Below the pieces are notes generated by a model. That model saw only the letters and a program-made list of their open reading frames with translations. It ran no database searches and was not told the origin of the DNA. Made by a program: the position numbers and the translations under genes. Positions 1 through 64,000 of a DNA stretch of 64,000 bases are shown here, one piece after another. Every line of letters begins with the position of its first letter. Positions within the stretch are counted from its first letter, which is position 1. This stretch comes from an uncultured Bacteroidaceae bacterium (GTDB lineage: Bacteria; Bacteroidota; Bacteroidia; Bacteroidales; GCA-2748055), in contig CAZGTU010000014.1 in the NCBI GenBank assembly GCA_964528675.1, positions 2,083 to 66,082 on the forward strand, read 5' to 3'.

Positions 1-435
1 ATAGCCGTCCAGGTAAGGAAAGATTATCTGGTCGAAGAAGGTCGCCCCGACAGGTTTCTTCGCAAGGGGGATTCCTTTTGCGTAAGCAGTGAGAGAACCA
101 TCCGGGTTTTTTTCAGGCCGGAACCAATTTGGATAGTAGGCAGAACTGCCGTCGGAAAGTGATATTGGATACCAGTCACTATCTTTATCGTTAAAACTTC
201 TTCCGATATCCATTACATCAATTTTGAACCGGTCGAGAATTATATCCTCCGTTTGAGCCAATTCCTGAACTACATCGTAAATGCGTGTCCTGCTGTTTTC
301 TATGTTAAGATGCCTTGTCAGATTGTTATAGGCAATGGCCGATATCCCAGAGCTGGGTGTTGATCCCAGATCAATAGGCACCTTTTTGGTTTCAGTATGA
401 TTTATTGCCGATAATATGGTCTCTCGGGATGTCAT
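1..435 (-). CDS. URO-D/MtaA-superfamily protein, N-terminal part (gene runs off the left edge)
   Basis: My own translation from the ATG at 435-433 gives MTSRETILSAINHTETKKVPIDLGSTPSSGISAIAYNNLTRHLNIE... The VPIDLGS..SGI segment parallels VAVDLGSSGTTGI at the N-terminus of the neighbouring 560-1819 protein, so this is a tandem paralog. It is not in the ORF track because it is truncated by the window edge. Confidence 0.6.
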   Translation of the reverse strand, partial: MTSRETILSAINHTETKKVPIDLGSTPSSGISAIAYNNLTRHLNIENSRTRIYDVVQELAQTEDIILDRFKIDVMDIGRSFNDKDSDWYPISLSDGSSAYYPNWFRPEKNPDGSLTAYAKGIPLAKKPVGATFFDQIIFPYLDGY

Positions 436-559
436 TTTTTATAGCTTTTGGATATATCCATATCTGGTTGAAGATTAAAGTTCTTTTCCATCGTCAATAA
501 AACTCCCCCAAAAAAAACTTATAGTTGCCCTTGTTTGAAAAAGAAAATCCTGTAATTCT

Positions 560-1819
560 TTAAGAATTTATTTCCTTTAATGTTTCGATCATGGTCACAA
601 CATTTTCAACAGGTACATTGGCCTGAATATTATGCACAGTGTTAAACACAAAACCTCCGTCTTTGCCAAAAATTTCACAATGACGTAAGACTTCTTCCCT
701 GACTTGTAGCGGTGTTCCAAATGGAAGAGTTTGCTGAGTATCAATACCCCCACCCCAGAATGTAAGTTTTTGGCCGTATTTCTTTTTGAGATGTACCGGA
801 TCCATCCCCTTGGCATTCACCTGAACAGGGTTTATTATGTCGAATCCGGCATCAATAAACCGGTTCATAAATCCTTCCACTGCACCACATGAATGTTTAA
901 AGGTTTTCCAGGCAGTATGCTCATGTATCCAGTCGTTAATTCTTTGGTAATAAGGCAGCCATAAATCATCAAATTGCTCCGGTGAACAAAAAGTCGAATC
1001 CTGGGTACCAAAATCAGTACCGCAAATAAAAACTACATCAATATTATTTCCTATGCCTTTATAAATCAGCTCCATATTTTTTACTGCAATTTCACTTTGC
1101 CTGTCAAAAACTTCCCGGAGATAATCAGGACGAACAATGGTACTCATATACCATTCTGCTACACTTCTTATTCCTTTTGGATTTTTAAGTTGCATTCCCG
1201 GAACAAATGCAATATCTCCCAATGCTGTTCCCCCAAGAGCTGCAATTACACCTTTGCCCGATGACCTGGCTTTCTTTGTTTCTGTTTTTAAGTAGGAAAC
1301 ATCTGAATCCGAAACTATTGTAAATTCTTCCAGGTTATCAGAAGGATCCAGTTCTTCTTCTACAATGGCTTGCTGGCGCTCAATTGCATCAAAAAAGTAT
1401 CCGGTTTTAGGCATGACGGCAGAAGGATTTGATTTATCATCACCATCAGGATATGAATACAGATTTCCATTTTCATTAACCGAAGTGTTAAATTTTTCCG
1501 GTACCAGTAATTCCTGTCCCCAAAAGGCTTTGAATGATTTTAAGGGTGGCTGATTAGAATAACCTAACATGTTATTCTTTCCCCAGACACCAACCACATC
1601 AGTCCCGATAAGGTCTATTAAGTCATCTTCAACCAATCCCAGCATTTGATAGGGTTCAATAACTCTTACCGGCCTGTTTTCAAGTCCATAATACTTCCGC
1701 AGGCCTTCAATTATTTTAACATGTATACCGGTAGTTCCAGAGGAACCCAAATCAACAGCGACGCCACCTGGGTCCTTGTGCACTAATGTTTTACGCAATT
1801 TTTCCTGAGGACTTTTCAT
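560..1819 (-). CDS. Uroporphyrinogen-decarboxylase-like (URO-D/MtaA superfamily) protein, long form, no signal peptide
   Basis: 419 aa. Contains FKHSCGAVEG (H-x-C), FDIINPVQ and a downstream RHCEIFGKDGG, which is the typical C-terminal half of the PF01208-type TIM barrel. ATG start. Confidence 0.75.
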   Translation of the reverse strand: MKSPQEKLRKTLVHKDPGGVAVDLGSSGTTGIHVKIIEGLRKYYGLENRPVRVIEPYQMLGLVEDDLIDLIGTDVVGVWGKNNMLGYSNQPPLKSFKAFWGQELLVPEKFNTSVNENGNLYSYPDGDDKSNPSAVMPKTGYFFDAIERQQAIVEEELDPSDNLEEFTIVSDSDVSYLKTETKKARSSGKGVIAALGGTALGDIAFVPGMQLKNPKGIRSVAEWYMSTIVRPDYLREVFDRQSEIAVKNMELIYKGIGNNIDVVFICGTDFGTQDSTFCSPEQFDDLWLPYYQRINDWIHEHTAWKTFKHSCGAVEGFMNRFIDAGFDIINPVQVNAKGMDPVHLKKKYGQKLTFWGGGIDTQQTLPFGTPLQVREEVLRHCEIFGKDGGFVFNTVHNIQANVPVENVVTMIETLKEINS

Positions 1820-1976
1820 TAAAAAATTATGTTTTTGATTTAATATATTCCAAAATTGTACTGCTTTGAAAATACAGTTATCATTGATAAAATAAACAAC
1901 TTATTTGCATCTTTTTCTCAACTGTAAATATTATGCACTTCAAAGGCTTTTTTCATAGAAGAAAAACGGATAATCG

Positions 1977-3971
1977 CTATTTGCCGATAATTCTTATTTT
2001 ACCTGATGCATAAGCTGAATTATTTACTTTACCAACTTGAACACGGTATATATAAAAACCTTCGGGCAAATTATAGTTTGAAACATTATACGTCTTTTCA
2101 AAATGTCCGGTAGCATAGTATCCATTTTCCATCACAGCCACTTTCTGACCACTTAAATTAAAAAGGCTGATATTAATTTCCGCGGGTTGTTCCAGTTTAA
2201 ACAGTATTCTCATCCAGTCTGATGCCGGGTTTGGATATACCTTTAGGCTGATTTCTTCCTTTAATTGATCTGCCAGGGTTGTTGCTGAAGTTGTATCTTT
2301 TTCAAATTCATTGTCACTGCCGGCTACCAATGAAGCCGGAACAGCGACCAAATGAATACCCCCGGAGTTACCCAGGTTGCCGGTATACTGTTTTTCTGAA
2401 AGCCCGTTCCAGTGCTCGTGTACGCCCAGACTTTGAATGGCAGTTCCATCATTTTCCGGATCATAAACGATTCCGGCGGGCCAGTTTTCCGGGCTGGCCG
2501 CCTGATGGATATAATCCTGCGTGGCTTCATAGAGTGGGAAATCACCTCCCCGCAGTTCCCCGTAGTTAAGATATTCCTCAAACAAAAAATCATATCCTAC
2601 CGATTCTGTTGCCACTGGGTCTTGTGACAAAAATAGCGACGACATCCAGTCATCGTTAAAGGGCTCTATTTGCCAGGGATAGACAACCCCGTTCCAGTTA
2701 TGCCCTGACCATATAGCGTCAACAATATACAGAACCGTATTACCACCCATGTATTGATTTCCCATGTAATCAACCAGATGACGGTAATTTCCCATTTCAT
2801 AATGTCCGGTATTTGCGGGAAAGCAATAATGTAAATCTTTTCCCATCTGCTGGTTTTTCGCTGTCTGACCAGTTCCCAACACCGATCCCTGGTGGTTTTT
2901 AGCGCCAATGGTAATTCCTGCTGCATCATGTGATTTCAGACAGGGCATATTGATAAAATATGCCGCATCTTTATAATCCTGGGGTATGGGAGAAGAAAAT
3001 TCCCCATCACTGGTAAAAAATTCATCGGTGGTAGTTACTTCGGTCAGGATGCGACCTTCTTCACCTCTGTTGTCGATATATTTTACATTGGGAAAAACAG
3101 ACTGGCACTTATCCCAATACATATCCCGGAATGTGCGGAACGGATCTCCCAGGCTAATATCTTCCTGAGCAATTCCTGCCTCATTAATCAGTTGTTTTAA
3201 TAAGGCAAGGGCCAATTGCGGAGTGGCGTCCATTTTGTCGTTACTATTGTATCCAAGATATGAAGAATTGGTCATGTTGAGCTTAATGCAGACTTTCTCA
3301 CCTTCCAGATAACCATGACTTCCCCTCCCTTTCTTTTTATTATGATAGGTAAACAATGCATTCCATGCATCCTGAACTGTACTTTCACCTGTGATTTTCA
3401 TAACTCCGTCAGCCAGCATATTTTCCACCACTTGCTGATCGGTGTTCTTATCTTCAAACCAATAATCATCTACGGTATTGGTACAGTTTTCATTGGTGGC
3501 ATTGGGGTCATGTACCCATACTACACGCCCATTATAAATGCCATAACCATCACCAACCGGGGCATTTCTTTCATCGACCAGTTCAGTTACCCTGGGCACG
3601 TCGTTGAGTGGATCTGCCAGACTGTCTAAAACATTAGCTGTCAACAAAACAAGTGCACCGGTAATTCCGAGTAAAAACAAGGAAAACGAAAGTGAATACT
3701 TCGATTTTGCCAATGCGCGCCTGGCTTTTTTGAATGAAAAAAACGTTAGGACAAAACCAGACATCCATAACAGGAATGCCGTCATAATGGGGGCAGTTGC
3801 CTGCATGCAAGGATAATTGATGCGGCTGGGCTTTTGAATCACCCTCCATAAAAACCAGCAGGTTGAAATTATACCGGTAAGAATAAAAGTTATTTTAAAC
3901 CACTGCTTTTTTGTTTTTTGAGAGCAAACATCATTTTTCCACCTAGCAAAAGTCTGGTTTTTATTTATCAT
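1977..3971 (-). CDS. DUF362-domain protein with N-terminal hydrophobic segments and a T9SS C-terminal sorting domain
   Basis: 664 aa. DUF362-like motifs KVCIKLNMTN and INMPCLKSHDAAGITIGAKNHQG. The C-terminus LKVYPNPASDWMRILF...GFYIYRVQV...GKIRIIGK is a type-A Por/T9SS sorting domain. There are 2-3 hydrophobic helices in the first 110 aa. Confidence 0.65.
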   Translation of the reverse strand: MINKNQTFARWKNDVCSQKTKKQWFKITFILTGIISTCWFLWRVIQKPSRINYPCMQATAPIMTAFLLWMSGFVLTFFSFKKARRALAKSKYSLSFSLFLLGITGALVLLTANVLDSLADPLNDVPRVTELVDERNAPVGDGYGIYNGRVVWVHDPNATNENCTNTVDDYWFEDKNTDQQVVENMLADGVMKITGESTVQDAWNALFTYHNKKKGRGSHGYLEGEKVCIKLNMTNSSYLGYNSNDKMDATPQLALALLKQLINEAGIAQEDISLGDPFRTFRDMYWDKCQSVFPNVKYIDNRGEEGRILTEVTTTDEFFTSDGEFSSPIPQDYKDAAYFINMPCLKSHDAAGITIGAKNHQGSVLGTGQTAKNQQMGKDLHYCFPANTGHYEMGNYRHLVDYMGNQYMGGNTVLYIVDAIWSGHNWNGVVYPWQIEPFNDDWMSSLFLSQDPVATESVGYDFLFEEYLNYGELRGGDFPLYEATQDYIHQAASPENWPAGIVYDPENDGTAIQSLGVHEHWNGLSEKQYTGNLGNSGGIHLVAVPASLVAGSDNEFEKDTTSATTLADQLKEEISLKVYPNPASDWMRILFKLEQPAEINISLFNLSGQKVAVMENGYYATGHFEKTYNVSNYNLPEGFYIYRVQVGKVNNSAYASGKIRIIGK

Positions 3972-3983
3972 GATTTTTTGAGT

Positions 3984-5357
3984 TTATACAACAGATTTTC
4001 CGTTATTTTGCTTATTTGTAAAGGTATCCCACATCATTTCGATTTCTTCAAGTGTTTTACCCTTTGTTTCAGGAACATATAATTTTGTCAGGATGAACTG
4101 AATCAACCCCATAAGTGCCAGAAAACCATAAACGATTGTGCCACCCAGGTTGGTAAGCATCCAGGGAAATAAAAATACAACCAACCAGTTAAATATCCAA
4201 TTGGTGAGTACGGTAACCGACATGCCTACGCCCCGAGCCCTGTTTGGAAACATTTCCGATATGAGGGTCCAGAAAACAGGTCCGATGCATGCGGTGAAAA
4301 AACTCAGGAAAAGAAACATCAGGATCAAAACAAGGATGCCGTTTATGTCCGGATTTGAAAAAGCCATGGATAACAGTGCCATGGAAACTGCCATACCTGC
4401 CGATCCGATGAGATATAATTTTTTGCGACCAATGCGGTCAATGAAAATTATTGCTACCCAGGTAAAGATGAAGTTCACAATACCAATACCAATTGTGTAA
4501 AATAAGGCATCACCAACCTCCAGGCCAACTTTTTCCAAAATAGCTGGAGCATAGTCAATAACGGTATTAATACCCGTCATTTGAACAAATACAGCCAGGA
4601 AAATTCCAATAAGTAAGACCCGTCGAAGGCCAGGTTCAAATAATTTTTTGAATCCAATGGTTTTCTGTTTCAAACTTTCTTTAATCTCAGCTATTTCATA
4701 GTTTGCATTCGCTTCACCTCCTACATTTACAAGAATTGCATATGACTCTTCATGAAATCCTTTGCTGTATAACCATCGTGGACTTTTTGGAACAAAAAAG
4801 AGCAATACAAAAAACAGAACCGAAGGAACTGTTCCACTGGCAAACATCCATCGCCAGTTGTTTGGGCCAATATCGTGTAACAGGTAATTAATGATGTAAG
4901 ACACAAGTATTCCGGTTACAATGGCAAGCTGATAAAGTACCACCATGCGGCCGCGATATTTTGAAGGAGATATCTCAGAAATGTACATGGGTGAAAGGAT
5001 GGAAGCCGATCCAACAGCAAGCCCCCCCACCATTCGGACCAGGAAGAAATATACGAAGTTATGTGCGAGTCCGGTGGCCAGACATGAAACTGCAAAAAAC
5101 AAGGAGGTGACAATAAGCATTTTTCGCCTTCCATACCTGTCTGCCAGTTTACCGGCAAATGCTGCACCAATAACACAACCAATAAGGAGGGAACTAACTC
5201 CCCATCCCAGCATAAGGTCATTCAAACTGAAATAATCTTTTATAAATGGAACTGTACCTGAAATTATGGCGATGTCAAATCCGAATAATAAGCCACCCAG
5301 AGAAGCCACCAGGCTTATCATTAATAAAAGAGAAATATTGGTTTTATTTTTATCCAT
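3984..5357 (-). CDS. MFS sugar porter family permease (sugar:H+ symporter)
   Basis: 457 aa with 12 predicted TM segments. Signature motifs GKLADRYGRRKML, PKSPRWL and PETKGKTLEEIE. Confidence 0.9.
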   Translation of the reverse strand: MDKNKTNISLLLMISLVASLGGLLFGFDIAIISGTVPFIKDYFSLNDLMLGWGVSSLLIGCVIGAAFAGKLADRYGRRKMLIVTSLFFAVSCLATGLAHNFVYFFLVRMVGGLAVGSASILSPMYISEISPSKYRGRMVVLYQLAIVTGILVSYIINYLLHDIGPNNWRWMFASGTVPSVLFFVLLFFVPKSPRWLYSKGFHEESYAILVNVGGEANANYEIAEIKESLKQKTIGFKKLFEPGLRRVLLIGIFLAVFVQMTGINTVIDYAPAILEKVGLEVGDALFYTIGIGIVNFIFTWVAIIFIDRIGRKKLYLIGSAGMAVSMALLSMAFSNPDINGILVLILMFLFLSFFTACIGPVFWTLISEMFPNRARGVGMSVTVLTNWIFNWLVVFLFPWMLTNLGGTIVYGFLALMGLIQFILTKLYVPETKGKTLEEIEMMWDTFTNKQNNGKSVV

Positions 5358-5700
5358 TATATTACGTTATTTAATTTTACTTTTTCTTATTACGAGGATT
5401 TTAATATGCCCGGATCACTAGTGTCGAGTTAACTAAAAATTGTCAATTTCCTTCGCTTGTCTCTCTTGCTCCCCCGGAGTGGCTCAGCCCGCACAGGTAA
5501 AATATATGACCTTTTATATATGAAATAACACCGGGGATAATTTTCGTTTCCAGTGTATGTATTTTAGTATTTCAAGGTATGAAGCAAAGCGTTTACAGTT
5601 GGCATAAAAATACATGGCACAATGGAAAAAATATATCATTTATAGGTCATCCAATAGGACTATTGTTTCAAAAGAGGCTGTCTAAAAAGTAATAATCATT

Positions 5701-5805
5701 TTAAAAAATCCAGGTCTGTAACCTCCATGGTTCCATATTTTTTGCAAGGTTCTGGATGGGATGAATGACATCGGACCCGGTTTTCATGATTGCGGCGATT
5801 AAGTA
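5701..5805 (-). pseudogene. Relic fragment of a URO-D-like gene
   Basis: Minus-strand translation YLIAAIMKTGSDVIHPIQNLAKNMEPWRLQTWIF* matches LLPAIIKTGADVIHPIQALAKNMEPWRLKENF of the 6064-7080 protein. Nucleotides 5721-5803 match 6267-6349 at 71 of 83 positions by hand alignment. There is no N-terminal part. Confidence 0.7.
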
Positions 5806-5833
5806 ATAGTATTGATACTAAAAAAAATCAGTA

Positions 5834-6030
5834 TTAATAAAAGATCTTTGTGACCTTTGAATTTCCTGATGTAACATTCAACAGAAATATCCCATTTTTT
5901 TCTGGTAAAGGAATAGTTGTAATGAAATTTTGGCTTTCTGATCTAAATTTGCTGGAATGCATAAGCTTTCCTTCGATACAGTAAATCTGTAATTCGTACA
6001 CCTGTGGATACAAAAAATGATAAGCAGTGT
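5834..6030 (-). pseudogene. Orphan T9SS C-terminal sorting domain relic
   Basis: Minus-strand translation ...AYHFLYPQVYELQIYCIEGKLMHSSKFRSESQNFITTIPLPEKNGIFLLNVTSGNSKVTKIFY* has the YPNP-like start, the alternating beta pattern and the GIY.L.V...K ending of a T9SS CTD. No upstream catalytic region fits before the stop of the 6064 gene. Confidence 0.55.
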
Positions 6031-6063
6031 ATTTATTTCCAGTGAATCGTTCCTCTAAAAAAA

Positions 6064-7080
6064 CTAAGCAAATATTGCCTCAATATTTGCGGGGTTGATG
6101 TCGGGAAGTATTGCCTCGTGACTGGGAGAGATAATTAGACCAGTTGGAAAAACAGCTTTCAGTTCTTCAACTTTTTTCCTGATCATTTCAGGAGTTCCGT
6201 TAATGAGTAACTCCTGGGCATCCACGCCCCCGCAAAATGATACCTGATCGCCAAAATTCTCTTTTAACCTCCATGGCTCCATGTTTTTTGCAAGCGCCTG
6301 GATGGGATGAATGACATCGGCCCCGGTTTTTATGATCGCGGGAAGCAAGTCAAATACAGAACCGCATGAATGATGAATTACGGTTAATCCAAAAGCATGA
6401 GCCTGCTCCACCAGAAGGGCTGTGCCGGGAAGAACATATTGTTCAATTAGTACAGGATCAACAAGCGAACCTGTCTGCGTACCAAAATCATTTCCGATCA
6501 GGACCGCATCCAGTTCACCTTTGGTGGCTTCATAGAAAACCGCGTTCGCCTCAAGATAAAATTTTGTTATCCTGTCCATTACCGCCATGAACATTTCCGG
6601 TTCAGTGTACATTTTTATCAATGCCGTTTCCATCCCGAAAGCGGAACAAGCATCCTGAAAATGAGCCGACCACATCATCCCCATGGCAATTTTATCATTT
6701 GGGATTGCATTTACCCGCCGACGGCTCTCTTCTTTATCAATATATTTTACTGGATCCGGCCATTCGAACATTTCCACTTCTGCCGGATCTGAAACAAGTT
6801 CAAAATGCCCCGGATCGGTTAATGTCTGGTGTTTATCAATGGATTTATCCTGCCGGAAATCAAAGGCGCCCGCGATATGGTTGCCATAAGGTGATGAATA
6901 GGGCACATCCACGGGCCAGATATCATCGTCAATTTTAACTTTAAGCTCTTCAATTGAACTGGCTTCAAAATAAGAAAAAAGATCGGGTAGGGCAGCCTCA
7001 TCGGGATAGCCCAACCAGCTTGCATTTCTATCAACAGCTTTTCTTTCAATTGTGAGATGAAATCTTTCCTTGCTATTCAT
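6064..7080 (-). CDS. URO-D/MtaA-superfamily protein, short form, no signal peptide
   Basis: Track ORF 6064-7086 begins at a TTG. The ATG at 7080 gives MNSKERFHLTIERKAVDR... Motifs IHHSCGSVFD (H-x-C) and DVIHPIQ. The sulfatase stop TGA lies 2 nt before this ATG. Confidence 0.75.
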   Translation of the reverse strand: MNSKERFHLTIERKAVDRNASWLGYPDEAALPDLFSYFEASSIEELKVKIDDDIWPVDVPYSSPYGNHIAGAFDFRQDKSIDKHQTLTDPGHFELVSDPAEVEMFEWPDPVKYIDKEESRRRVNAIPNDKIAMGMMWSAHFQDACSAFGMETALIKMYTEPEMFMAVMDRITKFYLEANAVFYEATKGELDAVLIGNDFGTQTGSLVDPVLIEQYVLPGTALLVEQAHAFGLTVIHHSCGSVFDLLPAIIKTGADVIHPIQALAKNMEPWRLKENFGDQVSFCGGVDAQELLINGTPEMIRKKVEELKAVFPTGLIISPSHEAILPDINPANIEAIFA

Positions 7081-7082
7081 GA

Positions 7083-8663
7083 TCAAGGGGTTTCAGATAA
7101 AGACTTCAGCATTACCTGTTCTTTCCAAAGTTTTCTCATTTCCTTCAATTTGTCCTTTGAACCAGGATTCAGGGCAAGATTGGTTAATTCCATAGAATCT
7201 TCATTACAATTATACAATTCTTCCATATCGTTGGTATAAAAACAATATTTCCACCCATCTTTTTTAACCATGGCAGAACGACCATTGACTGTATAATCTA
7301 AAAACCAGGTAGTACCATCTTCTTCAATTCTTTTTTGACGGAATGGTTCAAAATCTTCAAAGCTCATTGGATCAGGAGGGGATTCCGGCAAACCAACCTC
7401 GCAAAAAACAACATCCCGGTGATGATCTTCACTCGTTCCATTTAAAACACCCATAAATGATTTTCCCTTAATTCCTTCCTGCTTTTCAAAGCCCATGTAT
7501 TCCATTACCGTAGGCATTACATCAATGTTTTCAAATTGTGCATTATACACATTCCCTCCTTCAATACCCGGAAGATGAACAATAAGTGGAATCCTTACAA
7601 GGACATCATAAAAGGCTTTTGTTTTACCTATTAATCCGTACCTTCCGCCAAAATTACCATGGTCAACAGTGAAAACCACAACTGTATTTTCATACAACCC
7701 CAGCTCTTCTAATTTATCCATAAGCATACCAATAGCTTTATCGCAAAAGCTAACCTGACCATACATGGTAGCCAGGATTCTTTTACGCTCAGCCTCCGTA
7801 TATTTATCATAGCCTTGTGATTGAGATTGCACGTAATGCGCGAAAGGGTGAGTTGACCAGTCAATATTCAGTCCTTCCAGTTCAAGACTATCAGGATTAT
7901 ACATTGAATAATAAGGCTCAGGTACCACGTTGGGCCAGTGAGGATCAGGAAAGGAATAGTGAAGGAAAAAGGGTTTATTTTGATTTTCTTCAAGGAAGCG
8001 AAGACCATCTTCGGCTATGCGGTAGGTCATGGCTTCTTCTTCTTCAAACGGCATTGGGCCTTCAATCAAACCTTCACTTAATATGGCTCCTTCATGGTCG
8101 GGAGCAGAGGGTTTAAAATCCGGTCTTTTTTCTGTATGGCGATATTCATATATTGCACTGTCTTTCTTAATATAAGTACCATGCATTTTACCAAAATGAC
8201 CATATTCCTCACGAAAATCAAAATATTTTTCCATGTATTCATCATTGAAACAATGATTTTTTCCTGCCAGGCCAATCATATAACCGGCATTTTTAAGTGT
8301 TTCAATATATGACCATTGATCAGGAGACATATGAAAAGGCATGGTCACGAACCTGCAGCCATGTTGCATGGTATATTTACCTGTGAAAAAACTTGCACGG
8401 CTGGGCGTACATATCGGAGAAACTGTGTATCCATTCGTAAATACATTTGCTTCTTCTGCCAGCCGGTCAATATTGGGAGTTTTTATAACGGGGTGATTCA
8501 TGTAACCAAACTGATCATGACGATGTTCATCCAGTTTAATGACAATAAGGTTTATGTGATCATTTTCCGTATTACCTGTCTGTTTTTCTTCTTGCTGGCA
8601 GGCTGTAAGAGCAATAGCCCCGGTGAACACACAGGCGGAATAGAAAGTTGTTAAATTTTTCAT
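7083..8663 (-). CDS. Cys-type sulfatase (S1 family), lipoprotein signal
   Basis: Formylglycine motif CTPSRASFFTGKY. N-terminus MKNLTTFYSACVFTGAIALTAC looks like a lipobox. The track ORF extends to 8708, but that would overlap the upstream GH94 stop, so the internal ATG at 8663 is preferred. Confidence 0.88.
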   Translation of the reverse strand: MKNLTTFYSACVFTGAIALTACQQEEKQTGNTENDHINLIVIKLDEHRHDQFGYMNHPVIKTPNIDRLAEEANVFTNGYTVSPICTPSRASFFTGKYTMQHGCRFVTMPFHMSPDQWSYIETLKNAGYMIGLAGKNHCFNDEYMEKYFDFREEYGHFGKMHGTYIKKDSAIYEYRHTEKRPDFKPSAPDHEGAILSEGLIEGPMPFEEEEAMTYRIAEDGLRFLEENQNKPFFLHYSFPDPHWPNVVPEPYYSMYNPDSLELEGLNIDWSTHPFAHYVQSQSQGYDKYTEAERKRILATMYGQVSFCDKAIGMLMDKLEELGLYENTVVVFTVDHGNFGGRYGLIGKTKAFYDVLVRIPLIVHLPGIEGGNVYNAQFENIDVMPTVMEYMGFEKQEGIKGKSFMGVLNGTSEDHHRDVVFCEVGLPESPPDPMSFEDFEPFRQKRIEEDGTTWFLDYTVNGRSAMVKKDGWKYCFYTNDMEELYNCNEDSMELTNLALNPGSKDKLKEMRKLWKEQVMLKSLSETP

Positions 8664-8668
8664 ATCTT

Positions 8669-11053
8669 TTACAATTTTACGAGTACATTTACTTTCTTGT
8701 TGTTGCAAAATTCTGCCGGAATAACATTTCCTTCAATATCTTTAGCATTGATTACAATTTTTTCCACTCCCTTGCATTTACCTTTTTCCTTTTGAATAGT
8801 AATATTCATAATGCAATCCCGGAAAACACGTTTTACCTTTAATTCTGTCCAGTCCGATGGTAAACAGGGATCAATTTTCAATCCTTCCCAGGTTGGCCTG
8901 ATGCCCAGAATATACTGGGTAGCCACCACGTACATCCAGGAAGCGGTACCTGAAAGCCAGGAAACATTTGCAAGACCGAATTTATCAGATTCCGGCCCGA
9001 AAAGATTTGAAACATATGCATATGGTTCAGCTTTATATCTCCATGGTCCTGCTTTTTCCATCGCAACTTTCGGTATTAACTGACGATAATATTTCCAGGC
9101 CTGATCACCCCGCCCCAGCATGCATTCGGCAATAATTGCCCATGTGTTGGCATGACAAAATACAGAAGCATTTTCTCCTGTACCCTTGTTGTAATTTGTA
9201 AGCGGATCTTTGGGGTCAGGAAAAGTTGTAATGGATGGATGGATAAGCTTGATCCCCAGGTCAGAACCCAGGTATTTATTAACGATATCCATGGCTTTTC
9301 TTCCTCTTTCTTCTGATGCAAAACCGGATAGAATCGACCAGGATTGGGCATTTAGCCAAATTTTAGCTTCCGGATTGTCTTTCGTGCCCAAATATAGCCC
9401 GCTATCCATTATTGCCCGGCGATACCATTCTCCGTCCCAACCTATAGTATTAACGAGTTCCTTTTGTGTGTTATAAATTGTATCGTAATGCTCAGCATCT
9501 TCCCCTTTGTCTAATAATATTGCCAGTTCTTTTAATTTCGGAAGCACAACCCCTAAAAGCATGGAAGTCCAGAAGCTTTCTCCTTTTCCCTGACGACATA
9601 CCTTGAACATTTGATCATTCCAGTCGGATCGGAGCATCAGGGGCAATCCCCGCTCTCCAATATTATTCATGGTAAAATCAACAGCCTTTTTCAGGTGTTC
9701 ATATACCGTAGCTTTTCCTTCATCATAAAAAGGGATTTCTTCCTTTAAAAAATCCGATTTTCCATCTTCTACTATGGCATTCCAAACTGCAAGGATGGGC
9801 CATAGGTGATCATCAGAATGAATGCTGGTAACCGGATCCCAACCCTCGGCCGGGAAAAAATAATGGTTCACATGACCATCTTTATACTGTTCTTTGAGCA
9901 AAAGGCGGATTTTATCCTTTGCTTTCTCCAGGATCATTGGGGTTTGGGATAAAACGTCCTGGGAGGTATCTCGAAATCCTACTCCCCTGAATGTCCCTGT
10001 GGCATAAAAGCTGATATTTCTGGAAAACTGAAAGTTCCGTTGTGCCTGGTAAGGGTTCCAGATGTTAATTTCCCTCTGAGCATCCATATCGGGCAAATTG
10101 CAGGAAAATCCTGAAAGATATTGATCCCAGTTTTTGGTAAGCTCATTAAATGACCGTTCAATAAAATCAGCTTTTCTGCTGTTACTCAATGATTTTACAA
10201 TGTCTTCTTCTTTTAAGCCAGTACCAAGGAAAACATTAATCGTTTTTTCTTCACCGGCTTGAAGTTTTACCTCCATTTGAAGGGCACCACAGGGATCACC
10301 CCCGAAAAGTGTTGAGTCGGTACAATCTCCGTTATCAAGAACATAAGGATTTGCCTCAGAACGATAAGTGCCGATAAACTCATCCCTGTCGCCATCAAAA
10401 CCTTTTAAGGGGTAATCGGCGGCAAGGTAAACAAGCGGAGTTTCTTCCGGTTTGGGCTGAGTTTCCACCCCATATTTGAATATTAACGCCTCTGTTTCTT
10501 TTTTAAAATCAATATTCATTTGGTGTTTCATGTAACAAACCCAAGATACTTCCCGCAGGTATTCCATCATTCCGAATTCAACAAAAGAAAACAAATCCAG
10601 TTCTTTTTCAGTATCACTATCATTTTTAAGCCGAAGGTTCCATATAAGGGAATTCTCAAAAGGACCTACAAAATACCTGAGATTTGCAAGCAAACCATCT
10701 TTTTTAGCCTCAAAACGGGTGTATCCCATTCCCTGAACCGCCTTCCACTGTTCTGGTTTGTTAAGAACAGGTTCTGATGTCGGAGACCAGTAGCTCCCGT
10801 CTTTCTTATCCCTGATATAAAAATAAAAACCAGACCTGTCAGTAGGTAAATGGTAGAACCTGTACCTGTTTAGTCTCCAGATCTGCGGCGACCTGTAAAA
10901 AGCCAAACCACCACCTGCCTGGGAAAGCATTGTGTGAAATGTCCCGTTGGAAAGATAATTTATCCATGGGGTAGGGGTGTCATATCTTTTTATAATTACC
11001 TCTTTTTTTTCATCATCAAACTCAAAATAACTTTTTATATCGTTTCTATTCAT
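8669..11053 (-). CDS. GH94 disaccharide phosphorylase (cellobiose/chitobiose phosphorylase type)
   Basis: 794 aa. The N-terminus FEFDDEKKEVIIKRYDTPTPWINYLSNG...SQAGGGLAFYRSPQIWRLNRYRF matches the conserved start of GH94 phosphorylases. No signal peptide. Confidence 0.85.
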   Translation of the reverse strand: MNRNDIKSYFEFDDEKKEVIIKRYDTPTPWINYLSNGTFHTMLSQAGGGLAFYRSPQIWRLNRYRFYHLPTDRSGFYFYIRDKKDGSYWSPTSEPVLNKPEQWKAVQGMGYTRFEAKKDGLLANLRYFVGPFENSLIWNLRLKNDSDTEKELDLFSFVEFGMMEYLREVSWVCYMKHQMNIDFKKETEALIFKYGVETQPKPEETPLVYLAADYPLKGFDGDRDEFIGTYRSEANPYVLDNGDCTDSTLFGGDPCGALQMEVKLQAGEEKTINVFLGTGLKEEDIVKSLSNSRKADFIERSFNELTKNWDQYLSGFSCNLPDMDAQREINIWNPYQAQRNFQFSRNISFYATGTFRGVGFRDTSQDVLSQTPMILEKAKDKIRLLLKEQYKDGHVNHYFFPAEGWDPVTSIHSDDHLWPILAVWNAIVEDGKSDFLKEEIPFYDEGKATVYEHLKKAVDFTMNNIGERGLPLMLRSDWNDQMFKVCRQGKGESFWTSMLLGVVLPKLKELAILLDKGEDAEHYDTIYNTQKELVNTIGWDGEWYRRAIMDSGLYLGTKDNPEAKIWLNAQSWSILSGFASEERGRKAMDIVNKYLGSDLGIKLIHPSITTFPDPKDPLTNYNKGTGENASVFCHANTWAIIAECMLGRGDQAWKYYRQLIPKVAMEKAGPWRYKAEPYAYVSNLFGPESDKFGLANVSWLSGTASWMYVVATQYILGIRPTWEGLKIDPCLPSDWTELKVKRVFRDCIMNITIQKEKGKCKGVEKIVINAKDIEGNVIPAEFCNNKKVNVLVKL

Positions 11054-11078
11054 TGTATGGTCATTTTAAAAAAAAAAA

Positions 11079-12440
11079 TTATATAGTATCCGGTTCTTTA
11101 TTCAGAGGGGTAACAATCTCCGGAATTTCAGCAGGGATTTCGGTAAATTCAGGCTCTATATCACCGGCAGTTTTACCCATTTTCCCCAGTTTTGAAACGA
11201 GAAGAGCCGAGATAAGCTGAATAAGAGCAAGAATAATGAAGGTATACCGTAATGCACCCATATCATCAATTAAATATGTAAGAATAAGGAAAACAAATCC
11301 TCCAAATATTCGACCCCCGTTCATGAAATATTCATTATCCATAATGAAAGAATAGCTTTCCTTTTTTTCTTCGTTGGTAGCTTTTTCAATACTGGACAGG
11401 AATGTAGCCCGAAAGGAACTGTGTACCATCGGATCGGCAATAACTTGTCCTATTTTCATGACAATAACACCAAGGAACGATACGGCAAGGAAATCGAATA
11501 GCAATTCATTATTGGTAATGGTAAATGCCAGGAATGTACCTCCAATAATCAGGCTTATAGCTCCGGCCAGCATTATTGTACCCCTGTGTTCCGGTTTTGC
11601 GATTCGACCAACTATATAAATGGAAATCACCGAAACAATGGCGGTAAAAAATTCAATTTTACCCAGCACTGTTTCATCCCCGGCAACATTGAGGATTAGC
11701 AGGGTCATCAAAACCATGAAACCCGCCTCAACCATCCCCACAGTAAAAGTCAGATAACGTTGAAAATTCCAAATTTTCCCAAATTTGAAATATACAAATT
11801 TTTTAATCCGTGGAGTTTTAAAATTACTTTTCAATATTAGAATGCCGGCTAAAAAAGAAATTATTACCATAATAACCGATGTGTATTTGTATGCGGTCAT
11901 TTTAAACTCCTGATCGGGATTACTTCCAAGAATAAAAGTCCCAAACAAAAGGGGAATAAGCGCGTTACAAAAAATAATAATGAATTGCTCAATACTCGCG
12001 AAAAAATTCCTGTTTTCTTCATTTGTGACAAGATAAGTTACAAAATTGCGGCATGACCAGTAAATACCATTTCCCGCCCCAACAGCCAGGCCGTAAAAAA
12101 TTACATAGTATCCGGCATCTTTACCGAAAAACATCAGTAAGCTTAAAGGAATTACGGTCAAGAAAATTCCAATGGTAAAAATCTTACGGATGTCATATTT
12201 ATTTTTTAGTAGCTTTCCATTGATAAAATATCCAACGATAAGACCGAGAAAAAATCCCCAGTTATAAATAATCGCCATGGTATTATTACCATTTGTCACC
12301 CGCATTATAAAGGCTGAACCAAAAATAATTATAAAGGGAAACGCAAGCGCATATATTAAGTTTATAATGATCAGCTTTTTCGCGTCAGCATTAAAAACAT
12401 TAAAAGCGGCAATTTCTTTCCTGATAAGACTTCCGATCAT
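11079..12440 (-). CDS. 12-TM permease, MFS-like, paralog of 16234-17535
   Basis: 453 aa polytopic membrane protein. Shares blocks such as YWSCRNFVTYLVTNEENRNFFASIEQFIII, AKPEHR and IADP with the 16234 protein. Substrate unknown; the GH94/GH3 context suggests an oligosaccharide. Confidence 0.6.
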   Translation of the reverse strand: MIGSLIRKEIAAFNVFNADAKKLIIINLIYALAFPFIIIFGSAFIMRVTNGNNTMAIIYNWGFFLGLIVGYFINGKLLKNKYDIRKIFTIGIFLTVIPLSLLMFFGKDAGYYVIFYGLAVGAGNGIYWSCRNFVTYLVTNEENRNFFASIEQFIIIFCNALIPLLFGTFILGSNPDQEFKMTAYKYTSVIMVIISFLAGILILKSNFKTPRIKKFVYFKFGKIWNFQRYLTFTVGMVEAGFMVLMTLLILNVAGDETVLGKIEFFTAIVSVISIYIVGRIAKPEHRGTIMLAGAISLIIGGTFLAFTITNNELLFDFLAVSFLGVIVMKIGQVIADPMVHSSFRATFLSSIEKATNEEKKESYSFIMDNEYFMNGGRIFGGFVFLILTYLIDDMGALRYTFIILALIQLISALLVSKLGKMGKTAGDIEPEFTEIPAEIPEIVTPLNKEPDTI

Positions 12441-12751
12441 ATTATATAGATTTAAAATTTCAAATGGTATTAAATGACAATTGATGACCTATAAATCATC
12501 AAATCCCGGATGGCTAAAATGCAAATTATTAAATACTCATTCTGTCAAAATAATATCATTTTCTAGTACAAATGATTCAGACTTTCGTTTCACGGGAAAA
12601 AATTAATGATATCAAAAATCGTCTGATATTCTATTCGTGCCTACATGAAAAAACCTGGTTCCCCCCATTTATACATTAAACGGTTTATCCCTCCATAGTT
12701 GATGTTCTTAATCACCAATTTGGAAAAGGCTTATTTTATAGTATAAGATGC

Positions 12752-15103
12752 TTATTGAACTGTAAAAGTCATTTTTTGCAAATCTGTATCCATTGATGAA
12801 GTACCGACACTCACTTCAAATTCACCGGGTTCAACTTTCCGTTTCATTTCCCGGTCATAAAAAGCGAGTTTTTCAGGGGTAATCAGCAGTTCAACTAGTG
12901 TTGAATCTCCGGGTTTAAGAAATACCCTTTGAAAATCTTTCAGCTGTTTCATGGGTTGTGTAACAGTGCTCACCATATCACGGATATATAACTGTACAAC
13001 TTCAGCGCCTTCGAACTGCCCGGTATTTGTCACTCTTACTGAGATTTTTACGGATTCATCAGCCCGGATCGAACCTTTTTCAATTTGTAGATCAGACACG
13101 GAAAATGTTGTATAACTTAAACCAAAACCGAAAGGATAAATAGCTCCACCTGGATTTGACTCAAACATATAATCCCGCATGTAAGCACTGGGTTTTTTAT
13201 TATAATAAGAAGGAATATGTCCTTCCGAGACAGGTATACTTACGGTTAGCTTTCCACCCGGGCAATAATCCCCGAATAGCACGGATGCCAGACCATTTCC
13301 TGTCTCCTGGCCAAGATTCCAGCAGTGAAAGACTGCATCGGATTGTTCATAGATGGAAGGCATTGCGTATATCTTTCCTCCAAATATCGTCAGCACCACG
13401 GGTTTTCCAAGCGAAGTTATCCTGTCTATTAATTCTTTCTGAAGCCCAACAAGTTGCACATTACTGCGATCACGCCCCTCCCGGTCACTATCTCTGTCGG
13501 CACCCACGGCGAGTATAATTATATCGGATTGCCGTGCAACATCTACCGCCTCTTCGATGGCTTTTTTGTCATTTTTTAGTTGTTCCTCATTTTCCTGCAA
13601 CGGGGTGGTAATTTTACAACCTTCGGCATATTCAACCTCAAATTCTTTTCCAGCCCTTTTTTCTATTCCTTCACGCACTGTAACAAAGTACTTAGGATCT
13701 TCGGTGCTGTAATCACCCAGGTTGACTTTGTCAGCATTTGGACCGATAACCGCGATTTTTGAATATTTTTTTCTGGTAAGCGGGAGGGTTTCCTTTTCGT
13801 TCTTTAGCATAATCACCCCCTGTTTTGCAGCTTCCAGGGCGAGTTCCCTGCTTTCTGGCCGATTGGAAATCTCAATGGCTCTTTGCTCCTCAACATATGG
13901 ATTCTCGAATAATCCCAGCCTGAATTTTAGATCCAACACTTCTTTTACCATCTCATCCAGTAATGCTTCTTTTATTTTAGCAGATTTTACAAGATCTACC
14001 AGTGCCGGATAGCATTCCTGTTCTACCATCTCTACATTTACCCCTGCCTTAAAGGCCAATTCAGCTGCTTCTACCGTATCTTTTGCCAGAAAGTGCCTGT
14101 AAAACTCCCACTGCCAGCCCATGGTAAGTAACCTTATAGCAAAATAATCCGATACCACGATACCATTGAATCCCCAGTCTTCCCGTAATATATTCCTCAA
14201 CAGGTAATCATTGGTATGGGTAGGGATTCCGTCGAACTCACCGTATGAAGCCATTACGCTTAATGCACCGGCCCGCTTCACTGCCTGTTCAAATGGATAC
14301 ATGAATATTTCAAGTAGTTCCCTCTCAGAAGCTACTATCGGCGCACAATTTAATCCACCTGTTGTAGTACCATGACCAGGGAAATGTTTAAGAGTTGCAA
14401 TAACATGCTCAGGGTCCGAAATGTTTTGGTTTTCACCCTGCATAGCATTTACAGCATGTACTGCTATTTCACTGGCCAGATAGGGATCCTCACCAAAAGA
14501 TTCGGAAAACCTGCCCCACCTGGGGTCTCTTACCACATCCAATACAGGAGATAATAATTGTGCAACCCCACGCGACCGGGCTTCCAGGGCAATTACAGTA
14601 TAAACCGAATCGATTAATTCAAGGTTGAAAGTACTTGCCAGGGCAGCAGCCTGGGGAAAGCTGGTAGCATTATCATTTACATAACCGTGTAGTCCTTCTC
14701 CATGAATAATAGCAGGAATACCCAGACGAGTATTTTCTTTCAGATGGCGTTGGATCCAATTATGTATTTGCACAGAATGTGCTTCATCTGTGTGAAAATA
14801 ATCTCTTATTTCGCCAATACCATAGATCAAAAGAGAATCGGCTTTCGATGTATCTATTTTATTATTGTTCACAAAAATATCAGCGGTCGTACAATGAGTC
14901 TGTGCAACTTTTTCTTCTAGCGTCATTTGGCTCAGTAAGTCTTCTACTCTTTCTTCTACAGGTAGACCTGAATTTAAATATAAGGGTTCATCTTTTTCAC
15001 TATTACGGCCATAAAAAGATAAAAAGAACACTATACTTACACATAACAAGATCAATATACTCCGGAAATACTTTATAAATCTATTTTTATTTTCTTTTGG
15101 CAT
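12752..15103 (-). CDS. GH3 beta-glucosidase (BglX-like) with C-terminal Fn3-like domain
   Basis: Motifs GIPAIIHGEGLHG, KHFPGHG and GFNGIVVSDY. The track ORF runs to 15202. The internal ATG at 15103 (MPKENKNRFIKYFRSILILLCVSIVFFL) gives a sensible signal anchor. Confidence 0.9.
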   Translation of the reverse strand: MPKENKNRFIKYFRSILILLCVSIVFFLSFYGRNSEKDEPLYLNSGLPVEERVEDLLSQMTLEEKVAQTHCTTADIFVNNNKIDTSKADSLLIYGIGEIRDYFHTDEAHSVQIHNWIQRHLKENTRLGIPAIIHGEGLHGYVNDNATSFPQAAALASTFNLELIDSVYTVIALEARSRGVAQLLSPVLDVVRDPRWGRFSESFGEDPYLASEIAVHAVNAMQGENQNISDPEHVIATLKHFPGHGTTTGGLNCAPIVASERELLEIFMYPFEQAVKRAGALSVMASYGEFDGIPTHTNDYLLRNILREDWGFNGIVVSDYFAIRLLTMGWQWEFYRHFLAKDTVEAAELAFKAGVNVEMVEQECYPALVDLVKSAKIKEALLDEMVKEVLDLKFRLGLFENPYVEEQRAIEISNRPESRELALEAAKQGVIMLKNEKETLPLTRKKYSKIAVIGPNADKVNLGDYSTEDPKYFVTVREGIEKRAGKEFEVEYAEGCKITTPLQENEEQLKNDKKAIEEAVDVARQSDIIILAVGADRDSDREGRDRSNVQLVGLQKELIDRITSLGKPVVLTIFGGKIYAMPSIYEQSDAVFHCWNLGQETGNGLASVLFGDYCPGGKLTVSIPVSEGHIPSYYNKKPSAYMRDYMFESNPGGAIYPFGFGLSYTTFSVSDLQIEKGSIRADESVKISVRVTNTGQFEGAEVVQLYIRDMVSTVTQPMKQLKDFQRVFLKPGDSTLVELLITPEKLAFYDREMKRKVEPGEFEVSVGTSSMDTDLQKMTFTVQ

Positions 15104-15609
15104 ATATTTGATGATTAAAATATTTGACAAAAAAATGGATCTCCCGGCTAATTGATCTATTAAAAAAAGATAAGGTGTTATCAGGAGTAGATATGAAATC
15201 ATTATAACCCGGGAGATCCATAACCAACCAACTACTAACTAAAACTTTCTTCAAAGATGCTGGATTTTTAACTTATAAAATAGTACAATAAACTCATATT
15301 CTATTTCTAATGTTGCATTTCCATACTTTTCCATTAAAACATGGGCAATTGCTATCTTTATCTCCCTGAGCTTTTTTTTGAATTATCTGAATAAAAACGA
15401 TTTGTTTGAAAACCTGCTCACCGGTGGTTCTCATGCACATATTTTACTCAGGCTATGGTGATATTTTTTGCCGTCCGCCATCGAGATTGCTGCTAAATTG
15501 AATCACCTGAAACTATATAATGCATTAATTAAGGAAGTAATGCCGGCTCTGATGAGAAGCTCACACGGCTTATCCTAAAACTCGAACCCACCGATATACC
15601 TCCACGCTT

Positions 15610-15966
15610 TCAAAAATTATCCTTACCAACCTCCTAAAAGAAGATATGGGGTTTAAAGGAACCATAACTACAGATGCCATGGCTATGGGTGGAATTATTT
15701 TACACTTCGAGTTCGGTGATGCACCTTTAAAAGCTTTGAATGCCGGGGCTGATCTTCTTCTCATAAGGGATGAAAGACTCATCATTCATGAGGTTTTTCC
15801 ACAGATTGTTGATGCTGTTAAAAACGGGAAAATTAAAGAATCAAGAATCGAAGATGTCGTGATGAGAACGCTTGGCGTGAAGTATGATTATGTATTTTTT
15901 AATGATGATTCGAAGCTGGGAATTAAGGAACCGGAAAATATGCTTCAAAGAAAATACAAAAGCTAA
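15610..15966 (+). pseudogene. GH3 (NagZ-like) internal fragment
   Basis: SKIILTNLLKEDMGFKGTITTDAMAMGGI...ALNAGADLLL...VKNGKIKESRIEDVVMRTLGVKY aligns with the middle of the intact GH3 at 17610 (LLTRLLKGEMGFDGVIVSDAL...FKAGCDVML...IENGEVSMERLDDAVSRIWELK). The N-terminal catalytic and C-terminal parts are absent. Confidence 0.7.
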
Positions 15967-16097
15967 CGGATAAAAGTATCGCTGAAATTGCCATAGAAGT
16001 GGGCTTTGACAGCCCGAGCAATTATTCCAAGACCTTTCATATTTTAGAAGGAATCACACCACAGATGTACAGGAAAATCTGGATTGGAAATCCGTAA
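15960..16097 (+). pseudogene. C-terminal AraC-type HTH fragment (relic of an AraC or hybrid two-component regulator)
   Basis: My translation KLTDKSIAEIAIEVGFDSPSNYSKTFHILEGITPQMYRKIWIGNP* matches the second HTH of AraC-family proteins (IA..vGF.s.s.Fs..Fk...G.tP..yR). It is in a different frame from the GH3 relic and nothing lies upstream of it. Confidence 0.65.
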
Positions 16098-16233
16098 TTC
16101 TTTGTTTCCTGGTTCTATGAATAACGATGTGAGATATTATTAATACTTTATGAAACAATAATGATGATAAAAAATGCATGTAAAGTCGATATTTGTCCTG
16201 AATTTATCCCGATTAATCACTTAAATATCAATC

Positions 16234-17535
16234 ATGATAAAAGCATTTATCCGGAAGCAGTCATCCGCCTTTGAAAGATTTGACAGTGATGCGAAAGACT
16301 TATTAAGACTTAATCTTATCTATCACCTCGTTTTTCCGATCATCATGACATTCATCCAGGCCTATCTTTGGGGAGCAGAAAGAAATGTCAAAATAAACAT
16401 TATTTACACGCTGGGCGCCTTTGCAGGCAATTACATCGGTTATCTCCTTAATGGATTCTTACTGAGAAAGATGACAATTAAAGTTCTTTTTTACCTGGGA
16501 CTCATATTGAGTGTGTTACCGATGGTACTGATCGTTTACGTGGTTGATATTCAAATGTCCAGTATCATCTGGTACGGCATTGTATTTGGTATTGGAACAG
16601 GGATGTATTATTCATGCCGGAATTTTCTTTCATACCTCGCAACCAATGACGAAAACCGAAACTTTTTTGCCGGCCTGGAACAATTTATTATTATCACGAG
16701 CAATTTTATAACTCCCATGCTATTCGGTTTTATCATCATTGGTTTAGGAGAAAAAACTGGTTGGTACAGTAAAGAAATAGTATATAAGGTAGGTATGGCC
16801 ATCTCATTACTCATGATGTTCTCTACATGGTTTATTATCCGAAGAACCGGTTACAAAAGTCCACCTGTCATGAGATTTTTCTATTTCCGCTTCCACAAGC
16901 TCTGGAATTACCAACGATTGCTTTCTCTCGTGGTGGGTTCCGTGGAAACAGGAATTTACATGCTAATGGCATTGCTTATACTAAACGTGGTGGGAGGGGA
17001 AAGTGCGCTGGGATTAATAGAAAGCATGAGTACCATATTTTCCGCACTTGTGGTGTATATCGTGAGTAAAAAGGCCAAACCGGAACACAGACCGAAAATC
17101 ATGTTAGCCGGGGTTATTTCCATAACAGTTGGCGGGGCGATATTAGGTATCGAGTACTCTATCATCGGAGTTCTGGGGTTGAAAGCTTTTCAGATCATTG
17201 CCGATCCGCTTATTCATAGTGCATACAGGGCTACCTGGTGGTCGGTTATCGAGGCTGTTTCGGCGAGAGAGAAAAAGAGCGAGTATTCATATATGCTGGA
17301 TACAGAGTTGTTTATAAATATTGGTAGGGCAATTGGCGGGGTAACATTACTCATCATGTTGTCGATCGGTGCGTCTATTGATTCTGCACTGCGTTATATT
17401 TTTCTTATTTTGGGGATTATGCAATTTATCTCATACGGGTTGATCAGGTACCTCACGAAAAAAACGGTTGCTTATAATCAGGCCTTTAAGCCTGAATCCA
17501 AGAGTACTCTGGAAGATAATCTTGTTGTTGAGTAG
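16234..17535 (+). CDS. 12-TM permease, MFS-like, paralog of 11079-12440
   Basis: 433 aa. Roughly 40% identity by eye to the 11079 protein over the full length. Confidence 0.6.
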   Translation: MIKAFIRKQSSAFERFDSDAKDLLRLNLIYHLVFPIIMTFIQAYLWGAERNVKINIIYTLGAFAGNYIGYLLNGFLLRKMTIKVLFYLGLILSVLPMVLIVYVVDIQMSSIIWYGIVFGIGTGMYYSCRNFLSYLATNDENRNFFAGLEQFIIITSNFITPMLFGFIIIGLGEKTGWYSKEIVYKVGMAISLLMMFSTWFIIRRTGYKSPPVMRFFYFRFHKLWNYQRLLSLVVGSVETGIYMLMALLILNVVGGESALGLIESMSTIFSALVVYIVSKKAKPEHRPKIMLAGVISITVGGAILGIEYSIIGVLGLKAFQIIADPLIHSAYRATWWSVIEAVSAREKKSEYSYMLDTELFINIGRAIGGVTLLIMLSIGASIDSALRYIFLILGIMQFISYGLIRYLTKKTVAYNQAFKPESKSTLEDNLVVE

Positions 17536-17609
17536 AATGAAACAATTATGATGTTTATATCGGTTTGTATAATAGATATTTGTAAAGCTAATAATTAAAA
17601 AGACAAAAA

Positions 17610-19256
17610 ATGCCAAATATTTTTGAAGACAACGGCTGGAAGATTTTAACCCTTCGGGAAAAGATCGGGCAAACACTTATTCATATGCCCAATCCGGAAG
17701 AAGAAATAAAACTACATGGGAGCCTGGAGAAATTCATGGAAATAAACCCGGTAGGCGGTATGTTTTCATTAAACAGGGATGGTGAAAATTTTACCTACAA
17801 ACTTTTAGAACGATACAAAAAATACCTGAAGGCCTCAAAAATTCCACTTTTCCATATTGACGATATGGAATCGGGCGCCGGATGCAATATTTCTGACTTA
17901 ACTGCCCTCCCTCATGTAATGACACTGGGTGCATCAGATTCTGAAGAGCTGGCATATAATTATGGTAAAGCCACTGCTATTGAAGCACGCTGTGCCGGGG
18001 TTACCTGGGCTTTTGCCAACGTGGTGGATTTACCCCTGAATCCACTTAACCCAACAACTACACATCGGGCCATCTCCGACAACCCGGAGACGGTTGTCCG
18101 ATTGATGTCGCAAGTTGTTAAAGGAATGCAGGACCATGGTCTGGCCGCAACGCTGAAACATTTCCCGGGCGATGGGGTTGATTATCGCGACCAACACCTT
18201 GTAACCTCCTGTAATTCACTTACGATGGAAGAATGGTGGAAATACAGTGGACGTGCGTTCCAGGGTTGTATAGATGCCGGGGTGTATGCAATTATGCCCG
18301 GCCATATCTCCCTTCCTGCTTACCAAAAGGAAAAAGTTGATGGCCTGTATCCACCCGCTACTCTTTCCTACGGATTATTAACCAGGCTGCTGAAGGGTGA
18401 GATGGGATTTGATGGAGTCATCGTGTCTGATGCACTGGTGATGTCTGGCTTTAAAGGTTATTATCCTGATGAACAAGCAGACATAGAGGCATTTAAAGCT
18501 GGATGTGACGTGATGCTATGGACCACGCCCAACTACATCAACAACATGGAAAAGGCAATTGAAAACGGGGAAGTATCCATGGAAAGATTAGATGACGCTG
18601 TCAGCAGGATTTGGGAACTCAAAAGAAAGCTGGGTCTTTTCGAGGACGGATTTCCCGACATGGAAGCGCTTACACCTGAGATTACAGATTTTGCAAGAAA
18701 CACAGCAACAGAACTGGCAGAAAAAAGCATAACCCTGCTTAGAGACCAGAAGAACCTTTTGCCTATCAACAAGGAAAAACAGAAGAAGATATTGCTTGTG
18801 GGTGTGGCAACCTACCAGCGTAAATTTGAAGACCTTATTGTTTTCAAAGAAGAACTTGAAAAAAGGGGCGCCGAGGTAACTTTCCAAAAAAATCTGCGTT
18901 TCGAAACGGATTTAAAATACAAGGATACCGTATCGGAAAAGTACGACCTGATTATTTTTGCCATTCACCGCCATGCCCATCATCCCATCGGCCCCATGAG
19001 CTTTACCGGTGAGGAGGCCGAATCGATGTGGGCGGTGAATAGTGTTGACAGGCACAAAACCATAGTTGTTTCTTTGGGCAATCCCCATTTCTTTAACGAG
19101 TACTTCGAGGCTGTTCACGTGTACATCAATGCATACTCCTATGTCGACTTCTCACAAAAAGCACTCGTGAAAGCCCTGTATGGAGAAATTCCATTCAGCG
19201 GTAAATCGCCCGTGAATCTTTCGGTAGAAAAAGTAAAGAGAACAATTAATATTTAA
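17610..19256 (+). CDS. GH3 family glycosidase (NagZ/beta-glucosidase-like, short form)
   Basis: 548 aa. Motifs KHFPGDGVDYRDQH and GFDGVIVSDAL. No obvious signal peptide. Confidence 0.8.
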   Translation: MPNIFEDNGWKILTLREKIGQTLIHMPNPEEEIKLHGSLEKFMEINPVGGMFSLNRDGENFTYKLLERYKKYLKASKIPLFHIDDMESGAGCNISDLTALPHVMTLGASDSEELAYNYGKATAIEARCAGVTWAFANVVDLPLNPLNPTTTHRAISDNPETVVRLMSQVVKGMQDHGLAATLKHFPGDGVDYRDQHLVTSCNSLTMEEWWKYSGRAFQGCIDAGVYAIMPGHISLPAYQKEKVDGLYPPATLSYGLLTRLLKGEMGFDGVIVSDALVMSGFKGYYPDEQADIEAFKAGCDVMLWTTPNYINNMEKAIENGEVSMERLDDAVSRIWELKRKLGLFEDGFPDMEALTPEITDFARNTATELAEKSITLLRDQKNLLPINKEKQKKILLVGVATYQRKFEDLIVFKEELEKRGAEVTFQKNLRFETDLKYKDTVSEKYDLIIFAIHRHAHHPIGPMSFTGEEAESMWAVNSVDRHKTIVVSLGNPHFFNEYFEAVHVYINAYSYVDFSQKALVKALYGEIPFSGKSPVNLSVEKVKRTINI

Positions 19257-19277
19257 TTTTAGAAAAAAACAAATTGC

Positions 19278-19658
19278 ATGAGCAACTCAGTAAATCCGGA
19301 AAAAGGTTATAATGACAACCAAGGTTATAAAAGGTATTGTTTTCAGTTTGCCCTGAAGGATGATTCAAAATTGATCGAAGAGTACAAATACTGGCATGAT
19401 AATAAGAATATATGGCCGGAAATTCCCTTCGGAATAAAGGAAGTGGGGATCCTTAACATGGAAATATATCTTTTGGGAACAACCATGTTTATGATCATTA
19501 ATACCAGGGAAGATTTTGATCTTGAGAATGACATGGAAAGGCTAGGTAAAATGGAAAAGCAAGAGGAATGGGAAAAATTCATGGCCAAATTTCAGGACAC
19601 AACTCCTGACGCCAAAGAAAAATGGAGACTAATGGAAAGAGTGTTTAAACTTGAATAG
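19278..19658 (+). CDS. RhaM-family (L-rhamnose/L-fucose) mutarotase-like protein
   Basis: 126 aa. YCFQFALKDDSKLIEEYKYWHDN..IWPEIPFGIKEVGILNMEIYLLGTTMFMI follows the PF05336 pattern (kpg..eeY...H...WPe....l...Gi.nysIf). Confidence 0.65.
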   Translation: MSNSVNPEKGYNDNQGYKRYCFQFALKDDSKLIEEYKYWHDNKNIWPEIPFGIKEVGILNMEIYLLGTTMFMIINTREDFDLENDMERLGKMEKQEEWEKFMAKFQDTTPDAKEKWRLMERVFKLE

Positions 19659-19723
19659 CAGCATTTTAACATACCCGGACACTGAATTGGACTATACTCG
19701 TAAAAACACTAAAATTTAATCCC

Positions 19724-20572
19724 ATGTCAAAGTTATTAGGTATTACTTGCCTGCTTATCTTTTTATTCACTGTTGTAAACACGACTGCTATATTCGGACA
19801 GACCCGGAATGAAATTGAAAAGCACACGAAAAACAGGACTGAAAGACTTGAATGGTGGAATGAGGCACCTTACGGCATGTTTATTCACTGGGGAGTATAC
19901 GCACAACTTGCCAGTGAATGGCAGGAAAAAAGAGTTGAAGATGACGGCGAATGGATCATGTACCATGGAAAAATCCAGGTAAAGGAATATGAACAGGTTG
20001 CCGCCACTTTTAACCCAGTGAAATTTAACACTGAAGAATGGGTTAAAACCACTATAGACGCCGGCATGAAGTACATTGTAATATCCGCCAAGCACTGTGA
20101 CGGCTTCGCTATGTATGATTCTGATGCAAGTAATTATAATATGTTAGACTTCACACCTTTCAACCGGGATCCGCTTATGGAACTCAGAACTGCATGCGAC
20201 AAATATGGGTTGAAACTGGGATTCTATTATTCCCACGTTTGGGACTGGCACGAGCCAAATGCAAAAGTGCTGGACAATACCTGGGATTTCCCTGAAACTG
20301 ATAAAAAGGATTCCACCGTATACTTCGAGAAAAAAGCATTCCGCAAATTAGGGAACTGGATAGTAAATATTCCCCTATATAATGTGGTTTGACGTGCCAT
20401 CAAATATTCCTGATGAAAGGAGCTTGAGATACTAAAATTAATTAGAGAAATAAAACCAGATTGCATTATTAATGACAGGCCATATGACCAGGGTTTATTT
20501 CCTTCACAATCAGTCAAAATTATCAAAAGTGTTGGAAACTGGCTTCATTCAAACGGTGAATACATTATTTAA
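19724..20572 (+). pseudogene. GH29 alpha-L-fucosidase, decayed (frameshifts plus internal and C-terminal deletions)
   Basis: The N-terminal 222 aa are intact (WWNEAPYGMFIHWGVY, ISAKHCDGFAMYDS, GFYYSHVWDW). After about 20340 the homologous reading hops frames: QIRELDSKYSPI, then MWFDVPSNIPDERS, then LEILKLIREIKPDCIINDR. It then jumps straight to SVKIIKSVGNWLHSNGEYII*. In the intact paralog at 27519 that last segment lies about 90 aa further on. The C-terminal beta-sandwich is missing. Confidence 0.8.
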
Positions 20573-20645
20573 TCCATTGAACATATGATCATTTGCTCAC
20601 TAAGCAACATGATCACCCTTACATTTTCAACTAAACTCTCTCGAT

Positions 20646-21662
20646 TTAATCCCGTCTCACCTGTTTCAAGTCTCTTAAACTATCAAACAGTATGTCCGTG
20701 GCTTTTAAAGGGTCGAACGATATTTTTGAAGTTTGCTGGTGATCAAAAACGTACCAATTCTCCTCAAATGAGTAACTTTCTCCCGGTTGAAGTCTTACTG
20801 CCGGGGAGACAGGCTCCATCTCCACGAACTGGAAATTCCCTGAATGGGCAGCATAAAATATATGCGTGTGGTTATTATCTTCCAGGTATGGCTCCCCTTC
20901 GAAATAAGCAAAAGTTTTAGCAAAAATCATTCCCTCGTAACCATATGCCATCCATCCCGTTTCTGCGTCAGTTCCGTATTTAGAATTTCCGGCAATCCCG
21001 GGAATCAACGTAAATAATGAATCAACAATATTAACACCAGGATCATTCGGATCACTCGCGAAAGTTACAGGATCACCCCAAATGTATCTTGTCCACCTGT
21101 CGGGATAATTACTATCCGGATTCAAGGGTGCGAATATTTTACCTCCCAGGTTAAGTAAAGTTCTTCCCCAAAACCAATATTGCTTTTCACTTGAGGAAAT
21201 ATTTTCCATTGTGAGAGAAATATTCAGGTACGGATGAACAGGGTCCAAGGTAAACTTCCTGTAAGATAATAATCCCAAACCTTCATCCCTGTTTGATATT
21301 TGCAAGGTGTAATCATTTATAATCTCAGCATCCCATGGACCTACCCAGAATATATCATGAACAGAGGATGTTATTTTGTCAGGGCCATAATCAAAACGCC
21401 CGGCATCCAGATGGAAATGCGCAGTCTGATAATCATCCAAATCTTTACCATCAATTGAATTATCCTCCCACATGAAATTTACACCATGTTTCTTAACCAC
21501 GAGAATCCTTCCGCCCGAGGAAGCATTAACAACTATTTCCAAAGAATCGTTCGTGATTAAATAGCAGTTTTCCCAATTACGATAAGCAATCCTGGTTATT
21601 TCAGCATGTATGTTTATAAAAATAAATAAAGCAAATACGCCGAACAAAGTTCTTCTTTTCAT
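20646..21662 (-). CDS. Secreted hypothetical protein (possibly DUF4380 / mutarotase-like beta fold)
   Basis: 338 aa with signal peptide MKRRTLFGVFALFIFINIHA, beta-rich. The family assignment is from memory only and is weak. Confidence 0.5.
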   Translation of the reverse strand: MKRRTLFGVFALFIFINIHAEITRIAYRNWENCYLITNDSLEIVVNASSGGRILVVKKHGVNFMWEDNSIDGKDLDDYQTAHFHLDAGRFDYGPDKITSSVHDIFWVGPWDAEIINDYTLQISNRDEGLGLLSYRKFTLDPVHPYLNISLTMENISSSEKQYWFWGRTLLNLGGKIFAPLNPDSNYPDRWTRYIWGDPVTFASDPNDPGVNIVDSLFTLIPGIAGNSKYGTDAETGWMAYGYEGMIFAKTFAYFEGEPYLEDNNHTHIFYAAHSGNFQFVEMEPVSPAVRLQPGESYSFEENWYVFDHQQTSKISFDPLKATDILFDSLRDLKQVRRD

Positions 21663-21966
21663 GGAATAAATTCTATATATAGCATATTACAGGTTGCGTT
21701 CAAATATAGGGTAATTCTTCCTGGATACTAATTACTACTATTACAAATTATAGCAAAATGTCTTATACCAAAAGGTTTTCATCAAATAACTGCTCTCAAA
21801 TCGTTTTAGTCATGTATGTATTTACCATCATTAACAATTTGTGTAAATCTATAGTATTTGACAATTAAAGTCTGTCACTATACAATCAAAAAATATTACA
21901 AACGTATCAGCACATCTCAGTAGTAGAAATAAAAAAGTCCTGTTCATGAAAAAATAGTTCTAAAAT

Positions 21967-21992
21967 AAGAATTGATAGTTCTATCAATTCTT
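21967..21992. promoter_or_regulatory. Perfect 11-bp inverted repeat AAGAATTGATA-GTTC-TATCAATTCTT, candidate operator
   Basis: Read directly from the sequence. It lies about 70-100 nt upstream of the SusC start (22059/22071) in the divergent intergenic region. A related site is at 31244-31263. Confidence 0.4.
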
Positions 21993-22058
21993 TTGAAAGG
22001 AATTTAACTTGCACTTGCAAAATACATTTTTGTTAATCCTGACACTACTAAATTTAAA

Positions 22059-25000
22059 ATGACTTCTAACATGCGAAAAACTATTTTACTACTATTCATG
22101 CTATGTTGTTTTTTAGCAAAACAATATGCCCAGAACGGTTTCACGGTATCAGGCCTTGTGGAGGACGAAAATGGCGAGCCCCTAATCGGGGTGAATGTCA
22201 TTGAACAAGGTACCACAAATGGTACAATTACTGATATGGATGGAAATTATTCAATTCAGGTTGCCAGTGAACAATCCGTGCTCGTTTTTTCTTTTATCGG
22301 TTATTTAAAAAAAGAAATACCTGTAGAGGGTCGATCAACCATTAATTTAAGCCTTTCCCCAATTTTGGAAGAAATAGGGGAAGTTGTGATAGTTGGCTAT
22401 GGCACACAGAGGAAAGTTGACCTTACTTCTTCGATTTCAACCATCTCCACGGAGGCAATTGATCAAACGCCCTTGCCCAATACCGAATCCTTATTGCAGG
22501 GAAAGGCTGCCGGTATCCAGGTTATGTCGAACTCAGGTTCACCCGGATCAACGGTTTCTGTTAAAGTAAGAGGGATGGTGACCCTTGGTAACAGTCAACC
22601 ATTATATGTAGTAGACGGGATTCCCATGTCATCGGGGGCAGGTGATAACGCCTTCGGGATTAACTCGCTCAATCCTAACGACATTGAATCGATCCAGGTA
22701 CTAAAAGATGCCTCATCCGCTGCAATTTACGGCTCACGCGGTTCAAATGGGGTTGTCCTGATCACTACCAAAAGGGGGAAATCAGGCAAAATGAATGTTA
22801 ATTTCAATGCATATTATGGTATTCAGACACAGGCCAGAAAGATTAATGTTCTTAACAAACAACAATTCAAGGAGTACTATGATCTTGTAGGAACCGTTTC
22901 TTATGCTGACCTTAATGATCCGGAGGCTTATGCAGAACTTCCCGATTTTGACTGGCAGGACGAGATATTTTCCAATAGTCCCATGTCAAATATGCAATTA
23001 TCTGTTTCAGGTGGTTCGGAAAAGTCAAATTATATGATGAGCGCCGCAAATACATCACAAACAGGTATGGTAAACACCTCCAACTACAATCGCACAAATT
23101 TCAGAATTAACTCAGATCATAACGTAAATAACTGGTTAAAGATAGGTGAAAGCTTTATGGTGAGTTATTCGAAGCGTGATAGAGTACAGGAATCGGGTAC
23201 AGGGTTTAATGGCATAACCGCCAACCCCGTGGTGACTGCTCTTTTATCAGACCCCATGACTGAAGCATATAATGAACTGGGTGAATGGAACTACATGCGT
23301 CATACCGGTACCTTCAATGCTGCCGGTCTTAGGGATAGAGCAAATTACACCTACCGGAACAAGAAACTAAATGGTAATATCTACGGGGAAGTTTCATTTC
23401 TAAAAGATTTCAAAATAAAATCCAATCTTGGAGTAGACTATAACCTTGGTGAGGTAAGAGAATTTATGCCTGCATTCGAGGTAAAGGGTTCTCCCTTAAA
23501 TGAAGCTCAGTTAGTGCCGACACTAAAACAATATGATCAGCATACCACCTACCTGATAATGGAGAACACACTTACGTATAAAAAGTTGATTGAGAGACAT
23601 TCAATTACCGTATTGGCAGGACAAACCGTTGAAACCAACCAATTTTATGATATTGGCGGGAAAAACAGCAGCATGCCTGGTAATGCTGAAAACCTGCGAT
23701 ATATCAATGCAGGGGATCCTTCTGATATACAACTATGGGGTGGGGCAACGGAATGGAGAATGTTCTCTTACCTGGGAAGGATTAATTATGCTTTTGACAA
23801 TCGTTATCTGCTTACAGCTTCTGTCAGACAGGATGCATCTTCAAGATTTGGACCAGACCAGCGCAAGGGTATTTTCCCTGCTTTTTCAGTTGGATGGAGA
23901 ATAAAGAAAGAGAGTTTCCTGGAAGATGTTGACTGGTTATACAATGCAAAAATAAGGTTTGGCTGGGGTCAGGTGGGTAACCAAAACAACATCGGCAACT
24001 TCAGTTATAACACCCCAATTGCTCTAAATGCCAATTATCTTTTTGGCGATCCAAAAATTTTATTTACCGGGGTTACAGCAGGTATTAACTATCAGGGTTA
24101 TGGTGGTAGAAGTGGTGGCAAACCGGGCAACAAATCTCTCACCTGGGAAACTACCCAAACAACGAATATTGGGGTTGATCTGGACTTTTTCGATGGCCGG
24201 TTATCATTCACGTCAGACTGGTTTTACCGGGACAATACCGGAATGCTCCTCACGAGTTCAGTGCCTTCTTACCTTGGCATAATCGGGCCAGATATAAATG
24301 GTGGAAAAATCACCAACCAGGGACTTGAGTTTGAATTGGGATATCACAAATCCGAAGGTTCACTTTTGATTGATATATCGGGTAACCTGACTTATATCTC
24401 CACCAATGTTGTTGATCTTGGCGAATCAACTTCTTCTAATATTTTTAGTTCAAATAATATACAGGGGAATTTTTTATCCAGGACTATGGAAGGAGGAGGC
24501 ATTGCCGATTTCTGGGGATATAAAACCGATGGTATCTACCGAACACTTGAGGAACTTCAGAATGGCGCGCTGCAGCAAAATGCACAGGTAGGTGATATTC
24601 GCTTTGTTGATGCAGACGGAGATGGTATTATTACAAATAATGACCAGACAGTGCTTGACAGTCCTATACCCAAGTATACATATGGGCTCACAGGAAATTT
24701 CGGATTCAAAAATTTCGAACTGAACCTTTTCTTACAGGGATATTATGATTTTATGGTGTATAATAATATGTACCGCCTCATGATGGGAAGGTTTGGCCTA
24801 AACAAACACGAAGATATTCTGAATTCCTGGACTCCGGATAATACGAATACCGATATTCCCAGGTTTGAAGAAACATCAAGAAATCAGAACGACAGGGTTT
24901 TAAGTGATCGTTGGCTTCAGGATGGTTCATTTTTAAGGTTGCGCACGATATCATTAGGATATAACCTGCCTGCAGGATTTGCCTCAATGTTAAATGTCGC

Positions 25001-25178
25001 AAATTTTAAACTCTATACAACTGTTCAGAATGCATTTGTCCTGACGAAATACAAGGGTTTCGATCCTGAGATTTCTGAAGATGTTAGTTGGGGAGAAAAT
25101 TACCTGGATCTTGGAGTTGACAATGGTAATTATCCTCAACCGAGGATTTATTTAGTTGGTTTAAATATTACCTTTTAA
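22059..25178 (+). CDS. SusC-like TonB-dependent outer membrane transporter
   Basis: 1039 aa. N-terminal CarboxypepD_reg-like domain (FTVSGLVEDENGEPLIGVNVIEQGTTNGTITDMDGNY) and a plug (IESIQVLKDASSAAIYGSRGSNGVVLITTKRGK). Ends in an aromatic residue (ITF). The probable start is the ATG at 22071 (MRKTILLLFML). Confidence 0.95.
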   Translation: MTSNMRKTILLLFMLCCFLAKQYAQNGFTVSGLVEDENGEPLIGVNVIEQGTTNGTITDMDGNYSIQVASEQSVLVFSFIGYLKKEIPVEGRSTINLSLSPILEEIGEVVIVGYGTQRKVDLTSSISTISTEAIDQTPLPNTESLLQGKAAGIQVMSNSGSPGSTVSVKVRGMVTLGNSQPLYVVDGIPMSSGAGDNAFGINSLNPNDIESIQVLKDASSAAIYGSRGSNGVVLITTKRGKSGKMNVNFNAYYGIQTQARKINVLNKQQFKEYYDLVGTVSYADLNDPEAYAELPDFDWQDEIFSNSPMSNMQLSVSGGSEKSNYMMSAANTSQTGMVNTSNYNRTNFRINSDHNVNNWLKIGESFMVSYSKRDRVQESGTGFNGITANPVVTALLSDPMTEAYNELGEWNYMRHTGTFNAAGLRDRANYTYRNKKLNGNIYGEVSFLKDFKIKSNLGVDYNLGEVREFMPAFEVKGSPLNEAQLVPTLKQYDQHTTYLIMENTLTYKKLIERHSITVLAGQTVETNQFYDIGGKNSSMPGNAENLRYINAGDPSDIQLWGGATEWRMFSYLGRINYAFDNRYLLTASVRQDASSRFGPDQRKGIFPAFSVGWRIKKESFLEDVDWLYNAKIRFGWGQVGNQNNIGNFSYNTPIALNANYLFGDPKILFTGVTAGINYQGYGGRSGGKPGNKSLTWETTQTTNIGVDLDFFDGRLSFTSDWFYRDNTGMLLTSSVPSYLGIIGPDINGGKITNQGLEFELGYHKSEGSLLIDISGNLTYISTNVVDLGESTSSNIFSSNNIQGNFLSRTMEGGGIADFWGYKTDGIYRTLEELQNGALQQNAQVGDIRFVDADGDGIITNNDQTVLDSPIPKYTYGLTGNFGFKNFELNLFLQGYYDFMVYNNMYRLMMGRFGLNKHEDILNSWTPDNTNTDIPRFEETSRNQNDRVLSDRWLQDGSFLRLRTISLGYNLPAGFASMLNVANFKLYTTVQNAFVLTKYKGFDPEISEDVSWGENYLDLGVDNGNYPQPRIYLVGLNITF

Positions 25179-25186
25179 TCTTAAAA

Positions 25187-26833
25187 ATGCAAAAAATGAA
25201 TACATTAAAAATATTCGCAACAATCCTGGGTATAGCAAGCCTCCTTTCACAGTCATGCCAGGAGAGTTTTCTCGAACTAAAAGAACCGGTTAACCCTGTC
25301 CTTGAAACATATTACACCGACTCGGCAACTGCATTTAACGGGCTTGTGGGGTGCTATAACTCATTAACTATGGTGCCTAATCCGGAGGGAAAAATGATAC
25401 TCTTTTTCTTACTTGATACCCGATCTGATGATACTGACTATGCAGGAAACCCAAGGGGTGCCGTGGAAGAACAAAACTATGACCGCGCCGCAGGATTCGC
25501 CAATTTCGATATCTATTCCGACAACAGGTGGGCTGACCATTTATGGAGATACTGTTACATGGGAATTAATACCATAAACAAATATATTGAAGGATTAGAA
25601 GCTGTAGATTTTCCCATCTCACAACAGCCCCTGATCGACCAGTTCAAGGCAGAAGTCTTGTTCATGAGGGCCTATTATTATTTTCACCTGGTTAAAAATT
25701 TCGGACCTGTCATTCTTTACACCAACTCTCTGAATGAAGATGAATGGTACAATCAAAGAAGACAGGAAGAGAGCCTGGTTTACGAGCAGATATTTACGGA
25801 TCTGCGGGAGGCCATTCCCCTGCTCCCCCTGAAAAGTGAATACGGTGCTGACAATTACGGCCGTATAACAAAAGCCGCGGCACAGACCCTCCTTGCGAAA
25901 GCATTGATTACCGAGGCCGAATTGGATGGCTCAAGCCCTAACTGGCAGGAGGCATATGACCTGTGTAAAAGTGTTGAACAATCTGGAGAATATGATTTGA
26001 ACACACTATTCACCGACATGTTTACAGTAGCAGGCCAGTTCAGCAGCGGGTTCATCTTTGATATTCTTTCGGAAGAGTCAATTAATTCGGAAAATGACAG
26101 TTATATTCATTATGTTAGCCCGCGATACATCTTTATAGATGGTGTGCCGGATCATTCGAGAAAGATGGAGTTCGGATTCGGTTTGGCCGGTATAACTGAA
26201 GAATTGGCCAATCAATTCGGTTATCATCATGATGATGATAGTCTTACATTCGTCAACCTGAATGACAGCAGGGGTAAATTCACCTTCAGAACACGGTGGG
26301 ACAAGTATGACGGGTACACCGTTGTTGATAATCTTACAGGACATGAAGAAACGAGAAACCCGCATAACACCGACGATGCTAACTATTATCAGCGAAAATA
26401 CAACCGGGAAACAATTTCCAGCCAATACCACAAAGCAGGGGCTAATTATCATGTAATCAGGTATGCCGAAACATTGCTTCTGGGCGCCGAGGCTGCATAT
26501 TATTTAAACAATGAAGAGGAAGCAAAGCGCTTAGTAAACCTGGTAAGAGAGAGAGCGTTCAGACCGGCTATTCAGGAAGGCCGTGTTACCCTGAATGATA
26601 TACAAATTAACTCATCAGGTAATGCTCTGCTTGAAGATATATGGCAGGAAAGAAGGCTTGAGCTGGCTGGTGAAAATGACAGGTTTTATGATTTAAAAAG
26701 AACACACAGGTTACACATCCTTAAAGAGAAAAAACCAGAAATATTTTTCCAGGAAGGTAAACACGAGCTGTTGCCAATTCCGTATACTGAACTGGCACTG
26801 GCACCTAATTTAACTCAAAATCCAGGGTATTAA
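25187..26833 (+). CDS. SusD/RagB-family glycan-binding lipoprotein
   Basis: 548 aa, immediately after SusC. Lipobox-like LLSQSC, and RFYDLKR and NPGY near the C-terminus. Confidence 0.9.
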   Translation: MQKMNTLKIFATILGIASLLSQSCQESFLELKEPVNPVLETYYTDSATAFNGLVGCYNSLTMVPNPEGKMILFFLLDTRSDDTDYAGNPRGAVEEQNYDRAAGFANFDIYSDNRWADHLWRYCYMGINTINKYIEGLEAVDFPISQQPLIDQFKAEVLFMRAYYYFHLVKNFGPVILYTNSLNEDEWYNQRRQEESLVYEQIFTDLREAIPLLPLKSEYGADNYGRITKAAAQTLLAKALITEAELDGSSPNWQEAYDLCKSVEQSGEYDLNTLFTDMFTVAGQFSSGFIFDILSEESINSENDSYIHYVSPRYIFIDGVPDHSRKMEFGFGLAGITEELANQFGYHHDDDSLTFVNLNDSRGKFTFRTRWDKYDGYTVVDNLTGHEETRNPHNTDDANYYQRKYNRETISSQYHKAGANYHVIRYAETLLLGAEAAYYLNNEEEAKRLVNLVRERAFRPAIQEGRVTLNDIQINSSGNALLEDIWQERRLELAGENDRFYDLKRTHRLHILKEKKPEIFFQEGKHELLPIPYTELALAPNLTQNPGY

Positions 26834-26850
26834 ACTAAAACAATAAAGCA

Positions 26851-27339
26851 ATGAAAAGCATTATTATATCCATTATTTCTGCTACATTTTTGTTTTTTAT
26901 CTCTTGTAGCAAAGAACTTGAAAACCCAAGTGCCGACTTTAAAATTGAAGTTGATACCATTATCGATGATATAAAGCAAAGAATTGAAGTTGACAATGTG
27001 AAGGTGGGTGAAAAAGTTTTTTTTGTCTCCCAAAACAACAGCATGTTCAGTAGTATTTGGACAGGAGATTCAACATCCTCAAGAAGGGGCACTACTTACC
27101 ATGATTATAACAGCTGTGATAGTGAAATTAAGCTAAGAACTACCATCAGGGATAACGATACATCATATTTTCAGCTATCAAAAGCATGTTTCGGGGAGGC
27201 ACTTCCATTTGGTTCCGCGGAAATGGGATATACCTACGAATTCCCCGGTACGTACACGATTACCTGGGTAGCCTCAAACCGTAATGCGGATGAAACCAAA
27301 ACGGTAACTTCGTCAAAGGAAATAACGGTGAGTGAGTAA
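26851..27339 (+). CDS. Small PUL-associated lipoprotein with PKD/Ig-like C-terminal motif
   Basis: 162 aa. Signal plus lipobox FFISCSKE. FPGTYTITWVASN resembles the PKD GtYtvtL motif. Its position after SusD is typical of surface glycan-binding proteins. Confidence 0.55.
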   Translation: MKSIIISIISATFLFFISCSKELENPSADFKIEVDTIIDDIKQRIEVDNVKVGEKVFFVSQNNSMFSSIWTGDSTSSRRGTTYHDYNSCDSEIKLRTTIRDNDTSYFQLSKACFGEALPFGSAEMGYTYEFPGTYTITWVASNRNADETKTVTSSKEITVSE

Positions 27340-27377
27340 GCCTGATTCAGATTATATAAATACGAGTAAACTGCGCT

Positions 27378-27444
27378 CATCCCTCTGTTTGCCCCACCCA
27401 AACCCATCCTCGGGATGGGTTTGGGTGGGGCAAACAGAGGGATG
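27378..27444. repeat. Perfect 32-bp-stem / 3-nt-loop hairpin between convergent genes
   Basis: CATCCCTCTGTTTGCCCCACCCAAACCCATCC-TCG-GGATGGGTTTGGGTGGGGCAAACAGAGGGATG, read directly. No flanking U-tract. The left arm recurs at 48130-48160. Confidence 0.8.
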
Positions 27445-27518
27445 CTTTCAGGTAGTAAGTTCTTTTAAAAGGTAGATCCTTTTAAGACCTCCCGCTAAAA
27501 TATATTACATTTTGAAAA

Positions 27519-28931
27519 CTATTCCATCAAGATAAGTTTGATTACCGTGTCTGTTTTATCAGGTAACAAAATAGTATGTTGTGCAGGATCTTCAATGAAG
27601 TTGATAAATAAATCAGATTCATCAATGTAAGATCTTTCACCATGCCAGAAGTCAGCCATGAACATTTCCGTATCATCTCTCAAAAGAGTTGCCGATTCAA
27701 CCTTATTTTTAAGCCCCTCCAGGCATATTTGCCCTATGGATTGATCAAAAACATGGGCGTACAACAGCTTACCTTTTTGGGTGTAGCGACCCCATTCGGG
27801 CTTTTCAAATTCAGCGGCCTCACAGTCGTATATGCTTTCCGCGTTTTCTTCCATCCACTGACCAGTTTCTTTTAGCACTTTTACAGATTCCATGGGTATT
27901 CTGCCACGGGCATCGGGGCCAACATTAAGCAAAAGATTTCCGCCTTTTGAAACACAATTTACCAGCGTTTTTATCACCGTCCCGGCCGATTTATATTCAT
28001 CATCATTTCTTGCGTACCCCCAGTTATTATTTAAGGTAATACAAGCTTCCCACGGAATAGGCCTGCCCAGTTCATCTACTATGGGGCCTTTGGGTATAAT
28101 TTGTTCAGGTCCTTCAAAATCACCGGCATAATATTCCGGGTTTTCCAGTTCCATATTGCCCCCCAGCCTGTTATCAATGATAATTCCGGGTTGCAGTTCC
28201 CGGGTCATCTTAACTAATTTGGTTGCTTCCCATTTTTCTCCTGTCATTTCACCACAACTGAAATCGAACCACATGATATCAATTTTTCCGTAATTGGTAA
28301 GTAATTCCCGTGTTTGGTTATGCATATATTCCAGGTAGGAATTGAAATCCCTGTCTTCATTGCTATATCCTTCTTTTCCGGTCATGGGATGTATAACGCA
28401 GTCGCCATCAACAGGATAACCCGGATGATGCCAGTCGAGCAAAGAATAATAGAAACCTATTTTTAACCCTTCTGCCCTGAATGCATCCACGAATTCGCGG
28501 ATTAAATCACGCCCTGCAGGTGTATTGGTTGCTTTATAATCAGTGTATTTGCTATCAAATAAGCAAAATCCATCATGATGCTTGGCAGTAATAACCGCGT
28601 ATTTCATTCCTGCCTGTTTTGCCAGCTTTGCCCATTCGGCCGGGTTGTAATCAACCGGGTCAAAATTCTCGAAATACTCACGATACTCTTCATCGGTCAT
28701 TTTTTCCTGATACTTCACCCATTCTCCCCTGGCAGGTATAGCATAAATTCCCCAGTGGATGAACATGCCGAAGCGGGCGTCGCGGAACCATTCGGTTCGT
28801 TCTTGTCTTTCAGCATAGGATCCTTCCTTGTTTTCCTGTCCGGAAACATTGCTCATTACTAACATAATTGTCATACAAGTGATAAAAATTTTGTTTTTCA
28901 TGGATAATATTTTATAAATTTTTGTTTTCAT
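27519..28931 (-). CDS. GH29 alpha-L-fucosidase, secreted
   Basis: 470 aa. Motifs WFRDARFGMFIHWGIYAIP, ITAKHHDGFCLFDS and GFYYSLLDWHHP. Signal peptide; the start is 28931 or the ATG at 28901. Confidence 0.9.
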   Translation of the reverse strand: MKTKIYKILSMKNKIFITCMTIMLVMSNVSGQENKEGSYAERQERTEWFRDARFGMFIHWGIYAIPARGEWVKYQEKMTDEEYREYFENFDPVDYNPAEWAKLAKQAGMKYAVITAKHHDGFCLFDSKYTDYKATNTPAGRDLIREFVDAFRAEGLKIGFYYSLLDWHHPGYPVDGDCVIHPMTGKEGYSNEDRDFNSYLEYMHNQTRELLTNYGKIDIMWFDFSCGEMTGEKWEATKLVKMTRELQPGIIIDNRLGGNMELENPEYYAGDFEGPEQIIPKGPIVDELGRPIPWEACITLNNNWGYARNDDEYKSAGTVIKTLVNCVSKGGNLLLNVGPDARGRIPMESVKVLKETGQWMEENAESIYDCEAAEFEKPEWGRYTQKGKLLYAHVFDQSIGQICLEGLKNKVESATLLRDDTEMFMADFWHGERSYIDESDLFINFIEDPAQHTILLPDKTDTVIKLILME

Positions 28932-28934
28932 TAT

Positions 28935-30002
28935 TTATTGATGCTTCCAATCTCTTACAGCTTCCATTATTGCCATCAGATTTTCCCATGGTACCTCCGG
29001 TTCAACAAGGTGGGTAGGTCCTATGACGATTCCTCCATGTTCAGCACATTTGTTCAATCTGTTGGTTACCAAGCGGTAAACTTCATCCGGTTTGCCGAAA
29101 GGAAGGAGTTCCTGGGTTCCGATGGTACCCCAAAAGGATAAGCGCTCACCAAAACTATCATGAATTTCATTAAAATCCATACACTCAGGTTGAACAGGAT
29201 TTAATATGTCTACACCCGTTTTTATCAAATCATCAATAAAGGGGGTAACATATCCACAGGAGTGATAGAAAATCAAAATATCGGGCTTTACTTTCCGGGC
29301 TGTGTCAATAACTTTTTTAAGCCTGGGTTGCAGCCACCGTTTCCATAAGTCTTTATCGATCATTATACTTTTTTGCGTTCCGATATCGTCTCCAAGGCCC
29401 AGCACTTCAACCCCCGCTTCGGCATAAACCCGGGCTTTTTCACAGGCAAAATCTGAAATTTTATTAAGAAGCAACATCGCTTTTTCATCTTCCATAAGCA
29501 TATCCATCATGAGTTCTTCCATTGAACGCAAGTACCATGCAGATTCCCAGATAGTCATCTGCATCTTTGCATAAGCGGCCAGGTCTGTTTCGTGTAATTG
29601 CCGGACTGCTTGATTTAACTGACCAATTGCTTTTGCTGACAAGGACGGATATGGGTAAGAGGCAATTTCTTTCAAATCTGCTCCTTTCAACGGATGATGC
29701 ATCCGGGTCATGTGATAGGCGAGCTCAGAACCTTTTGAGTGGCCTACACCCATTGAATCAAAATTGGTATCAGCGGGTAATTCTTCTCTCGGAAAGAGTT
29801 TTCTTCCATCAGAAAAATTCCTGGCCACTTCAATTTCCAACGGCCGGTGCAATTGCCCGAAAAATGATTGATAATCCCGGTGACCAAACCTATTATAGAA
29901 ATCGTCCACCTGTGAATCACACAATTCGAAGTCAACAGGAATAATGTCCTGAAATCCCTCTCTCCGAAGTGTCTTTAAAAAACTATCTATTCTTGAACTC
30001 AT
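28935..30002 (-). CDS. URO-D/MtaA-superfamily protein, short form, no signal peptide
   Basis: 355 aa. Motifs FYHSCGYVTP (H-x-C), VDILNPVQ and a downstream NKCAEHGG. Its stop is 3 nt upstream of the GH29 start. Confidence 0.75.
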   Translation of the reverse strand: MSSRIDSFLKTLRREGFQDIIPVDFELCDSQVDDFYNRFGHRDYQSFFGQLHRPLEIEVARNFSDGRKLFPREELPADTNFDSMGVGHSKGSELAYHMTRMHHPLKGADLKEIASYPYPSLSAKAIGQLNQAVRQLHETDLAAYAKMQMTIWESAWYLRSMEELMMDMLMEDEKAMLLLNKISDFACEKARVYAEAGVEVLGLGDDIGTQKSIMIDKDLWKRWLQPRLKKVIDTARKVKPDILIFYHSCGYVTPFIDDLIKTGVDILNPVQPECMDFNEIHDSFGERLSFWGTIGTQELLPFGKPDEVYRLVTNRLNKCAEHGGIVIGPTHLVEPEVPWENLMAIMEAVRDWKHQ

Positions 30003-30087
30003 GATACTGAATTTTTTAATAGTTAGTGTCTGTCAATAGGTCCTATCGAAAGCGTACTATTCATGTTTCCTCGATCCCTGTTTAAAA

Positions 30088-31173
30088 TTAGCATTTCTTC
30101 CGGATTCTTTTTGAAGTGATCTCGTATGCTGATTTCAGGTTTTCTGCGGAAACACCCTTCGGCACCGCGTCGCCGCTACCCAGGAAAAAATAGGGGCTCT
30201 CTGGCAAATCCTCAAGAAATTTTTCAACAGATTTTACAAAAGCATTATTATCCGGCATGGTAAACTGGTTGCACTCTATGCCACCGGCAATAACTTTTCC
30301 AGCATTCTCCATTATTTTTATTGCTTTCGAAAAATCACAGTCGCCTGTAGGTGGAGGGGATATTTCAATGATACCGTCAAATTTCCGTTCTGCTATTTCA
30401 TCAAGCAAAAGACTTATTTTACCACACATATGGATCAAAAGGGGTTTGTCGTATTCATGGGCCACATCGGCAAATTCATCAAGTTGCACGAATGCATAGG
30501 CTGAAATCCAGTCAGGCATGGAGTTACCCGTATTGGTATTTTCATAGCATATGATAACATCAGCCGGCGATTGCGCTGAAAACTCAACATATCGCTTCTT
30601 GTTTTTCATCATGGCCGCCATGGTTACTTCCAGCTCGGATGGATCTTCCATGTACATGAAGGTAAAATTCTCTATTCCTATCTGTTTGGTAAGCAGATCG
30701 TAAAAAGGTGAATCCTGCATGCTGGCCGATAAGATTTTTTCCGGGTACTTATTTTTGTAATATTCAGTTTTACTAAAATCAGCCACCGGTATGGTGTGTT
30801 CCTGCAGGTAGCGGAAAATTTTCAGGTCATCTACGCTCTTTATCAGGTATTCTATTGGGAAGGGAATGAATGGAGATTCGGGAACGTACCTTGAGACTTT
30901 CCTGATAGTCCCCAGCGGTGTTGAGAACTGTTCTGTTTCATATTCTCCTGCTCTTTCCTTTGAATGCACAATTGTTTCGTCGTAGGTATCCACATATGCT
31001 TCAACACCCCTTAACATATCACTGCCAAGCTCCATTTGCATTTCAATAATATGCTGGTTTTGAAATTTCTCAGGTAGTCCTGATTGGGCATAGCCGTCAA
31101 GGCAAGGAAAAAAAGGCATCTTTTTTATGCCTTTTTCATCCAGCAACCTGATAAACCGGTTTTTCTTATTCAT
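30088..31173 (-). CDS. Divergent URO-D-like protein
   Basis: 361 aa. LLIHMCGKISLLLDEIAERKFDGIIEISPP follows the H-x-C-G...l.e.g.d pattern of the family. The rest is too divergent to align by eye. Confidence 0.5.
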   Translation of the reverse strand: MNKKNRFIRLLDEKGIKKMPFFPCLDGYAQSGLPEKFQNQHIIEMQMELGSDMLRGVEAYVDTYDETIVHSKERAGEYETEQFSTPLGTIRKVSRYVPESPFIPFPIEYLIKSVDDLKIFRYLQEHTIPVADFSKTEYYKNKYPEKILSASMQDSPFYDLLTKQIGIENFTFMYMEDPSELEVTMAAMMKNKKRYVEFSAQSPADVIICYENTNTGNSMPDWISAYAFVQLDEFADVAHEYDKPLLIHMCGKISLLLDEIAERKFDGIIEISPPPTGDCDFSKAIKIMENAGKVIAGGIECNQFTMPDNNAFVKSVEKFLEDLPESPYFFLGSGDAVPKGVSAENLKSAYEITSKRIRKKC

Positions 31174-31243
31174 GGTGGCTAATAAATATTTATATGCAGT
31201 AAAACTATTTTATAAGCGGGAATAACACTATAACAGATGTTTA

Positions 31244-31263
31244 AATTGATAATACTATTGATT
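31244..31263. promoter_or_regulatory. Imperfect copy of the SusC-upstream palindrome: AATTGATA-ATAC-TATTGATT
   Basis: Same left half-site and same 4-nt spacer as 21969-21990. The right arm matches 6 of 8. It lies 65-110 nt upstream of the second SusC, in a divergent promoter region. Confidence 0.3.
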
Positions 31264-31326
31264 CATTGACTGAATGAATAATCATACTGTGTGATCTATT
31301 TATAACAGAAATAATCATAAATATCA

Positions 31327-34300
31327 ATGATTTTTACAGCATTCAAATCTATAAAAATTAGTTATACCAACATGATGAAAGCTAAATTAGTATTGGTCCT
31401 CTTTCTTGTTTTCTCATTCACCATTCAAATATATCCACAGCAGGATTTCAGGGTTTCGGGTAAAGTGCTGGATGAGAATGGTTCACCCCTTATTGGGGTT
31501 AATGTTGTCGAAAAGGGAACCACAAATGGCACCGTTACAAATCTGGAAGGAACCTTTAATTTTAGTGTTTCAGGCCCTCAGTCTACTCTGGTTTTTTCAT
31601 TCATTGGTTATTTAAAAGAAGAAGTGATCCTAAACGGGCAGAATGAAATCCAGGTAAGTCTAATGCCTGATTTGAAGGAACTGGAAGAACTTGTATTCAT
31701 CGGATACGGAACGGTAAAAAAGGCGGATCTCACGGGTTCCGTTGAAGTACTTGAAACCGATCAAATATCAAAACTCCCGGTCAGAAGCCCGGAACAAGTT
31801 TTACAAGGGAAAGCCTCCGGTGTTTTCGTGGCAGCCAGTAGCGGAGCCCCAGGTGCACCGGTGTCTGTAAGGATCCGGGGCGTTGGAACACCCAATAATA
31901 CCGACCCTTTATACGTTGTTGACGGGATGCCGATTAAAGATGCCTCTTTTGGCAAAAATGACAACCCGAGTGGCATTAATTTTTTGAACCCATCTGATAT
32001 TGAATCCATACAGGTATTAAAAGATGCATCTGCTACAGCTATTTACGGTACCCGTGGAGCAAATGGGGTAATTATTATCACTACAAAGAAAGGGAAATCC
32101 GGAAAAGCAAAGGTTGATTTCAATTCATATTTTGGGTATCAGGAACTGCCCAAAAAGCTTGATATTTTGAATGCACAGCAATTTGCAACTCTATACAATG
32201 AAGCAATGGGTGAATATTATAGCCCGGATAGCATCCCTTTTCTGAAAACCACCGACTGGCAGGATGAAGTTTTTACTTTAGCCCCAATGCATAGTGAACA
32301 AATAAGTGTTTCAGGTGGTTCCGAGAAATCAACTTATTATATCAGCTTTAACAATTATTCGCAGGATGGAATTGTAAAGGAATCTTATTATGACAGATAT
32401 TCTTTCAGAGTTAATTCCGAATATGAAATTAATAAGTGGCTCAGAACAGGTCAACACCTAACCTTAACAAATTTTTTTAACCAGCGACAAAGGGAGGAAG
32501 GGTTGAATTCCGGATCCATAGTTGGAAACCCGATTATGGCTGCATTAAAAGCCAATCCAACTGTCCGGCCACGTGATGAGGAAGGCAATCTGAATTATAT
32601 ACCCCTGACCAGCGCCAGTAGCACTGTAAATCCTGTTGGTCTCATTGAAAACAGACATTACAGTTATAATAATAACAGGATCCAGGGTTCTGTATTTGTT
32701 GAAATTGAACCTCTTAAAAATTTGATATTTAAACTAAATGGCGGTATAGACCGTAGTTGGGGTTTCCGTAAAGAAGTATGGCCGGAATATAAAATTGCCA
32801 ATGAAGATGCCTCGGAAAACACCTTACTTATTACTGAACATGAAGATTGGTACAATTATCTTCTTGAAAGCACACTCAATTATAATTTTGAATTAGCCAG
32901 TAATCACACTTTTAATTTCCTATTTGGTGTTACAAGGCAGGAAGAAGTTAAATCGCCCGTGGTTTCCAGTTCTTACCTCCCTTCGCCTGTAGAGGATATG
33001 CTGTACCATTCGGCCAGAACATCAATTGACGACGTGATTCAGCTTGGCGGTTCACCATTGGAATGGTCGCTTTTATCGTACCTGGGCAGGATTAATTACA
33101 ATTTCAGGAGCAAATATCTCTTAACAGCTAGCATAAGGCATGATGGATCATCCCGTTTTGGGCCTAATAAAAGGTTTGGAACCTTTCCTTCCTTCGCATT
33201 TGGGTGGAAGGTTTCTGAAGAATCGTTTATGGACAATGTTTCCCTGATTTCAATGCTAAAAGTGCGTGGAGGTTGGGGTATAGTAGGTAATCAAAATATT
33301 GATCCTTACCTGTACAGGTCAAAAGTCACTTTTCAGCCCGACAGAGGATTGCCAGGACCTGTTGTTTTTTACGGAGTACCAGCCCGGCCTCATCCGGCCG
33401 CTTTTTTCGATGGATTACCTAATCCCGATATCGGCTGGGAAACTACCGAAACCTATAACCTCGGTATTGATCTAACATTATTGGATAATAGAATTGCAGC
33501 CACGATTGACTTTTATGACAAAACAACCAGCGATATACTACTTTTTAATCCCGTACCCTTATGGGGTGGTGCAGATGCCGCGGTAATTAAAAGCGGACAA
33601 ATAAAAAATACGGGGATCGTTAACAATAAAGGTATAGATGTATTACTTACCTACAAGAATTCTGTCGGGGATTTCTTTTATGAAATCGGGGGTAATTTTT
33701 CATATTTAATTAATGAAGTTATAGACATGGAAGATGGTGCACCTTTATCATCGGATACCGACTTTCCCGTGAGAATGATAGAAGGTAAACCCATTGGTGC
33801 ATTTTACGGATACGTGGCAGAAGGCATATTTAAAAGTGAAGAAGAAATTCAAAATCATGCCATGCAGGAAAGAAGAACGGGAGTTGGAGATTTGAAATTT
33901 AAGGATTTGAATTTAGATGGGGTAATCAATTCAGCCGATCAAACAACTTTAGGATTTGCTTTGCCTGATTTTACCTATGGCATCAACCTGAATTTTGCAT
34001 ACAAGAATGTTAGTCTTGATATTCTCGCCCAGGGAATACAGGGCAATTCCATTGCTAACATGGTGAAAAGAAACGCTTTATATAACCTGCGAATGACCTC
34101 CAATGTAAGCACTGATCTACTTAACGCTTACGGCAGGGAAAATGAAGACGGCACCATCGTGACGGACACAGACATTCCCCGCATCGTTGGAAGAAGAGAT
34201 AATAATGATAATGACAGAATCTCTGCTTTTTATCTTGAAGATGGTTCATATTTCAGATTAAAAAATATTAGCCTGGCATATCAGTTTCCTGAAAAAATGA

Positions 34301-34497
34301 TCCGGAAACTGGGTTTAAATAACCTGAGAATTTACGGTACGATTCAAAACTTACATACATTTACCAGGTATAGTGGTTATAATCCTGAAATAGGGGTTTC
34401 CTCTGCCTTCAATGCCAATCCTCTCGCATTTGGTATTGATAATGCAGTGTATCCCATACCCCGAACCTACCTGTTGGGTATTAATATCGGGTTATAA
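31327..34497 (+). CDS. SusC-like TonB-dependent outer membrane transporter (second copy)
   Basis: 1056 aa. The N-terminal region is clearly paralogous to the first SusC (FRVSGKVLDENGSPLIGVNVVEKGTTNGTVTNLEGTF; IESIQVLKDASATAIYGTRGANGVIIITTKKGK). The likely start is the ATG at 31372 (MMKAKLVLVLFL). Confidence 0.95.
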   Translation: MIFTAFKSIKISYTNMMKAKLVLVLFLVFSFTIQIYPQQDFRVSGKVLDENGSPLIGVNVVEKGTTNGTVTNLEGTFNFSVSGPQSTLVFSFIGYLKEEVILNGQNEIQVSLMPDLKELEELVFIGYGTVKKADLTGSVEVLETDQISKLPVRSPEQVLQGKASGVFVAASSGAPGAPVSVRIRGVGTPNNTDPLYVVDGMPIKDASFGKNDNPSGINFLNPSDIESIQVLKDASATAIYGTRGANGVIIITTKKGKSGKAKVDFNSYFGYQELPKKLDILNAQQFATLYNEAMGEYYSPDSIPFLKTTDWQDEVFTLAPMHSEQISVSGGSEKSTYYISFNNYSQDGIVKESYYDRYSFRVNSEYEINKWLRTGQHLTLTNFFNQRQREEGLNSGSIVGNPIMAALKANPTVRPRDEEGNLNYIPLTSASSTVNPVGLIENRHYSYNNNRIQGSVFVEIEPLKNLIFKLNGGIDRSWGFRKEVWPEYKIANEDASENTLLITEHEDWYNYLLESTLNYNFELASNHTFNFLFGVTRQEEVKSPVVSSSYLPSPVEDMLYHSARTSIDDVIQLGGSPLEWSLLSYLGRINYNFRSKYLLTASIRHDGSSRFGPNKRFGTFPSFAFGWKVSEESFMDNVSLISMLKVRGGWGIVGNQNIDPYLYRSKVTFQPDRGLPGPVVFYGVPARPHPAAFFDGLPNPDIGWETTETYNLGIDLTLLDNRIAATIDFYDKTTSDILLFNPVPLWGGADAAVIKSGQIKNTGIVNNKGIDVLLTYKNSVGDFFYEIGGNFSYLINEVIDMEDGAPLSSDTDFPVRMIEGKPIGAFYGYVAEGIFKSEEEIQNHAMQERRTGVGDLKFKDLNLDGVINSADQTTLGFALPDFTYGINLNFAYKNVSLDILAQGIQGNSIANMVKRNALYNLRMTSNVSTDLLNAYGRENEDGTIVTDTDIPRIVGRRDNNDNDRISAFYLEDGSYFRLKNISLAYQFPEKMIRKLGLNNLRIYGTIQNLHTFTRYSGYNPEIGVSSAFNANPLAFGIDNAVYPIPRTYLLGINIGL

Positions 34498-34521
34498 TTT
34501 TTTTTAACTATCCATTAGAAA

Positions 34522-36219
34522 ATGAGTAAAATGAAAAGATTAATAAAAATTGGTTTCATAATAATTATAAGTACAGTGGTGTTTTGGGGTTGTTCTGAAG
34601 AATTTCTTGATAAGCCCATTCCTCCCGGCCAACAAACGGATGTCTCTCTTTATAAGACAGCGGATGGGTTGAGTTATCTTTTAAACCTGGGTTATATGGG
34701 ATTGTCAGAGTATTTTGATACTGACGCTCACTTTCCAATATGTCATCTGACCCTTGGTAGCATCAGGAGCGACGATGCCTGGTCAGGAAAAGGTGTTGTT
34801 TTATATTGGGAAGCCTTTGATATCAACAATTTCCTTCTTTTCCCTGATAATCAGTTTGTTTATGGTTTGTACAAATCACATTATTTATCGATAAGATATT
34901 GTAACTCGGTTATTAACAACGCGAATTTCGCCTTCGAAAATCCCGGGCAGGATGAGGAAAGGATACATAACTTAGTTGCTCAGGCTAAAACCCTGAGAGC
35001 CTTTAATTATTTTTCACTGGCCCGCGCATTTGGCGACGTAGTTTTAATTCTTGATGCCAGTATAACCAAGCGCCCCAGAGACCCGGTAAGTATAATATAT
35101 GACCAGGCAGTCGGGGATCTAACAGAGGCAATAGAATCCGGAGCGTTAAAGAGAAGGGATGAATTACCTTCAGAGCAACTGGGGCAAATTACAATTGGCG
35201 CCGCACGTGCGATCCTTGCTAAAACATACATGTACATGGCCGCGGAAGAACCTGGAAATGCTGATGGATATTACAGATCGGCCTACAATGAAGCAAAAAT
35301 GGTTATTGAAAGTGGAGAATATCAGTTATATTCCAATTATGGAGATTTATGGCAGTTTGATTCACAATTTGGCCCGGAATCTATCTTTGAGATAGGTTAT
35401 CCCGAACCCGGAGAGAATTTTTTACAGCATCATTGGTGGGCAAGCTGGATGCGCCCTCTGTACGTGTATAAGCCCGGAACCCGGGAAAAAATGGGCACCG
35501 ATGCTTACCGCGGTTGGGGACATAACACGCCAACCCAGGATTTCGTAAATGCGTTTGAAGAGGGCGATCCCAGGTTACACTGGTCGGTTTGGTTTCCCGG
35601 TGATTCAACCGCCGGATTAACTGAAGGAGATGAATTGCATGAAATTTGTTTCATAGCGAGTGAAAGCGGTTACTATTTCAGAAAAACCACACCAGAACAG
35701 TTTATCCCGAGTGTTAAGTCTTTTCTCGGTTTTAAAATCTACCGATATGCCGATTTATTGTTAATAGGAGCTGAGGCTGCCAATGAAATTGGAGAAACCG
35801 CAGATGCACTGGCCTGGTTAGAAATGGTAAGACAACGAGCACGTGAAACATCTGCTCCTTTTGGCCACGGAACAGATAAAATCGAGGGAATACCCTCCGT
35901 AGTTACTACTACAAACCAGTCTGAACTGCGTGAAATTATCAGACATGAACGAAGAGTAGAGCTGGGCGGGGAAGGCGACAGGTTTTATGATCTAAAAAGA
36001 TGGCACGGTACGTATGGTTATGACCTTGCAAATATTATCAATACAGCCAATATGGTTCCAGGTCCGGATTACCTGATTACCATAAATGAAAATCTTTCAG
36101 GCCAGCCCAGGGAACCAGAAGATGTAGTAGTCGATCTTCCCAAACACTTGTTATTACCCATACCAAAGGTGGAAATTACCATCAACAATGGTATAATTAA
36201 GCAGAACCCAGGATATTAA
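34522..36219 (+). CDS. SusD/RagB-family glycan-binding lipoprotein (second copy)
   Basis: 565 aa. Lipobox VFWGCSEE, RFYDLKRW and a C-terminal NPGY. Confidence 0.9.
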   Translation: MSKMKRLIKIGFIIIISTVVFWGCSEEFLDKPIPPGQQTDVSLYKTADGLSYLLNLGYMGLSEYFDTDAHFPICHLTLGSIRSDDAWSGKGVVLYWEAFDINNFLLFPDNQFVYGLYKSHYLSIRYCNSVINNANFAFENPGQDEERIHNLVAQAKTLRAFNYFSLARAFGDVVLILDASITKRPRDPVSIIYDQAVGDLTEAIESGALKRRDELPSEQLGQITIGAARAILAKTYMYMAAEEPGNADGYYRSAYNEAKMVIESGEYQLYSNYGDLWQFDSQFGPESIFEIGYPEPGENFLQHHWWASWMRPLYVYKPGTREKMGTDAYRGWGHNTPTQDFVNAFEEGDPRLHWSVWFPGDSTAGLTEGDELHEICFIASESGYYFRKTTPEQFIPSVKSFLGFKIYRYADLLLIGAEAANEIGETADALAWLEMVRQRARETSAPFGHGTDKIEGIPSVVTTTNQSELREIIRHERRVELGGEGDRFYDLKRWHGTYGYDLANIINTANMVPGPDYLITINENLSGQPREPEDVVVDLPKHLLLPIPKVEITINNGIIKQNPGY

Positions 36220-36385
36220 ATCAAAGGAAAATAATAAACAGCGGGTTTAGGACGCTAAATCTTCCCAATTTTTTTTCGGGTTTTGGATTTGAAATCAGGT
36301 TTATCCAATGTCATGATTTACTCTTCCGGATATGTATTACTCTTTCAGGTTCCGGTAATTCAGGTTAATCATAGAAAGCACTAAT

Positions 36386-37510
36386 TCAAGATTTTACGTG
36401 TTTAATTATATCATCGGCCTCCGTTTTCGTTATCGGTTCGTCAAATGGATTTACATTTAATAACAGACCTTCCGGTGATAATGCATTTAAAAGTTCCTCG
36501 ATTTCACTTTTATCGATGTTAAGGATGAGGCATTTACCGGCTTCCTGGATTTTTTTAAGGACCGGTATATGCCTGACATTTTCACAGTTGGTTTGTGGGT
36601 TCCATTGTATTCCGTGCAGGTTTGGTATGTTCATTAAAAAGTCGAGGTGCCGGATAATCTCATCGGGGCCGTCGAAATGGAACATCACATGATCCAAATG
36701 ATCGCACATGGATCTGATGTCATTCAAAATAAATTCTTCATACTGATCAGTAGAAATCATGGTCATATAATCCGATTGAATACAGAAAGTCCTTCCGGGC
36801 CCCCACAGATTGAGCCAGGCTGTTCCATTTCCTTCGATATACGACTGTTGGATAGTTAATAATTCATCAACCCAGTATTTCCATAGCCTCATGATTTCTT
36901 TGCCGGCCTGTTTAACCTTATCGGGCACCATAAGCAAATCCAGCGCGAGTTTTTCGCTTCCGCGTAAAAGCATTAGGGTATCAATGCCATTGAAGATATC
37001 CACAGGTATTTCTGATAGAATGTTATTATCATGGGCTGCTTGTGCCGAATATTTAACAATGTTTTTCTGAATGTTCCACCAGATGTTTCTTTCATCAAAT
37101 GCCAGGGGGGTATTGTCCCAATCTTCAAGATTTTCATGAAACCAGGTAGGTTCATCCGGGGTTCTCAAATCTACAACGGCACCTAGAAATGCCGAACAGA
37201 TGCCCGGTCCAATAGCAGTTGTCAGGACAGGCAATGTTTCCCCGGCAAAATACATATATTTAAAACTTTCCAGTTGATGATCGATTTTAATCTGAGGGTC
37301 TGCCTTTAAATGAAAGGCGCTGAGGTATCGTTTATCCTGTTTTATCTTCTCGAGATAACGGAAATATCCTGTTTTATCCTTATATGCATTTACTGAAACC
37401 AGTGGTTTTTTATTATTCAGGTCCCAGAAAAGCTTAAATGTATGTTTTGAATATTCTATGTGTTCCCTTATGCCGTGCATGTTAAACATTATTAATTGTT
37501 GTTTTTTCAA
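36386..37510 (-). CDS. Hypothetical cytoplasmic protein, possibly a distant URO-D-like TIM barrel
   Basis: 374 aa. SDYMTMISTDQYEEFILNDIRSMCDHLDHVMFHFDGPDEIIRHLDFLMNIPNLHGIQWNP mimics the D..g..isp..f.ef...H.CG...l...g.d pattern, but the H-x-C is replaced by H-F-D. Sits 13 nt downstream of the MFS gene stop. Confidence 0.4.
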   Translation of the reverse strand: MKKQQLIMFNMHGIREHIEYSKHTFKLFWDLNNKKPLVSVNAYKDKTGYFRYLEKIKQDKRYLSAFHLKADPQIKIDHQLESFKYMYFAGETLPVLTTAIGPGICSAFLGAVVDLRTPDEPTWFHENLEDWDNTPLAFDERNIWWNIQKNIVKYSAQAAHDNNILSEIPVDIFNGIDTLMLLRGSEKLALDLLMVPDKVKQAGKEIMRLWKYWVDELLTIQQSYIEGNGTAWLNLWGPGRTFCIQSDYMTMISTDQYEEFILNDIRSMCDHLDHVMFHFDGPDEIIRHLDFLMNIPNLHGIQWNPQTNCENVRHIPVLKKIQEAGKCLILNIDKSEIEELLNALSPEGLLLNVNPFDEPITKTEADDIIKHVKS

Positions 37511-37523
37511 TGGACAATTTGCT

Positions 37524-38933
37524 TCACTTATTCATTGACCGGGTTAGTGAAATTTGTACCTGTTCATCCGTGGGTTCATTTTCGGGAGGTTGTTTTATCA
37601 ATTTTTTCTCCAGTTCCTCGAGAGATACTCCTTTGGTTTCTGGAAATACACAAACAGCAAAAAGCAATGTTATTGCTGCAAAAAACGCGTATGAAAGAAA
37701 AGTCACGGTTTTACCCAAAAACTCAATTTCCCATGGAAAAATAAAGGTTACTCCAAAACTTATTATAGAAGCCAACAATCCGGCCAGTGAAATTCCCACA
37801 CCTCTGTATTTATTTGGAAATACCTCCGACAAAAATACCCATAATACCGGTCCAAGTGACACGGCAAATGAAGCCACATAAACCATAACAGCAATCAGAA
37901 CCCCGTAACCCGAAAACCTGTCGAAATAAGAAAACAATGCAAGACAAACCAGAGAAACTGTCAGACCGGCACTGCCTATGATTAATAAGGGTTTGCGGCC
38001 CAGTTTGTCAATAATGGACATGGCAATAATAGTAAACACAAGATTTGTAAGACCCACTATTGCAGACTGCATAAAAGCGGCATCTTTACCAATGCCGGTT
38101 TTTTCAAAAATAATCGGGGCATAATACAGCACAGCGTTGATGCCTGTTATTTGTTGTAGAAAGCTGATAGCCATCGCCAGGAAAAGTATATATGACATTT
38201 TTCGACTAAATAATCCGACTACCAGTTTGCCGGTCTTTTCTTTTTGTTTATACCGTATACTTTCCTGTATTTCTTTTAATTGTGTTTCTGCATAGATTAT
38301 TGTGCCTACTTTTTTTAATACCTTAAAGGCATCCTGTGTCCGGTTTTTATGCACCAGCCACCGAGGACTGTGGGGTACGAATATGAGTAGCACGAAATAC
38401 GCCACGGCGGGAAATGTCTCGACACCCAGCATCCATCTCCAGTTATTTTCCCCGGTATTTAACAGGAAATAATTTGAAAAATAGGCTACGAAAATGCCAA
38501 TGACAATATTTAACTGGTTGAACGAAACCATTTTGCCCCTAATACCTGGAGGGGATATTTCAGCAATGTATACTGGTGCAATTAATATTGCTCCGCCAAC
38601 ACCAAGGCCTCCAACCATCCTGGCAATAATTAAAAACCAAAATTCATGTGCAATAGCTGAAGTTACTGCCGAAATGGCAAAAAATACGGCTGTCATCTTC
38701 AGTACTTTTTTTCTTCCCATTCTGTCACTTAAGGGTCCGGAAAATGCATTGCCAACGATTACCCCAATGATGAAGGAGCTAACGGTCCAACCGGTTTGTA
38801 ATTCATTCAGGACAAAATAATCACTCATAAATGGAATTGCTCCGCTAATAACAGCACTGTCAAATCCCAATAAAAACCCTCCAAGAGCAACCACCAATGA
38901 AATGAAAAATATGTATCCTTTATTATAGTCCAT
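37524..38933 (-). CDS. MFS sugar porter family permease (second copy)
   Basis: 469 aa. Motifs GPLSDRMGRKKVL, PHSPRWL and PETKGVSLEELE. Confidence 0.9.
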   Translation of the reverse strand: MDYNKGYIFFISLVVALGGFLLGFDSAVISGAIPFMSDYFVLNELQTGWTVSSFIIGVIVGNAFSGPLSDRMGRKKVLKMTAVFFAISAVTSAIAHEFWFLIIARMVGGLGVGGAILIAPVYIAEISPPGIRGKMVSFNQLNIVIGIFVAYFSNYFLLNTGENNWRWMLGVETFPAVAYFVLLIFVPHSPRWLVHKNRTQDAFKVLKKVGTIIYAETQLKEIQESIRYKQKEKTGKLVVGLFSRKMSYILFLAMAISFLQQITGINAVLYYAPIIFEKTGIGKDAAFMQSAIVGLTNLVFTIIAMSIIDKLGRKPLLIIGSAGLTVSLVCLALFSYFDRFSGYGVLIAVMVYVASFAVSLGPVLWVFLSEVFPNKYRGVGISLAGLLASIISFGVTFIFPWEIEFLGKTVTFLSYAFFAAITLLFAVCVFPETKGVSLEELEKKLIKQPPENEPTDEQVQISLTRSMNK

Positions 38934-39067
38934 GTTTTAATCTCCTTTTTTTTATATCAAGCTTTACAAAAAAATCAAACCCTTGTATCACCATCGCCTG
39001 AATAGGATAGGTTGCTGTAAGTCTGAGATACATGCAATTATGTCCTGGATGCTCATTAGGTGAGGCC

Positions 39068-39198
39068 ACTCCGAAAAAGTGTTATCACCCCTAAATTCCC
39101 TAAAGGGGACTTTGCTAAATCGCTTATTTTTAGCTACTCCCCCTTTCGGGGGTTGGGGGGGGTTAGACGAGATTGTCATGATATACACTTTTCGGAGT
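39068..39198. repeat. 131-bp element bounded by 14-nt inverted repeats with internal hairpins (MITE-like or structured RNA)
   Basis: Ends are CACTCCGAAAAAGTGT and ACACTTTTCGGAGT. Internal stems are CCCCT..AGGGG, GCTAAA..TTTAGC and CCCCC-TTTC-GGGGG followed by a G-run. The track ORF 38988-39188 across it looks like a translation artefact. Confidence 0.4.
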
Positions 39199-39243
39199 AG
39201 GTTCTTAGGTTATTTGTTAAATTGATAAAGATATATGTGATTA

Positions 39244-40614
39244 TTATTCCTTCATTTCTTCTATTAGCTCATTATATTCGACATTCTCCAGTTTAAATAC
39301 TACCGGATTATGCCAATTTTTATTTGTCCGGTGACTGCGAATAGCGTTAATAAAGATACCTTCCTTTACAACCGAAATAACCGGTCTTGGCGAGGTTTTT
39401 AATTTATATTCCATTACTTTATCGTGTTGACCAAGCAGGGAAACCTTTGTTTTATCGTTTCCCTTCAATGAACGGATAAAGAATGTTTTATATCCACCAA
39501 TCCCCCAATTTTTTGCAGGAACAAAAGCATACACGTCATTTCCTGTTTTTGCCCTGGTGAACCAAAAGTAATGCTCCGGTTCATCAAACCACCAGTTCGA
39601 GCTGATATGTTCATTAATTACAGTAAAGGGTTCAACTTCGTAAATAGCATCCTGGTTGGTCATCATCCATAGGGCAATTTCACGGAGCCTGGCTTCCTGC
39701 TTAGGAGGGATTTTTCCATGGCTGTCGGGACTAATGTTTAATAAAAGATTTCCACCTTTTGCTCTGGTTTCTATCAGCATGTTAATAATTTCATCACCGC
39801 CCTTGACTTCTTCATCCGGAACATAAGCCCAATGACTTCCAATTGTGAAACAGGCCTCCCAGGGACCGGGTATGGGCTTCTCTGGTAGTTTTTGCTCAGG
39901 GGTTTCCATACCTCCACGTGTAATTAGCAGGTCAGGATCCACTTCCCAGCAATAATCCGCCACTAAAGTATTGGCATAATCAAGGTACTCATCAATAAAA
40001 AAGATATCTATCTTTCCATATTGAGTAAGCAACTCCCTGATCTGTTGCTTTTCAATTTCCCACATTTCCTCGTTATTGTCAGGATTTCCTTCCGGAAGAC
40101 TTCGTGCAGGAGGTATTCCCTGGATATAATTTAAATAAAAATCATCGGGAGAAAAATACAGCCCAATCGCAATATCATATTTACGGAAAGCATCAACGAC
40201 TTCTTTCAATATGTCTTTTTGATAAGGTGTATTGGTAATTTTGAAATCTACAGTTTCTGTATCCCACATGCAGAAGCCGTTATGGTGTTTCGCGGTAAAA
40301 ACCATGTATTTCATTCCTGCAAGCTTGGCCAGTTTGGCCCATTCTTCAGGATCAAAGCTTTTGGGATTAAAATACTTTGGTAGTTCGTTAAAATACCGGT
40401 CCTGGTATTGTTCGGAGCTAGCGGCTACATTATGACTTATGATAGCGCCTAGCTGCACATCGACACTCCAATGTATAAACATTCCAAAACCCAGGGAATG
40501 GAACCATTCTTTACGCTCCGGCTTATTCTTGTCGATGGTTATTTTTTGAGCACTAATGATCAACGGCAAGATAGCCAGGAGAATAATTGTGAAACAAGCT
40601 TTTTTGATATTCAT
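39244..40614 (-). CDS. GH29 alpha-L-fucosidase, secreted (second intact copy)
   Basis: 456 aa. Motifs WFHSLGFGMFIHWSV, FTAKHHNGFCMWDT and GLYFSPDDF. Has a signal peptide. Confidence 0.9.
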   Translation of the reverse strand: MNIKKACFTIILLAILPLIISAQKITIDKNKPERKEWFHSLGFGMFIHWSVDVQLGAIISHNVAASSEQYQDRYFNELPKYFNPKSFDPEEWAKLAKLAGMKYMVFTAKHHNGFCMWDTETVDFKITNTPYQKDILKEVVDAFRKYDIAIGLYFSPDDFYLNYIQGIPPARSLPEGNPDNNEEMWEIEKQQIRELLTQYGKIDIFFIDEYLDYANTLVADYCWEVDPDLLITRGGMETPEQKLPEKPIPGPWEACFTIGSHWAYVPDEEVKGGDEIINMLIETRAKGGNLLLNISPDSHGKIPPKQEARLREIALWMMTNQDAIYEVEPFTVINEHISSNWWFDEPEHYFWFTRAKTGNDVYAFVPAKNWGIGGYKTFFIRSLKGNDKTKVSLLGQHDKVMEYKLKTSPRPVISVVKEGIFINAIRSHRTNKNWHNPVVFKLENVEYNELIEEMKE

Positions 40615-40632
40615 GAATTATGGATTATTATT

Positions 40633-42150
40633 TTAAGTTAAAACTTCAATTTTGATATTCAGTACTTCCGCTAACCTTTCCATTTCACTAATATAATCAC
40701 CATAAACCATAGAGAAATGATGTCCTGTTTGCTGTGCACGATCAAAATATTTCATAGCATCAGTTACTTTGATTACCACATATAAACTACAACCCCATTG
40801 GTTTAGCCCACCGACATCCTCGATTTTTCCTTTTACTACCAATATTTTATCCGCATTAGGGGTCATACGGCAGAATGTAACAACTTTGTCTTTATCACGT
40901 GAAAAATCATAACGCATGGTTGGTCCCCAGTTTCTTTCTGTAAAACTTACAAGCCGGTAAGGTAAATTTTCACTATCATATCCCATCATCTTTCTTGAAG
41001 GCACATCATGATGGATCTTTAATAGATTTTCTCCGGCATCTTGTATTAAGGTATTACCCATGTATGGCGCCCGATTAGACAAATACATTTGCAGTGCCAT
41101 AGAAAAAAACACATTAACATCAGCTTCACATGCTGACACGTAGCCTTCATCTTTTAATAATGTATGAGTAATACAGGGAGTTACTTTGAATTCCATGGGG
41201 AATTTCGAAACGCAAAATTCCTGACAGGTTGCAGTAAAACCATTACATCCATATTGTTGCATCAGTTTTTTAGCTGTAAGATAGTACATGATACTTGGCT
41301 CAATACTTTCAATATTCATCGTATTTTTTTCAGCATTTTGCATCAGATTTTTTGTAATCTTTTCTGCTTCTTCCTTGTATTTTCCATCCTGATTAACCTG
41401 TTCAAATTCCTTCATCATTTCATCAATCGTGATGTATTGGCTACTAATACCAAACTTATCCTTTAATTTGTTTACATCTATATTGCTACGAACCGTATTG
41501 AATTCAAAATCCCATTTCCCATTGGATACAATCAGCAATTTGGTTTGTTGTAAGGCTTTTTTTACTTTAAGGGAGGTTATAATATCTTCAAGTTGGTCAT
41601 AATCAAATGCGCCAAAAGTTGTTTTACCTTGTGAATTTAAAAATGCATTTACATCAAGTGTTGCGCATGAGTTTCCTACAATTGCAACAGGCTTATCGGT
41701 ATGCTTTTCTAGACCGGGAATTCTATAATGGCTCAATACATAAAGATCAGTTTCATTATCCTGAGTTTTTATTTTGTTCCAGGTTTCTTTATCAATACGG
41801 TGATCTCCTGAAAACTGAACATAAACAGGATCGAGAATCTTTACATTTGTTTTCAATGCAGTGCTTAGATTTTGATACCACTCATCATATAATTGCTTCG
41901 CCTGGTTTACTGCTTTGGCCTTATTCCAGGTTGTAGGATCATTTGCTCTGCAAGGTCCTTCATGTAATTCTGAAGGGATTCGGATACCAAAAAGAGGCTT
42001 AATATTTAGATTTGTATCCAACGGTCTCTGTATATCAAAAATATTTCTGCTTGTAAGCGTGCTGGCAAATACATTCTGACTGATCATATTAGGCACTGTC
42101 ATAAAGCTGCAGATTAAACTGCTGTTTTTTAAAAACACCCGTCTTTTCAT
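40633..42150 (-). CDS. L-fucose/L-arabinose-isomerase-like protein with twin-arginine signal
   Basis: 505 aa. The N-terminus MKRRVFLKNSSLICSFMTVPNMISQNVFAS fits the RR-x-F-L-K Tat motif. ACEADVNVFFSMALQMYL and the C-terminal GHHFSMVYGDYISEMERLAEVLNIKIE resemble COG2407-type isomerases. The family call is from memory. Confidence 0.5.
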   Translation of the reverse strand: MKRRVFLKNSSLICSFMTVPNMISQNVFASTLTSRNIFDIQRPLDTNLNIKPLFGIRIPSELHEGPCRANDPTTWNKAKAVNQAKQLYDEWYQNLSTALKTNVKILDPVYVQFSGDHRIDKETWNKIKTQDNETDLYVLSHYRIPGLEKHTDKPVAIVGNSCATLDVNAFLNSQGKTTFGAFDYDQLEDIITSLKVKKALQQTKLLIVSNGKWDFEFNTVRSNIDVNKLKDKFGISSQYITIDEMMKEFEQVNQDGKYKEEAEKITKNLMQNAEKNTMNIESIEPSIMYYLTAKKLMQQYGCNGFTATCQEFCVSKFPMEFKVTPCITHTLLKDEGYVSACEADVNVFFSMALQMYLSNRAPYMGNTLIQDAGENLLKIHHDVPSRKMMGYDSENLPYRLVSFTERNWGPTMRYDFSRDKDKVVTFCRMTPNADKILVVKGKIEDVGGLNQWGCSLYVVIKVTDAMKYFDRAQQTGHHFSMVYGDYISEMERLAEVLNIKIEVLT

Positions 42151-43006
42151 AATACACTTATATTAAGGTTTTTAAAGCAATGCTCTAAGTTCGCAAAAAC
42201 TGTTTTCAATATTTCTGATATTGATTTATCAACCTCTTAATGTTTATTAATATCGTGCGACTAAAAATCATTATTTTACATTAGATCTTCTGGTATGGCA
42301 TATTCAAAGGATATAATTATTCATTCATTTCAATTTGCAGGCTTGTACCGATGTTTTAGGTATATAGGCACCGATGACCTCTGTAATGGAGTCTGCATAA
42401 ATAAAGCTTTGACCAGGCGATATCCGATTCTTCAACAAACTACAATACATTGTTCCGAACCTGACTGGTAAAACACCTATGTTGGTCGGGATTATCTTTA
42501 TCTTCCCGCTTTTTCTCGTAATGCTATTTGTTTAAGAATACTCTCGTACCTTTTTATTTTTACTCAATTATAGAATCAATCAATTTCAGTTTCTAATTAT
42601 GCTTCTAAGATAAAAGGATTTTGATTAGTGTTTGTACTATATTATCCGACTCAGCGCAATTGGAAACATTGATTATACTGATTGAAACATTTGTTCTAAT
42701 AAATAAGATGTCAATCTACACTCACTACGATCAATATTCTAATAATACCTCAAGAGGCAACCTCCTGATATTATCCGCAATTGCGCCAAATGTCACTGTT
42801 CCATACATTTGATAAAAATGAAAAGAAAAGTAACATTTTCAATAAATATATCATTTGGTAAATATATAGAAGTAGAATTAAATTTGCCAGGAAAGAAACT
42901 GTCGTTCTGGTTGAGCCCTTGGATGGTGAACGATAAATAAAAACATATTTTAATCATTACCAACCCTGACAGGGTTCTGATGTAACCAGGTGACCGGTGG
43001 TTACTA

Positions 43007-43040
43007 TAAAAAAGCCCGGTACAATGCCGGGCTTTTTTTA
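43007..43040 (-). terminator. Rho-independent terminator downstream of tkt (A/T tracts on both sides)
   Basis: AAAAAAGCCCGG-TACAATG-CCGGGCTTTTTTTA, a 7-bp GC-rich stem flanked by A-run and T-run, 27 nt past the tkt stop. Confidence 0.7.
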
Positions 43041-43066
43041 TATTTCTATGATTCTATATAAAAAAA

Positions 43067-45109
43067 CTACCTTGTAAATTTTTCCAGGAAAGCTTTTGCC
43101 TGTATATAAATATTATCGGCTGTGTACCCCAATTTTTCGTCCAGCACTTTATATGGAGCTGAAAATCCAAAGCTTTCCATTCCTATCACCATTCCATTGG
43201 GACCAACCAAACCGGCGAGTGTAACCGGGAGTCCTGCAGTAAGCCCAACGGTCGGGATTTCACGCGGAAGGACTTCTCTCTGGTAAGCAGGGTCCTGTTC
43301 TCTGAAAAGCCCTTCGCTGATGGCAGAAACAACCTGGACCTCAATATTAAGTTTTTCTTCAAGCATTTCTGCACCTTCAAAAAGTGTGGATACTTCAGAA
43401 CCATTTCCAATAAGGATAAGATCGGGAATATTTTCGGTCTTTTTAACAATGTATGCACCTCTTTCGGCCTGCAGGGCATGTTCATAACGGGATTTTCCTC
43501 CGGGGAGATCTTTAATCCCCTGTCTTGAGAGAAGAAGGGCAGAAGGTGTTTCGTCATTTTCAAGCGCCATTTTCCAGGCCACGGTGGTTTCATTGGCATC
43601 GGCAGGACGCAGAACGAGCATAGAATTTTCCCCGCTATGATTTTTAAGGTGTTCAAGCAATCTTATCTGGGCTTCCTGTTCTACCGGCTGGTGAGTTGGT
43701 CCGTCTTCACCTACTCTGAATGCATCATGTGTCCAAACATATTTTACAGGAAGTTCCATAAGTGCTGCAAGTCGTACAGCCGGTTTCATGAAGTCGGAGA
43801 ACACAAAGAAAGTTGCACAAACAGGGATTACGCCTCCATGGAGAGCCATGCCATTAGCAATGGCAGCCATGGTTAATTCGGAAACTCCTGCCTGTAAAAA
43901 AGCTCCGGAAAAATCGTTTTTGGTGAAAGCGCTGGTTTTTTTCAAAAAACCATCGGTTTTATCGGAGTTGGAAAGATCGGCAGAAGTAACGATCATATTT
44001 TCTACCTTATCGGCGAGGTATGCCAGAACAGCACCAGAGGCAGCACGGGTTGCAATGTTTTCTTTTTGAACAACTTCTGAAAAATCCAGTTTGGGAAGCT
44101 TGCCTTCAAAGAAATTATTTAATTTTTCTGCCTGCCCGGGTTTTTCTTTCTCCCATTCTTCTTGTCTGGCTTTTTGGGTATCTATAGCTTCCTTTTTCTT
44201 TTTAATTACCTCATTCACATATTCCTCAACCTCAGGAAAAATCTTAAACGGATTATCCGGATCACCTCCCAGGTTTTTAATCGTTTTCTCAAAAGAAGCA
44301 CCTGCAGCAGAAAGTGGCATACCATGTGTGGATGTCTGTTTTTCAAAAGGTTCACCTTCTTCAGTGAGAGCGCCTTTACCCATAATCGTTTTACCAATAA
44401 TCAGTGTTGGTTTTTCTTTCTCAGCCATAGCATCATCAAGGGCTTTCCTGATCTGGGAATGATCGTGTCCGTCAATGGTGGTGACATTCCAGCCCCATGA
44501 TTTATACTTCATCTCCGTGTCTTCTGCAGTTACAACGCTGGTTTTTGAAGAGAGTTGGATATCATTCGAATCATAGAACATGACCAAATTTCCAAGTCCA
44601 AGGTAACCGGCGATTCTTCCTGCACCCTGTGATATTTCTTCCTGGATCCCACCATCGGAGATAAAAGCATATATTTTATGCTCCATCCAGTCTCCAAACC
44701 TGGCAGCCAGAAAACGTTCTGCAATTGCAGCACCTACAGCATTGGTATGTCCTTGTCCGAGGGGACCGGAGGTATTTTCTATACCCCTTTCAACATCCAG
44801 TTCGGGATGTCCGGGGGTTACACTTTCCCATTGCCGGAAATTTTTGAGATCTTCCATGCTGTACTTTCCATAAAGAGAAAGTACGCTGTATAACATTGGT
44901 GACATGTGACCCGGATCTAGGAAAAATCTGTCTCGATTAATCCACGACATATCATCGGGATCGAAATTCAGATAGTCGGAGAAAAGAATGCTTATGAAAT
45001 CTGCACCACCCATAGCGCCTCCGGGATGTCCCGATTTAGCTTTTTCTACCATGGCTGCGGAGAGAATTCTTATGTTATCCGCTGTAAGTTTTGCAATTTG
45101 ATCACTCAT
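43067..45109 (-). CDS. tkt: Transketolase
   Basis: 680 aa. N-terminus IRILSAAMVEKAKSGHPGGAMGGADFISILF...DRFFLDPGHMSPMLYS with full-length conservation. Confidence 0.95.
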   Translation of the reverse strand: MSDQIAKLTADNIRILSAAMVEKAKSGHPGGAMGGADFISILFSDYLNFDPDDMSWINRDRFFLDPGHMSPMLYSVLSLYGKYSMEDLKNFRQWESVTPGHPELDVERGIENTSGPLGQGHTNAVGAAIAERFLAARFGDWMEHKIYAFISDGGIQEEISQGAGRIAGYLGLGNLVMFYDSNDIQLSSKTSVVTAEDTEMKYKSWGWNVTTIDGHDHSQIRKALDDAMAEKEKPTLIIGKTIMGKGALTEEGEPFEKQTSTHGMPLSAAGASFEKTIKNLGGDPDNPFKIFPEVEEYVNEVIKKKKEAIDTQKARQEEWEKEKPGQAEKLNNFFEGKLPKLDFSEVVQKENIATRAASGAVLAYLADKVENMIVTSADLSNSDKTDGFLKKTSAFTKNDFSGAFLQAGVSELTMAAIANGMALHGGVIPVCATFFVFSDFMKPAVRLAALMELPVKYVWTHDAFRVGEDGPTHQPVEQEAQIRLLEHLKNHSGENSMLVLRPADANETTVAWKMALENDETPSALLLSRQGIKDLPGGKSRYEHALQAERGAYIVKKTENIPDLILIGNGSEVSTLFEGAEMLEEKLNIEVQVVSAISEGLFREQDPAYQREVLPREIPTVGLTAGLPVTLAGLVGPNGMVIGMESFGFSAPYKVLDEKLGYTADNIYIQAKAFLEKFTR

Positions 45110-45197
45110 GTTAAGGAAAGTATTTAAGGTTTGCTTATAAAAACCCCAAAATTAAAGTTTTCTTGGAAAAGAACATAATGTTCTCACCGAATTAAAT

Positions 45198-45205
45198 TAC
45201 TTTTG
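45198..45205 (+). promoter_or_regulatory. Bacteroidota -7 promoter box (TAnnTTTG) for ychF
   Basis: TACTTTTG lies 17 nt upstream of the ychF ATG. Confidence 0.3.
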
Positions 45206-45221
45206 CAAAAATTTTAATTTC

Positions 45222-46319
45222 ATGAGTCTTAGGTGCGGAATAATCGGAATAACAAATTCAGGAAAAACACGGCTATTTAATTGTCTTTCCAACACAAAAG
45301 CCGAGTCTACAAATTTTGCTTTTAGTTCTACCAAATCGAATATTGGAATCATCAATATCCCCGATCCCCGATTGGATAAAATAGCTGAAATCGTAAATCC
45401 CAAAAAAGTAGTGTATGCTACCGTTGATATTGTTGACATTCCGGGTTTGACCAAAGGCAGTAGCCGTGGTGAAGGAGTGGGTAACCAGTTCCTGTCAGAT
45501 ATTCGCAACACTGATGCTTTGATACATGTTCTTCGTTGCTTCGATAGTGATAATCTTCCCCATATTGAGGGTTCGGTTGATCCTGTAAGAGATAAAGAAA
45601 CCGTTGACCTCGAATTACAGATAAAAGATCTTGATTCGGTGGAAAAGAAAATTGAACGACTGGAAAAAGTAGCTAAATCTGGAGATAAAGATGCCCGAAA
45701 AGGAGTGGAAGTACTAAATGTTTACAAAGAGCATCTGGAAAATTTTCAGTCTGCAAGAACTGCCCCGGTCAGGGAAGAGGACCGAAAATATGTTGAAGAT
45801 CTTTTTCTTCTTACCGATAAGCCGGTACTTTACGTCTGCAATGTTGATGAAGGTTCGGCAGTTGAGGGGAATGATTATGTTACGCGCGTAAAGGAGAACG
45901 TAAAGGGTGAAGGCGCAGAGGTTATGGTGATTGCTGCAGATCTTGAAGCAGAGATTTCTGAACTGGAAGACGAAGAAGATAGAAATGAATTTCTTGCTGA
46001 TGTTGGTCTTGCTGAACCCGGAGTAAACAGGCTGGTTCGCTCTGCATACAGTTTGCTGGATCTCCAGTCCTTTTTTACAGCCGGACCAAAAGAGGTAAGA
46101 GCCTGGACCATTCGCAAAGGCATGACTGCTCCCCAGGCTGCAGGCGTAATCCACAGTGACCTGGAAAGAGGATTTATACGGGCGGAAGTTATGAAGTATG
46201 ATGATTTTATCCACTATGGTTCTGAACATGCCTGCAAAGAAGCCGGTAAACTATCCCTGGAAGGCAAGTCCTATGTTGTGAAAGATGGTGATATATTGCA
46301 CATTCGTTTTAATGTGTAA
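45222..46319 (+). CDS. ychF: Ribosome-binding ATPase YchF
   Basis: 365 aa. P-loop GIIGITNSGKT, and the C-terminal TGS-like end VVKDGDILHIRFNV is typical of YchF. Confidence 0.93.
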   Translation: MSLRCGIIGITNSGKTRLFNCLSNTKAESTNFAFSSTKSNIGIINIPDPRLDKIAEIVNPKKVVYATVDIVDIPGLTKGSSRGEGVGNQFLSDIRNTDALIHVLRCFDSDNLPHIEGSVDPVRDKETVDLELQIKDLDSVEKKIERLEKVAKSGDKDARKGVEVLNVYKEHLENFQSARTAPVREEDRKYVEDLFLLTDKPVLYVCNVDEGSAVEGNDYVTRVKENVKGEGAEVMVIAADLEAEISELEDEEDRNEFLADVGLAEPGVNRLVRSAYSLLDLQSFFTAGPKEVRAWTIRKGMTAPQAAGVIHSDLERGFIRAEVMKYDDFIHYGSEHACKEAGKLSLEGKSYVVKDGDILHIRFNV

Positions 46320-46380
46320 TTTTTTTTCACTTTAACTTATTCCTTTTCTTCATTTCATATATTTGGGAAAAAGATCAAGT

Positions 46381-48060
46381 ATGAAGAAAATTTTCCTTTT
46401 CTTTCTTCTAATCATTTCGCCAATTATTCTTTTTTCCCAGAAAGAGACAGGGAAAGTATTGCGTATAGTTAATGATCGCGGGGAGATCTACACAGCCATT
46501 TTGAGATCCGATTTGAAGAAACTTCAGAATCCTTATTCCCTCCCTGGGTTTGATCAGATAAGGAATGATAGCATTTTTCTATACCTGAATAAAATGGATA
46601 TTTCTTTTTTTCAGGATAACATGAAAATTTTGCATTTTCCCGCCCCTCCTTCCACCCGCGTCAGGGTCAAAATGAGTGATGACCGGCAGGAAGTACTCAA
46701 CGGGAATGCCTATCCTACCTATCCATTGTACCTTGAGATAATGAAATATTTCCGTGATTCTTTCCCTGATGTATGCAGTATCGATACCATTGGTTACAGT
46801 GCAAATGATCGATTACTGCTTGCTGCTCGAATTTCACGGACCGGGAATGAACCCGGTGATGTACCTATTGCATTTTATTCTTCAACTATACATGGTGACG
46901 AAACGGCCGGTTATGTTTTTATGCTGATGTTAATTAATCATTTTTTGGATGGTAATAATCCGGAAGTTCAAAAAATTCTGGATGAGATGATTGTCATTAT
47001 CAATCCACTTGCCAATCCCGACGGAACTTATCATACTTCAGATTCCACAGTTTTTGGTGCCACACGAGGGAATGCCAGAGGCATCGATCTCAATCGTAAT
47101 TTTCCGGATCCTGAAAGTGGTAATCATCCTGACGGGAATACCTGGCAACCTGAAACCAAAGCGATGATGAGGTATATGGAGAAATATCCTCCCTCGATAT
47201 CAGCAAATTTTCACAGTGGGGCAGAGGTGGTGAATTACCCTTTCGATACCTGGGCAATAAAACATGCTGATGATGAATGGTTTCATTTTATAAGTGAAGA
47301 GTATGCTTTACTGGCCCGTTCATTAAAACCGGGTTATATGTCTGAGTTCATCAATGGGGTTACAAACGGTTTTTTCTGGTATGAGGTTGATGGCGGAAGA
47401 CAGGATTATGTGACATACTTTCTTCGGGGGAGGGAAACAACCATTGAGCTGTCGAACACCAAACTCCTGCCGGAAGGTGAGTTGAATTCTTTATGGGATG
47501 TAAATCGTGCTTCTATGATCAACTATCTTAAACAGGGAACTTATGGTATCCATGGAGAAATATCAGATACAATAAGCCTTGAGAATATTAGGGCAGAAGT
47601 GAGGGTCAGAAACCATGATAAGCTTAATTCGAGTGTATTTTCCGATTCCATAACGGGAAGATTTTTCCGGTATCTGAAAGGAGGAAGCTATGATCTGGAA
47701 ATAAAGGCGGCAGGATACAGGATTACCAGGGTTAATAATGTAAAAGTGAGTGATTATGACCGGAATCATTTATCTGTGAAAATGATTCCCAAAGATATGT
47801 TGCCCGGAGTAAACAAAATTACCATAGGCCCCAATCCATTCAGACAGCAAACTACAGTTTTTGCCGAATTGAGACAGCCAGATTACATATTTTTTAAAAT
47901 ATATGATGTCTACGGAAATCTTATTTATAATCGATTCAGGTATTTCACTGCCGGTTACCATGAACATCAGATTTCTTTCTCAGGGGGACCAGGAGTATAT
48001 TTATTAAGAATAACTTATAGTTATGGTGAAGAGGATTTCAGGATAGTAAAATTAGAGTAG
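46381..48060 (+). CDS. M14-family zinc carboxypeptidase with T9SS C-terminal sorting domain
   Basis: Motifs HGDETAGY (HxxE), NRNFPD and FHSGAEVVNYP. The C-terminal ITIGPNPFRQQTTVFAEL...GVYLLRITY...FRIVKLE is a T9SS CTD. The track start 46363 is a TTG. The ATG at 46381 gives the signal peptide MKKIFLFFLLI. Confidence 0.8.
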   Translation: MKKIFLFFLLIISPIILFSQKETGKVLRIVNDRGEIYTAILRSDLKKLQNPYSLPGFDQIRNDSIFLYLNKMDISFFQDNMKILHFPAPPSTRVRVKMSDDRQEVLNGNAYPTYPLYLEIMKYFRDSFPDVCSIDTIGYSANDRLLLAARISRTGNEPGDVPIAFYSSTIHGDETAGYVFMLMLINHFLDGNNPEVQKILDEMIVIINPLANPDGTYHTSDSTVFGATRGNARGIDLNRNFPDPESGNHPDGNTWQPETKAMMRYMEKYPPSISANFHSGAEVVNYPFDTWAIKHADDEWFHFISEEYALLARSLKPGYMSEFINGVTNGFFWYEVDGGRQDYVTYFLRGRETTIELSNTKLLPEGELNSLWDVNRASMINYLKQGTYGIHGEISDTISLENIRAEVRVRNHDKLNSSVFSDSITGRFFRYLKGGSYDLEIKAAGYRITRVNNVKVSDYDRNHLSVKMIPKDMLPGVNKITIGPNPFRQQTTVFAELRQPDYIFFKIYDVYGNLIYNRFRYFTAGYHEHQISFSGGPGVYLLRITYSYGEEDFRIVKLE

Positions 48061-48129
48061 AACCTACAGTCATTAGACGAAGCTGTCTTAAAAGTCGCTT
48101 TAATTTTTGATTTAATTATAAGTTGTAAG

Positions 48130-48160
48130 CATCCCTTGTTTGCCATTCCCAAACCCTCCT
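48130..48160. repeat. Half-copy of the 27378 hairpin arm
   Basis: CATCCCTTGTTTGCCATTCCCAAACCCTCCT versus CATCCCTCTGTTTGCCCCACCCAAACCCATCCT, about 26 of 32 by hand alignment. It is also located just 3' of a plus-strand gene. Confidence 0.45.
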
Positions 48161-48523
48161 GCTCGATAAGGTTAAGTGAGGAGAAAAGTCCCTTTCTTTG
48201 ACAATGATGTTCATAACTATTATCCCTGAAAAGAATTATCTTTTTTATTTTTAGACAGTTCTTATCTGAAAAGAACAGAAAATGCCTTCGAAGTAAAAAA
48301 CAAGAAGATATTATTGTTAACCTGGAATTGGATTAATTCTTTTAATAAGCTTAATTAGTAAAAGAGGCACCACAATATTTTTTGCCTGTTATCTGTTTAT
48401 TACAACATACCCGGAGGTATTTCCTGTTCCTTTTAGATATGAGGACGATGGATTCATGAGGTTGAGGGTTTTTCCATCTTTTCCCGGATCCCTTTGAAAC
48501 ATTATGGTCACTGGTTATATTAA

Positions 48524-50200
48524 ATGATGTATTATTCTATCTGTAAAAAGTATTCAGTAATGAGGTTTTTGGTACTTGTAATTTTAGTTTTCACTTTTTT
48601 TGGTCAAATATTTGCGCAGAACAGGGCAATTCCTTCAGAGAAGCCCAAACTTATTGTTGGAATAGTGATTTCCGGAATGCGATATGATTATTTAAACCGC
48701 TATTGGGATAAATTCGGTGAAGGGGGGTTCAAAGCCCTTGCAAGCAAAGGGACAACATGCAAAAACACTCACCATGATTACCTGATATCAGAACCTTCTT
48801 CCGGCTTTGCATCAATCGTTTCAGGAGCTTATCCTGACGGACATGGCATAGTTTCAGATTTCTGGTATAACCGACTGAAAGATGAAATAATTTATTCTGT
48901 TTTTGATGCCGATGTAAAGACAACCGGTGGTGCCTATGAATCCGGGCAATTTTCTCCAAAAAACCTGCAAACCAGTACACTTTCTGATGAAGTAAAGATT
49001 AATAATAAGTTCAGCAGTAAAGTTATTTCCATTTCTCTTGACCCACAGGCTGCAGTTATTTCAGGAGGTCATGCAGCCGACGCTGCTTACTGGTACGATA
49101 ACACCAGCGGTGATTGGATAACCAGCAGTTATTATGTTGACAGCCTTCCTGCATGGGTGAATGAATTTAACAGCAAAGGCATAGCTGATCTCTACCTGGA
49201 GAAAACCTGGGAACCTCTCCTGGCTGTTGACAATTACTCTTCCAGTCTTGAGGATAATAACGGTCATGAAGAGGGTATCAATGGCCAGAAAATATTTCCT
49301 TATGACCTGGAAGATCTTAGCAGTTTAAAGCGTCGGAAAACCGATTACTCGATCCTTTCGGCAACCCCATACGGAAATACTTATACCAAGGATATGGCTA
49401 TCAGTGCTACCGTTGCAGAAGAGCTGGGTAAGGATGAGGAGACCGATTTTTTATTTCTGAATTTTGCTGCAACAGCAAGAGCAGGAGAATATTTTAATTC
49501 CTGGTCTGTGGAAATGCAGGACATTTATCTTCGTCTCGATATGGAAATTGAACATTTTTTAGATTTTCTCGATGATGAAATAGGTCTTAAGAATGTACTT
49601 GTTTTCCTTACTGCGGAAAATGCTACGGCAAATGAACCTTCTTATTTACTGGAGAAAAGAATACCTTCCGGTTATTTTAATTACAATGCATCCCTTTCTC
49701 TCCTAAAAACTTATCTGAATGTTATTTATGGCAAAGGAGACTGGATCAAGTTTTATTATGCACAACAGATTTATTTAAATACAATGCTGATTGAAGATTC
49801 CAAAATATCTCTTCCTGAATTTGAGGACAGGGTTGCCCGATTCATGGTTCAGTTTGAAGGCATATCCAAAGTCCTAACTGCTAATGACCTTATGAAAAAT
49901 AATTATACAAGGGGAGTGTTTGAGAAAATGCAAAAGAGTTATAATCAAAAACGTTCCGGAGATATTATTCTTCATCTCAGTCCGGGATGGGTTGAAAAGG
50001 GAATAGACAGAACTTATGCTTCTTCGTTTCATTATGATTCGCATGTTCCTTTGATCTGGTATGGTTGGAAGATCGGGAGAAAGGAGATCTCAAGAAAGAT
50101 AAGTGTAACGGATATAATACCTACCATAAATTATTTTCTCGATATTTCAAGATCCCCGTCAATACAGGGTTCTGTGATTCAGGAACTGGTTGACTTATAA
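48524..50200 (+). CDS. Alkaline phosphatase / nucleotide pyrophosphatase (NPP, PafA-like) family protein, secreted
   Basis: 558 aa. KLIVGIVISGMRYDYL...EPSSGFASIVSGAYPDGHGIVSDFWYNR fits the type I phosphodiesterase fold pattern. The likely start is the ATG at 48560 (MRFLVLVILVF). Confidence 0.6.
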   Translation: MMYYSICKKYSVMRFLVLVILVFTFFGQIFAQNRAIPSEKPKLIVGIVISGMRYDYLNRYWDKFGEGGFKALASKGTTCKNTHHDYLISEPSSGFASIVSGAYPDGHGIVSDFWYNRLKDEIIYSVFDADVKTTGGAYESGQFSPKNLQTSTLSDEVKINNKFSSKVISISLDPQAAVISGGHAADAAYWYDNTSGDWITSSYYVDSLPAWVNEFNSKGIADLYLEKTWEPLLAVDNYSSSLEDNNGHEEGINGQKIFPYDLEDLSSLKRRKTDYSILSATPYGNTYTKDMAISATVAEELGKDEETDFLFLNFAATARAGEYFNSWSVEMQDIYLRLDMEIEHFLDFLDDEIGLKNVLVFLTAENATANEPSYLLEKRIPSGYFNYNASLSLLKTYLNVIYGKGDWIKFYYAQQIYLNTMLIEDSKISLPEFEDRVARFMVQFEGISKVLTANDLMKNNYTRGVFEKMQKSYNQKRSGDIILHLSPGWVEKGIDRTYASSFHYDSHVPLIWYGWKIGRKEISRKISVTDIIPTINYFLDISRSPSIQGSVIQELVDL

Positions 50201-50267
50201 ATCTTTATTATATTTGTCCTGTTTCTTCAATGAAATAGATTAATTTCGTCTTTTTACATATTGATAA

Positions 50268-51860
50268 ATGAAGGTATATAGAATTATCATTCTCCTGCTT
50301 ATTTCCTTTCTCGGCATGAATGTTTTTGCCGGAGAGAGGTACTGGGTATTTTTCAGGGATAAGAAAGATGTCAGCTTTAATCCCTATGAGTATTTTGACG
50401 AAAAAGCCTTAAAAAAGCGGAAGGAACTGGGGATTGATCTGGTTCAGGAATCGGATCTTCCTCTGAATTTTGATTACTGCAATGAAGTTTCCAGGCACGC
50501 AGATATTTCGTTGAAAAGCCGGTGGTTGAATGCTGTTGCTGTTTCTCTTGATCCATCCGACATACAGAAGATAAAAGATCTGGAGTTTGTGAAAGAAGTC
50601 AGAAGAATGACGATGGTTTCCAGAAAAGCGGAAGCACATCAGGAAATTGACTCTGTGCAGCTTACTCATCTTAAACAGCAATTGGATATTTTTGGTGGTG
50701 GTATTTTCCGGGAGGAGGATATTAATGGAGAAGGGGTGAGAATTGCGGTCTTTGACGGAGGTTTTCCTTCAGTTGATGAGCTTGAAATTTTCAGTCATTT
50801 ATTCGAAGAAGAAAGGATAGTGGGTACCTGGGATTTTGTTAATGACAGGGAATTTGTCTATGATTATAACTCTCACGGAACCAGCGTGCTTGCCTGTATT
50901 GCAGGAGTACTTGATGGCAAAAGATTTGGACTTGCGCCCGGAGCTGAATTTTTATTGGCCCGGACAGAAGTGAATACAGAGATCTTTGCTGAAGAAGAAT
51001 ACTGGGCTGCTGCCATGGAATGGGCTGATAAAAATGGTGCAGATATTATCAGCTCATCACTGGGATATACATATCATCGTTATTTCCCTAAACAGATGGA
51101 TGGGAAATCCGTTTTTGTTACAAGGATGGCAAATCTTGCCGCAAGGAAGGGAATCCTTGTGATAAATTCTGCCGGCAATGATGGAGATTCCGACTGGGAG
51201 GTGATCAGTGCTCCCGGTGATGCAGACAGTGTATTAACCGTAGGAGGAATATCTAATATTGAAGGGCTTCATATTAGTTTCAGTTCTTACGGTCCAACCT
51301 ACGATGGCAGACTAAAACCCAACGTGGTTGCTTTTGGGAAGGTGATTACTACCGGTAAAAATAACATTAAAACTGCCTATGGCACTTCATTTTCCACTCC
51401 ACTTGTCACCGGGTTTGCGGCATGTGTTATGCAGCTCAATCCGGAATGGAACAATATGAAAGTTTTCAGAGAGATTGAGAAATCAGGGCATCTTTATCCA
51501 TATTATGATTATGCTCATGGACATGGTGTTCCCCAGGCAGCCTACTTTATGGATTGTGAATCTGAAACAGAACCTACGTTTTCATTCAATGAGAAACTGA
51601 ATTACCTTGATATTGAATTAAAAATTGGCAATGGTGAAGAAAAAACCCTGTATTGTAACGGAATGAAAGCAAATTACTTTGGGTATGACCATTATTATCT
51701 TTACTATCATATTGCATCTGAGAAAACAGGTGAAATCAGACGGTACAGGGTAGTTCGTATGACCGAAGCAGACAGTTATTCCATTGGACTTGATGAAATT
51801 AAAAAAGGTGAATATGTCATGGCCCATTACATGGGATATACAGAGAAATATCAATTTTAG
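50268..51860 (+). CDS. S8 (subtilisin-like) serine peptidase, secreted
   Basis: Catalytic motifs occur in D-H-S order: RIAVFDGGF, HGTSVLACIAG, NSAGNDG and GTSFSTPLVTGFAA. Has a signal peptide. Confidence 0.85.
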   Translation: MKVYRIIILLLISFLGMNVFAGERYWVFFRDKKDVSFNPYEYFDEKALKKRKELGIDLVQESDLPLNFDYCNEVSRHADISLKSRWLNAVAVSLDPSDIQKIKDLEFVKEVRRMTMVSRKAEAHQEIDSVQLTHLKQQLDIFGGGIFREEDINGEGVRIAVFDGGFPSVDELEIFSHLFEEERIVGTWDFVNDREFVYDYNSHGTSVLACIAGVLDGKRFGLAPGAEFLLARTEVNTEIFAEEEYWAAAMEWADKNGADIISSSLGYTYHRYFPKQMDGKSVFVTRMANLAARKGILVINSAGNDGDSDWEVISAPGDADSVLTVGGISNIEGLHISFSSYGPTYDGRLKPNVVAFGKVITTGKNNIKTAYGTSFSTPLVTGFAACVMQLNPEWNNMKVFREIEKSGHLYPYYDYAHGHGVPQAAYFMDCESETEPTFSFNEKLNYLDIELKIGNGEEKTLYCNGMKANYFGYDHYYLYYHIASEKTGEIRRYRVVRMTEADSYSIGLDEIKKGEYVMAHYMGYTEKYQF

Positions 51861-51863
51861 GTT

Positions 51864-52604
51864 ATGAAAAAAATACTGTTTTCCGTTTTCTTTATTTGCC
51901 TGTTAAGTTCGCTTTATTCGCAGGATGTTTTGATTGATAAAGACGTACAAAAACAATATAGAGGCAAAACCGGTCCTAATATGCGTCATTACGGTCACAT
52001 TTACACCGGCTATGCTCTGGTTACTGATTTTGATGAACAAACGGGAACGTCGATTGTCTGGTGGAGATCGGGACAGTATATTTTTGGTTATCGATATAAA
52101 CTAAAGCTTCTTTCATTTTATGCCATCGGTTTAGATCTGAGTTATAAAAGGACAAGCTATTTTTTTGAAGGTGTAAGTGAGAATCCATTTGACCCGGCCA
52201 ATCCTCTGACCACCAATGTAGAGAGGGACCGTCACCGCCTGATTAATAATGGTTTTGGCATTGAATTTTATCACCGGATAAATTTTGGAAAAAGAGGCAA
52301 TACACTTGGGAAATACCTGGATACCGGTATAAGAGCGCAATGGAATGTTGCAGATACGGAAAATATTTTAATCAAAGATGATGATCCTGATCTTCCATCT
52401 CAGCGTAAAAGGATTAAAAACAGGGGGTTAACTTATATCATGCCTTTTTCCTATGGATTGACTGCCAGGTTTGGCTTTAATAAGATTATCATTCACGCCA
52501 ACTATCGTTTGTCTGATTATTTCAAAGAAGAGATCAGTCCTGATGTTGACGTGAATATTCCTGAAACACCGAGGCTCGCTTTAGGTCTGCAATTTGCTTT
52601 GTAA
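51864..52604 (+). CDS. Hypothetical outer-membrane beta-barrel-like protein
   Basis: 246 aa. Signal peptide MKKILFSVFFICLLSSLYSQ and alternating aromatic beta-strand pattern. Starts 3 nt after the S8 gene. Confidence 0.45.
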   Translation: MKKILFSVFFICLLSSLYSQDVLIDKDVQKQYRGKTGPNMRHYGHIYTGYALVTDFDEQTGTSIVWWRSGQYIFGYRYKLKLLSFYAIGLDLSYKRTSYFFEGVSENPFDPANPLTTNVERDRHRLINNGFGIEFYHRINFGKRGNTLGKYLDTGIRAQWNVADTENILIKDDDPDLPSQRKRIKNRGLTYIMPFSYGLTARFGFNKIIIHANYRLSDYFKEEISPDVDVNIPETPRLALGLQFAL

Positions 52605-52611
52605 GCATGAT

Positions 52612-53334
52612 TTATCTGATCGCCGAGATTGCCTGAATGACAGAATAATCCATTTCAATTGCATTTCCCACCACAATCAGACCTGCTCCTGACTTATAAA
52701 CCGATGAAGCATCTTCTGGAGTTTTTATTCCTCCACCGACAATTATCGGGATATTCGTATTTCTGGAGACCTCACTTATAATATGCTGTCCCACTGGATT
52801 TGTTCCCCCGCTGCCTGCTTCCAGGTAAATATATTTGAGACCAAGCATTTCACCCGCCATTGCAGTGGAAACAACAATTTCCGGTTTATCTGCAGGAATC
52901 GGATTTGTATTGCTCATATATTCCACCGATGTTCTCTTTCCATTCTCGATAAGAAGATAAGCTGTTGGAAGAATCTCCAGGCCGGAATTTTTCAAAAAAG
53001 GAGCAGCAATAACATGATGACCGATAAGATATTCGGGGTTTCGCCCCGAGATTAAAGAAATGAATAATATAGCATCGGCATTATTTGAGATCTGCATGGC
53101 ATTTCCGGGGAACAGAATCACCGGAATATCGCATTCGGCTTTAATGATATTGATACAATCATCAAGTGAATTATAAAGGAGGCTTCCCCCGATAAAAAAA
53201 TAGTCTACATTTGCAATTACTGACTCGCGAACAACTTTCACAATTTGTTCCGAAGAACATTTATCCGGATCAATAAGCACTGCCAGTTGTTTCCCCGATG
53301 CGAAATTTTTTGATATTTTGTTGGTATTTTGCAT
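52612..53334 (-). CDS. Geranylgeranylglyceryl-phosphate synthase family protein (PcrB/GGGPS homolog)
   Basis: About 240 aa. Motifs DPDK, FFIGGSLL, ILFPGN, YLEAGSGG and IIVGGGIKTPEDA...LIVVGNAIE. The ATG at 53334 overlaps the upstream stop (TGATG). The track gives a GTG at 53337. Confidence 0.85.
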   Translation of the reverse strand: MQNTNKISKNFASGKQLAVLIDPDKCSSEQIVKVVRESVIANVDYFFIGGSLLYNSLDDCINIIKAECDIPVILFPGNAMQISNNADAILFISLISGRNPEYLIGHHVIAAPFLKNSGLEILPTAYLLIENGKRTSVEYMSNTNPIPADKPEIVVSTAMAGEMLGLKYIYLEAGSGGTNPVGQHIISEVSRNTNIPIIVGGGIKTPEDASSVYKSGAGLIVVGNAIEMDYSVIQAISAIR

Positions 53335-54017
53335 CACTTACAGGTCCATACAATGGAATAATCTTTATATCTTCTGTAGCGGAGCCAGAAATCTTCCACT
53401 CCTCTTAAATTTAATACCCGTCCTTTTATCATTCCGGATTCTGCGGGGACAAAAGGATAGACAGTGAGATTTTCTTTAAAGTTGATATCCTGTTTATCAC
53501 AGATCTTATACATTGCCTCTTTGGCACACCAGTGGATGTAGAGGTGGTATCTTTTCTGTTCGGGGTCATCGGTAACTTCTTCCTGGGCATTGATGAATTT
53601 GTGACTAATAGAACTAATCTTATGAGACATCAATTCAAGATCAATTCCAACCCTTTTTTTCTTGCTTATAAAGATGGAAGTTAAGTTATAGGAATGTGAT
53701 ATGCTGATATTCCAACTGTTCCCTTTGAGAAAAGGCTTTTTTTCTGCATTGTAAATGATACGTGATTTTTTGCCCAGCATATCTTTAATAAGTGTTCTTA
53801 CGCTGAGCCACTCTAGTTTCCTGCTATGGCTTTTAAATCCTTCAAGTCTTTGCAATTCGTCATCATCAAGCTTCAACCGGGAAAACAATGTGTCATAATC
53901 TTCTTCAATCTCCCACATTCCCAGGATACAATCATCATTTATTGTTTCTTTAAGAATTACTCCCATAAAAATATCATTTGTCTTCTCCAGTAAACAAAGA
54001 GCCTCAAATTTAAACAT
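53334..54017 (-). CDS. 4'-phosphopantetheinyl transferase (Sfp-type)
   Basis: 227 aa. Motifs VGIDLELM and HWCAKEAMYK (the W..KEA..K motif). Confidence 0.75.
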   Translation of the reverse strand: MFKFEALCLLEKTNDIFMGVILKETINDDCILGMWEIEEDYDTLFSRLKLDDDELQRLEGFKSHSRKLEWLSVRTLIKDMLGKKSRIIYNAEKKPFLKGNSWNISISHSYNLTSIFISKKKRVGIDLELMSHKISSISHKFINAQEEVTDDPEQKRYHLYIHWCAKEAMYKICDKQDINFKENLTVYPFVPAESGMIKGRVLNLRGVEDFWLRYRRYKDYSIVWTCK

Positions 54018-54072
54018 TTCTCTTCAATCAAAACAAAACTACAGCATTTTTGCCCGATTTTAAGTTTGCAGA

Positions 54073-54651
54073 TTATTTTTTTACCCATTCAAAGCTTTCC
54101 AGCATATGAACCACGTCCTTTCTAATAAATTGTACGATGGGTGCGAGTGAATCTTTTTTTGGTGTGGTATTGAAATAGAGAGAACCTCGCAGGAAATGAT
54201 CACTGCTATCGGTTACGAAAAATTGTAATGAAGAAGCAGTATTGCCACTGAGATCATACAATAATCCATAGACATTATCTTCAGGATGCCTGATAAGGCT
54301 TTCGTCAATAGCTTCAGCCTTAATGGTGTGTTTATAGGCGAGCGTTCTGGAATCTTCAATAAACTCATCCAGGTTGTTTTGCACCTCTTTATAACTGAGA
54401 TATATGGTTGCGTCAAAGGGTCGGAAAATAATATTGTACCAGTATTTTTCGGCATTGGGTGAAGTATCCGGAACCACTTCCGCATATTCAGGATAAGCAA
54501 AACTAAAAGGGGCATTTGTATCAAATTGAGTATATGATCTTTCCGGGTATTCCACTTTCATGAACCCCCGGGGCTTGGGTACATAATCCTCCTTGCAGGA
54601 TAAGAAACTGAAAGATAATACAATCAATACACTAAATATTATATTCTTCAT
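54073..54651 (-). CDS. gldD: Gliding motility lipoprotein GldD
   Basis: 192 aa. Lipobox FLSCKEDYVPKPRGFMKVEYPERSY matches the GldD N-terminal signature. It lies directly downstream of a GldE-type gene. Confidence 0.75.
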   Translation of the reverse strand: MKNIIFSVLIVLSFSFLSCKEDYVPKPRGFMKVEYPERSYTQFDTNAPFSFAYPEYAEVVPDTSPNAEKYWYNIIFRPFDATIYLSYKEVQNNLDEFIEDSRTLAYKHTIKAEAIDESLIRHPEDNVYGLLYDLSGNTASSLQFFVTDSSDHFLRGSLYFNTTPKKDSLAPIVQFIRKDVVHMLESFEWVKK

Positions 54652-54652
54652 T

Positions 54653-55990
54653 TCACTTTGCAGGTTTAATGGGTCTGTCGATGGTTACCTTGATCTTTTT
54701 AATACGGCGATTATCGACGGAAAGTATGGTAAAAGTAAATGGATCTACTTTGACAACGTCATTGGGTGAAGGCAGATCCCCAAGTAATTCAAGCACAAGA
54801 CCGGCAAGGGTATCCGAATCTCCCCTGATTTTTTCAAATATATCTTCCTGGATATTTATGGTTTTATAAAAATCGTTTAACAGGGTTTTCGCATCAAAAA
54901 CATAATTTCTGTCATCAATCCTGGTGTAAAAGCTTTCAATCTCATCAGATTCATCAGTGATCTCACCTACTATTTCTTCCAGAATATCTTCCAGGGTAAC
55001 AATGCCTTCTGTGCCTCCGTACTCATCGACCACTATGGCCATGTGTATTTTCTTTTCCCTGAATTCCTGTAAAAGAACATTGATCTTTTTACTGCCGGGA
55101 ACATAATAGCTGGGCCGTATTAAAAAATGCCAGTTAAAATTATCCTTTTCATCGATATAGGGCAGGAGGTCTTTTACATATAAAACACCCCTTATATTAT
55201 CGAAGGTTTCTGAATAAACCGGGATCCGGCTGAATCCGGATTCATTGATGATTTTCACCATTTCACTCATTCTGGTATCCATATCAATAGCAATCACATC
55301 CATCCGGGGTTTCATGATCTCATTTACTTCAATATTACTGAATTTCACAATGCTTCTGAGTATGTTTTTATCTTCCTGGACAAAGCCGGTTGTCAAATCC
55401 AGTGCATCTGAAAGATCGACCATAGTAATATTGGGTTTTCCCGATGCCAGTTTTCGATTGACAATTTTCGTGGACCTGAGAAGTAAAAATGATATGGGAT
55501 GAAATAATTTATTTAAAAAGATAAGCGGATAAGACATGAAAACCGAAAATCCCAGGGCATTCCGGTTGGCATATAATTTCGGAATGATCTCTCCAAAAAC
55601 CAGCAAAAGAAAAGTAACCACCAATACATGAATGATAATGGCAATAACTGGATCCATTCCGAAATCAAACAGGGTTGTTGTAATATAAGTTGAGATGATA
55701 ATTATAGCTATATTAATAAAATTGTTGCTGATCAGAATTGTTGCGAGGAGTTTTTCCGGTTTCGCCAGTAACTTCAGCGTTTGCCCGGAACCCCTGGTGT
55801 CCATTTCCCTTAACTTGCCCATCTGGAAGGGCTGCAGAGAAAAAAAGGCGACTTCCGAACCTGAAACCAGGGCTGAACCAATCAGTAGAATGAAGACAGT
55901 GATCAGACATGTTATTACACCTGGCGTCAGCGAACCCAGGTGAATATCCATAAATAATTGAGATATAAATAGAAAAGAATCTGTGTCCAA
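54653..55990 (-). CDS. gldE: Gliding motility protein GldE (DUF21-CBS-CorC/HlyC architecture)
   Basis: 445 aa with an N-terminal 4-TM DUF21, a CBS pair and a CorC_HlyC C-terminus. The 1-nt gap to gldD reproduces the gldE-gldD pairing known from Flavobacterium johnsoniae. Confidence 0.8.
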   Translation of the reverse strand: MDTDSFLFISQLFMDIHLGSLTPGVITCLITVFILLIGSALVSGSEVAFFSLQPFQMGKLREMDTRGSGQTLKLLAKPEKLLATILISNNFINIAIIIISTYITTTLFDFGMDPVIAIIIHVLVVTFLLLVFGEIIPKLYANRNALGFSVFMSYPLIFLNKLFHPISFLLLRSTKIVNRKLASGKPNITMVDLSDALDLTTGFVQEDKNILRSIVKFSNIEVNEIMKPRMDVIAIDMDTRMSEMVKIINESGFSRIPVYSETFDNIRGVLYVKDLLPYIDEKDNFNWHFLIRPSYYVPGSKKINVLLQEFREKKIHMAIVVDEYGGTEGIVTLEDILEEIVGEITDESDEIESFYTRIDDRNYVFDAKTLLNDFYKTINIQEDIFEKIRGDSDTLAGLVLELLGDLPSPNDVVKVDPFTFTILSVDNRRIKKIKVTIDRPIKPAK

Positions 55991-56015
55991 GAGTGTTTCC
56001 TGTTTTTAATTAAAA

Positions 56016-56528
56016 TTAAAAGGGAAGGTCATCGGTCTCTTCAGGACCATCAGTAAGTTCATCATAAGTATTATCATTTTCGCTTTTTTGTTCCTGCTTT
56101 TGTTCTTCGGCAGGCTGGCTTGTCTGGTTATTTGATTGCTGTTTTTGTTGTTGCTGCTGCTGCTGCTGGGAATAATTATCAGAACTTCCTGAGTCGTCCG
56201 AGCGTTTGCCAAGCATTTGTATATTATCTGCTACGATTTCCGTAGTGTAGCGGGTATTACCTTCCTTATCTGTATAAGAACGGCTCCTGATGCGTCCTTC
56301 TATATAGAGTTGGGAGCCCTTTTTTACGTATTTTTCCATTACTTCGGCCAATCCTCTCCATGCAACTATATTGTGCCATTCGGTATTCGTAATTTTTTCT
56401 CCGGCACGATTTTTATATACCTCAGAGGTGGCAAAGGGAAAACGGGAAACAACTGTTCCTCCTTCCAGGTAACGTGTTTCCGGATCTTTGCCAACATTTC
56501 CCACGAGGATGACTTTATTTACTGACAT
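56016..56528 (-). CDS. ssb: Single-stranded DNA-binding protein
   Basis: OB-fold N-terminus MSVNKVILVGNVGKDPETRY, a Q-rich linker and an acidic tip DDLPF. Confidence 0.95.
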   Translation of the reverse strand: MSVNKVILVGNVGKDPETRYLEGGTVVSRFPFATSEVYKNRAGEKITNTEWHNIVAWRGLAEVMEKYVKKGSQLYIEGRIRSRSYTDKEGNTRYTTEIVADNIQMLGKRSDDSGSSDNYSQQQQQQQQKQQSNNQTSQPAEEQKQEQKSENDNTYDELTDGPEETDDLPF

Positions 56529-56708
56529 AATAGAATTTATGTTATTTTATGATTCAAAGATAGAAAAATTATTTGGAAAATCAGGATGAAAACCTAAACT
56601 CGAAACATCCTCAATTCCTTTATTTTTAGTTATATGTTCAGGTTCAGTGCCGCGGGAAATATATTCTAAAAAGTAATAAACCTTTTATAGAACGACTATG
56701 TTTTTTAA

Positions 56709-57761
56709 TTATATTTTAGTTTCTTTTAAATATCGATCAATCAATCTTGGGAGAGGAAAATCATTGATCTTTTCCTTTTTAACCGGAATAAAATCTGAAA
56801 GCACAGGGGTGTTGAGTTTTTCAACTTCAACATGGATAAATCGTGTATGCAGTTTTTGATGGCTTAGGATATGTATAATTTCGGATGAAATATTTGATAT
56901 TTCCGTTCTTTTTTGTCCGGTTAGAAAGATTTCTTTTACACGATCATACATCGATGTATCTGAAAGGGGTTTTGAGGTCTCAATAAGCGGAAACTCATAT
57001 AACAATTCCCAGATATCTTTTTTCTTTCTCCGGTTTATTAAAATCTGTCCTTTGCAATTGATGATACAATAATAAAAATAGCGATTTCTGCTTTTTATTT
57101 TTTTATACTTAACCGGGAGTTCATTTACGATTTCGTTTTTGAAAGCAATGCAGTTTTCAGATAATGGACATTTACTGCATAAGGGATTTTTAGGTTTACA
57201 GATCAATGCCCCCAGATCCATTACAGCCTGGTTAAATTTCCCGGGATCATCCTTATCCATTTCTTTTTGTAATAAGTTTTTCAGGTTTTTCACCGCCAGG
57301 GGTTTGTCAAGATCATCATGGAGGTTGAAAAGTCTTGAAAACACTCTTTTCACATTGCCATCAATTGCCGGCACCTGTTCTCCAAAGGCTATAGATGCAA
57401 TTGCTCCTGCAGTGTATTCCCCGATTCCTTTCAGATTTATTATGTCTTTATAATTTGAAGGGAATGTACCATTATATTGATAGGTTATTACCCTGGCGGC
57501 TTCATGCATGTTTCTGGCTCGAGTATAATATCCAAGTCCCTGCCATACATTAAGCACCTCAGAAATATCTGATTCGGCAAGACTAAAAATATCCGGAAAA
57601 CTTTTCAGGAAGGAATGGTAATATTCAATTCCCTGCTGAATTCTTGTTTGCTGGAGAATGATCTCTGAAACCCATATTTTGTAGGGGTTGGAGGTTTCTC
57701 TCCAGGGAAGTTCACGCCCCTGCTTTTCATACCATTTCAGTAATAATTTACTAATTTCCAT
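56709..57761 (-). CDS. mutY: A/G-specific adenine DNA glycosylase MutY
   Basis: Motifs LLKWYEKQGRELPWRETSNPYKIWVSEIILQQTR and 4Fe-4S cysteines CKPKNPLCSKCPLSENC. The track ORF begins 12 codons earlier at 57797. Confidence 0.9.
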   Translation of the reverse strand: MEISKLLLKWYEKQGRELPWRETSNPYKIWVSEIILQQTRIQQGIEYYHSFLKSFPDIFSLAESDISEVLNVWQGLGYYTRARNMHEAARVITYQYNGTFPSNYKDIINLKGIGEYTAGAIASIAFGEQVPAIDGNVKRVFSRLFNLHDDLDKPLAVKNLKNLLQKEMDKDDPGKFNQAVMDLGALICKPKNPLCSKCPLSENCIAFKNEIVNELPVKYKKIKSRNRYFYYCIINCKGQILINRRKKKDIWELLYEFPLIETSKPLSDTSMYDRVKEIFLTGQKRTEISNISSEIIHILSHQKLHTRFIHVEVEKLNTPVLSDFIPVKKEKINDFPLPRLIDRYLKETKI

Positions 57762-57837
57762 GAAGTTGATATTAAAAATAAATGATTTTTCTGTCAAAAA
57801 TAATGGGATTGTATTTTATTAATCAAGATAAAAAAAC

Positions 57838-57845
57838 TATATTTG
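57838..57845 (+). promoter_or_regulatory. Bacteroidota -7 promoter box (TAnnTTTG) upstream of HU
   Basis: TATATTTG lies 54 nt upstream of the HU ATG. Confidence 0.3.
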
Positions 57846-57898
57846 CATCTCAATAAAAAAAATAATTTGTAATTCATTGATAATTAAAGTGTTTTAAA

Positions 57899-58183
57899 AT
57901 GACTAAAGCAGATATCGTAAACGAAATTTCCAAGAACACAGGAATCGAAAAAGTAACTGTACAAAAAACAGTTGAAGCTTTCATGGAAACTATTAAAGAC
58001 TCTTTGAGTAAAAATAAAAATGTTTATTTAAGAGGTTTCGGAAGCTTTATAGTAAAGAAAAGGGCTCAGAAAACAGCCAGGAATATATCAAAGAATACAA
58101 CCATTATCATTCCTGAACACTTTATTCCTTCATTCAAACCTGCAAAAACTTTTGTAAATAAAGTTAAGTCAAACGTAAAATAG
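57899..58183 (+). CDS. hup: HU-family DNA-binding protein
   Basis: 94 aa. Motifs MTKADIVNEISKNTGI..., LRGFGSF..KKRAQKTARN and IPEHFIPSFKPAK. Confidence 0.9.
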   Translation: MTKADIVNEISKNTGIEKVTVQKTVEAFMETIKDSLSKNKNVYLRGFGSFIVKKRAQKTARNISKNTTIIIPEHFIPSFKPAKTFVNKVKSNVK

Positions 58184-58199
58184 AAGAGAGGATCGACAA

Positions 58200-58292
58200 A
58201 TGCCCAGTGGTAAGAAAAGAAAAAGACATAAGATGTCGACGCACAAGCGTAAAAAACGTTTGAGGAAAAACAGACATAAAAAAAGGAAATAG
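58200..58292 (+). CDS. 30-aa ultra-basic peptide, bS22-like small ribosomal protein candidate
   Basis: My own translation gives MPSGKKRKRHKMSTHKRKKRLRKNRHKKRK*. It resembles the mycobacterial bS22 pattern [20 protein letters not shown] as I recall it. It lies 17 nt after HU and is absent from the ORF track because of its size. Confidence 0.55.
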   Translation: MPSGKKRKRHKMSTHKRKKRLRKNRHKKRK

Positions 58293-58316
58293 TATAAATT
58301 TTACGTTATACCAGTA

Positions 58317-58346
58317 AAACCTAAAGATCTCATGGTCTTTAGGTTT
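58317..58346 (+). terminator. 11-bp perfect hairpin after the HU/bS22 unit, in the rng leader
   Basis: AAACCTAAAGA-TCTCATGG-TCTTTAGGTTT followed by ATTG. The T-run is partly inside the stem. Confidence 0.45.
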
Positions 58347-58400
58347 ATTGTGTATAATTGTTTCCACTCCAGGTTTCTTAATAAATAAGAGGAAAGAGAA

Positions 58401-59960
58401 GTGAGTAATGAATTGGTAATTGATGCTTCACCCAGTGAAATATCTATTGCCCTGCTTGAGGATAAAAGTCTTATTGAGCTTAATAAAGAGAAAACCGATA
58501 CCAAGTTTTCAGTTGGGGATATTTATCTTGGCAAGGTAAAAAAGATTATGCCGGGTTTAAACGCCGCATTTGTAGATGTGGGCTATGAGAAAGATGCGTT
58601 TTTGCACTATCTTGATCTCGGCCCTCAGTTTAATTCACTGAATAAATACCTGAACCTTGCCATTAGCAGGAAAACCAAGAATATTCCCTTTTCCAAATTC
58701 AGAAAAGAGCCAGACATTAATAAGGAAGGGAAGATTAACGAAGTCCTTAACCCGGGACAGACTATTATTGTGCAAATTGCCAAGGAACCTATCTCTACAA
58801 AAGGGCCGAGGCTGGCTTCTGAAATATCCATTCCAGGCAGAAATCTGGTCTTGATACCCTTTAGCGATAAAGTCTCCATATCTTCTAAGATCAGCTCATC
58901 GGAAGAAAAAGACAGGCTTAAGAATCTTTTAATGAGCATTAAGCCTAAAAATTACGGTATCATCATTCGTACGGCAGCGGAGGGTAAAAAGGTTGCCGAA
59001 CTGGATTCTGAACTGCGGTCGTTGATTGCCAGGTGGGAAGCTATTTTCGAAAAAGTTAAAGGAGCGAAAGTCCCAAAATTAATTCATGGGGAGTTAAATC
59101 GTACAACCGCTATTTTAAGAGATATGCTGAATGGCCAGTTTGACGGTATTTATGTAAATGATGAAGCTACCACCCATGAGCTCAAACAATTTATATCCGA
59201 AATTGCACCCGAAAAGTCCAATATACTCAAGCATTATAAAAGCAATGTCCCTATTTTTGAGAAATTTGGGATAGAACGACAAATACGTTCTCTCTTCGGG
59301 AAAACAGTGTCATTCAAAAGCGGTGCATACCTCATTATTGAGCATACTGAAGCATTGCATGTAATTGATGTTAATTCAGGTAACCGGTCAAAATCTGATA
59401 AAGATCAGGAAACCAATGCGCTTGATGTAAACCTTGCTGCTGCCGATGAGATTGCCAGGCAATTGAGGCTACGCGATATGGGCGGAATAATCGTGGTTGA
59501 CTTTATTGACATGCATACCAACGAGCATAAGCAAATGGTTTATGAGCGGATGAAACAGGCTATGTCGAAAGACAGAACTAAAAACCATATTTTACCGCTT
59601 AGCAAATTTGGGTTGATGCAAATAACCAGGCAAAGAGTAAGGCCTGAAATGCATATAGAGACAAGGGAAAATTGTCCCACATGTCTTGGAACCGGCAAAG
59701 TGGAGTCCACAGTGCTCTTCACAGAAACAATCAAAGAAAATCTCCGCAGGCTGATTGAAAAATACAATTTGAAATACCTTTCTCTTGTTACCCATCCTTT
59801 CGTTGCGGCCTATATTAACAGAGGATTTCTAAAATCCCTCCGCCACCAATGGAGCAAAGACCTGAAATGTAAAATTAAGGTTAGCTCCCAGGTCTCAGTC
59901 AACATGCTTGAATACAAGGTTTTTGATAAGAATGGGGATGAGGTGTTGATGGAAGAGTAA
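58401..59960 (+). CDS. rng: Ribonuclease G/E family endoribonuclease
   Basis: 519 aa. S1 domain GDIYLGKVKKIMPGLNAAFVDVG, catalytic core IIEHTEALHVIDVNSG and zinc-link CPTCLGTG. GTG start per the track. Confidence 0.9.
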   Translation: MSNELVIDASPSEISIALLEDKSLIELNKEKTDTKFSVGDIYLGKVKKIMPGLNAAFVDVGYEKDAFLHYLDLGPQFNSLNKYLNLAISRKTKNIPFSKFRKEPDINKEGKINEVLNPGQTIIVQIAKEPISTKGPRLASEISIPGRNLVLIPFSDKVSISSKISSSEEKDRLKNLLMSIKPKNYGIIIRTAAEGKKVAELDSELRSLIARWEAIFEKVKGAKVPKLIHGELNRTTAILRDMLNGQFDGIYVNDEATTHELKQFISEIAPEKSNILKHYKSNVPIFEKFGIERQIRSLFGKTVSFKSGAYLIIEHTEALHVIDVNSGNRSKSDKDQETNALDVNLAAADEIARQLRLRDMGGIIVVDFIDMHTNEHKQMVYERMKQAMSKDRTKNHILPLSKFGLMQITRQRVRPEMHIETRENCPTCLGTGKVESTVLFTETIKENLRRLIEKYNLKYLSLVTHPFVAAYINRGFLKSLRHQWSKDLKCKIKVSSQVSVNMLEYKVFDKNGDEVLMEE

Positions 59961-60283
59961 GGAGGTGGTGGTAGTTGGCAGTCCCTTAGCGGCGGTTCCG
60001 CATATCCGGGTATCTGACTTTAATTGGCTCTGATCAGCACAAAAGGTTTGATTACCACAATATAGAAGTATTTTTTCCTGAATTATCCTGGTTGAGTGCG
60101 GGGAGGGTGTTAAATACCGGCAGTTATTTCTTATTATCAATCGTTTGGAAGAGGTCATTTTTATTGCCGGTGTAAATTAAAACATTTTCACCCGATCTAT
60201 GTTTCATGATATATATTGAATAATGTATATATTTAATTTTATTGTATCTTTACGGCCTGAAAATTCAAAAAAATATATATATC

Positions 60284-62401
60284 ATGAAGAAAATTTTTTC
60301 GGGGTTTATTCTCCTTTTCTCATTTCTCCTGAGTTATTCACAGTTTCCCATGATGTCAGACATGGATCCGGTTACATGGTCATTCAGGTCTGAATCGCTT
60401 GGTGAAGGTGTTTATGATTTATATATCACTGCAGAAATTGAGGATCCCTGGCATATGTATGCTATTGAACAGGAAAAAGCCGGTCCGATTCCAACCAGCA
60501 TTAACTTTACCAAAAACGATAATTATGCCCTCATAGGCGATATAGAAGAGCTTTCGGAAGCTGTAATAAAATACGATGAGGGTTTTCAATTTGATGTTGG
60601 TGCCTATTACAAAGAAGCTAAATTTAAGCAGAAAATAAAAGTGCTCAGTGGCGATGAGGTGAAAATTGAGGGTGCGATAGAGTACCAGTGTTGCGATGAT
60701 GAAACCTGTCTGCCGCCTTTTGAAAAAGAATTTGTTTTCAGGCTGGAAGGATTCAGCCCGGGAGCCGCAGATGAGGAAGTTGTGATTCCAACCGATGAAG
60801 GGAAAGTTGAGGCAGATAGAGCCGCAGATCTGACTGAGACTGATGAAAATGAAGGTCAGAAAGTCGAGACCGGTGAGCCTGAAGAAATGATAGAACAATA
60901 TGATGAGGGTGAAGCTGCCGGAGAGGTAGCTGATGCTGTAATTTCTGAGAAGGAAGAAAAAGACCGCTCATTGACAGGTTTTTTTATTCTTACTTTTCTT
61001 CTCGGGCTGGCAGCGATACTTACACCCTGTGTTTATCCCATGATACCCATGACGATCTCTTTTTTCATGAGGGAGACAAAGAATAAGGCATTGGTGATTA
61101 TAAAAGGGCTGATATTTGGATTTTCCATTATTCTTATTTATACGGGTTTGGGAGCTCTGGTCGCATTGACAGGACTGGATGCTAATTTCGGAAATATGAT
61201 CAGTGCCCACTGGATACCGAATATCATCTTTTTTATCCTTTTTGTGATTTTTGCCCTTTCATTCCTGGGAATGTTTGAAATTGTGCTTCCCTCCGGTTTT
61301 GTGAATAGGGTAGACAAGCAGGCTGATCGGGGTGGTTTACTGGGATCTTTTTTTATGGGGGTTGCTCTTGTGGTGGTTTCTTTTTCCTGTACAGGACCCA
61401 TTGTAGGTTCCTTACTTGCAGAAGCCGCAGGAGGAGATGCAATGCAACCAATTCTCGGTATGTTTTTCTTTTCTCTCGCTTTTGCACTTCCATTTACCCT
61501 GCTCGCAATTTTCCCATCCATGCTTAAGAATCTGCCTAAATCAGGCGGATGGCTTAATAGTGTGAAAGTGGTGCTTGGTTTTCTCATGCTTGCATTCGGT
61601 ATGAAATTCCTGAGTTCCATCGATCAGGCTTACCACCTGGATATTTTCACAAGGGAAGTTTATATCGCTATATGGTTTGTCCTGAGTGTGCTTCTCGGTT
61701 TGTATCTGCTGGGCAAGATCAGGCTTCCGCATGATAGTGAAATGCCATACATCAAAGTGCCAAGACTTCTTTTTGCAGGTGCAGTTTTTGTTTTCGCCAT
61801 GTACCTGTTCACCGGTATTTTCGGGGCCAATCTAACAGCTATTTCGGCTTTATTGCCTCCCAAATCAGCACAGAGTTTCTCTCTCACGGGAGGCCAGACA
61901 GCCATGGTAGAGGATGATCAATCGGAAACATACTGTGGCCCGGGAAAACATGATGATCTTTTTGAGCTTCCGCATGGAATAAAAGGTTATTTTGATTATG
62001 ATGATGGCGTCAAATGTGCCATGGAAAAGAACAAACCAATTTTCCTTGATTTTACCGGTCATTTTTGCAGCAATTGCAAACAAATGGAAAATCAGGTATG
62101 GACTGATCCTGAAGTTTTACAAAGGTTAAAGGAGGAATATGTAGTGATTTCCTTGTACACTGATGATAAGACAAAGTTGCCTGAAGATGAGTGGATCACG
62201 ACTGAAGAAGGTGAGGTCCTGAAGACGATTGGTAAGCAAAATGTTTATTTTGAACTCCAGCGTTTTAAAACATTCGCTACTCCCTGGTATGTTTTATTGG
62301 ATGCTGAAGGAAACCTGCTTGCGGAACCAAGGGGTAAGGACCTGAATGCGGAAAGTTACCTGGAGTTTCTGGACGAGGGTTTGGAGAATTTTTATCAATA
62401 A
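60284..62401 (+). CDS. dsbD: Protein-disulfide reductase DsbD family (N-terminal DsbD-alpha-like, 8-TM core, C-terminal thioredoxin)
   Basis: Motifs YQCCDDETCLPP, CVYPMIPMT, FSCTGPIVG and thioredoxin CSNC. The track start is 60242. The ATG at 60284 gives the signal peptide MKKIFSGFILLF. Confidence 0.85.
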   Translation: MKKIFSGFILLFSFLLSYSQFPMMSDMDPVTWSFRSESLGEGVYDLYITAEIEDPWHMYAIEQEKAGPIPTSINFTKNDNYALIGDIEELSEAVIKYDEGFQFDVGAYYKEAKFKQKIKVLSGDEVKIEGAIEYQCCDDETCLPPFEKEFVFRLEGFSPGAADEEVVIPTDEGKVEADRAADLTETDENEGQKVETGEPEEMIEQYDEGEAAGEVADAVISEKEEKDRSLTGFFILTFLLGLAAILTPCVYPMIPMTISFFMRETKNKALVIIKGLIFGFSIILIYTGLGALVALTGLDANFGNMISAHWIPNIIFFILFVIFALSFLGMFEIVLPSGFVNRVDKQADRGGLLGSFFMGVALVVVSFSCTGPIVGSLLAEAAGGDAMQPILGMFFFSLAFALPFTLLAIFPSMLKNLPKSGGWLNSVKVVLGFLMLAFGMKFLSSIDQAYHLDIFTREVYIAIWFVLSVLLGLYLLGKIRLPHDSEMPYIKVPRLLFAGAVFVFAMYLFTGIFGANLTAISALLPPKSAQSFSLTGGQTAMVEDDQSETYCGPGKHDDLFELPHGIKGYFDYDDGVKCAMEKNKPIFLDFTGHFCSNCKQMENQVWTDPEVLQRLKEEYVVISLYTDDKTKLPEDEWITTEEGEVLKTIGKQNVYFELQRFKTFATPWYVLLDAEGNLLAEPRGKDLNAESYLEFLDEGLENFYQ

Positions 62402-62476
62402 TAAAAAAGGCTATCTGAAAAGCCATTTAAATCTTTAGGTCAGTTATAAATTGAAGGTATTCCTCTCCTATCTTAC

Positions 62477-63115
62477 CTAAAACTTTCCAAACTTAACCGT
62501 AATGCTTGTTGTTATCCCCTCGAGAACATTTGAGGGGGTATCAATAAGATCGATATCTGTGGTATACCGGTAGCTCACCCCGCCTGCCAGCCGGAAAAAT
62601 TTCAGCATGTTCAGTTCAATCTCCACCCCGGGTTCAAAAACCAGGAAGCTTTTTGAATCTTCTACCCATGCTTCCCTGAACTCCCAGTTATGCCAGTCTT
62701 CCTGATACCAGTTTGAACGGGTGTAGGCAATTCCACCTACTCCGGCAACAATGGGGAAGGCGATATGAATCGGACTCCTGGGAAAAAGAATGGGCTCAAT
62801 GATCAGTCCGCCATAACCTCCGGTAAGATTTACATCATCATCAAGAACAGCATCGTAATGATAATCATTGATAAACCCGGTTCCGGTAAAACCTAATCCT
62901 AGTCCACGATTGATCAGGCAAACTGCCCGTCCTGACATCAATATTGCATCTTTGTCATCAATCAGAGCATATCCTCCTCCAAAGCCGAAATAGCCCCCGA
63001 ATGTATATGTATTGTTGCCTAAAAGGGTTCTTATTTCGCGATCATCGTCATGCCATTGAGCATTCAGAGCTAGGGCTGTGAAATATATCGCTGTTAATAA
63101 AAGAATTTTTTTCAT
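62477..63115 (-). CDS. Hypothetical glycine-rich outer-membrane beta-barrel-like protein
   Basis: 212 aa. Signal peptide MKKILLLTAIYFTALALNAQ and a C-terminal ...VKFGKF aromatic terminus. Confidence 0.45.
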   Translation of the reverse strand: MKKILLLTAIYFTALALNAQWHDDDREIRTLLGNNTYTFGGYFGFGGGYALIDDKDAILMSGRAVCLINRGLGLGFTGTGFINDYHYDAVLDDDVNLTGGYGGLIIEPILFPRSPIHIAFPIVAGVGGIAYTRSNWYQEDWHNWEFREAWVEDSKSFLVFEPGVEIELNMLKFFRLAGGVSYRYTTDIDLIDTPSNVLEGITTSITVKFGKF

Positions 63116-63155
63116 AAAGTTTGGATTTTAGAATTAATATTCATGTTTAAGGTGT

Positions 63156-63389
63156 TTAAAACCGGTATTTGGCTGTAAGAGCCATATCCCAAAGATTCAT
63201 TTTATAAAACTGGTAAAGTGAAAATTCAAAAAAAGGTTTCATATCAACTCCGATTACTGCCGGAATGCTTTCGAAACGATATTCGATTCCTGCATAAGCG
63301 TCAATTCCCAACAGCGGGGATAATTTTCTTCCAGGATAAAAGACACTGAAATGCGCATCAAAATGACTGTTACTTATATATTCTAACAT
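63156..63389 (-). CDS. Short ORF resembling only the C-terminal strands of an OM beta-barrel
   Basis: 77 aa ending ...LTAKYRF. Too short for a barrel, and it overlaps the upstream gene by 20 nt. It may be a remnant or have a mis-set start. Confidence 0.3.
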   Translation of the reverse strand: MLEYISNSHFDAHFSVFYPGRKLSPLLGIDAYAGIEYRFESIPAVIGVDMKPFFEFSLYQFYKMNLWDMALTAKYRF

Positions 63390-64000
63390 TCCCTGATCCG
63401 GTTATTCGTTTTTTTACCTCCGGATTTCCCTCATAATAAAGGTTACCGCTTCCTGTTATGGTTACTTCCAAAAGATCCAGCACGTATGTGTAAACATTCC
63501 CCGATCCGCTGATCTCTGCATAACATCGTTCTGTAATAAGATCAATAGCTTTGATTTTTCCTGATCCTGTGATTGTAAAATCACTGGTTTCAGAGGTTCC
63601 TGATAAATTGATGTTGCCGGAGCCCGATATTTTTGTAAGAAGGTAATCAACTGCAATTCTCCTGCAATTGATATCGCCTGTTCCGGTTAATTCCAATGAA
63701 AAATCACGGGCGGAAAAATTATCTGCGTTTATTACTCCTGAACCGGCGAGTTTTAACTCATCAATATTTTTTGTTACCACATCGATGATTATCGGTTCGC
63801 GCGACCGCAGGCATTTTCCTCTTCTGGTTTCTAAAATGAGAGTATTACCTCTAATATTTGTGCGGATATATGGCAGGAGATTTTCATCCGTTTCAATGGA
63901 TAAGGAATAATCTGTGCCTTCCTCCACATTTACCACAAAACTTCCATATGAATCGACACTGGTAAAAGACCCTATAATTCGCTCTTCTGTTGCAATACGA
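63370..64000 (-). CDS. DUF2807 / head-GIN-domain (putative adhesin) protein, partial, continues beyond the right edge
   Basis: Repeated GSG(N/D/K)I motifs (AGSGVINA, TGTGDINC, SGSGNINL, TGSGKIKA, SGSGNVYT, TGSGNLYY, TGSGNVRI). The reading frame stays open upstream of the listed Met to the window end, and no signal peptide has been seen yet. Confidence 0.6.
   Translation of the reverse strand, partial: RIATEERIIGSFTSVDSYGSFVVNVEEGTDYSLSIETDENLLPYIRTNIRGNTLILETRRGKCLRSREPIIIDVVTKNIDELKLAGSGVINADNFSARDFSLELTGTGDINCRRIAVDYLLTKISGSGNINLSGTSETSDFTITGSGKIKAIDLITERCYAEISGSGNVYTYVLDLLEVTITGSGNLYYEGNPEVKKRITGSGNVRIYK

Follow-up and report, generated by a model that had tools for sequence, protein, structure and literature searches.

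Methyl ethers of sugars, including methyl-fucose, methyl-galactose, and 4-O-methyl-glucuronate, block glycosidases as well as downstream catabolism. The only sugar demethylases known to us are oxygen-dependent cytochromes P450, such as the 6-O-methyl-D-galactose demethylases of marine Flavobacteriia, which act oxidatively and require oxygen, and this raises the question of how anaerobic glycan degraders of sediments and the gut treat methylated sugars. Our full-text literature search returned neither a corrinoid route for methyl-sugar demethylation nor a description of URO-D or corrinoid enzymes in PULs. The proteins considered here belong to the URO-D/MtaA superfamily of TIM barrels, which also includes MtaA of Methanosarcina (4AY7/4AY8), an MT2 enzyme that has a separate corrinoid protein as partner and methylates a thiol. 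We take its zinc ligands to be His240, Cys242, and Cys319, with Glu263 nearby, the 4AY7 sequence itself being present in our alignments. HemE shares the Pfam family and the fold; it is metal-free and has a conserved His past the last strand, but neither H-x-C/D nor a corrinoid partner. MetE, a two-barrel member of the superfamily with a His-Cys-Glu-Cys zinc site, has a comparable layout of H-x-C, acidic residue, and further ligand on consecutive strands, although its last ligand is Cys, its acidic residue is Glu rather than Gln, and it uses methyl-folate directly, without corrinoid. The same fold is found in OdmB, VdmB, MtvB, MtoB, and CdmB, which move the methyl group of aromatic methyl ethers or chloromethane, held in hydrophobic pockets, to Co(I), and follow an operon logic of MT1, corrinoid protein, activating enzyme, and acceptor-side methyltransferase (PMC13222342). 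Finally, in the split MetH-like MtgBCD system of Ruegeria pomeroyi, a separate corrinoid protein carries the methyl group from a dedicated donor enzyme, the MttB-type glycine betaine methyltransferase, to homocysteine or folate (PMC12478193).

The DNA analysed here (the window, that is, the whole stretch of 64,000 nucleotides) carries at positions 28935..30002 of the minus strand a gene for a URO-D-superfamily protein of 355 aa without signal peptide, which we regard as a candidate corrinoid-dependent methyl-donor methyltransferase (MT1). It lies in an operon that starts with the paralogous gene at 30088 and ends, 3 bp downstream of the 28935 gene, with a GH29 alpha-L-fucosidase equipped with a signal peptide (27519..28931, minus strand; Pfam Alpha_L_fucos, 334 bits). 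Divergent from this operon is a SusC/SusD-like pair on the plus strand (31327..36219), recognised from TonB-dependent receptor-like and SusD-like sequences in the translations, and two MFS sugar transporters (Pfam Sugar_tr, 390.8 and 409.2 bits for the two) adjoin the paralog at 36386 (37524..38933, minus strand) and lie near that at 560 (3984-5357). The region is a sugar-harvesting gene island. Neither a corrinoid protein nor an activase nor an acceptor-side methyltransferase is encoded in the window; the assembly is fragmented and the partners reside on other contigs of the same genome, which encodes RACo (contig C52), a small corrinoid protein (contig C238), CobW, and 17 URO-D matches.

The 28935 protein matches Pfam URO-D with 85.4 bits and, as the initial annotation had supposed, resembles MtaA-type proteins more than HemE: NCBIfam mtaA_cmuA scores 65.6 bits and hemE 20.8 bits, both far under the curated cut-offs (65.6 and 55.2 bits against 235.4 and 400 for TIGR01463 and NF040654, respectively; 302.95 for the hemE equivalog). 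A HemE function was rejected in view of these scores and of the gene context, the neighbours being GH29, SusC/D, and transporters, with no haem-pathway gene among them. Searches of the PDB with phmmer and profiles retrieved MtaA 4AY7 as the sole match (E 2e-6; about 17% identity). Consistently, MtaA 4AY7 was also the best Foldseek match (TM 0.69-0.72) of the AF2 model (pLDDT 90.4), with HemE at TM 0.6-0.69 and MetE a weak match. None of the characterised MT1 enzymes OdmB, VdmB, MtvB, and CdmB turned up in these PDB sequence and fold searches.

Six paralogs are encoded in the window, all on the minus strand, the sixth represented by its N-terminal part (1..435; C14_1288; 412 aa in the full contig, where it carries HSCG...Q...NTVH). 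Of the other five, all but the 36386 protein match Pfam URO-D, and those four score higher with MtaA/CmuA-type models than with HemE. The 28935 protein has FYHSCGYV at residue 245 and NKCAEHGG at 317. Its paralog at 560..1819 (419 aa; Pfam URO-D, 51 bits) has FKHSCGAV at residue 307 and RHCEIFGKDGG at 379, which place H309-S-C311 at 887-895, Q333 at 821-823, C381 at 677-679, and H396 at 632-634. The 340-aa protein of 6064..7086, with IHHSCGSV at residue 237, contains H239-S-C241 (6364-6372), Q263, and H323 within SPSH (6118-6120), and falls into the same H-C-Q-H clade of the tree. Two further paralogs form long branches: the 30088 protein (30088..31173; 361 aa; Pfam URO-D, 31.1 bits), with IHMCGKIS at residue 247 (H248-M-C250) and Asp335 (GSGD) at the third position, is placed outside the H-C/D-Q-H clade, and the 36386 protein (36386..37510; 374 aa), which has no Pfam match, carries H278-F-D280 and D357 at the third position; a homolog of the latter follows CobW in another locus (L038). 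The motif strings quoted in the initial annotation, together with H-F-D at residue 278 of the 36386 protein, were all located in minus-strand open reading frames, and the spacing of about 72 residues between H-x-C and the distal Cys motif given for the 560 protein is correct, whereas that of the 28935 protein is likewise 72 and not about 78.

H-x-C constitutes one aligned column set in four of the paralogs and, judging from the alignments, is no chance match. In the AF2 model of the 28935 protein, H247-S248-C249 (codons 29256..29264) stands at the C-terminal end of strand 243-247, Q271 of the NPVQPEC motif (Q271-P-E273-C274, 29181..29192) past strand 266-268, and H331 of GPTH (29010..29012) in the loop past the last barrel strand (325-327). 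The PDB searches paired H247 and C249 with H-I-C of MtaA and H331 with the Cys of its PGCG motif. The same pairing was obtained when 22 orthologs were compared by hhalign with four MtaA-like proteins (probability 98.9%), H-x-C lying opposite the MtaA-like H-x-C and H331 opposite the Cys of SGGC. Thus, in three independent alignments, H-x-C of the 28935 and 560 proteins falls, residue for residue, on the zinc-binding His and Cys of MtaA, as had been proposed, and Cys319 of MtaA is found opposite H331 of the former and H396 (NTVH) of the latter. For the 560 protein, the alignment behind the AF2 model comprised 5 sequences and the model is weak (pLDDT 58); its C-terminal secondary structure alone was used, cautiously. 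The third-ligand Cys past the last strand (G-C-G/D/E) is missing in the window paralogs, where the position is taken by His (28935, 560, and 6064) or Asp (30088 and 36386); Gln271 of the 28935 protein occupies the position of the acidic residue of MtaA-like proteins (V-E-E in MtaA), and the Glu and Cys ligands of the MetE type are likewise missing, with Gln271 and His331 there instead. In these alignments, H-x-C and the last His stand where MtaA has its three zinc-binding residues (His, Cys, and Cys), a mapping in which we have high confidence, and the site would therefore be His/Cys/His, or His/Asp/His in most relatives, rather than His/Cys/Cys. From homology and topology, we infer that H247, C249, and H331 converge on one point.

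Conservation follows the same residues. H247, Q271, and H331 are each present in 80 out of 80 orthologs, and C249 and C274 in 78. In the wider family, sampled by 118 representatives, the H247 position is His in 112, the C249 position Asp in 79 and Cys in 37, Q271 is kept in 115, C274 in 79, and H331 in 96, with N or Q replacing the last in 17; the tree shows no fewer than 9 interchanges between Cys and Asp. Among 29 homologs of the 560 type, H-x-C and Gln are uniform, and all but one have the last His. The emerging signature comprises, as far as the alignments go, H-x-[Cys or Asp] where one barrel strand ends, an invariant Gln past the strand that follows, and, past the last strand, a His that is likewise invariant. 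It defines a large uncharacterised clade of the superfamily to which the 28935, 560, and 6064 proteins belong. A search for this clade gave 7,133 cluster representatives at E<=0.001, and members occur in Bacteroidales, Kiritimatiellia, Lentisphaeria, Planctomycetota, Spirochaetes, and Clostridia; cultured relatives with orthologs include isolates of Draconibacterium or Mariniphaga. A published account of Mlp gene clusters covers closer relatives of MtaA (>25% identity) and not this H-x-[C/D]...Q...H clade (PMC10418091). With Asp in the place of Cys in about two thirds of the clade, H-F-D of the 36386 protein, initially suggested as a possible sign of different or lost chemistry, is on its own no sign of lost function.

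The initial annotation had assigned the third zinc ligand to a distal Cys (C319 of the 28935 protein, 29046..29048, and C381 of the 560 protein) and had viewed both proteins as MT2-like zinc enzymes that activate a nucleophile for alkyl transfer; on such a reading, the nucleophile would be of thiol type and take its methyl group from methyl-corrinoid. The motif strings do occur at an MtaA-like spacing, and C319 is invariant in the 22 closest orthologs (>=60% identity). However, C319 of the 28935 protein lies within helix 305-322, where MtaA has Ala and MtaA-like proteins have Glu; its position is Cys in 48, Ala in 28, and another residue in 4 of the 80 orthologs, and Cys in 8 of the 118 family members, which mostly have V, L, or F. 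C381 is changed to I, L, M, or V in several 560-type homologs, one of them an ortholog 59% identical, the 6064 paralog lacks Cys at the corresponding position, and the distal Cys residues of the 28935 and 560 proteins are not equivalent in position, standing 3 residues apart when the two sequences are registered on the GG anchor. Moreover, H-x-C followed by Cys 60-90 residues on also arises in 1-4% of shuffled sequences. C319 is thus no ligand candidate, neither conserved among orthologs nor aligned with the third ligand of MtaA, an outcome which the initial annotation had itself named as refuting this half of its claim. C274 (PEC), better conserved than C249 across the family, was considered as an alternative distal Cys in the alignments. 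Genuine H-x-C...C MtaA-like proteins are encoded by separate genes of the same operons, which makes the methyl-donor side (MT1) the more likely place of the 28935 family and leaves the nucleophile-activating assignment highly improbable.

What partners these enzymes have was sought in the gene neighbourhoods of orthologs. A corrinoid-protein gene abuts the ortholog of the 28935 gene in 11 of 80 genome loci and is present within 10 kb in 13, the other 67 having none within that distance; CobW was found in 8 of the loci and RACo in 3. The corrinoid activase of such operons is either RACo or a MetH-activation-like protein, the acceptor-side methyltransferase is pterin-binding, canonical H-x-C...C MtaA-like, or a homocysteine S-methyltransferase, and sugar transporters and glycoside hydrolases often adjoin. 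The entire MT1-type set of corrinoid protein, activating enzyme, and acceptor-side methyltransferase accompanies orthologs in L004/L049, L013, and L045, and 560-type orthologs in L127/L128. In L045, corrinoid protein, ortholog, MtaA-like+thioredoxin, CobW, and homocysteine S-methyltransferase are separated by 1-bp gaps or overlap, an arrangement akin to MtgBCD, except that the donor enzyme has the URO-D fold and the hosts are anaerobic glycan degraders rather than aerobes. L004/L049 combine corrinoid protein, RACo, ortholog, sugar transporter, and a FucU-like protein, adjoined by formate-THF ligase, a pterin-binding protein, and MTHFR. An ortholog 78% identical (G396) is accompanied by PurU, GH3, RACo, GH29, DUF362, and two further paralogs. 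The 560 type is paired with a corrinoid-protein gene in 2 out of 5 genomes inspected, namely next to a Met_synt_B12-like protein, a canonical MtaA-like protein (HNC...SSGCD), SusC, and SusD in G030, and beside a sugar transporter in G388. Furthermore, 13 of the 14 RACo-bearing genomes among 201 genomes of the order also carry the family; RACo is absent from nine genomes that have a 560-type ortholog. Beyond Bacteroidota, the genes alongside vary (GH20, GH89, GntR, PLP decarboxylases, and MatE). Collectively, the gene context supports a corrinoid methyltransferase, and we consider corrinoid dependence of these enzymes likely.

Because no corrinoid-protein gene lies near the ortholog at most loci while transporters and glycosidases are consistently adjacent, and the last-strand His is HemE-like, one might also think of a URO-D-fold sugar enzyme that does without corrinoid, such as a decarboxylase that needs no cofactor or an isomerase that depends on a metal, with imported sugars or uronates as substrates and corrinoid genes as chance neighbours in some genomes. 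This appears unlikely in the face of the translationally coupled pairs of corrinoid protein and ortholog at 11 loci, the pairs of the 560 type, the co-occurrence of the family with RACo, and MtaA scores that exceed those of HemE. Closer to the favoured reading is an enzyme with the same corrinoid MT1 role and no metal, in which the sugar would be bound, and its ether oxygen protonated, by a network of hydrogen bonds and general acids made up of H247, C249 (or Asp), Q271, and H331, as has been proposed for MT1 enzymes of this fold that lack zinc. The His at the third position, as in metal-free HemE, its replacement by N or Q in some relatives, and the prevalence of Asp over Cys all fit such a network. 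So does the existence of zinc-free MT1 enzymes with the URO-D fold, namely CdmB and MtvB, the MT1 of the Moorella O-demethylase (PMC13222342). Against it, two of the three residues fall exactly on known zinc ligands of MtaA, Cys/Asp swaps beside a constant His pair are typical of metal ligands, and a CobW-type chaperone is encoded in 8 ortholog operons; genes for COG0523/CobW proteins are known to lie together with those for corrinoid methyltransferases that depend on zinc (PMC2770081). The CobW of these operons could, instead, act on the MtaA-like or homocysteine methyltransferases encoded with it. We regard the metal-free network as the less probable of the two; the balance tips slightly towards a metal bound at the His/Cys(Asp)/His site.

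The explanation that best accommodates the data as a whole, and which we favour by a modest degree, is thus a corrinoid MT1 with a His/Cys(Asp)/His site that demethylates imported methyl-sugars; for the substrate in particular, a methyl-sugar has roughly even chances. Exported glycosidases, such as the GH29 enzyme of the window, would free O-methylated sugars, which MFS or SSF transporters would import, and the cytoplasmic URO-D-like enzyme would then bind the methyl-sugar in a pocket whose conserved residues are polar (D205, D206, Q210, E153, R159, and Q297), in contrast to the hydrophobic pockets of the characterised O-demethylases. There, the ether oxygen would be polarised by a divalent metal on His/Cys(Asp)/His, or by those residues as acid, so that metal or acid activates the leaving group; the methyl group would be taken by Co(I) of the corrinoid protein (that of contig C238 here, with RACo on C52) and passed on to tetrahydrofolate or homocysteine. 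The proposed job is that of the P450 demethylases, namely removal of sugar methyl ethers during glycan breakdown, with an unrelated fold and by methyl transfer that would run anaerobically.

The reassignment of the site as His/Cys/His shows experimenters which residues to mutate and sets the clade apart from its genuine H-x-C...C partners of the MtaA-like kind, whose genes lie beside it. These enzymes, distant relatives of vitamin-B12-dependent methyltransferases, probably demethylate sugars without oxygen, and we tentatively propose that the H-x-[C/D]...Q...H clade is the missing anaerobic sugar O-demethylase, a corrinoid-dependent, ether-cleaving MT1 whose His/Cys(Asp)/His metal site would not have been described before. 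If so, the methyl groups of O-methylated fucose and other sugars would enter folate or methionine, and the swarms of paralogs, six in the window and about 15 per genome, would represent differing specificities for the sugar and for the position of its methyl group.

The window, from a Bacteroidota genome, covers a glycan-utilisation region with two SusC/D pairs, three or four GH29 fucosidases, GH3 and GH94 enzymes, a sulfatase, and sugar transporters of the MFS type. It contains six URO-D-like ORFs: a partial one at 1-435 and five full-length ones, all on the minus strand and named here by their start coordinates (560-1819, 6064-7086, 28935-30002, 30088-31173 and 36386-37510). The 28935 ORF, of 355 aa, is the second gene of a three-gene operon, preceded by the 30088 paralog and followed, 3 bp from its 3′ end, by a signal-peptide GH29; one MFS transporter adjoins the 36386 gene and another lies near the 560 gene. 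A 222-aa ORF at 19724-20392, whose match to the GH29 profile is confined to the first half (12-195 of 345 positions), probably represents a fucosidase remnant left by truncation. URO-D paralogs repeatedly have as a neighbour a DUF362 protein whose C-terminal sorting domain is of the T9SS type: in the window (1977-3971), at the locus of a 78%-identical ortholog in the related genome G396 (L013, 15045-16946) and at two more loci (L020; L049, 12793-13101). This protein looks like a conserved surface-displayed partner.

Four of the five full-length paralogs match Pfam URO-D (85, 51, 73 and 31 bits for the 28935, 560, 6064 and 30088 proteins, respectively); the domain search gave no Pfam match for the 36386 protein. 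MtaA/CmuA-type NCBIfam models score above hemE (65.6 versus 20.8 bits for the 28935 protein), in line with the initial annotation, which had placed these proteins closer to MtaA than to HemE; the scores against both types of model fall far under the curated cut-offs. The same annotation had proposed that an H-x-C motif and a distal Cys form a zinc site. The quoted motifs are all present: FYHSCGYV at residue 245 and NKCAEHGG at 317 of the 28935 protein, FKHSCGAV at 307 and RHCEIFGKDGG at 379 of the 560 protein, and IHHSCGSV, IHMCGKIS and H-F-D in the 6064, 30088 and 36386 proteins; the spacing to the distal Cys is 72 residues in both proteins, as claimed for the 560 protein but not for the 28935 protein (about 78).

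The PDB was searched with the 28935 protein alone and with a profile of 22 orthologs, and the only match in both searches was MtaA of Methanosarcina mazei (4AY7, E ~2e-6). Both alignments pair FYHSCGYV with VLHICGNV of MtaA, so that H247 and C249 occupy the positions of the MtaA His and Cys, as had been proposed. The zinc ligands in 4AY7 are this His and Cys of H-I-C and, as the third, the Cys of APGCG. The latter is aligned to H331 of IGPTHL, and the distal Cys, C319, to an Ala within the preceding helix. An identical pairing was obtained (probability 98.9%) by profile-profile comparison of the orthologs with four canonical MtaA-like proteins (two from contigs C37 and C238 of the window's own genome, one from the related genome G030 and one from the ortholog locus L045), all of which terminate the motif with G-C-[D/E]; here, H331 lies opposite the Cys of SGGC and C319 opposite Glu. 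In the AlphaFold2 model of the 28935 protein (pLDDT 90.4, pTM 0.90), strand 243-247 has H247 at its C-terminal end, Q271 directly follows strand 266-268 and H331 is in the loop past strand 325-327; C319 is within helix 305-322, three residues from the helix end, which in a TIM barrel faces the side opposite the catalytic face. Foldseek ranked MtaA first (TM 0.69-0.72), followed by uroporphyrinogen decarboxylases and, more weakly, MetE. The weak model obtained for the 560 protein (pLDDT 58) has, in its better-predicted C-terminal half, the same order of elements, with C381, the distal Cys, in helix 370-384 and H396 past strand 389-391. Judging from homology and topology, H247, C249 and H331 would converge on one site, to which Q271 or C274 may also contribute. 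A His-rich N-terminal motif of the 28935 protein, GHSKGS...(A/F)HMTRMHHP (residues 87-97 and 97-103; window 29712-29745 and 29694-29714), is invariant among orthologs, with H97 kept in 80/80, and includes the sole stretch of the model with pLDDT <50 (residues 93-97); possible roles are those of a mobile lid or an additional ligand donor.

In a set of 80 orthologs taken from genome assemblies, which are 44-78% identical, H247, Q271, E273 and H331 are kept in all, and C249 and C274 in 78 each; at the C319 position, 48 have Cys, 28 have Ala and 4 have other residues. In a wider set of 118 cluster representatives (30-63% identity), H247 is found in 112, Q271 in 115 and H331 in 96, the remainder having N or Q at the last position, and Cys at the C319 position in only 8, mostly replaced by V, L or F. 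H-x-C and Q are retained by every one of 29 560-type homologs from genomes of the same order, and the final His by 28; several, among them a 59%-identical ortholog, have I, L, M or V in place of C381. By these counts, orthologs do not conserve the distal Cys, an outcome that the initial annotation itself had named as refuting its proposal; the distal Cys is thereby rejected as third ligand. The family signature is instead H-x-[C/D]...Q...H. In a FastTree tree, proteins with this signature, including the 28935, 560 and 6064 proteins, form a clade (SH-like support 95) apart from both the H-x-C...C MtaA-like proteins and the long-branched 30088 and 36386 proteins. Within the clade, Cys and Asp have interchanged at least nine times, and in the wider set the Cys of H-x-C is Asp in 79/118 and Cys in 37/118. 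Since H-x-D is the majority state, the H-F-D of the 36386 protein is not by itself a sign of the lost or different chemistry that had been suggested as possible; this protein does deviate at other signature positions.

No corrinoid genes were found within the 64-kb window, and most of the 80 ortholog loci lack one nearby; at 11 of them, a corrinoid-protein gene directly adjoins the ortholog. The L004 locus (63%-identical ortholog) encodes AraC followed by a corrinoid protein, the corrinoid activase RACo, the ortholog, an MFS sugar transporter and a FucU-like protein, divergently from formate-THF ligase, a pterin-binding methyltransferase, MTHFR and two further URO-D paralogs; L049 (71%-identical ortholog) is arranged likewise. 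On the L004 metagenome contig (2425-8421), the MTHFR, pterin-binding and corrinoid-protein genes are each broken by frameshifts; since the L049 versions are intact, these look like errors of long-read assembly and not like signs of pseudogenisation. The 78%-identical ortholog neighbours PurU, GH3, RACo, GH29, the DUF362-T9SS protein and two paralogs. In G030 (L127, C66, 1-10655), FecR is followed by a 560-type protein, a corrinoid protein, a Met_synt_B12-like protein, a canonical MtaA-like protein (HNC...SSGCD), SusC and SusD, with a MetH-activation-like protein in place of RACo; since this operon runs directly into SusC/SusD, a full corrinoid methyl-transfer module lies within a PUL. In G388, another related genome, a sugar transporter, a corrinoid protein and a 560-type protein occur together. 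An SSF transporter is found within 10 kb of the ortholog at 17/80 loci; other neighbours are GH2, GH3, GH9, GH20 or GH89 and some unrelated genes. Of 201 genomes in the order, 35 carry the family and 14 carry RACo, with 13 carrying both; this co-occurrence is supportive only, because related genomes are not independent.

The L045 operon (9283-16524) encodes a corrinoid protein, a 28935-type ortholog, an MtaA-like protein fused to thioredoxin, the metallochaperone-type CobW, a stand-alone homocysteine S-methyltransferase and a DUF2961 protein, the junctions of the first five genes being 1-bp gaps or short overlaps. It resembles split methionine synthase (PMC12478193), and COG0523/CobW proteins co-localise with zinc-dependent corrinoid methyltransferases (PMC2770081). 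The combination of corrinoid protein, MtaA-like+thioredoxin protein (F-x-C...PGCD) and CobW is shared with contig C238 (1-4146) of the window's own genome, where the corrinoid protein is small and has a DxHxxG motif; operons of this type resemble a MetH that has been taken apart and supplied with donor modules of the URO-D fold. The own-genome assembly is fragmented (337 contigs). RACo (517 aa, N-terminal 2Fe-2S motif) is encoded on C52 (109-2541), preceded by a 232-aa Met_synt_B12-like protein 39% identical to its G030 PUL counterpart; any methyltransferase genes adjoining RACo are unassembled, since C52 begins just upstream. Among 17 URO-D matches in this genome, no convincing uroporphyrinogen decarboxylase was seen; the strongest two Pfam matches, C37:4682-5707 (219 bits; LHICG...SGGCE) and C238:855-2219 (208 bits), are MtaA-like (H/F-x-C...G-C), not HemE.

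Membership of HemE fails on score and on gene context. The 28935 protein shares with MtaA the fold and two of three site residues, but the third ligand differs and family cut-offs are not reached. Because the acceptor-side enzymes, whether pterin-binding, canonical MtaA-like or homocysteine methyltransferase, have their own genes in the operons, the most fitting role for the H-x-[C/D]...Q...H proteins is on the donor side (MT1). The operon logic is like that of bacterial O-demethylase/dehalogenase systems with URO-D-fold MT1 components, some of which contain zinc and some not (PMC13222342). Members of the H-x-[C/D]...Q...H family are cytoplasmic proteins whose genes recur beside those of sugar transporters, and the conserved polar pocket residues (D205, D206, Q210, E153, R159 and Q297) would fit a sugar better than an aromatic ether; GH29 and FucU-like neighbours hint weakly at methyl-fucose as the 28935-type substrate. 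No account of a corrinoid-dependent sugar demethylase turned up in the literature searched, a limited search that is not proof of novelty. We propose that the enzyme would demethylate an O-methylated sugar after import, with Co(I) of the corrinoid protein receiving the methyl group; to activate the ether oxygen, the His/Cys(Asp)/His site would hold a divalent metal or serve as an acid.
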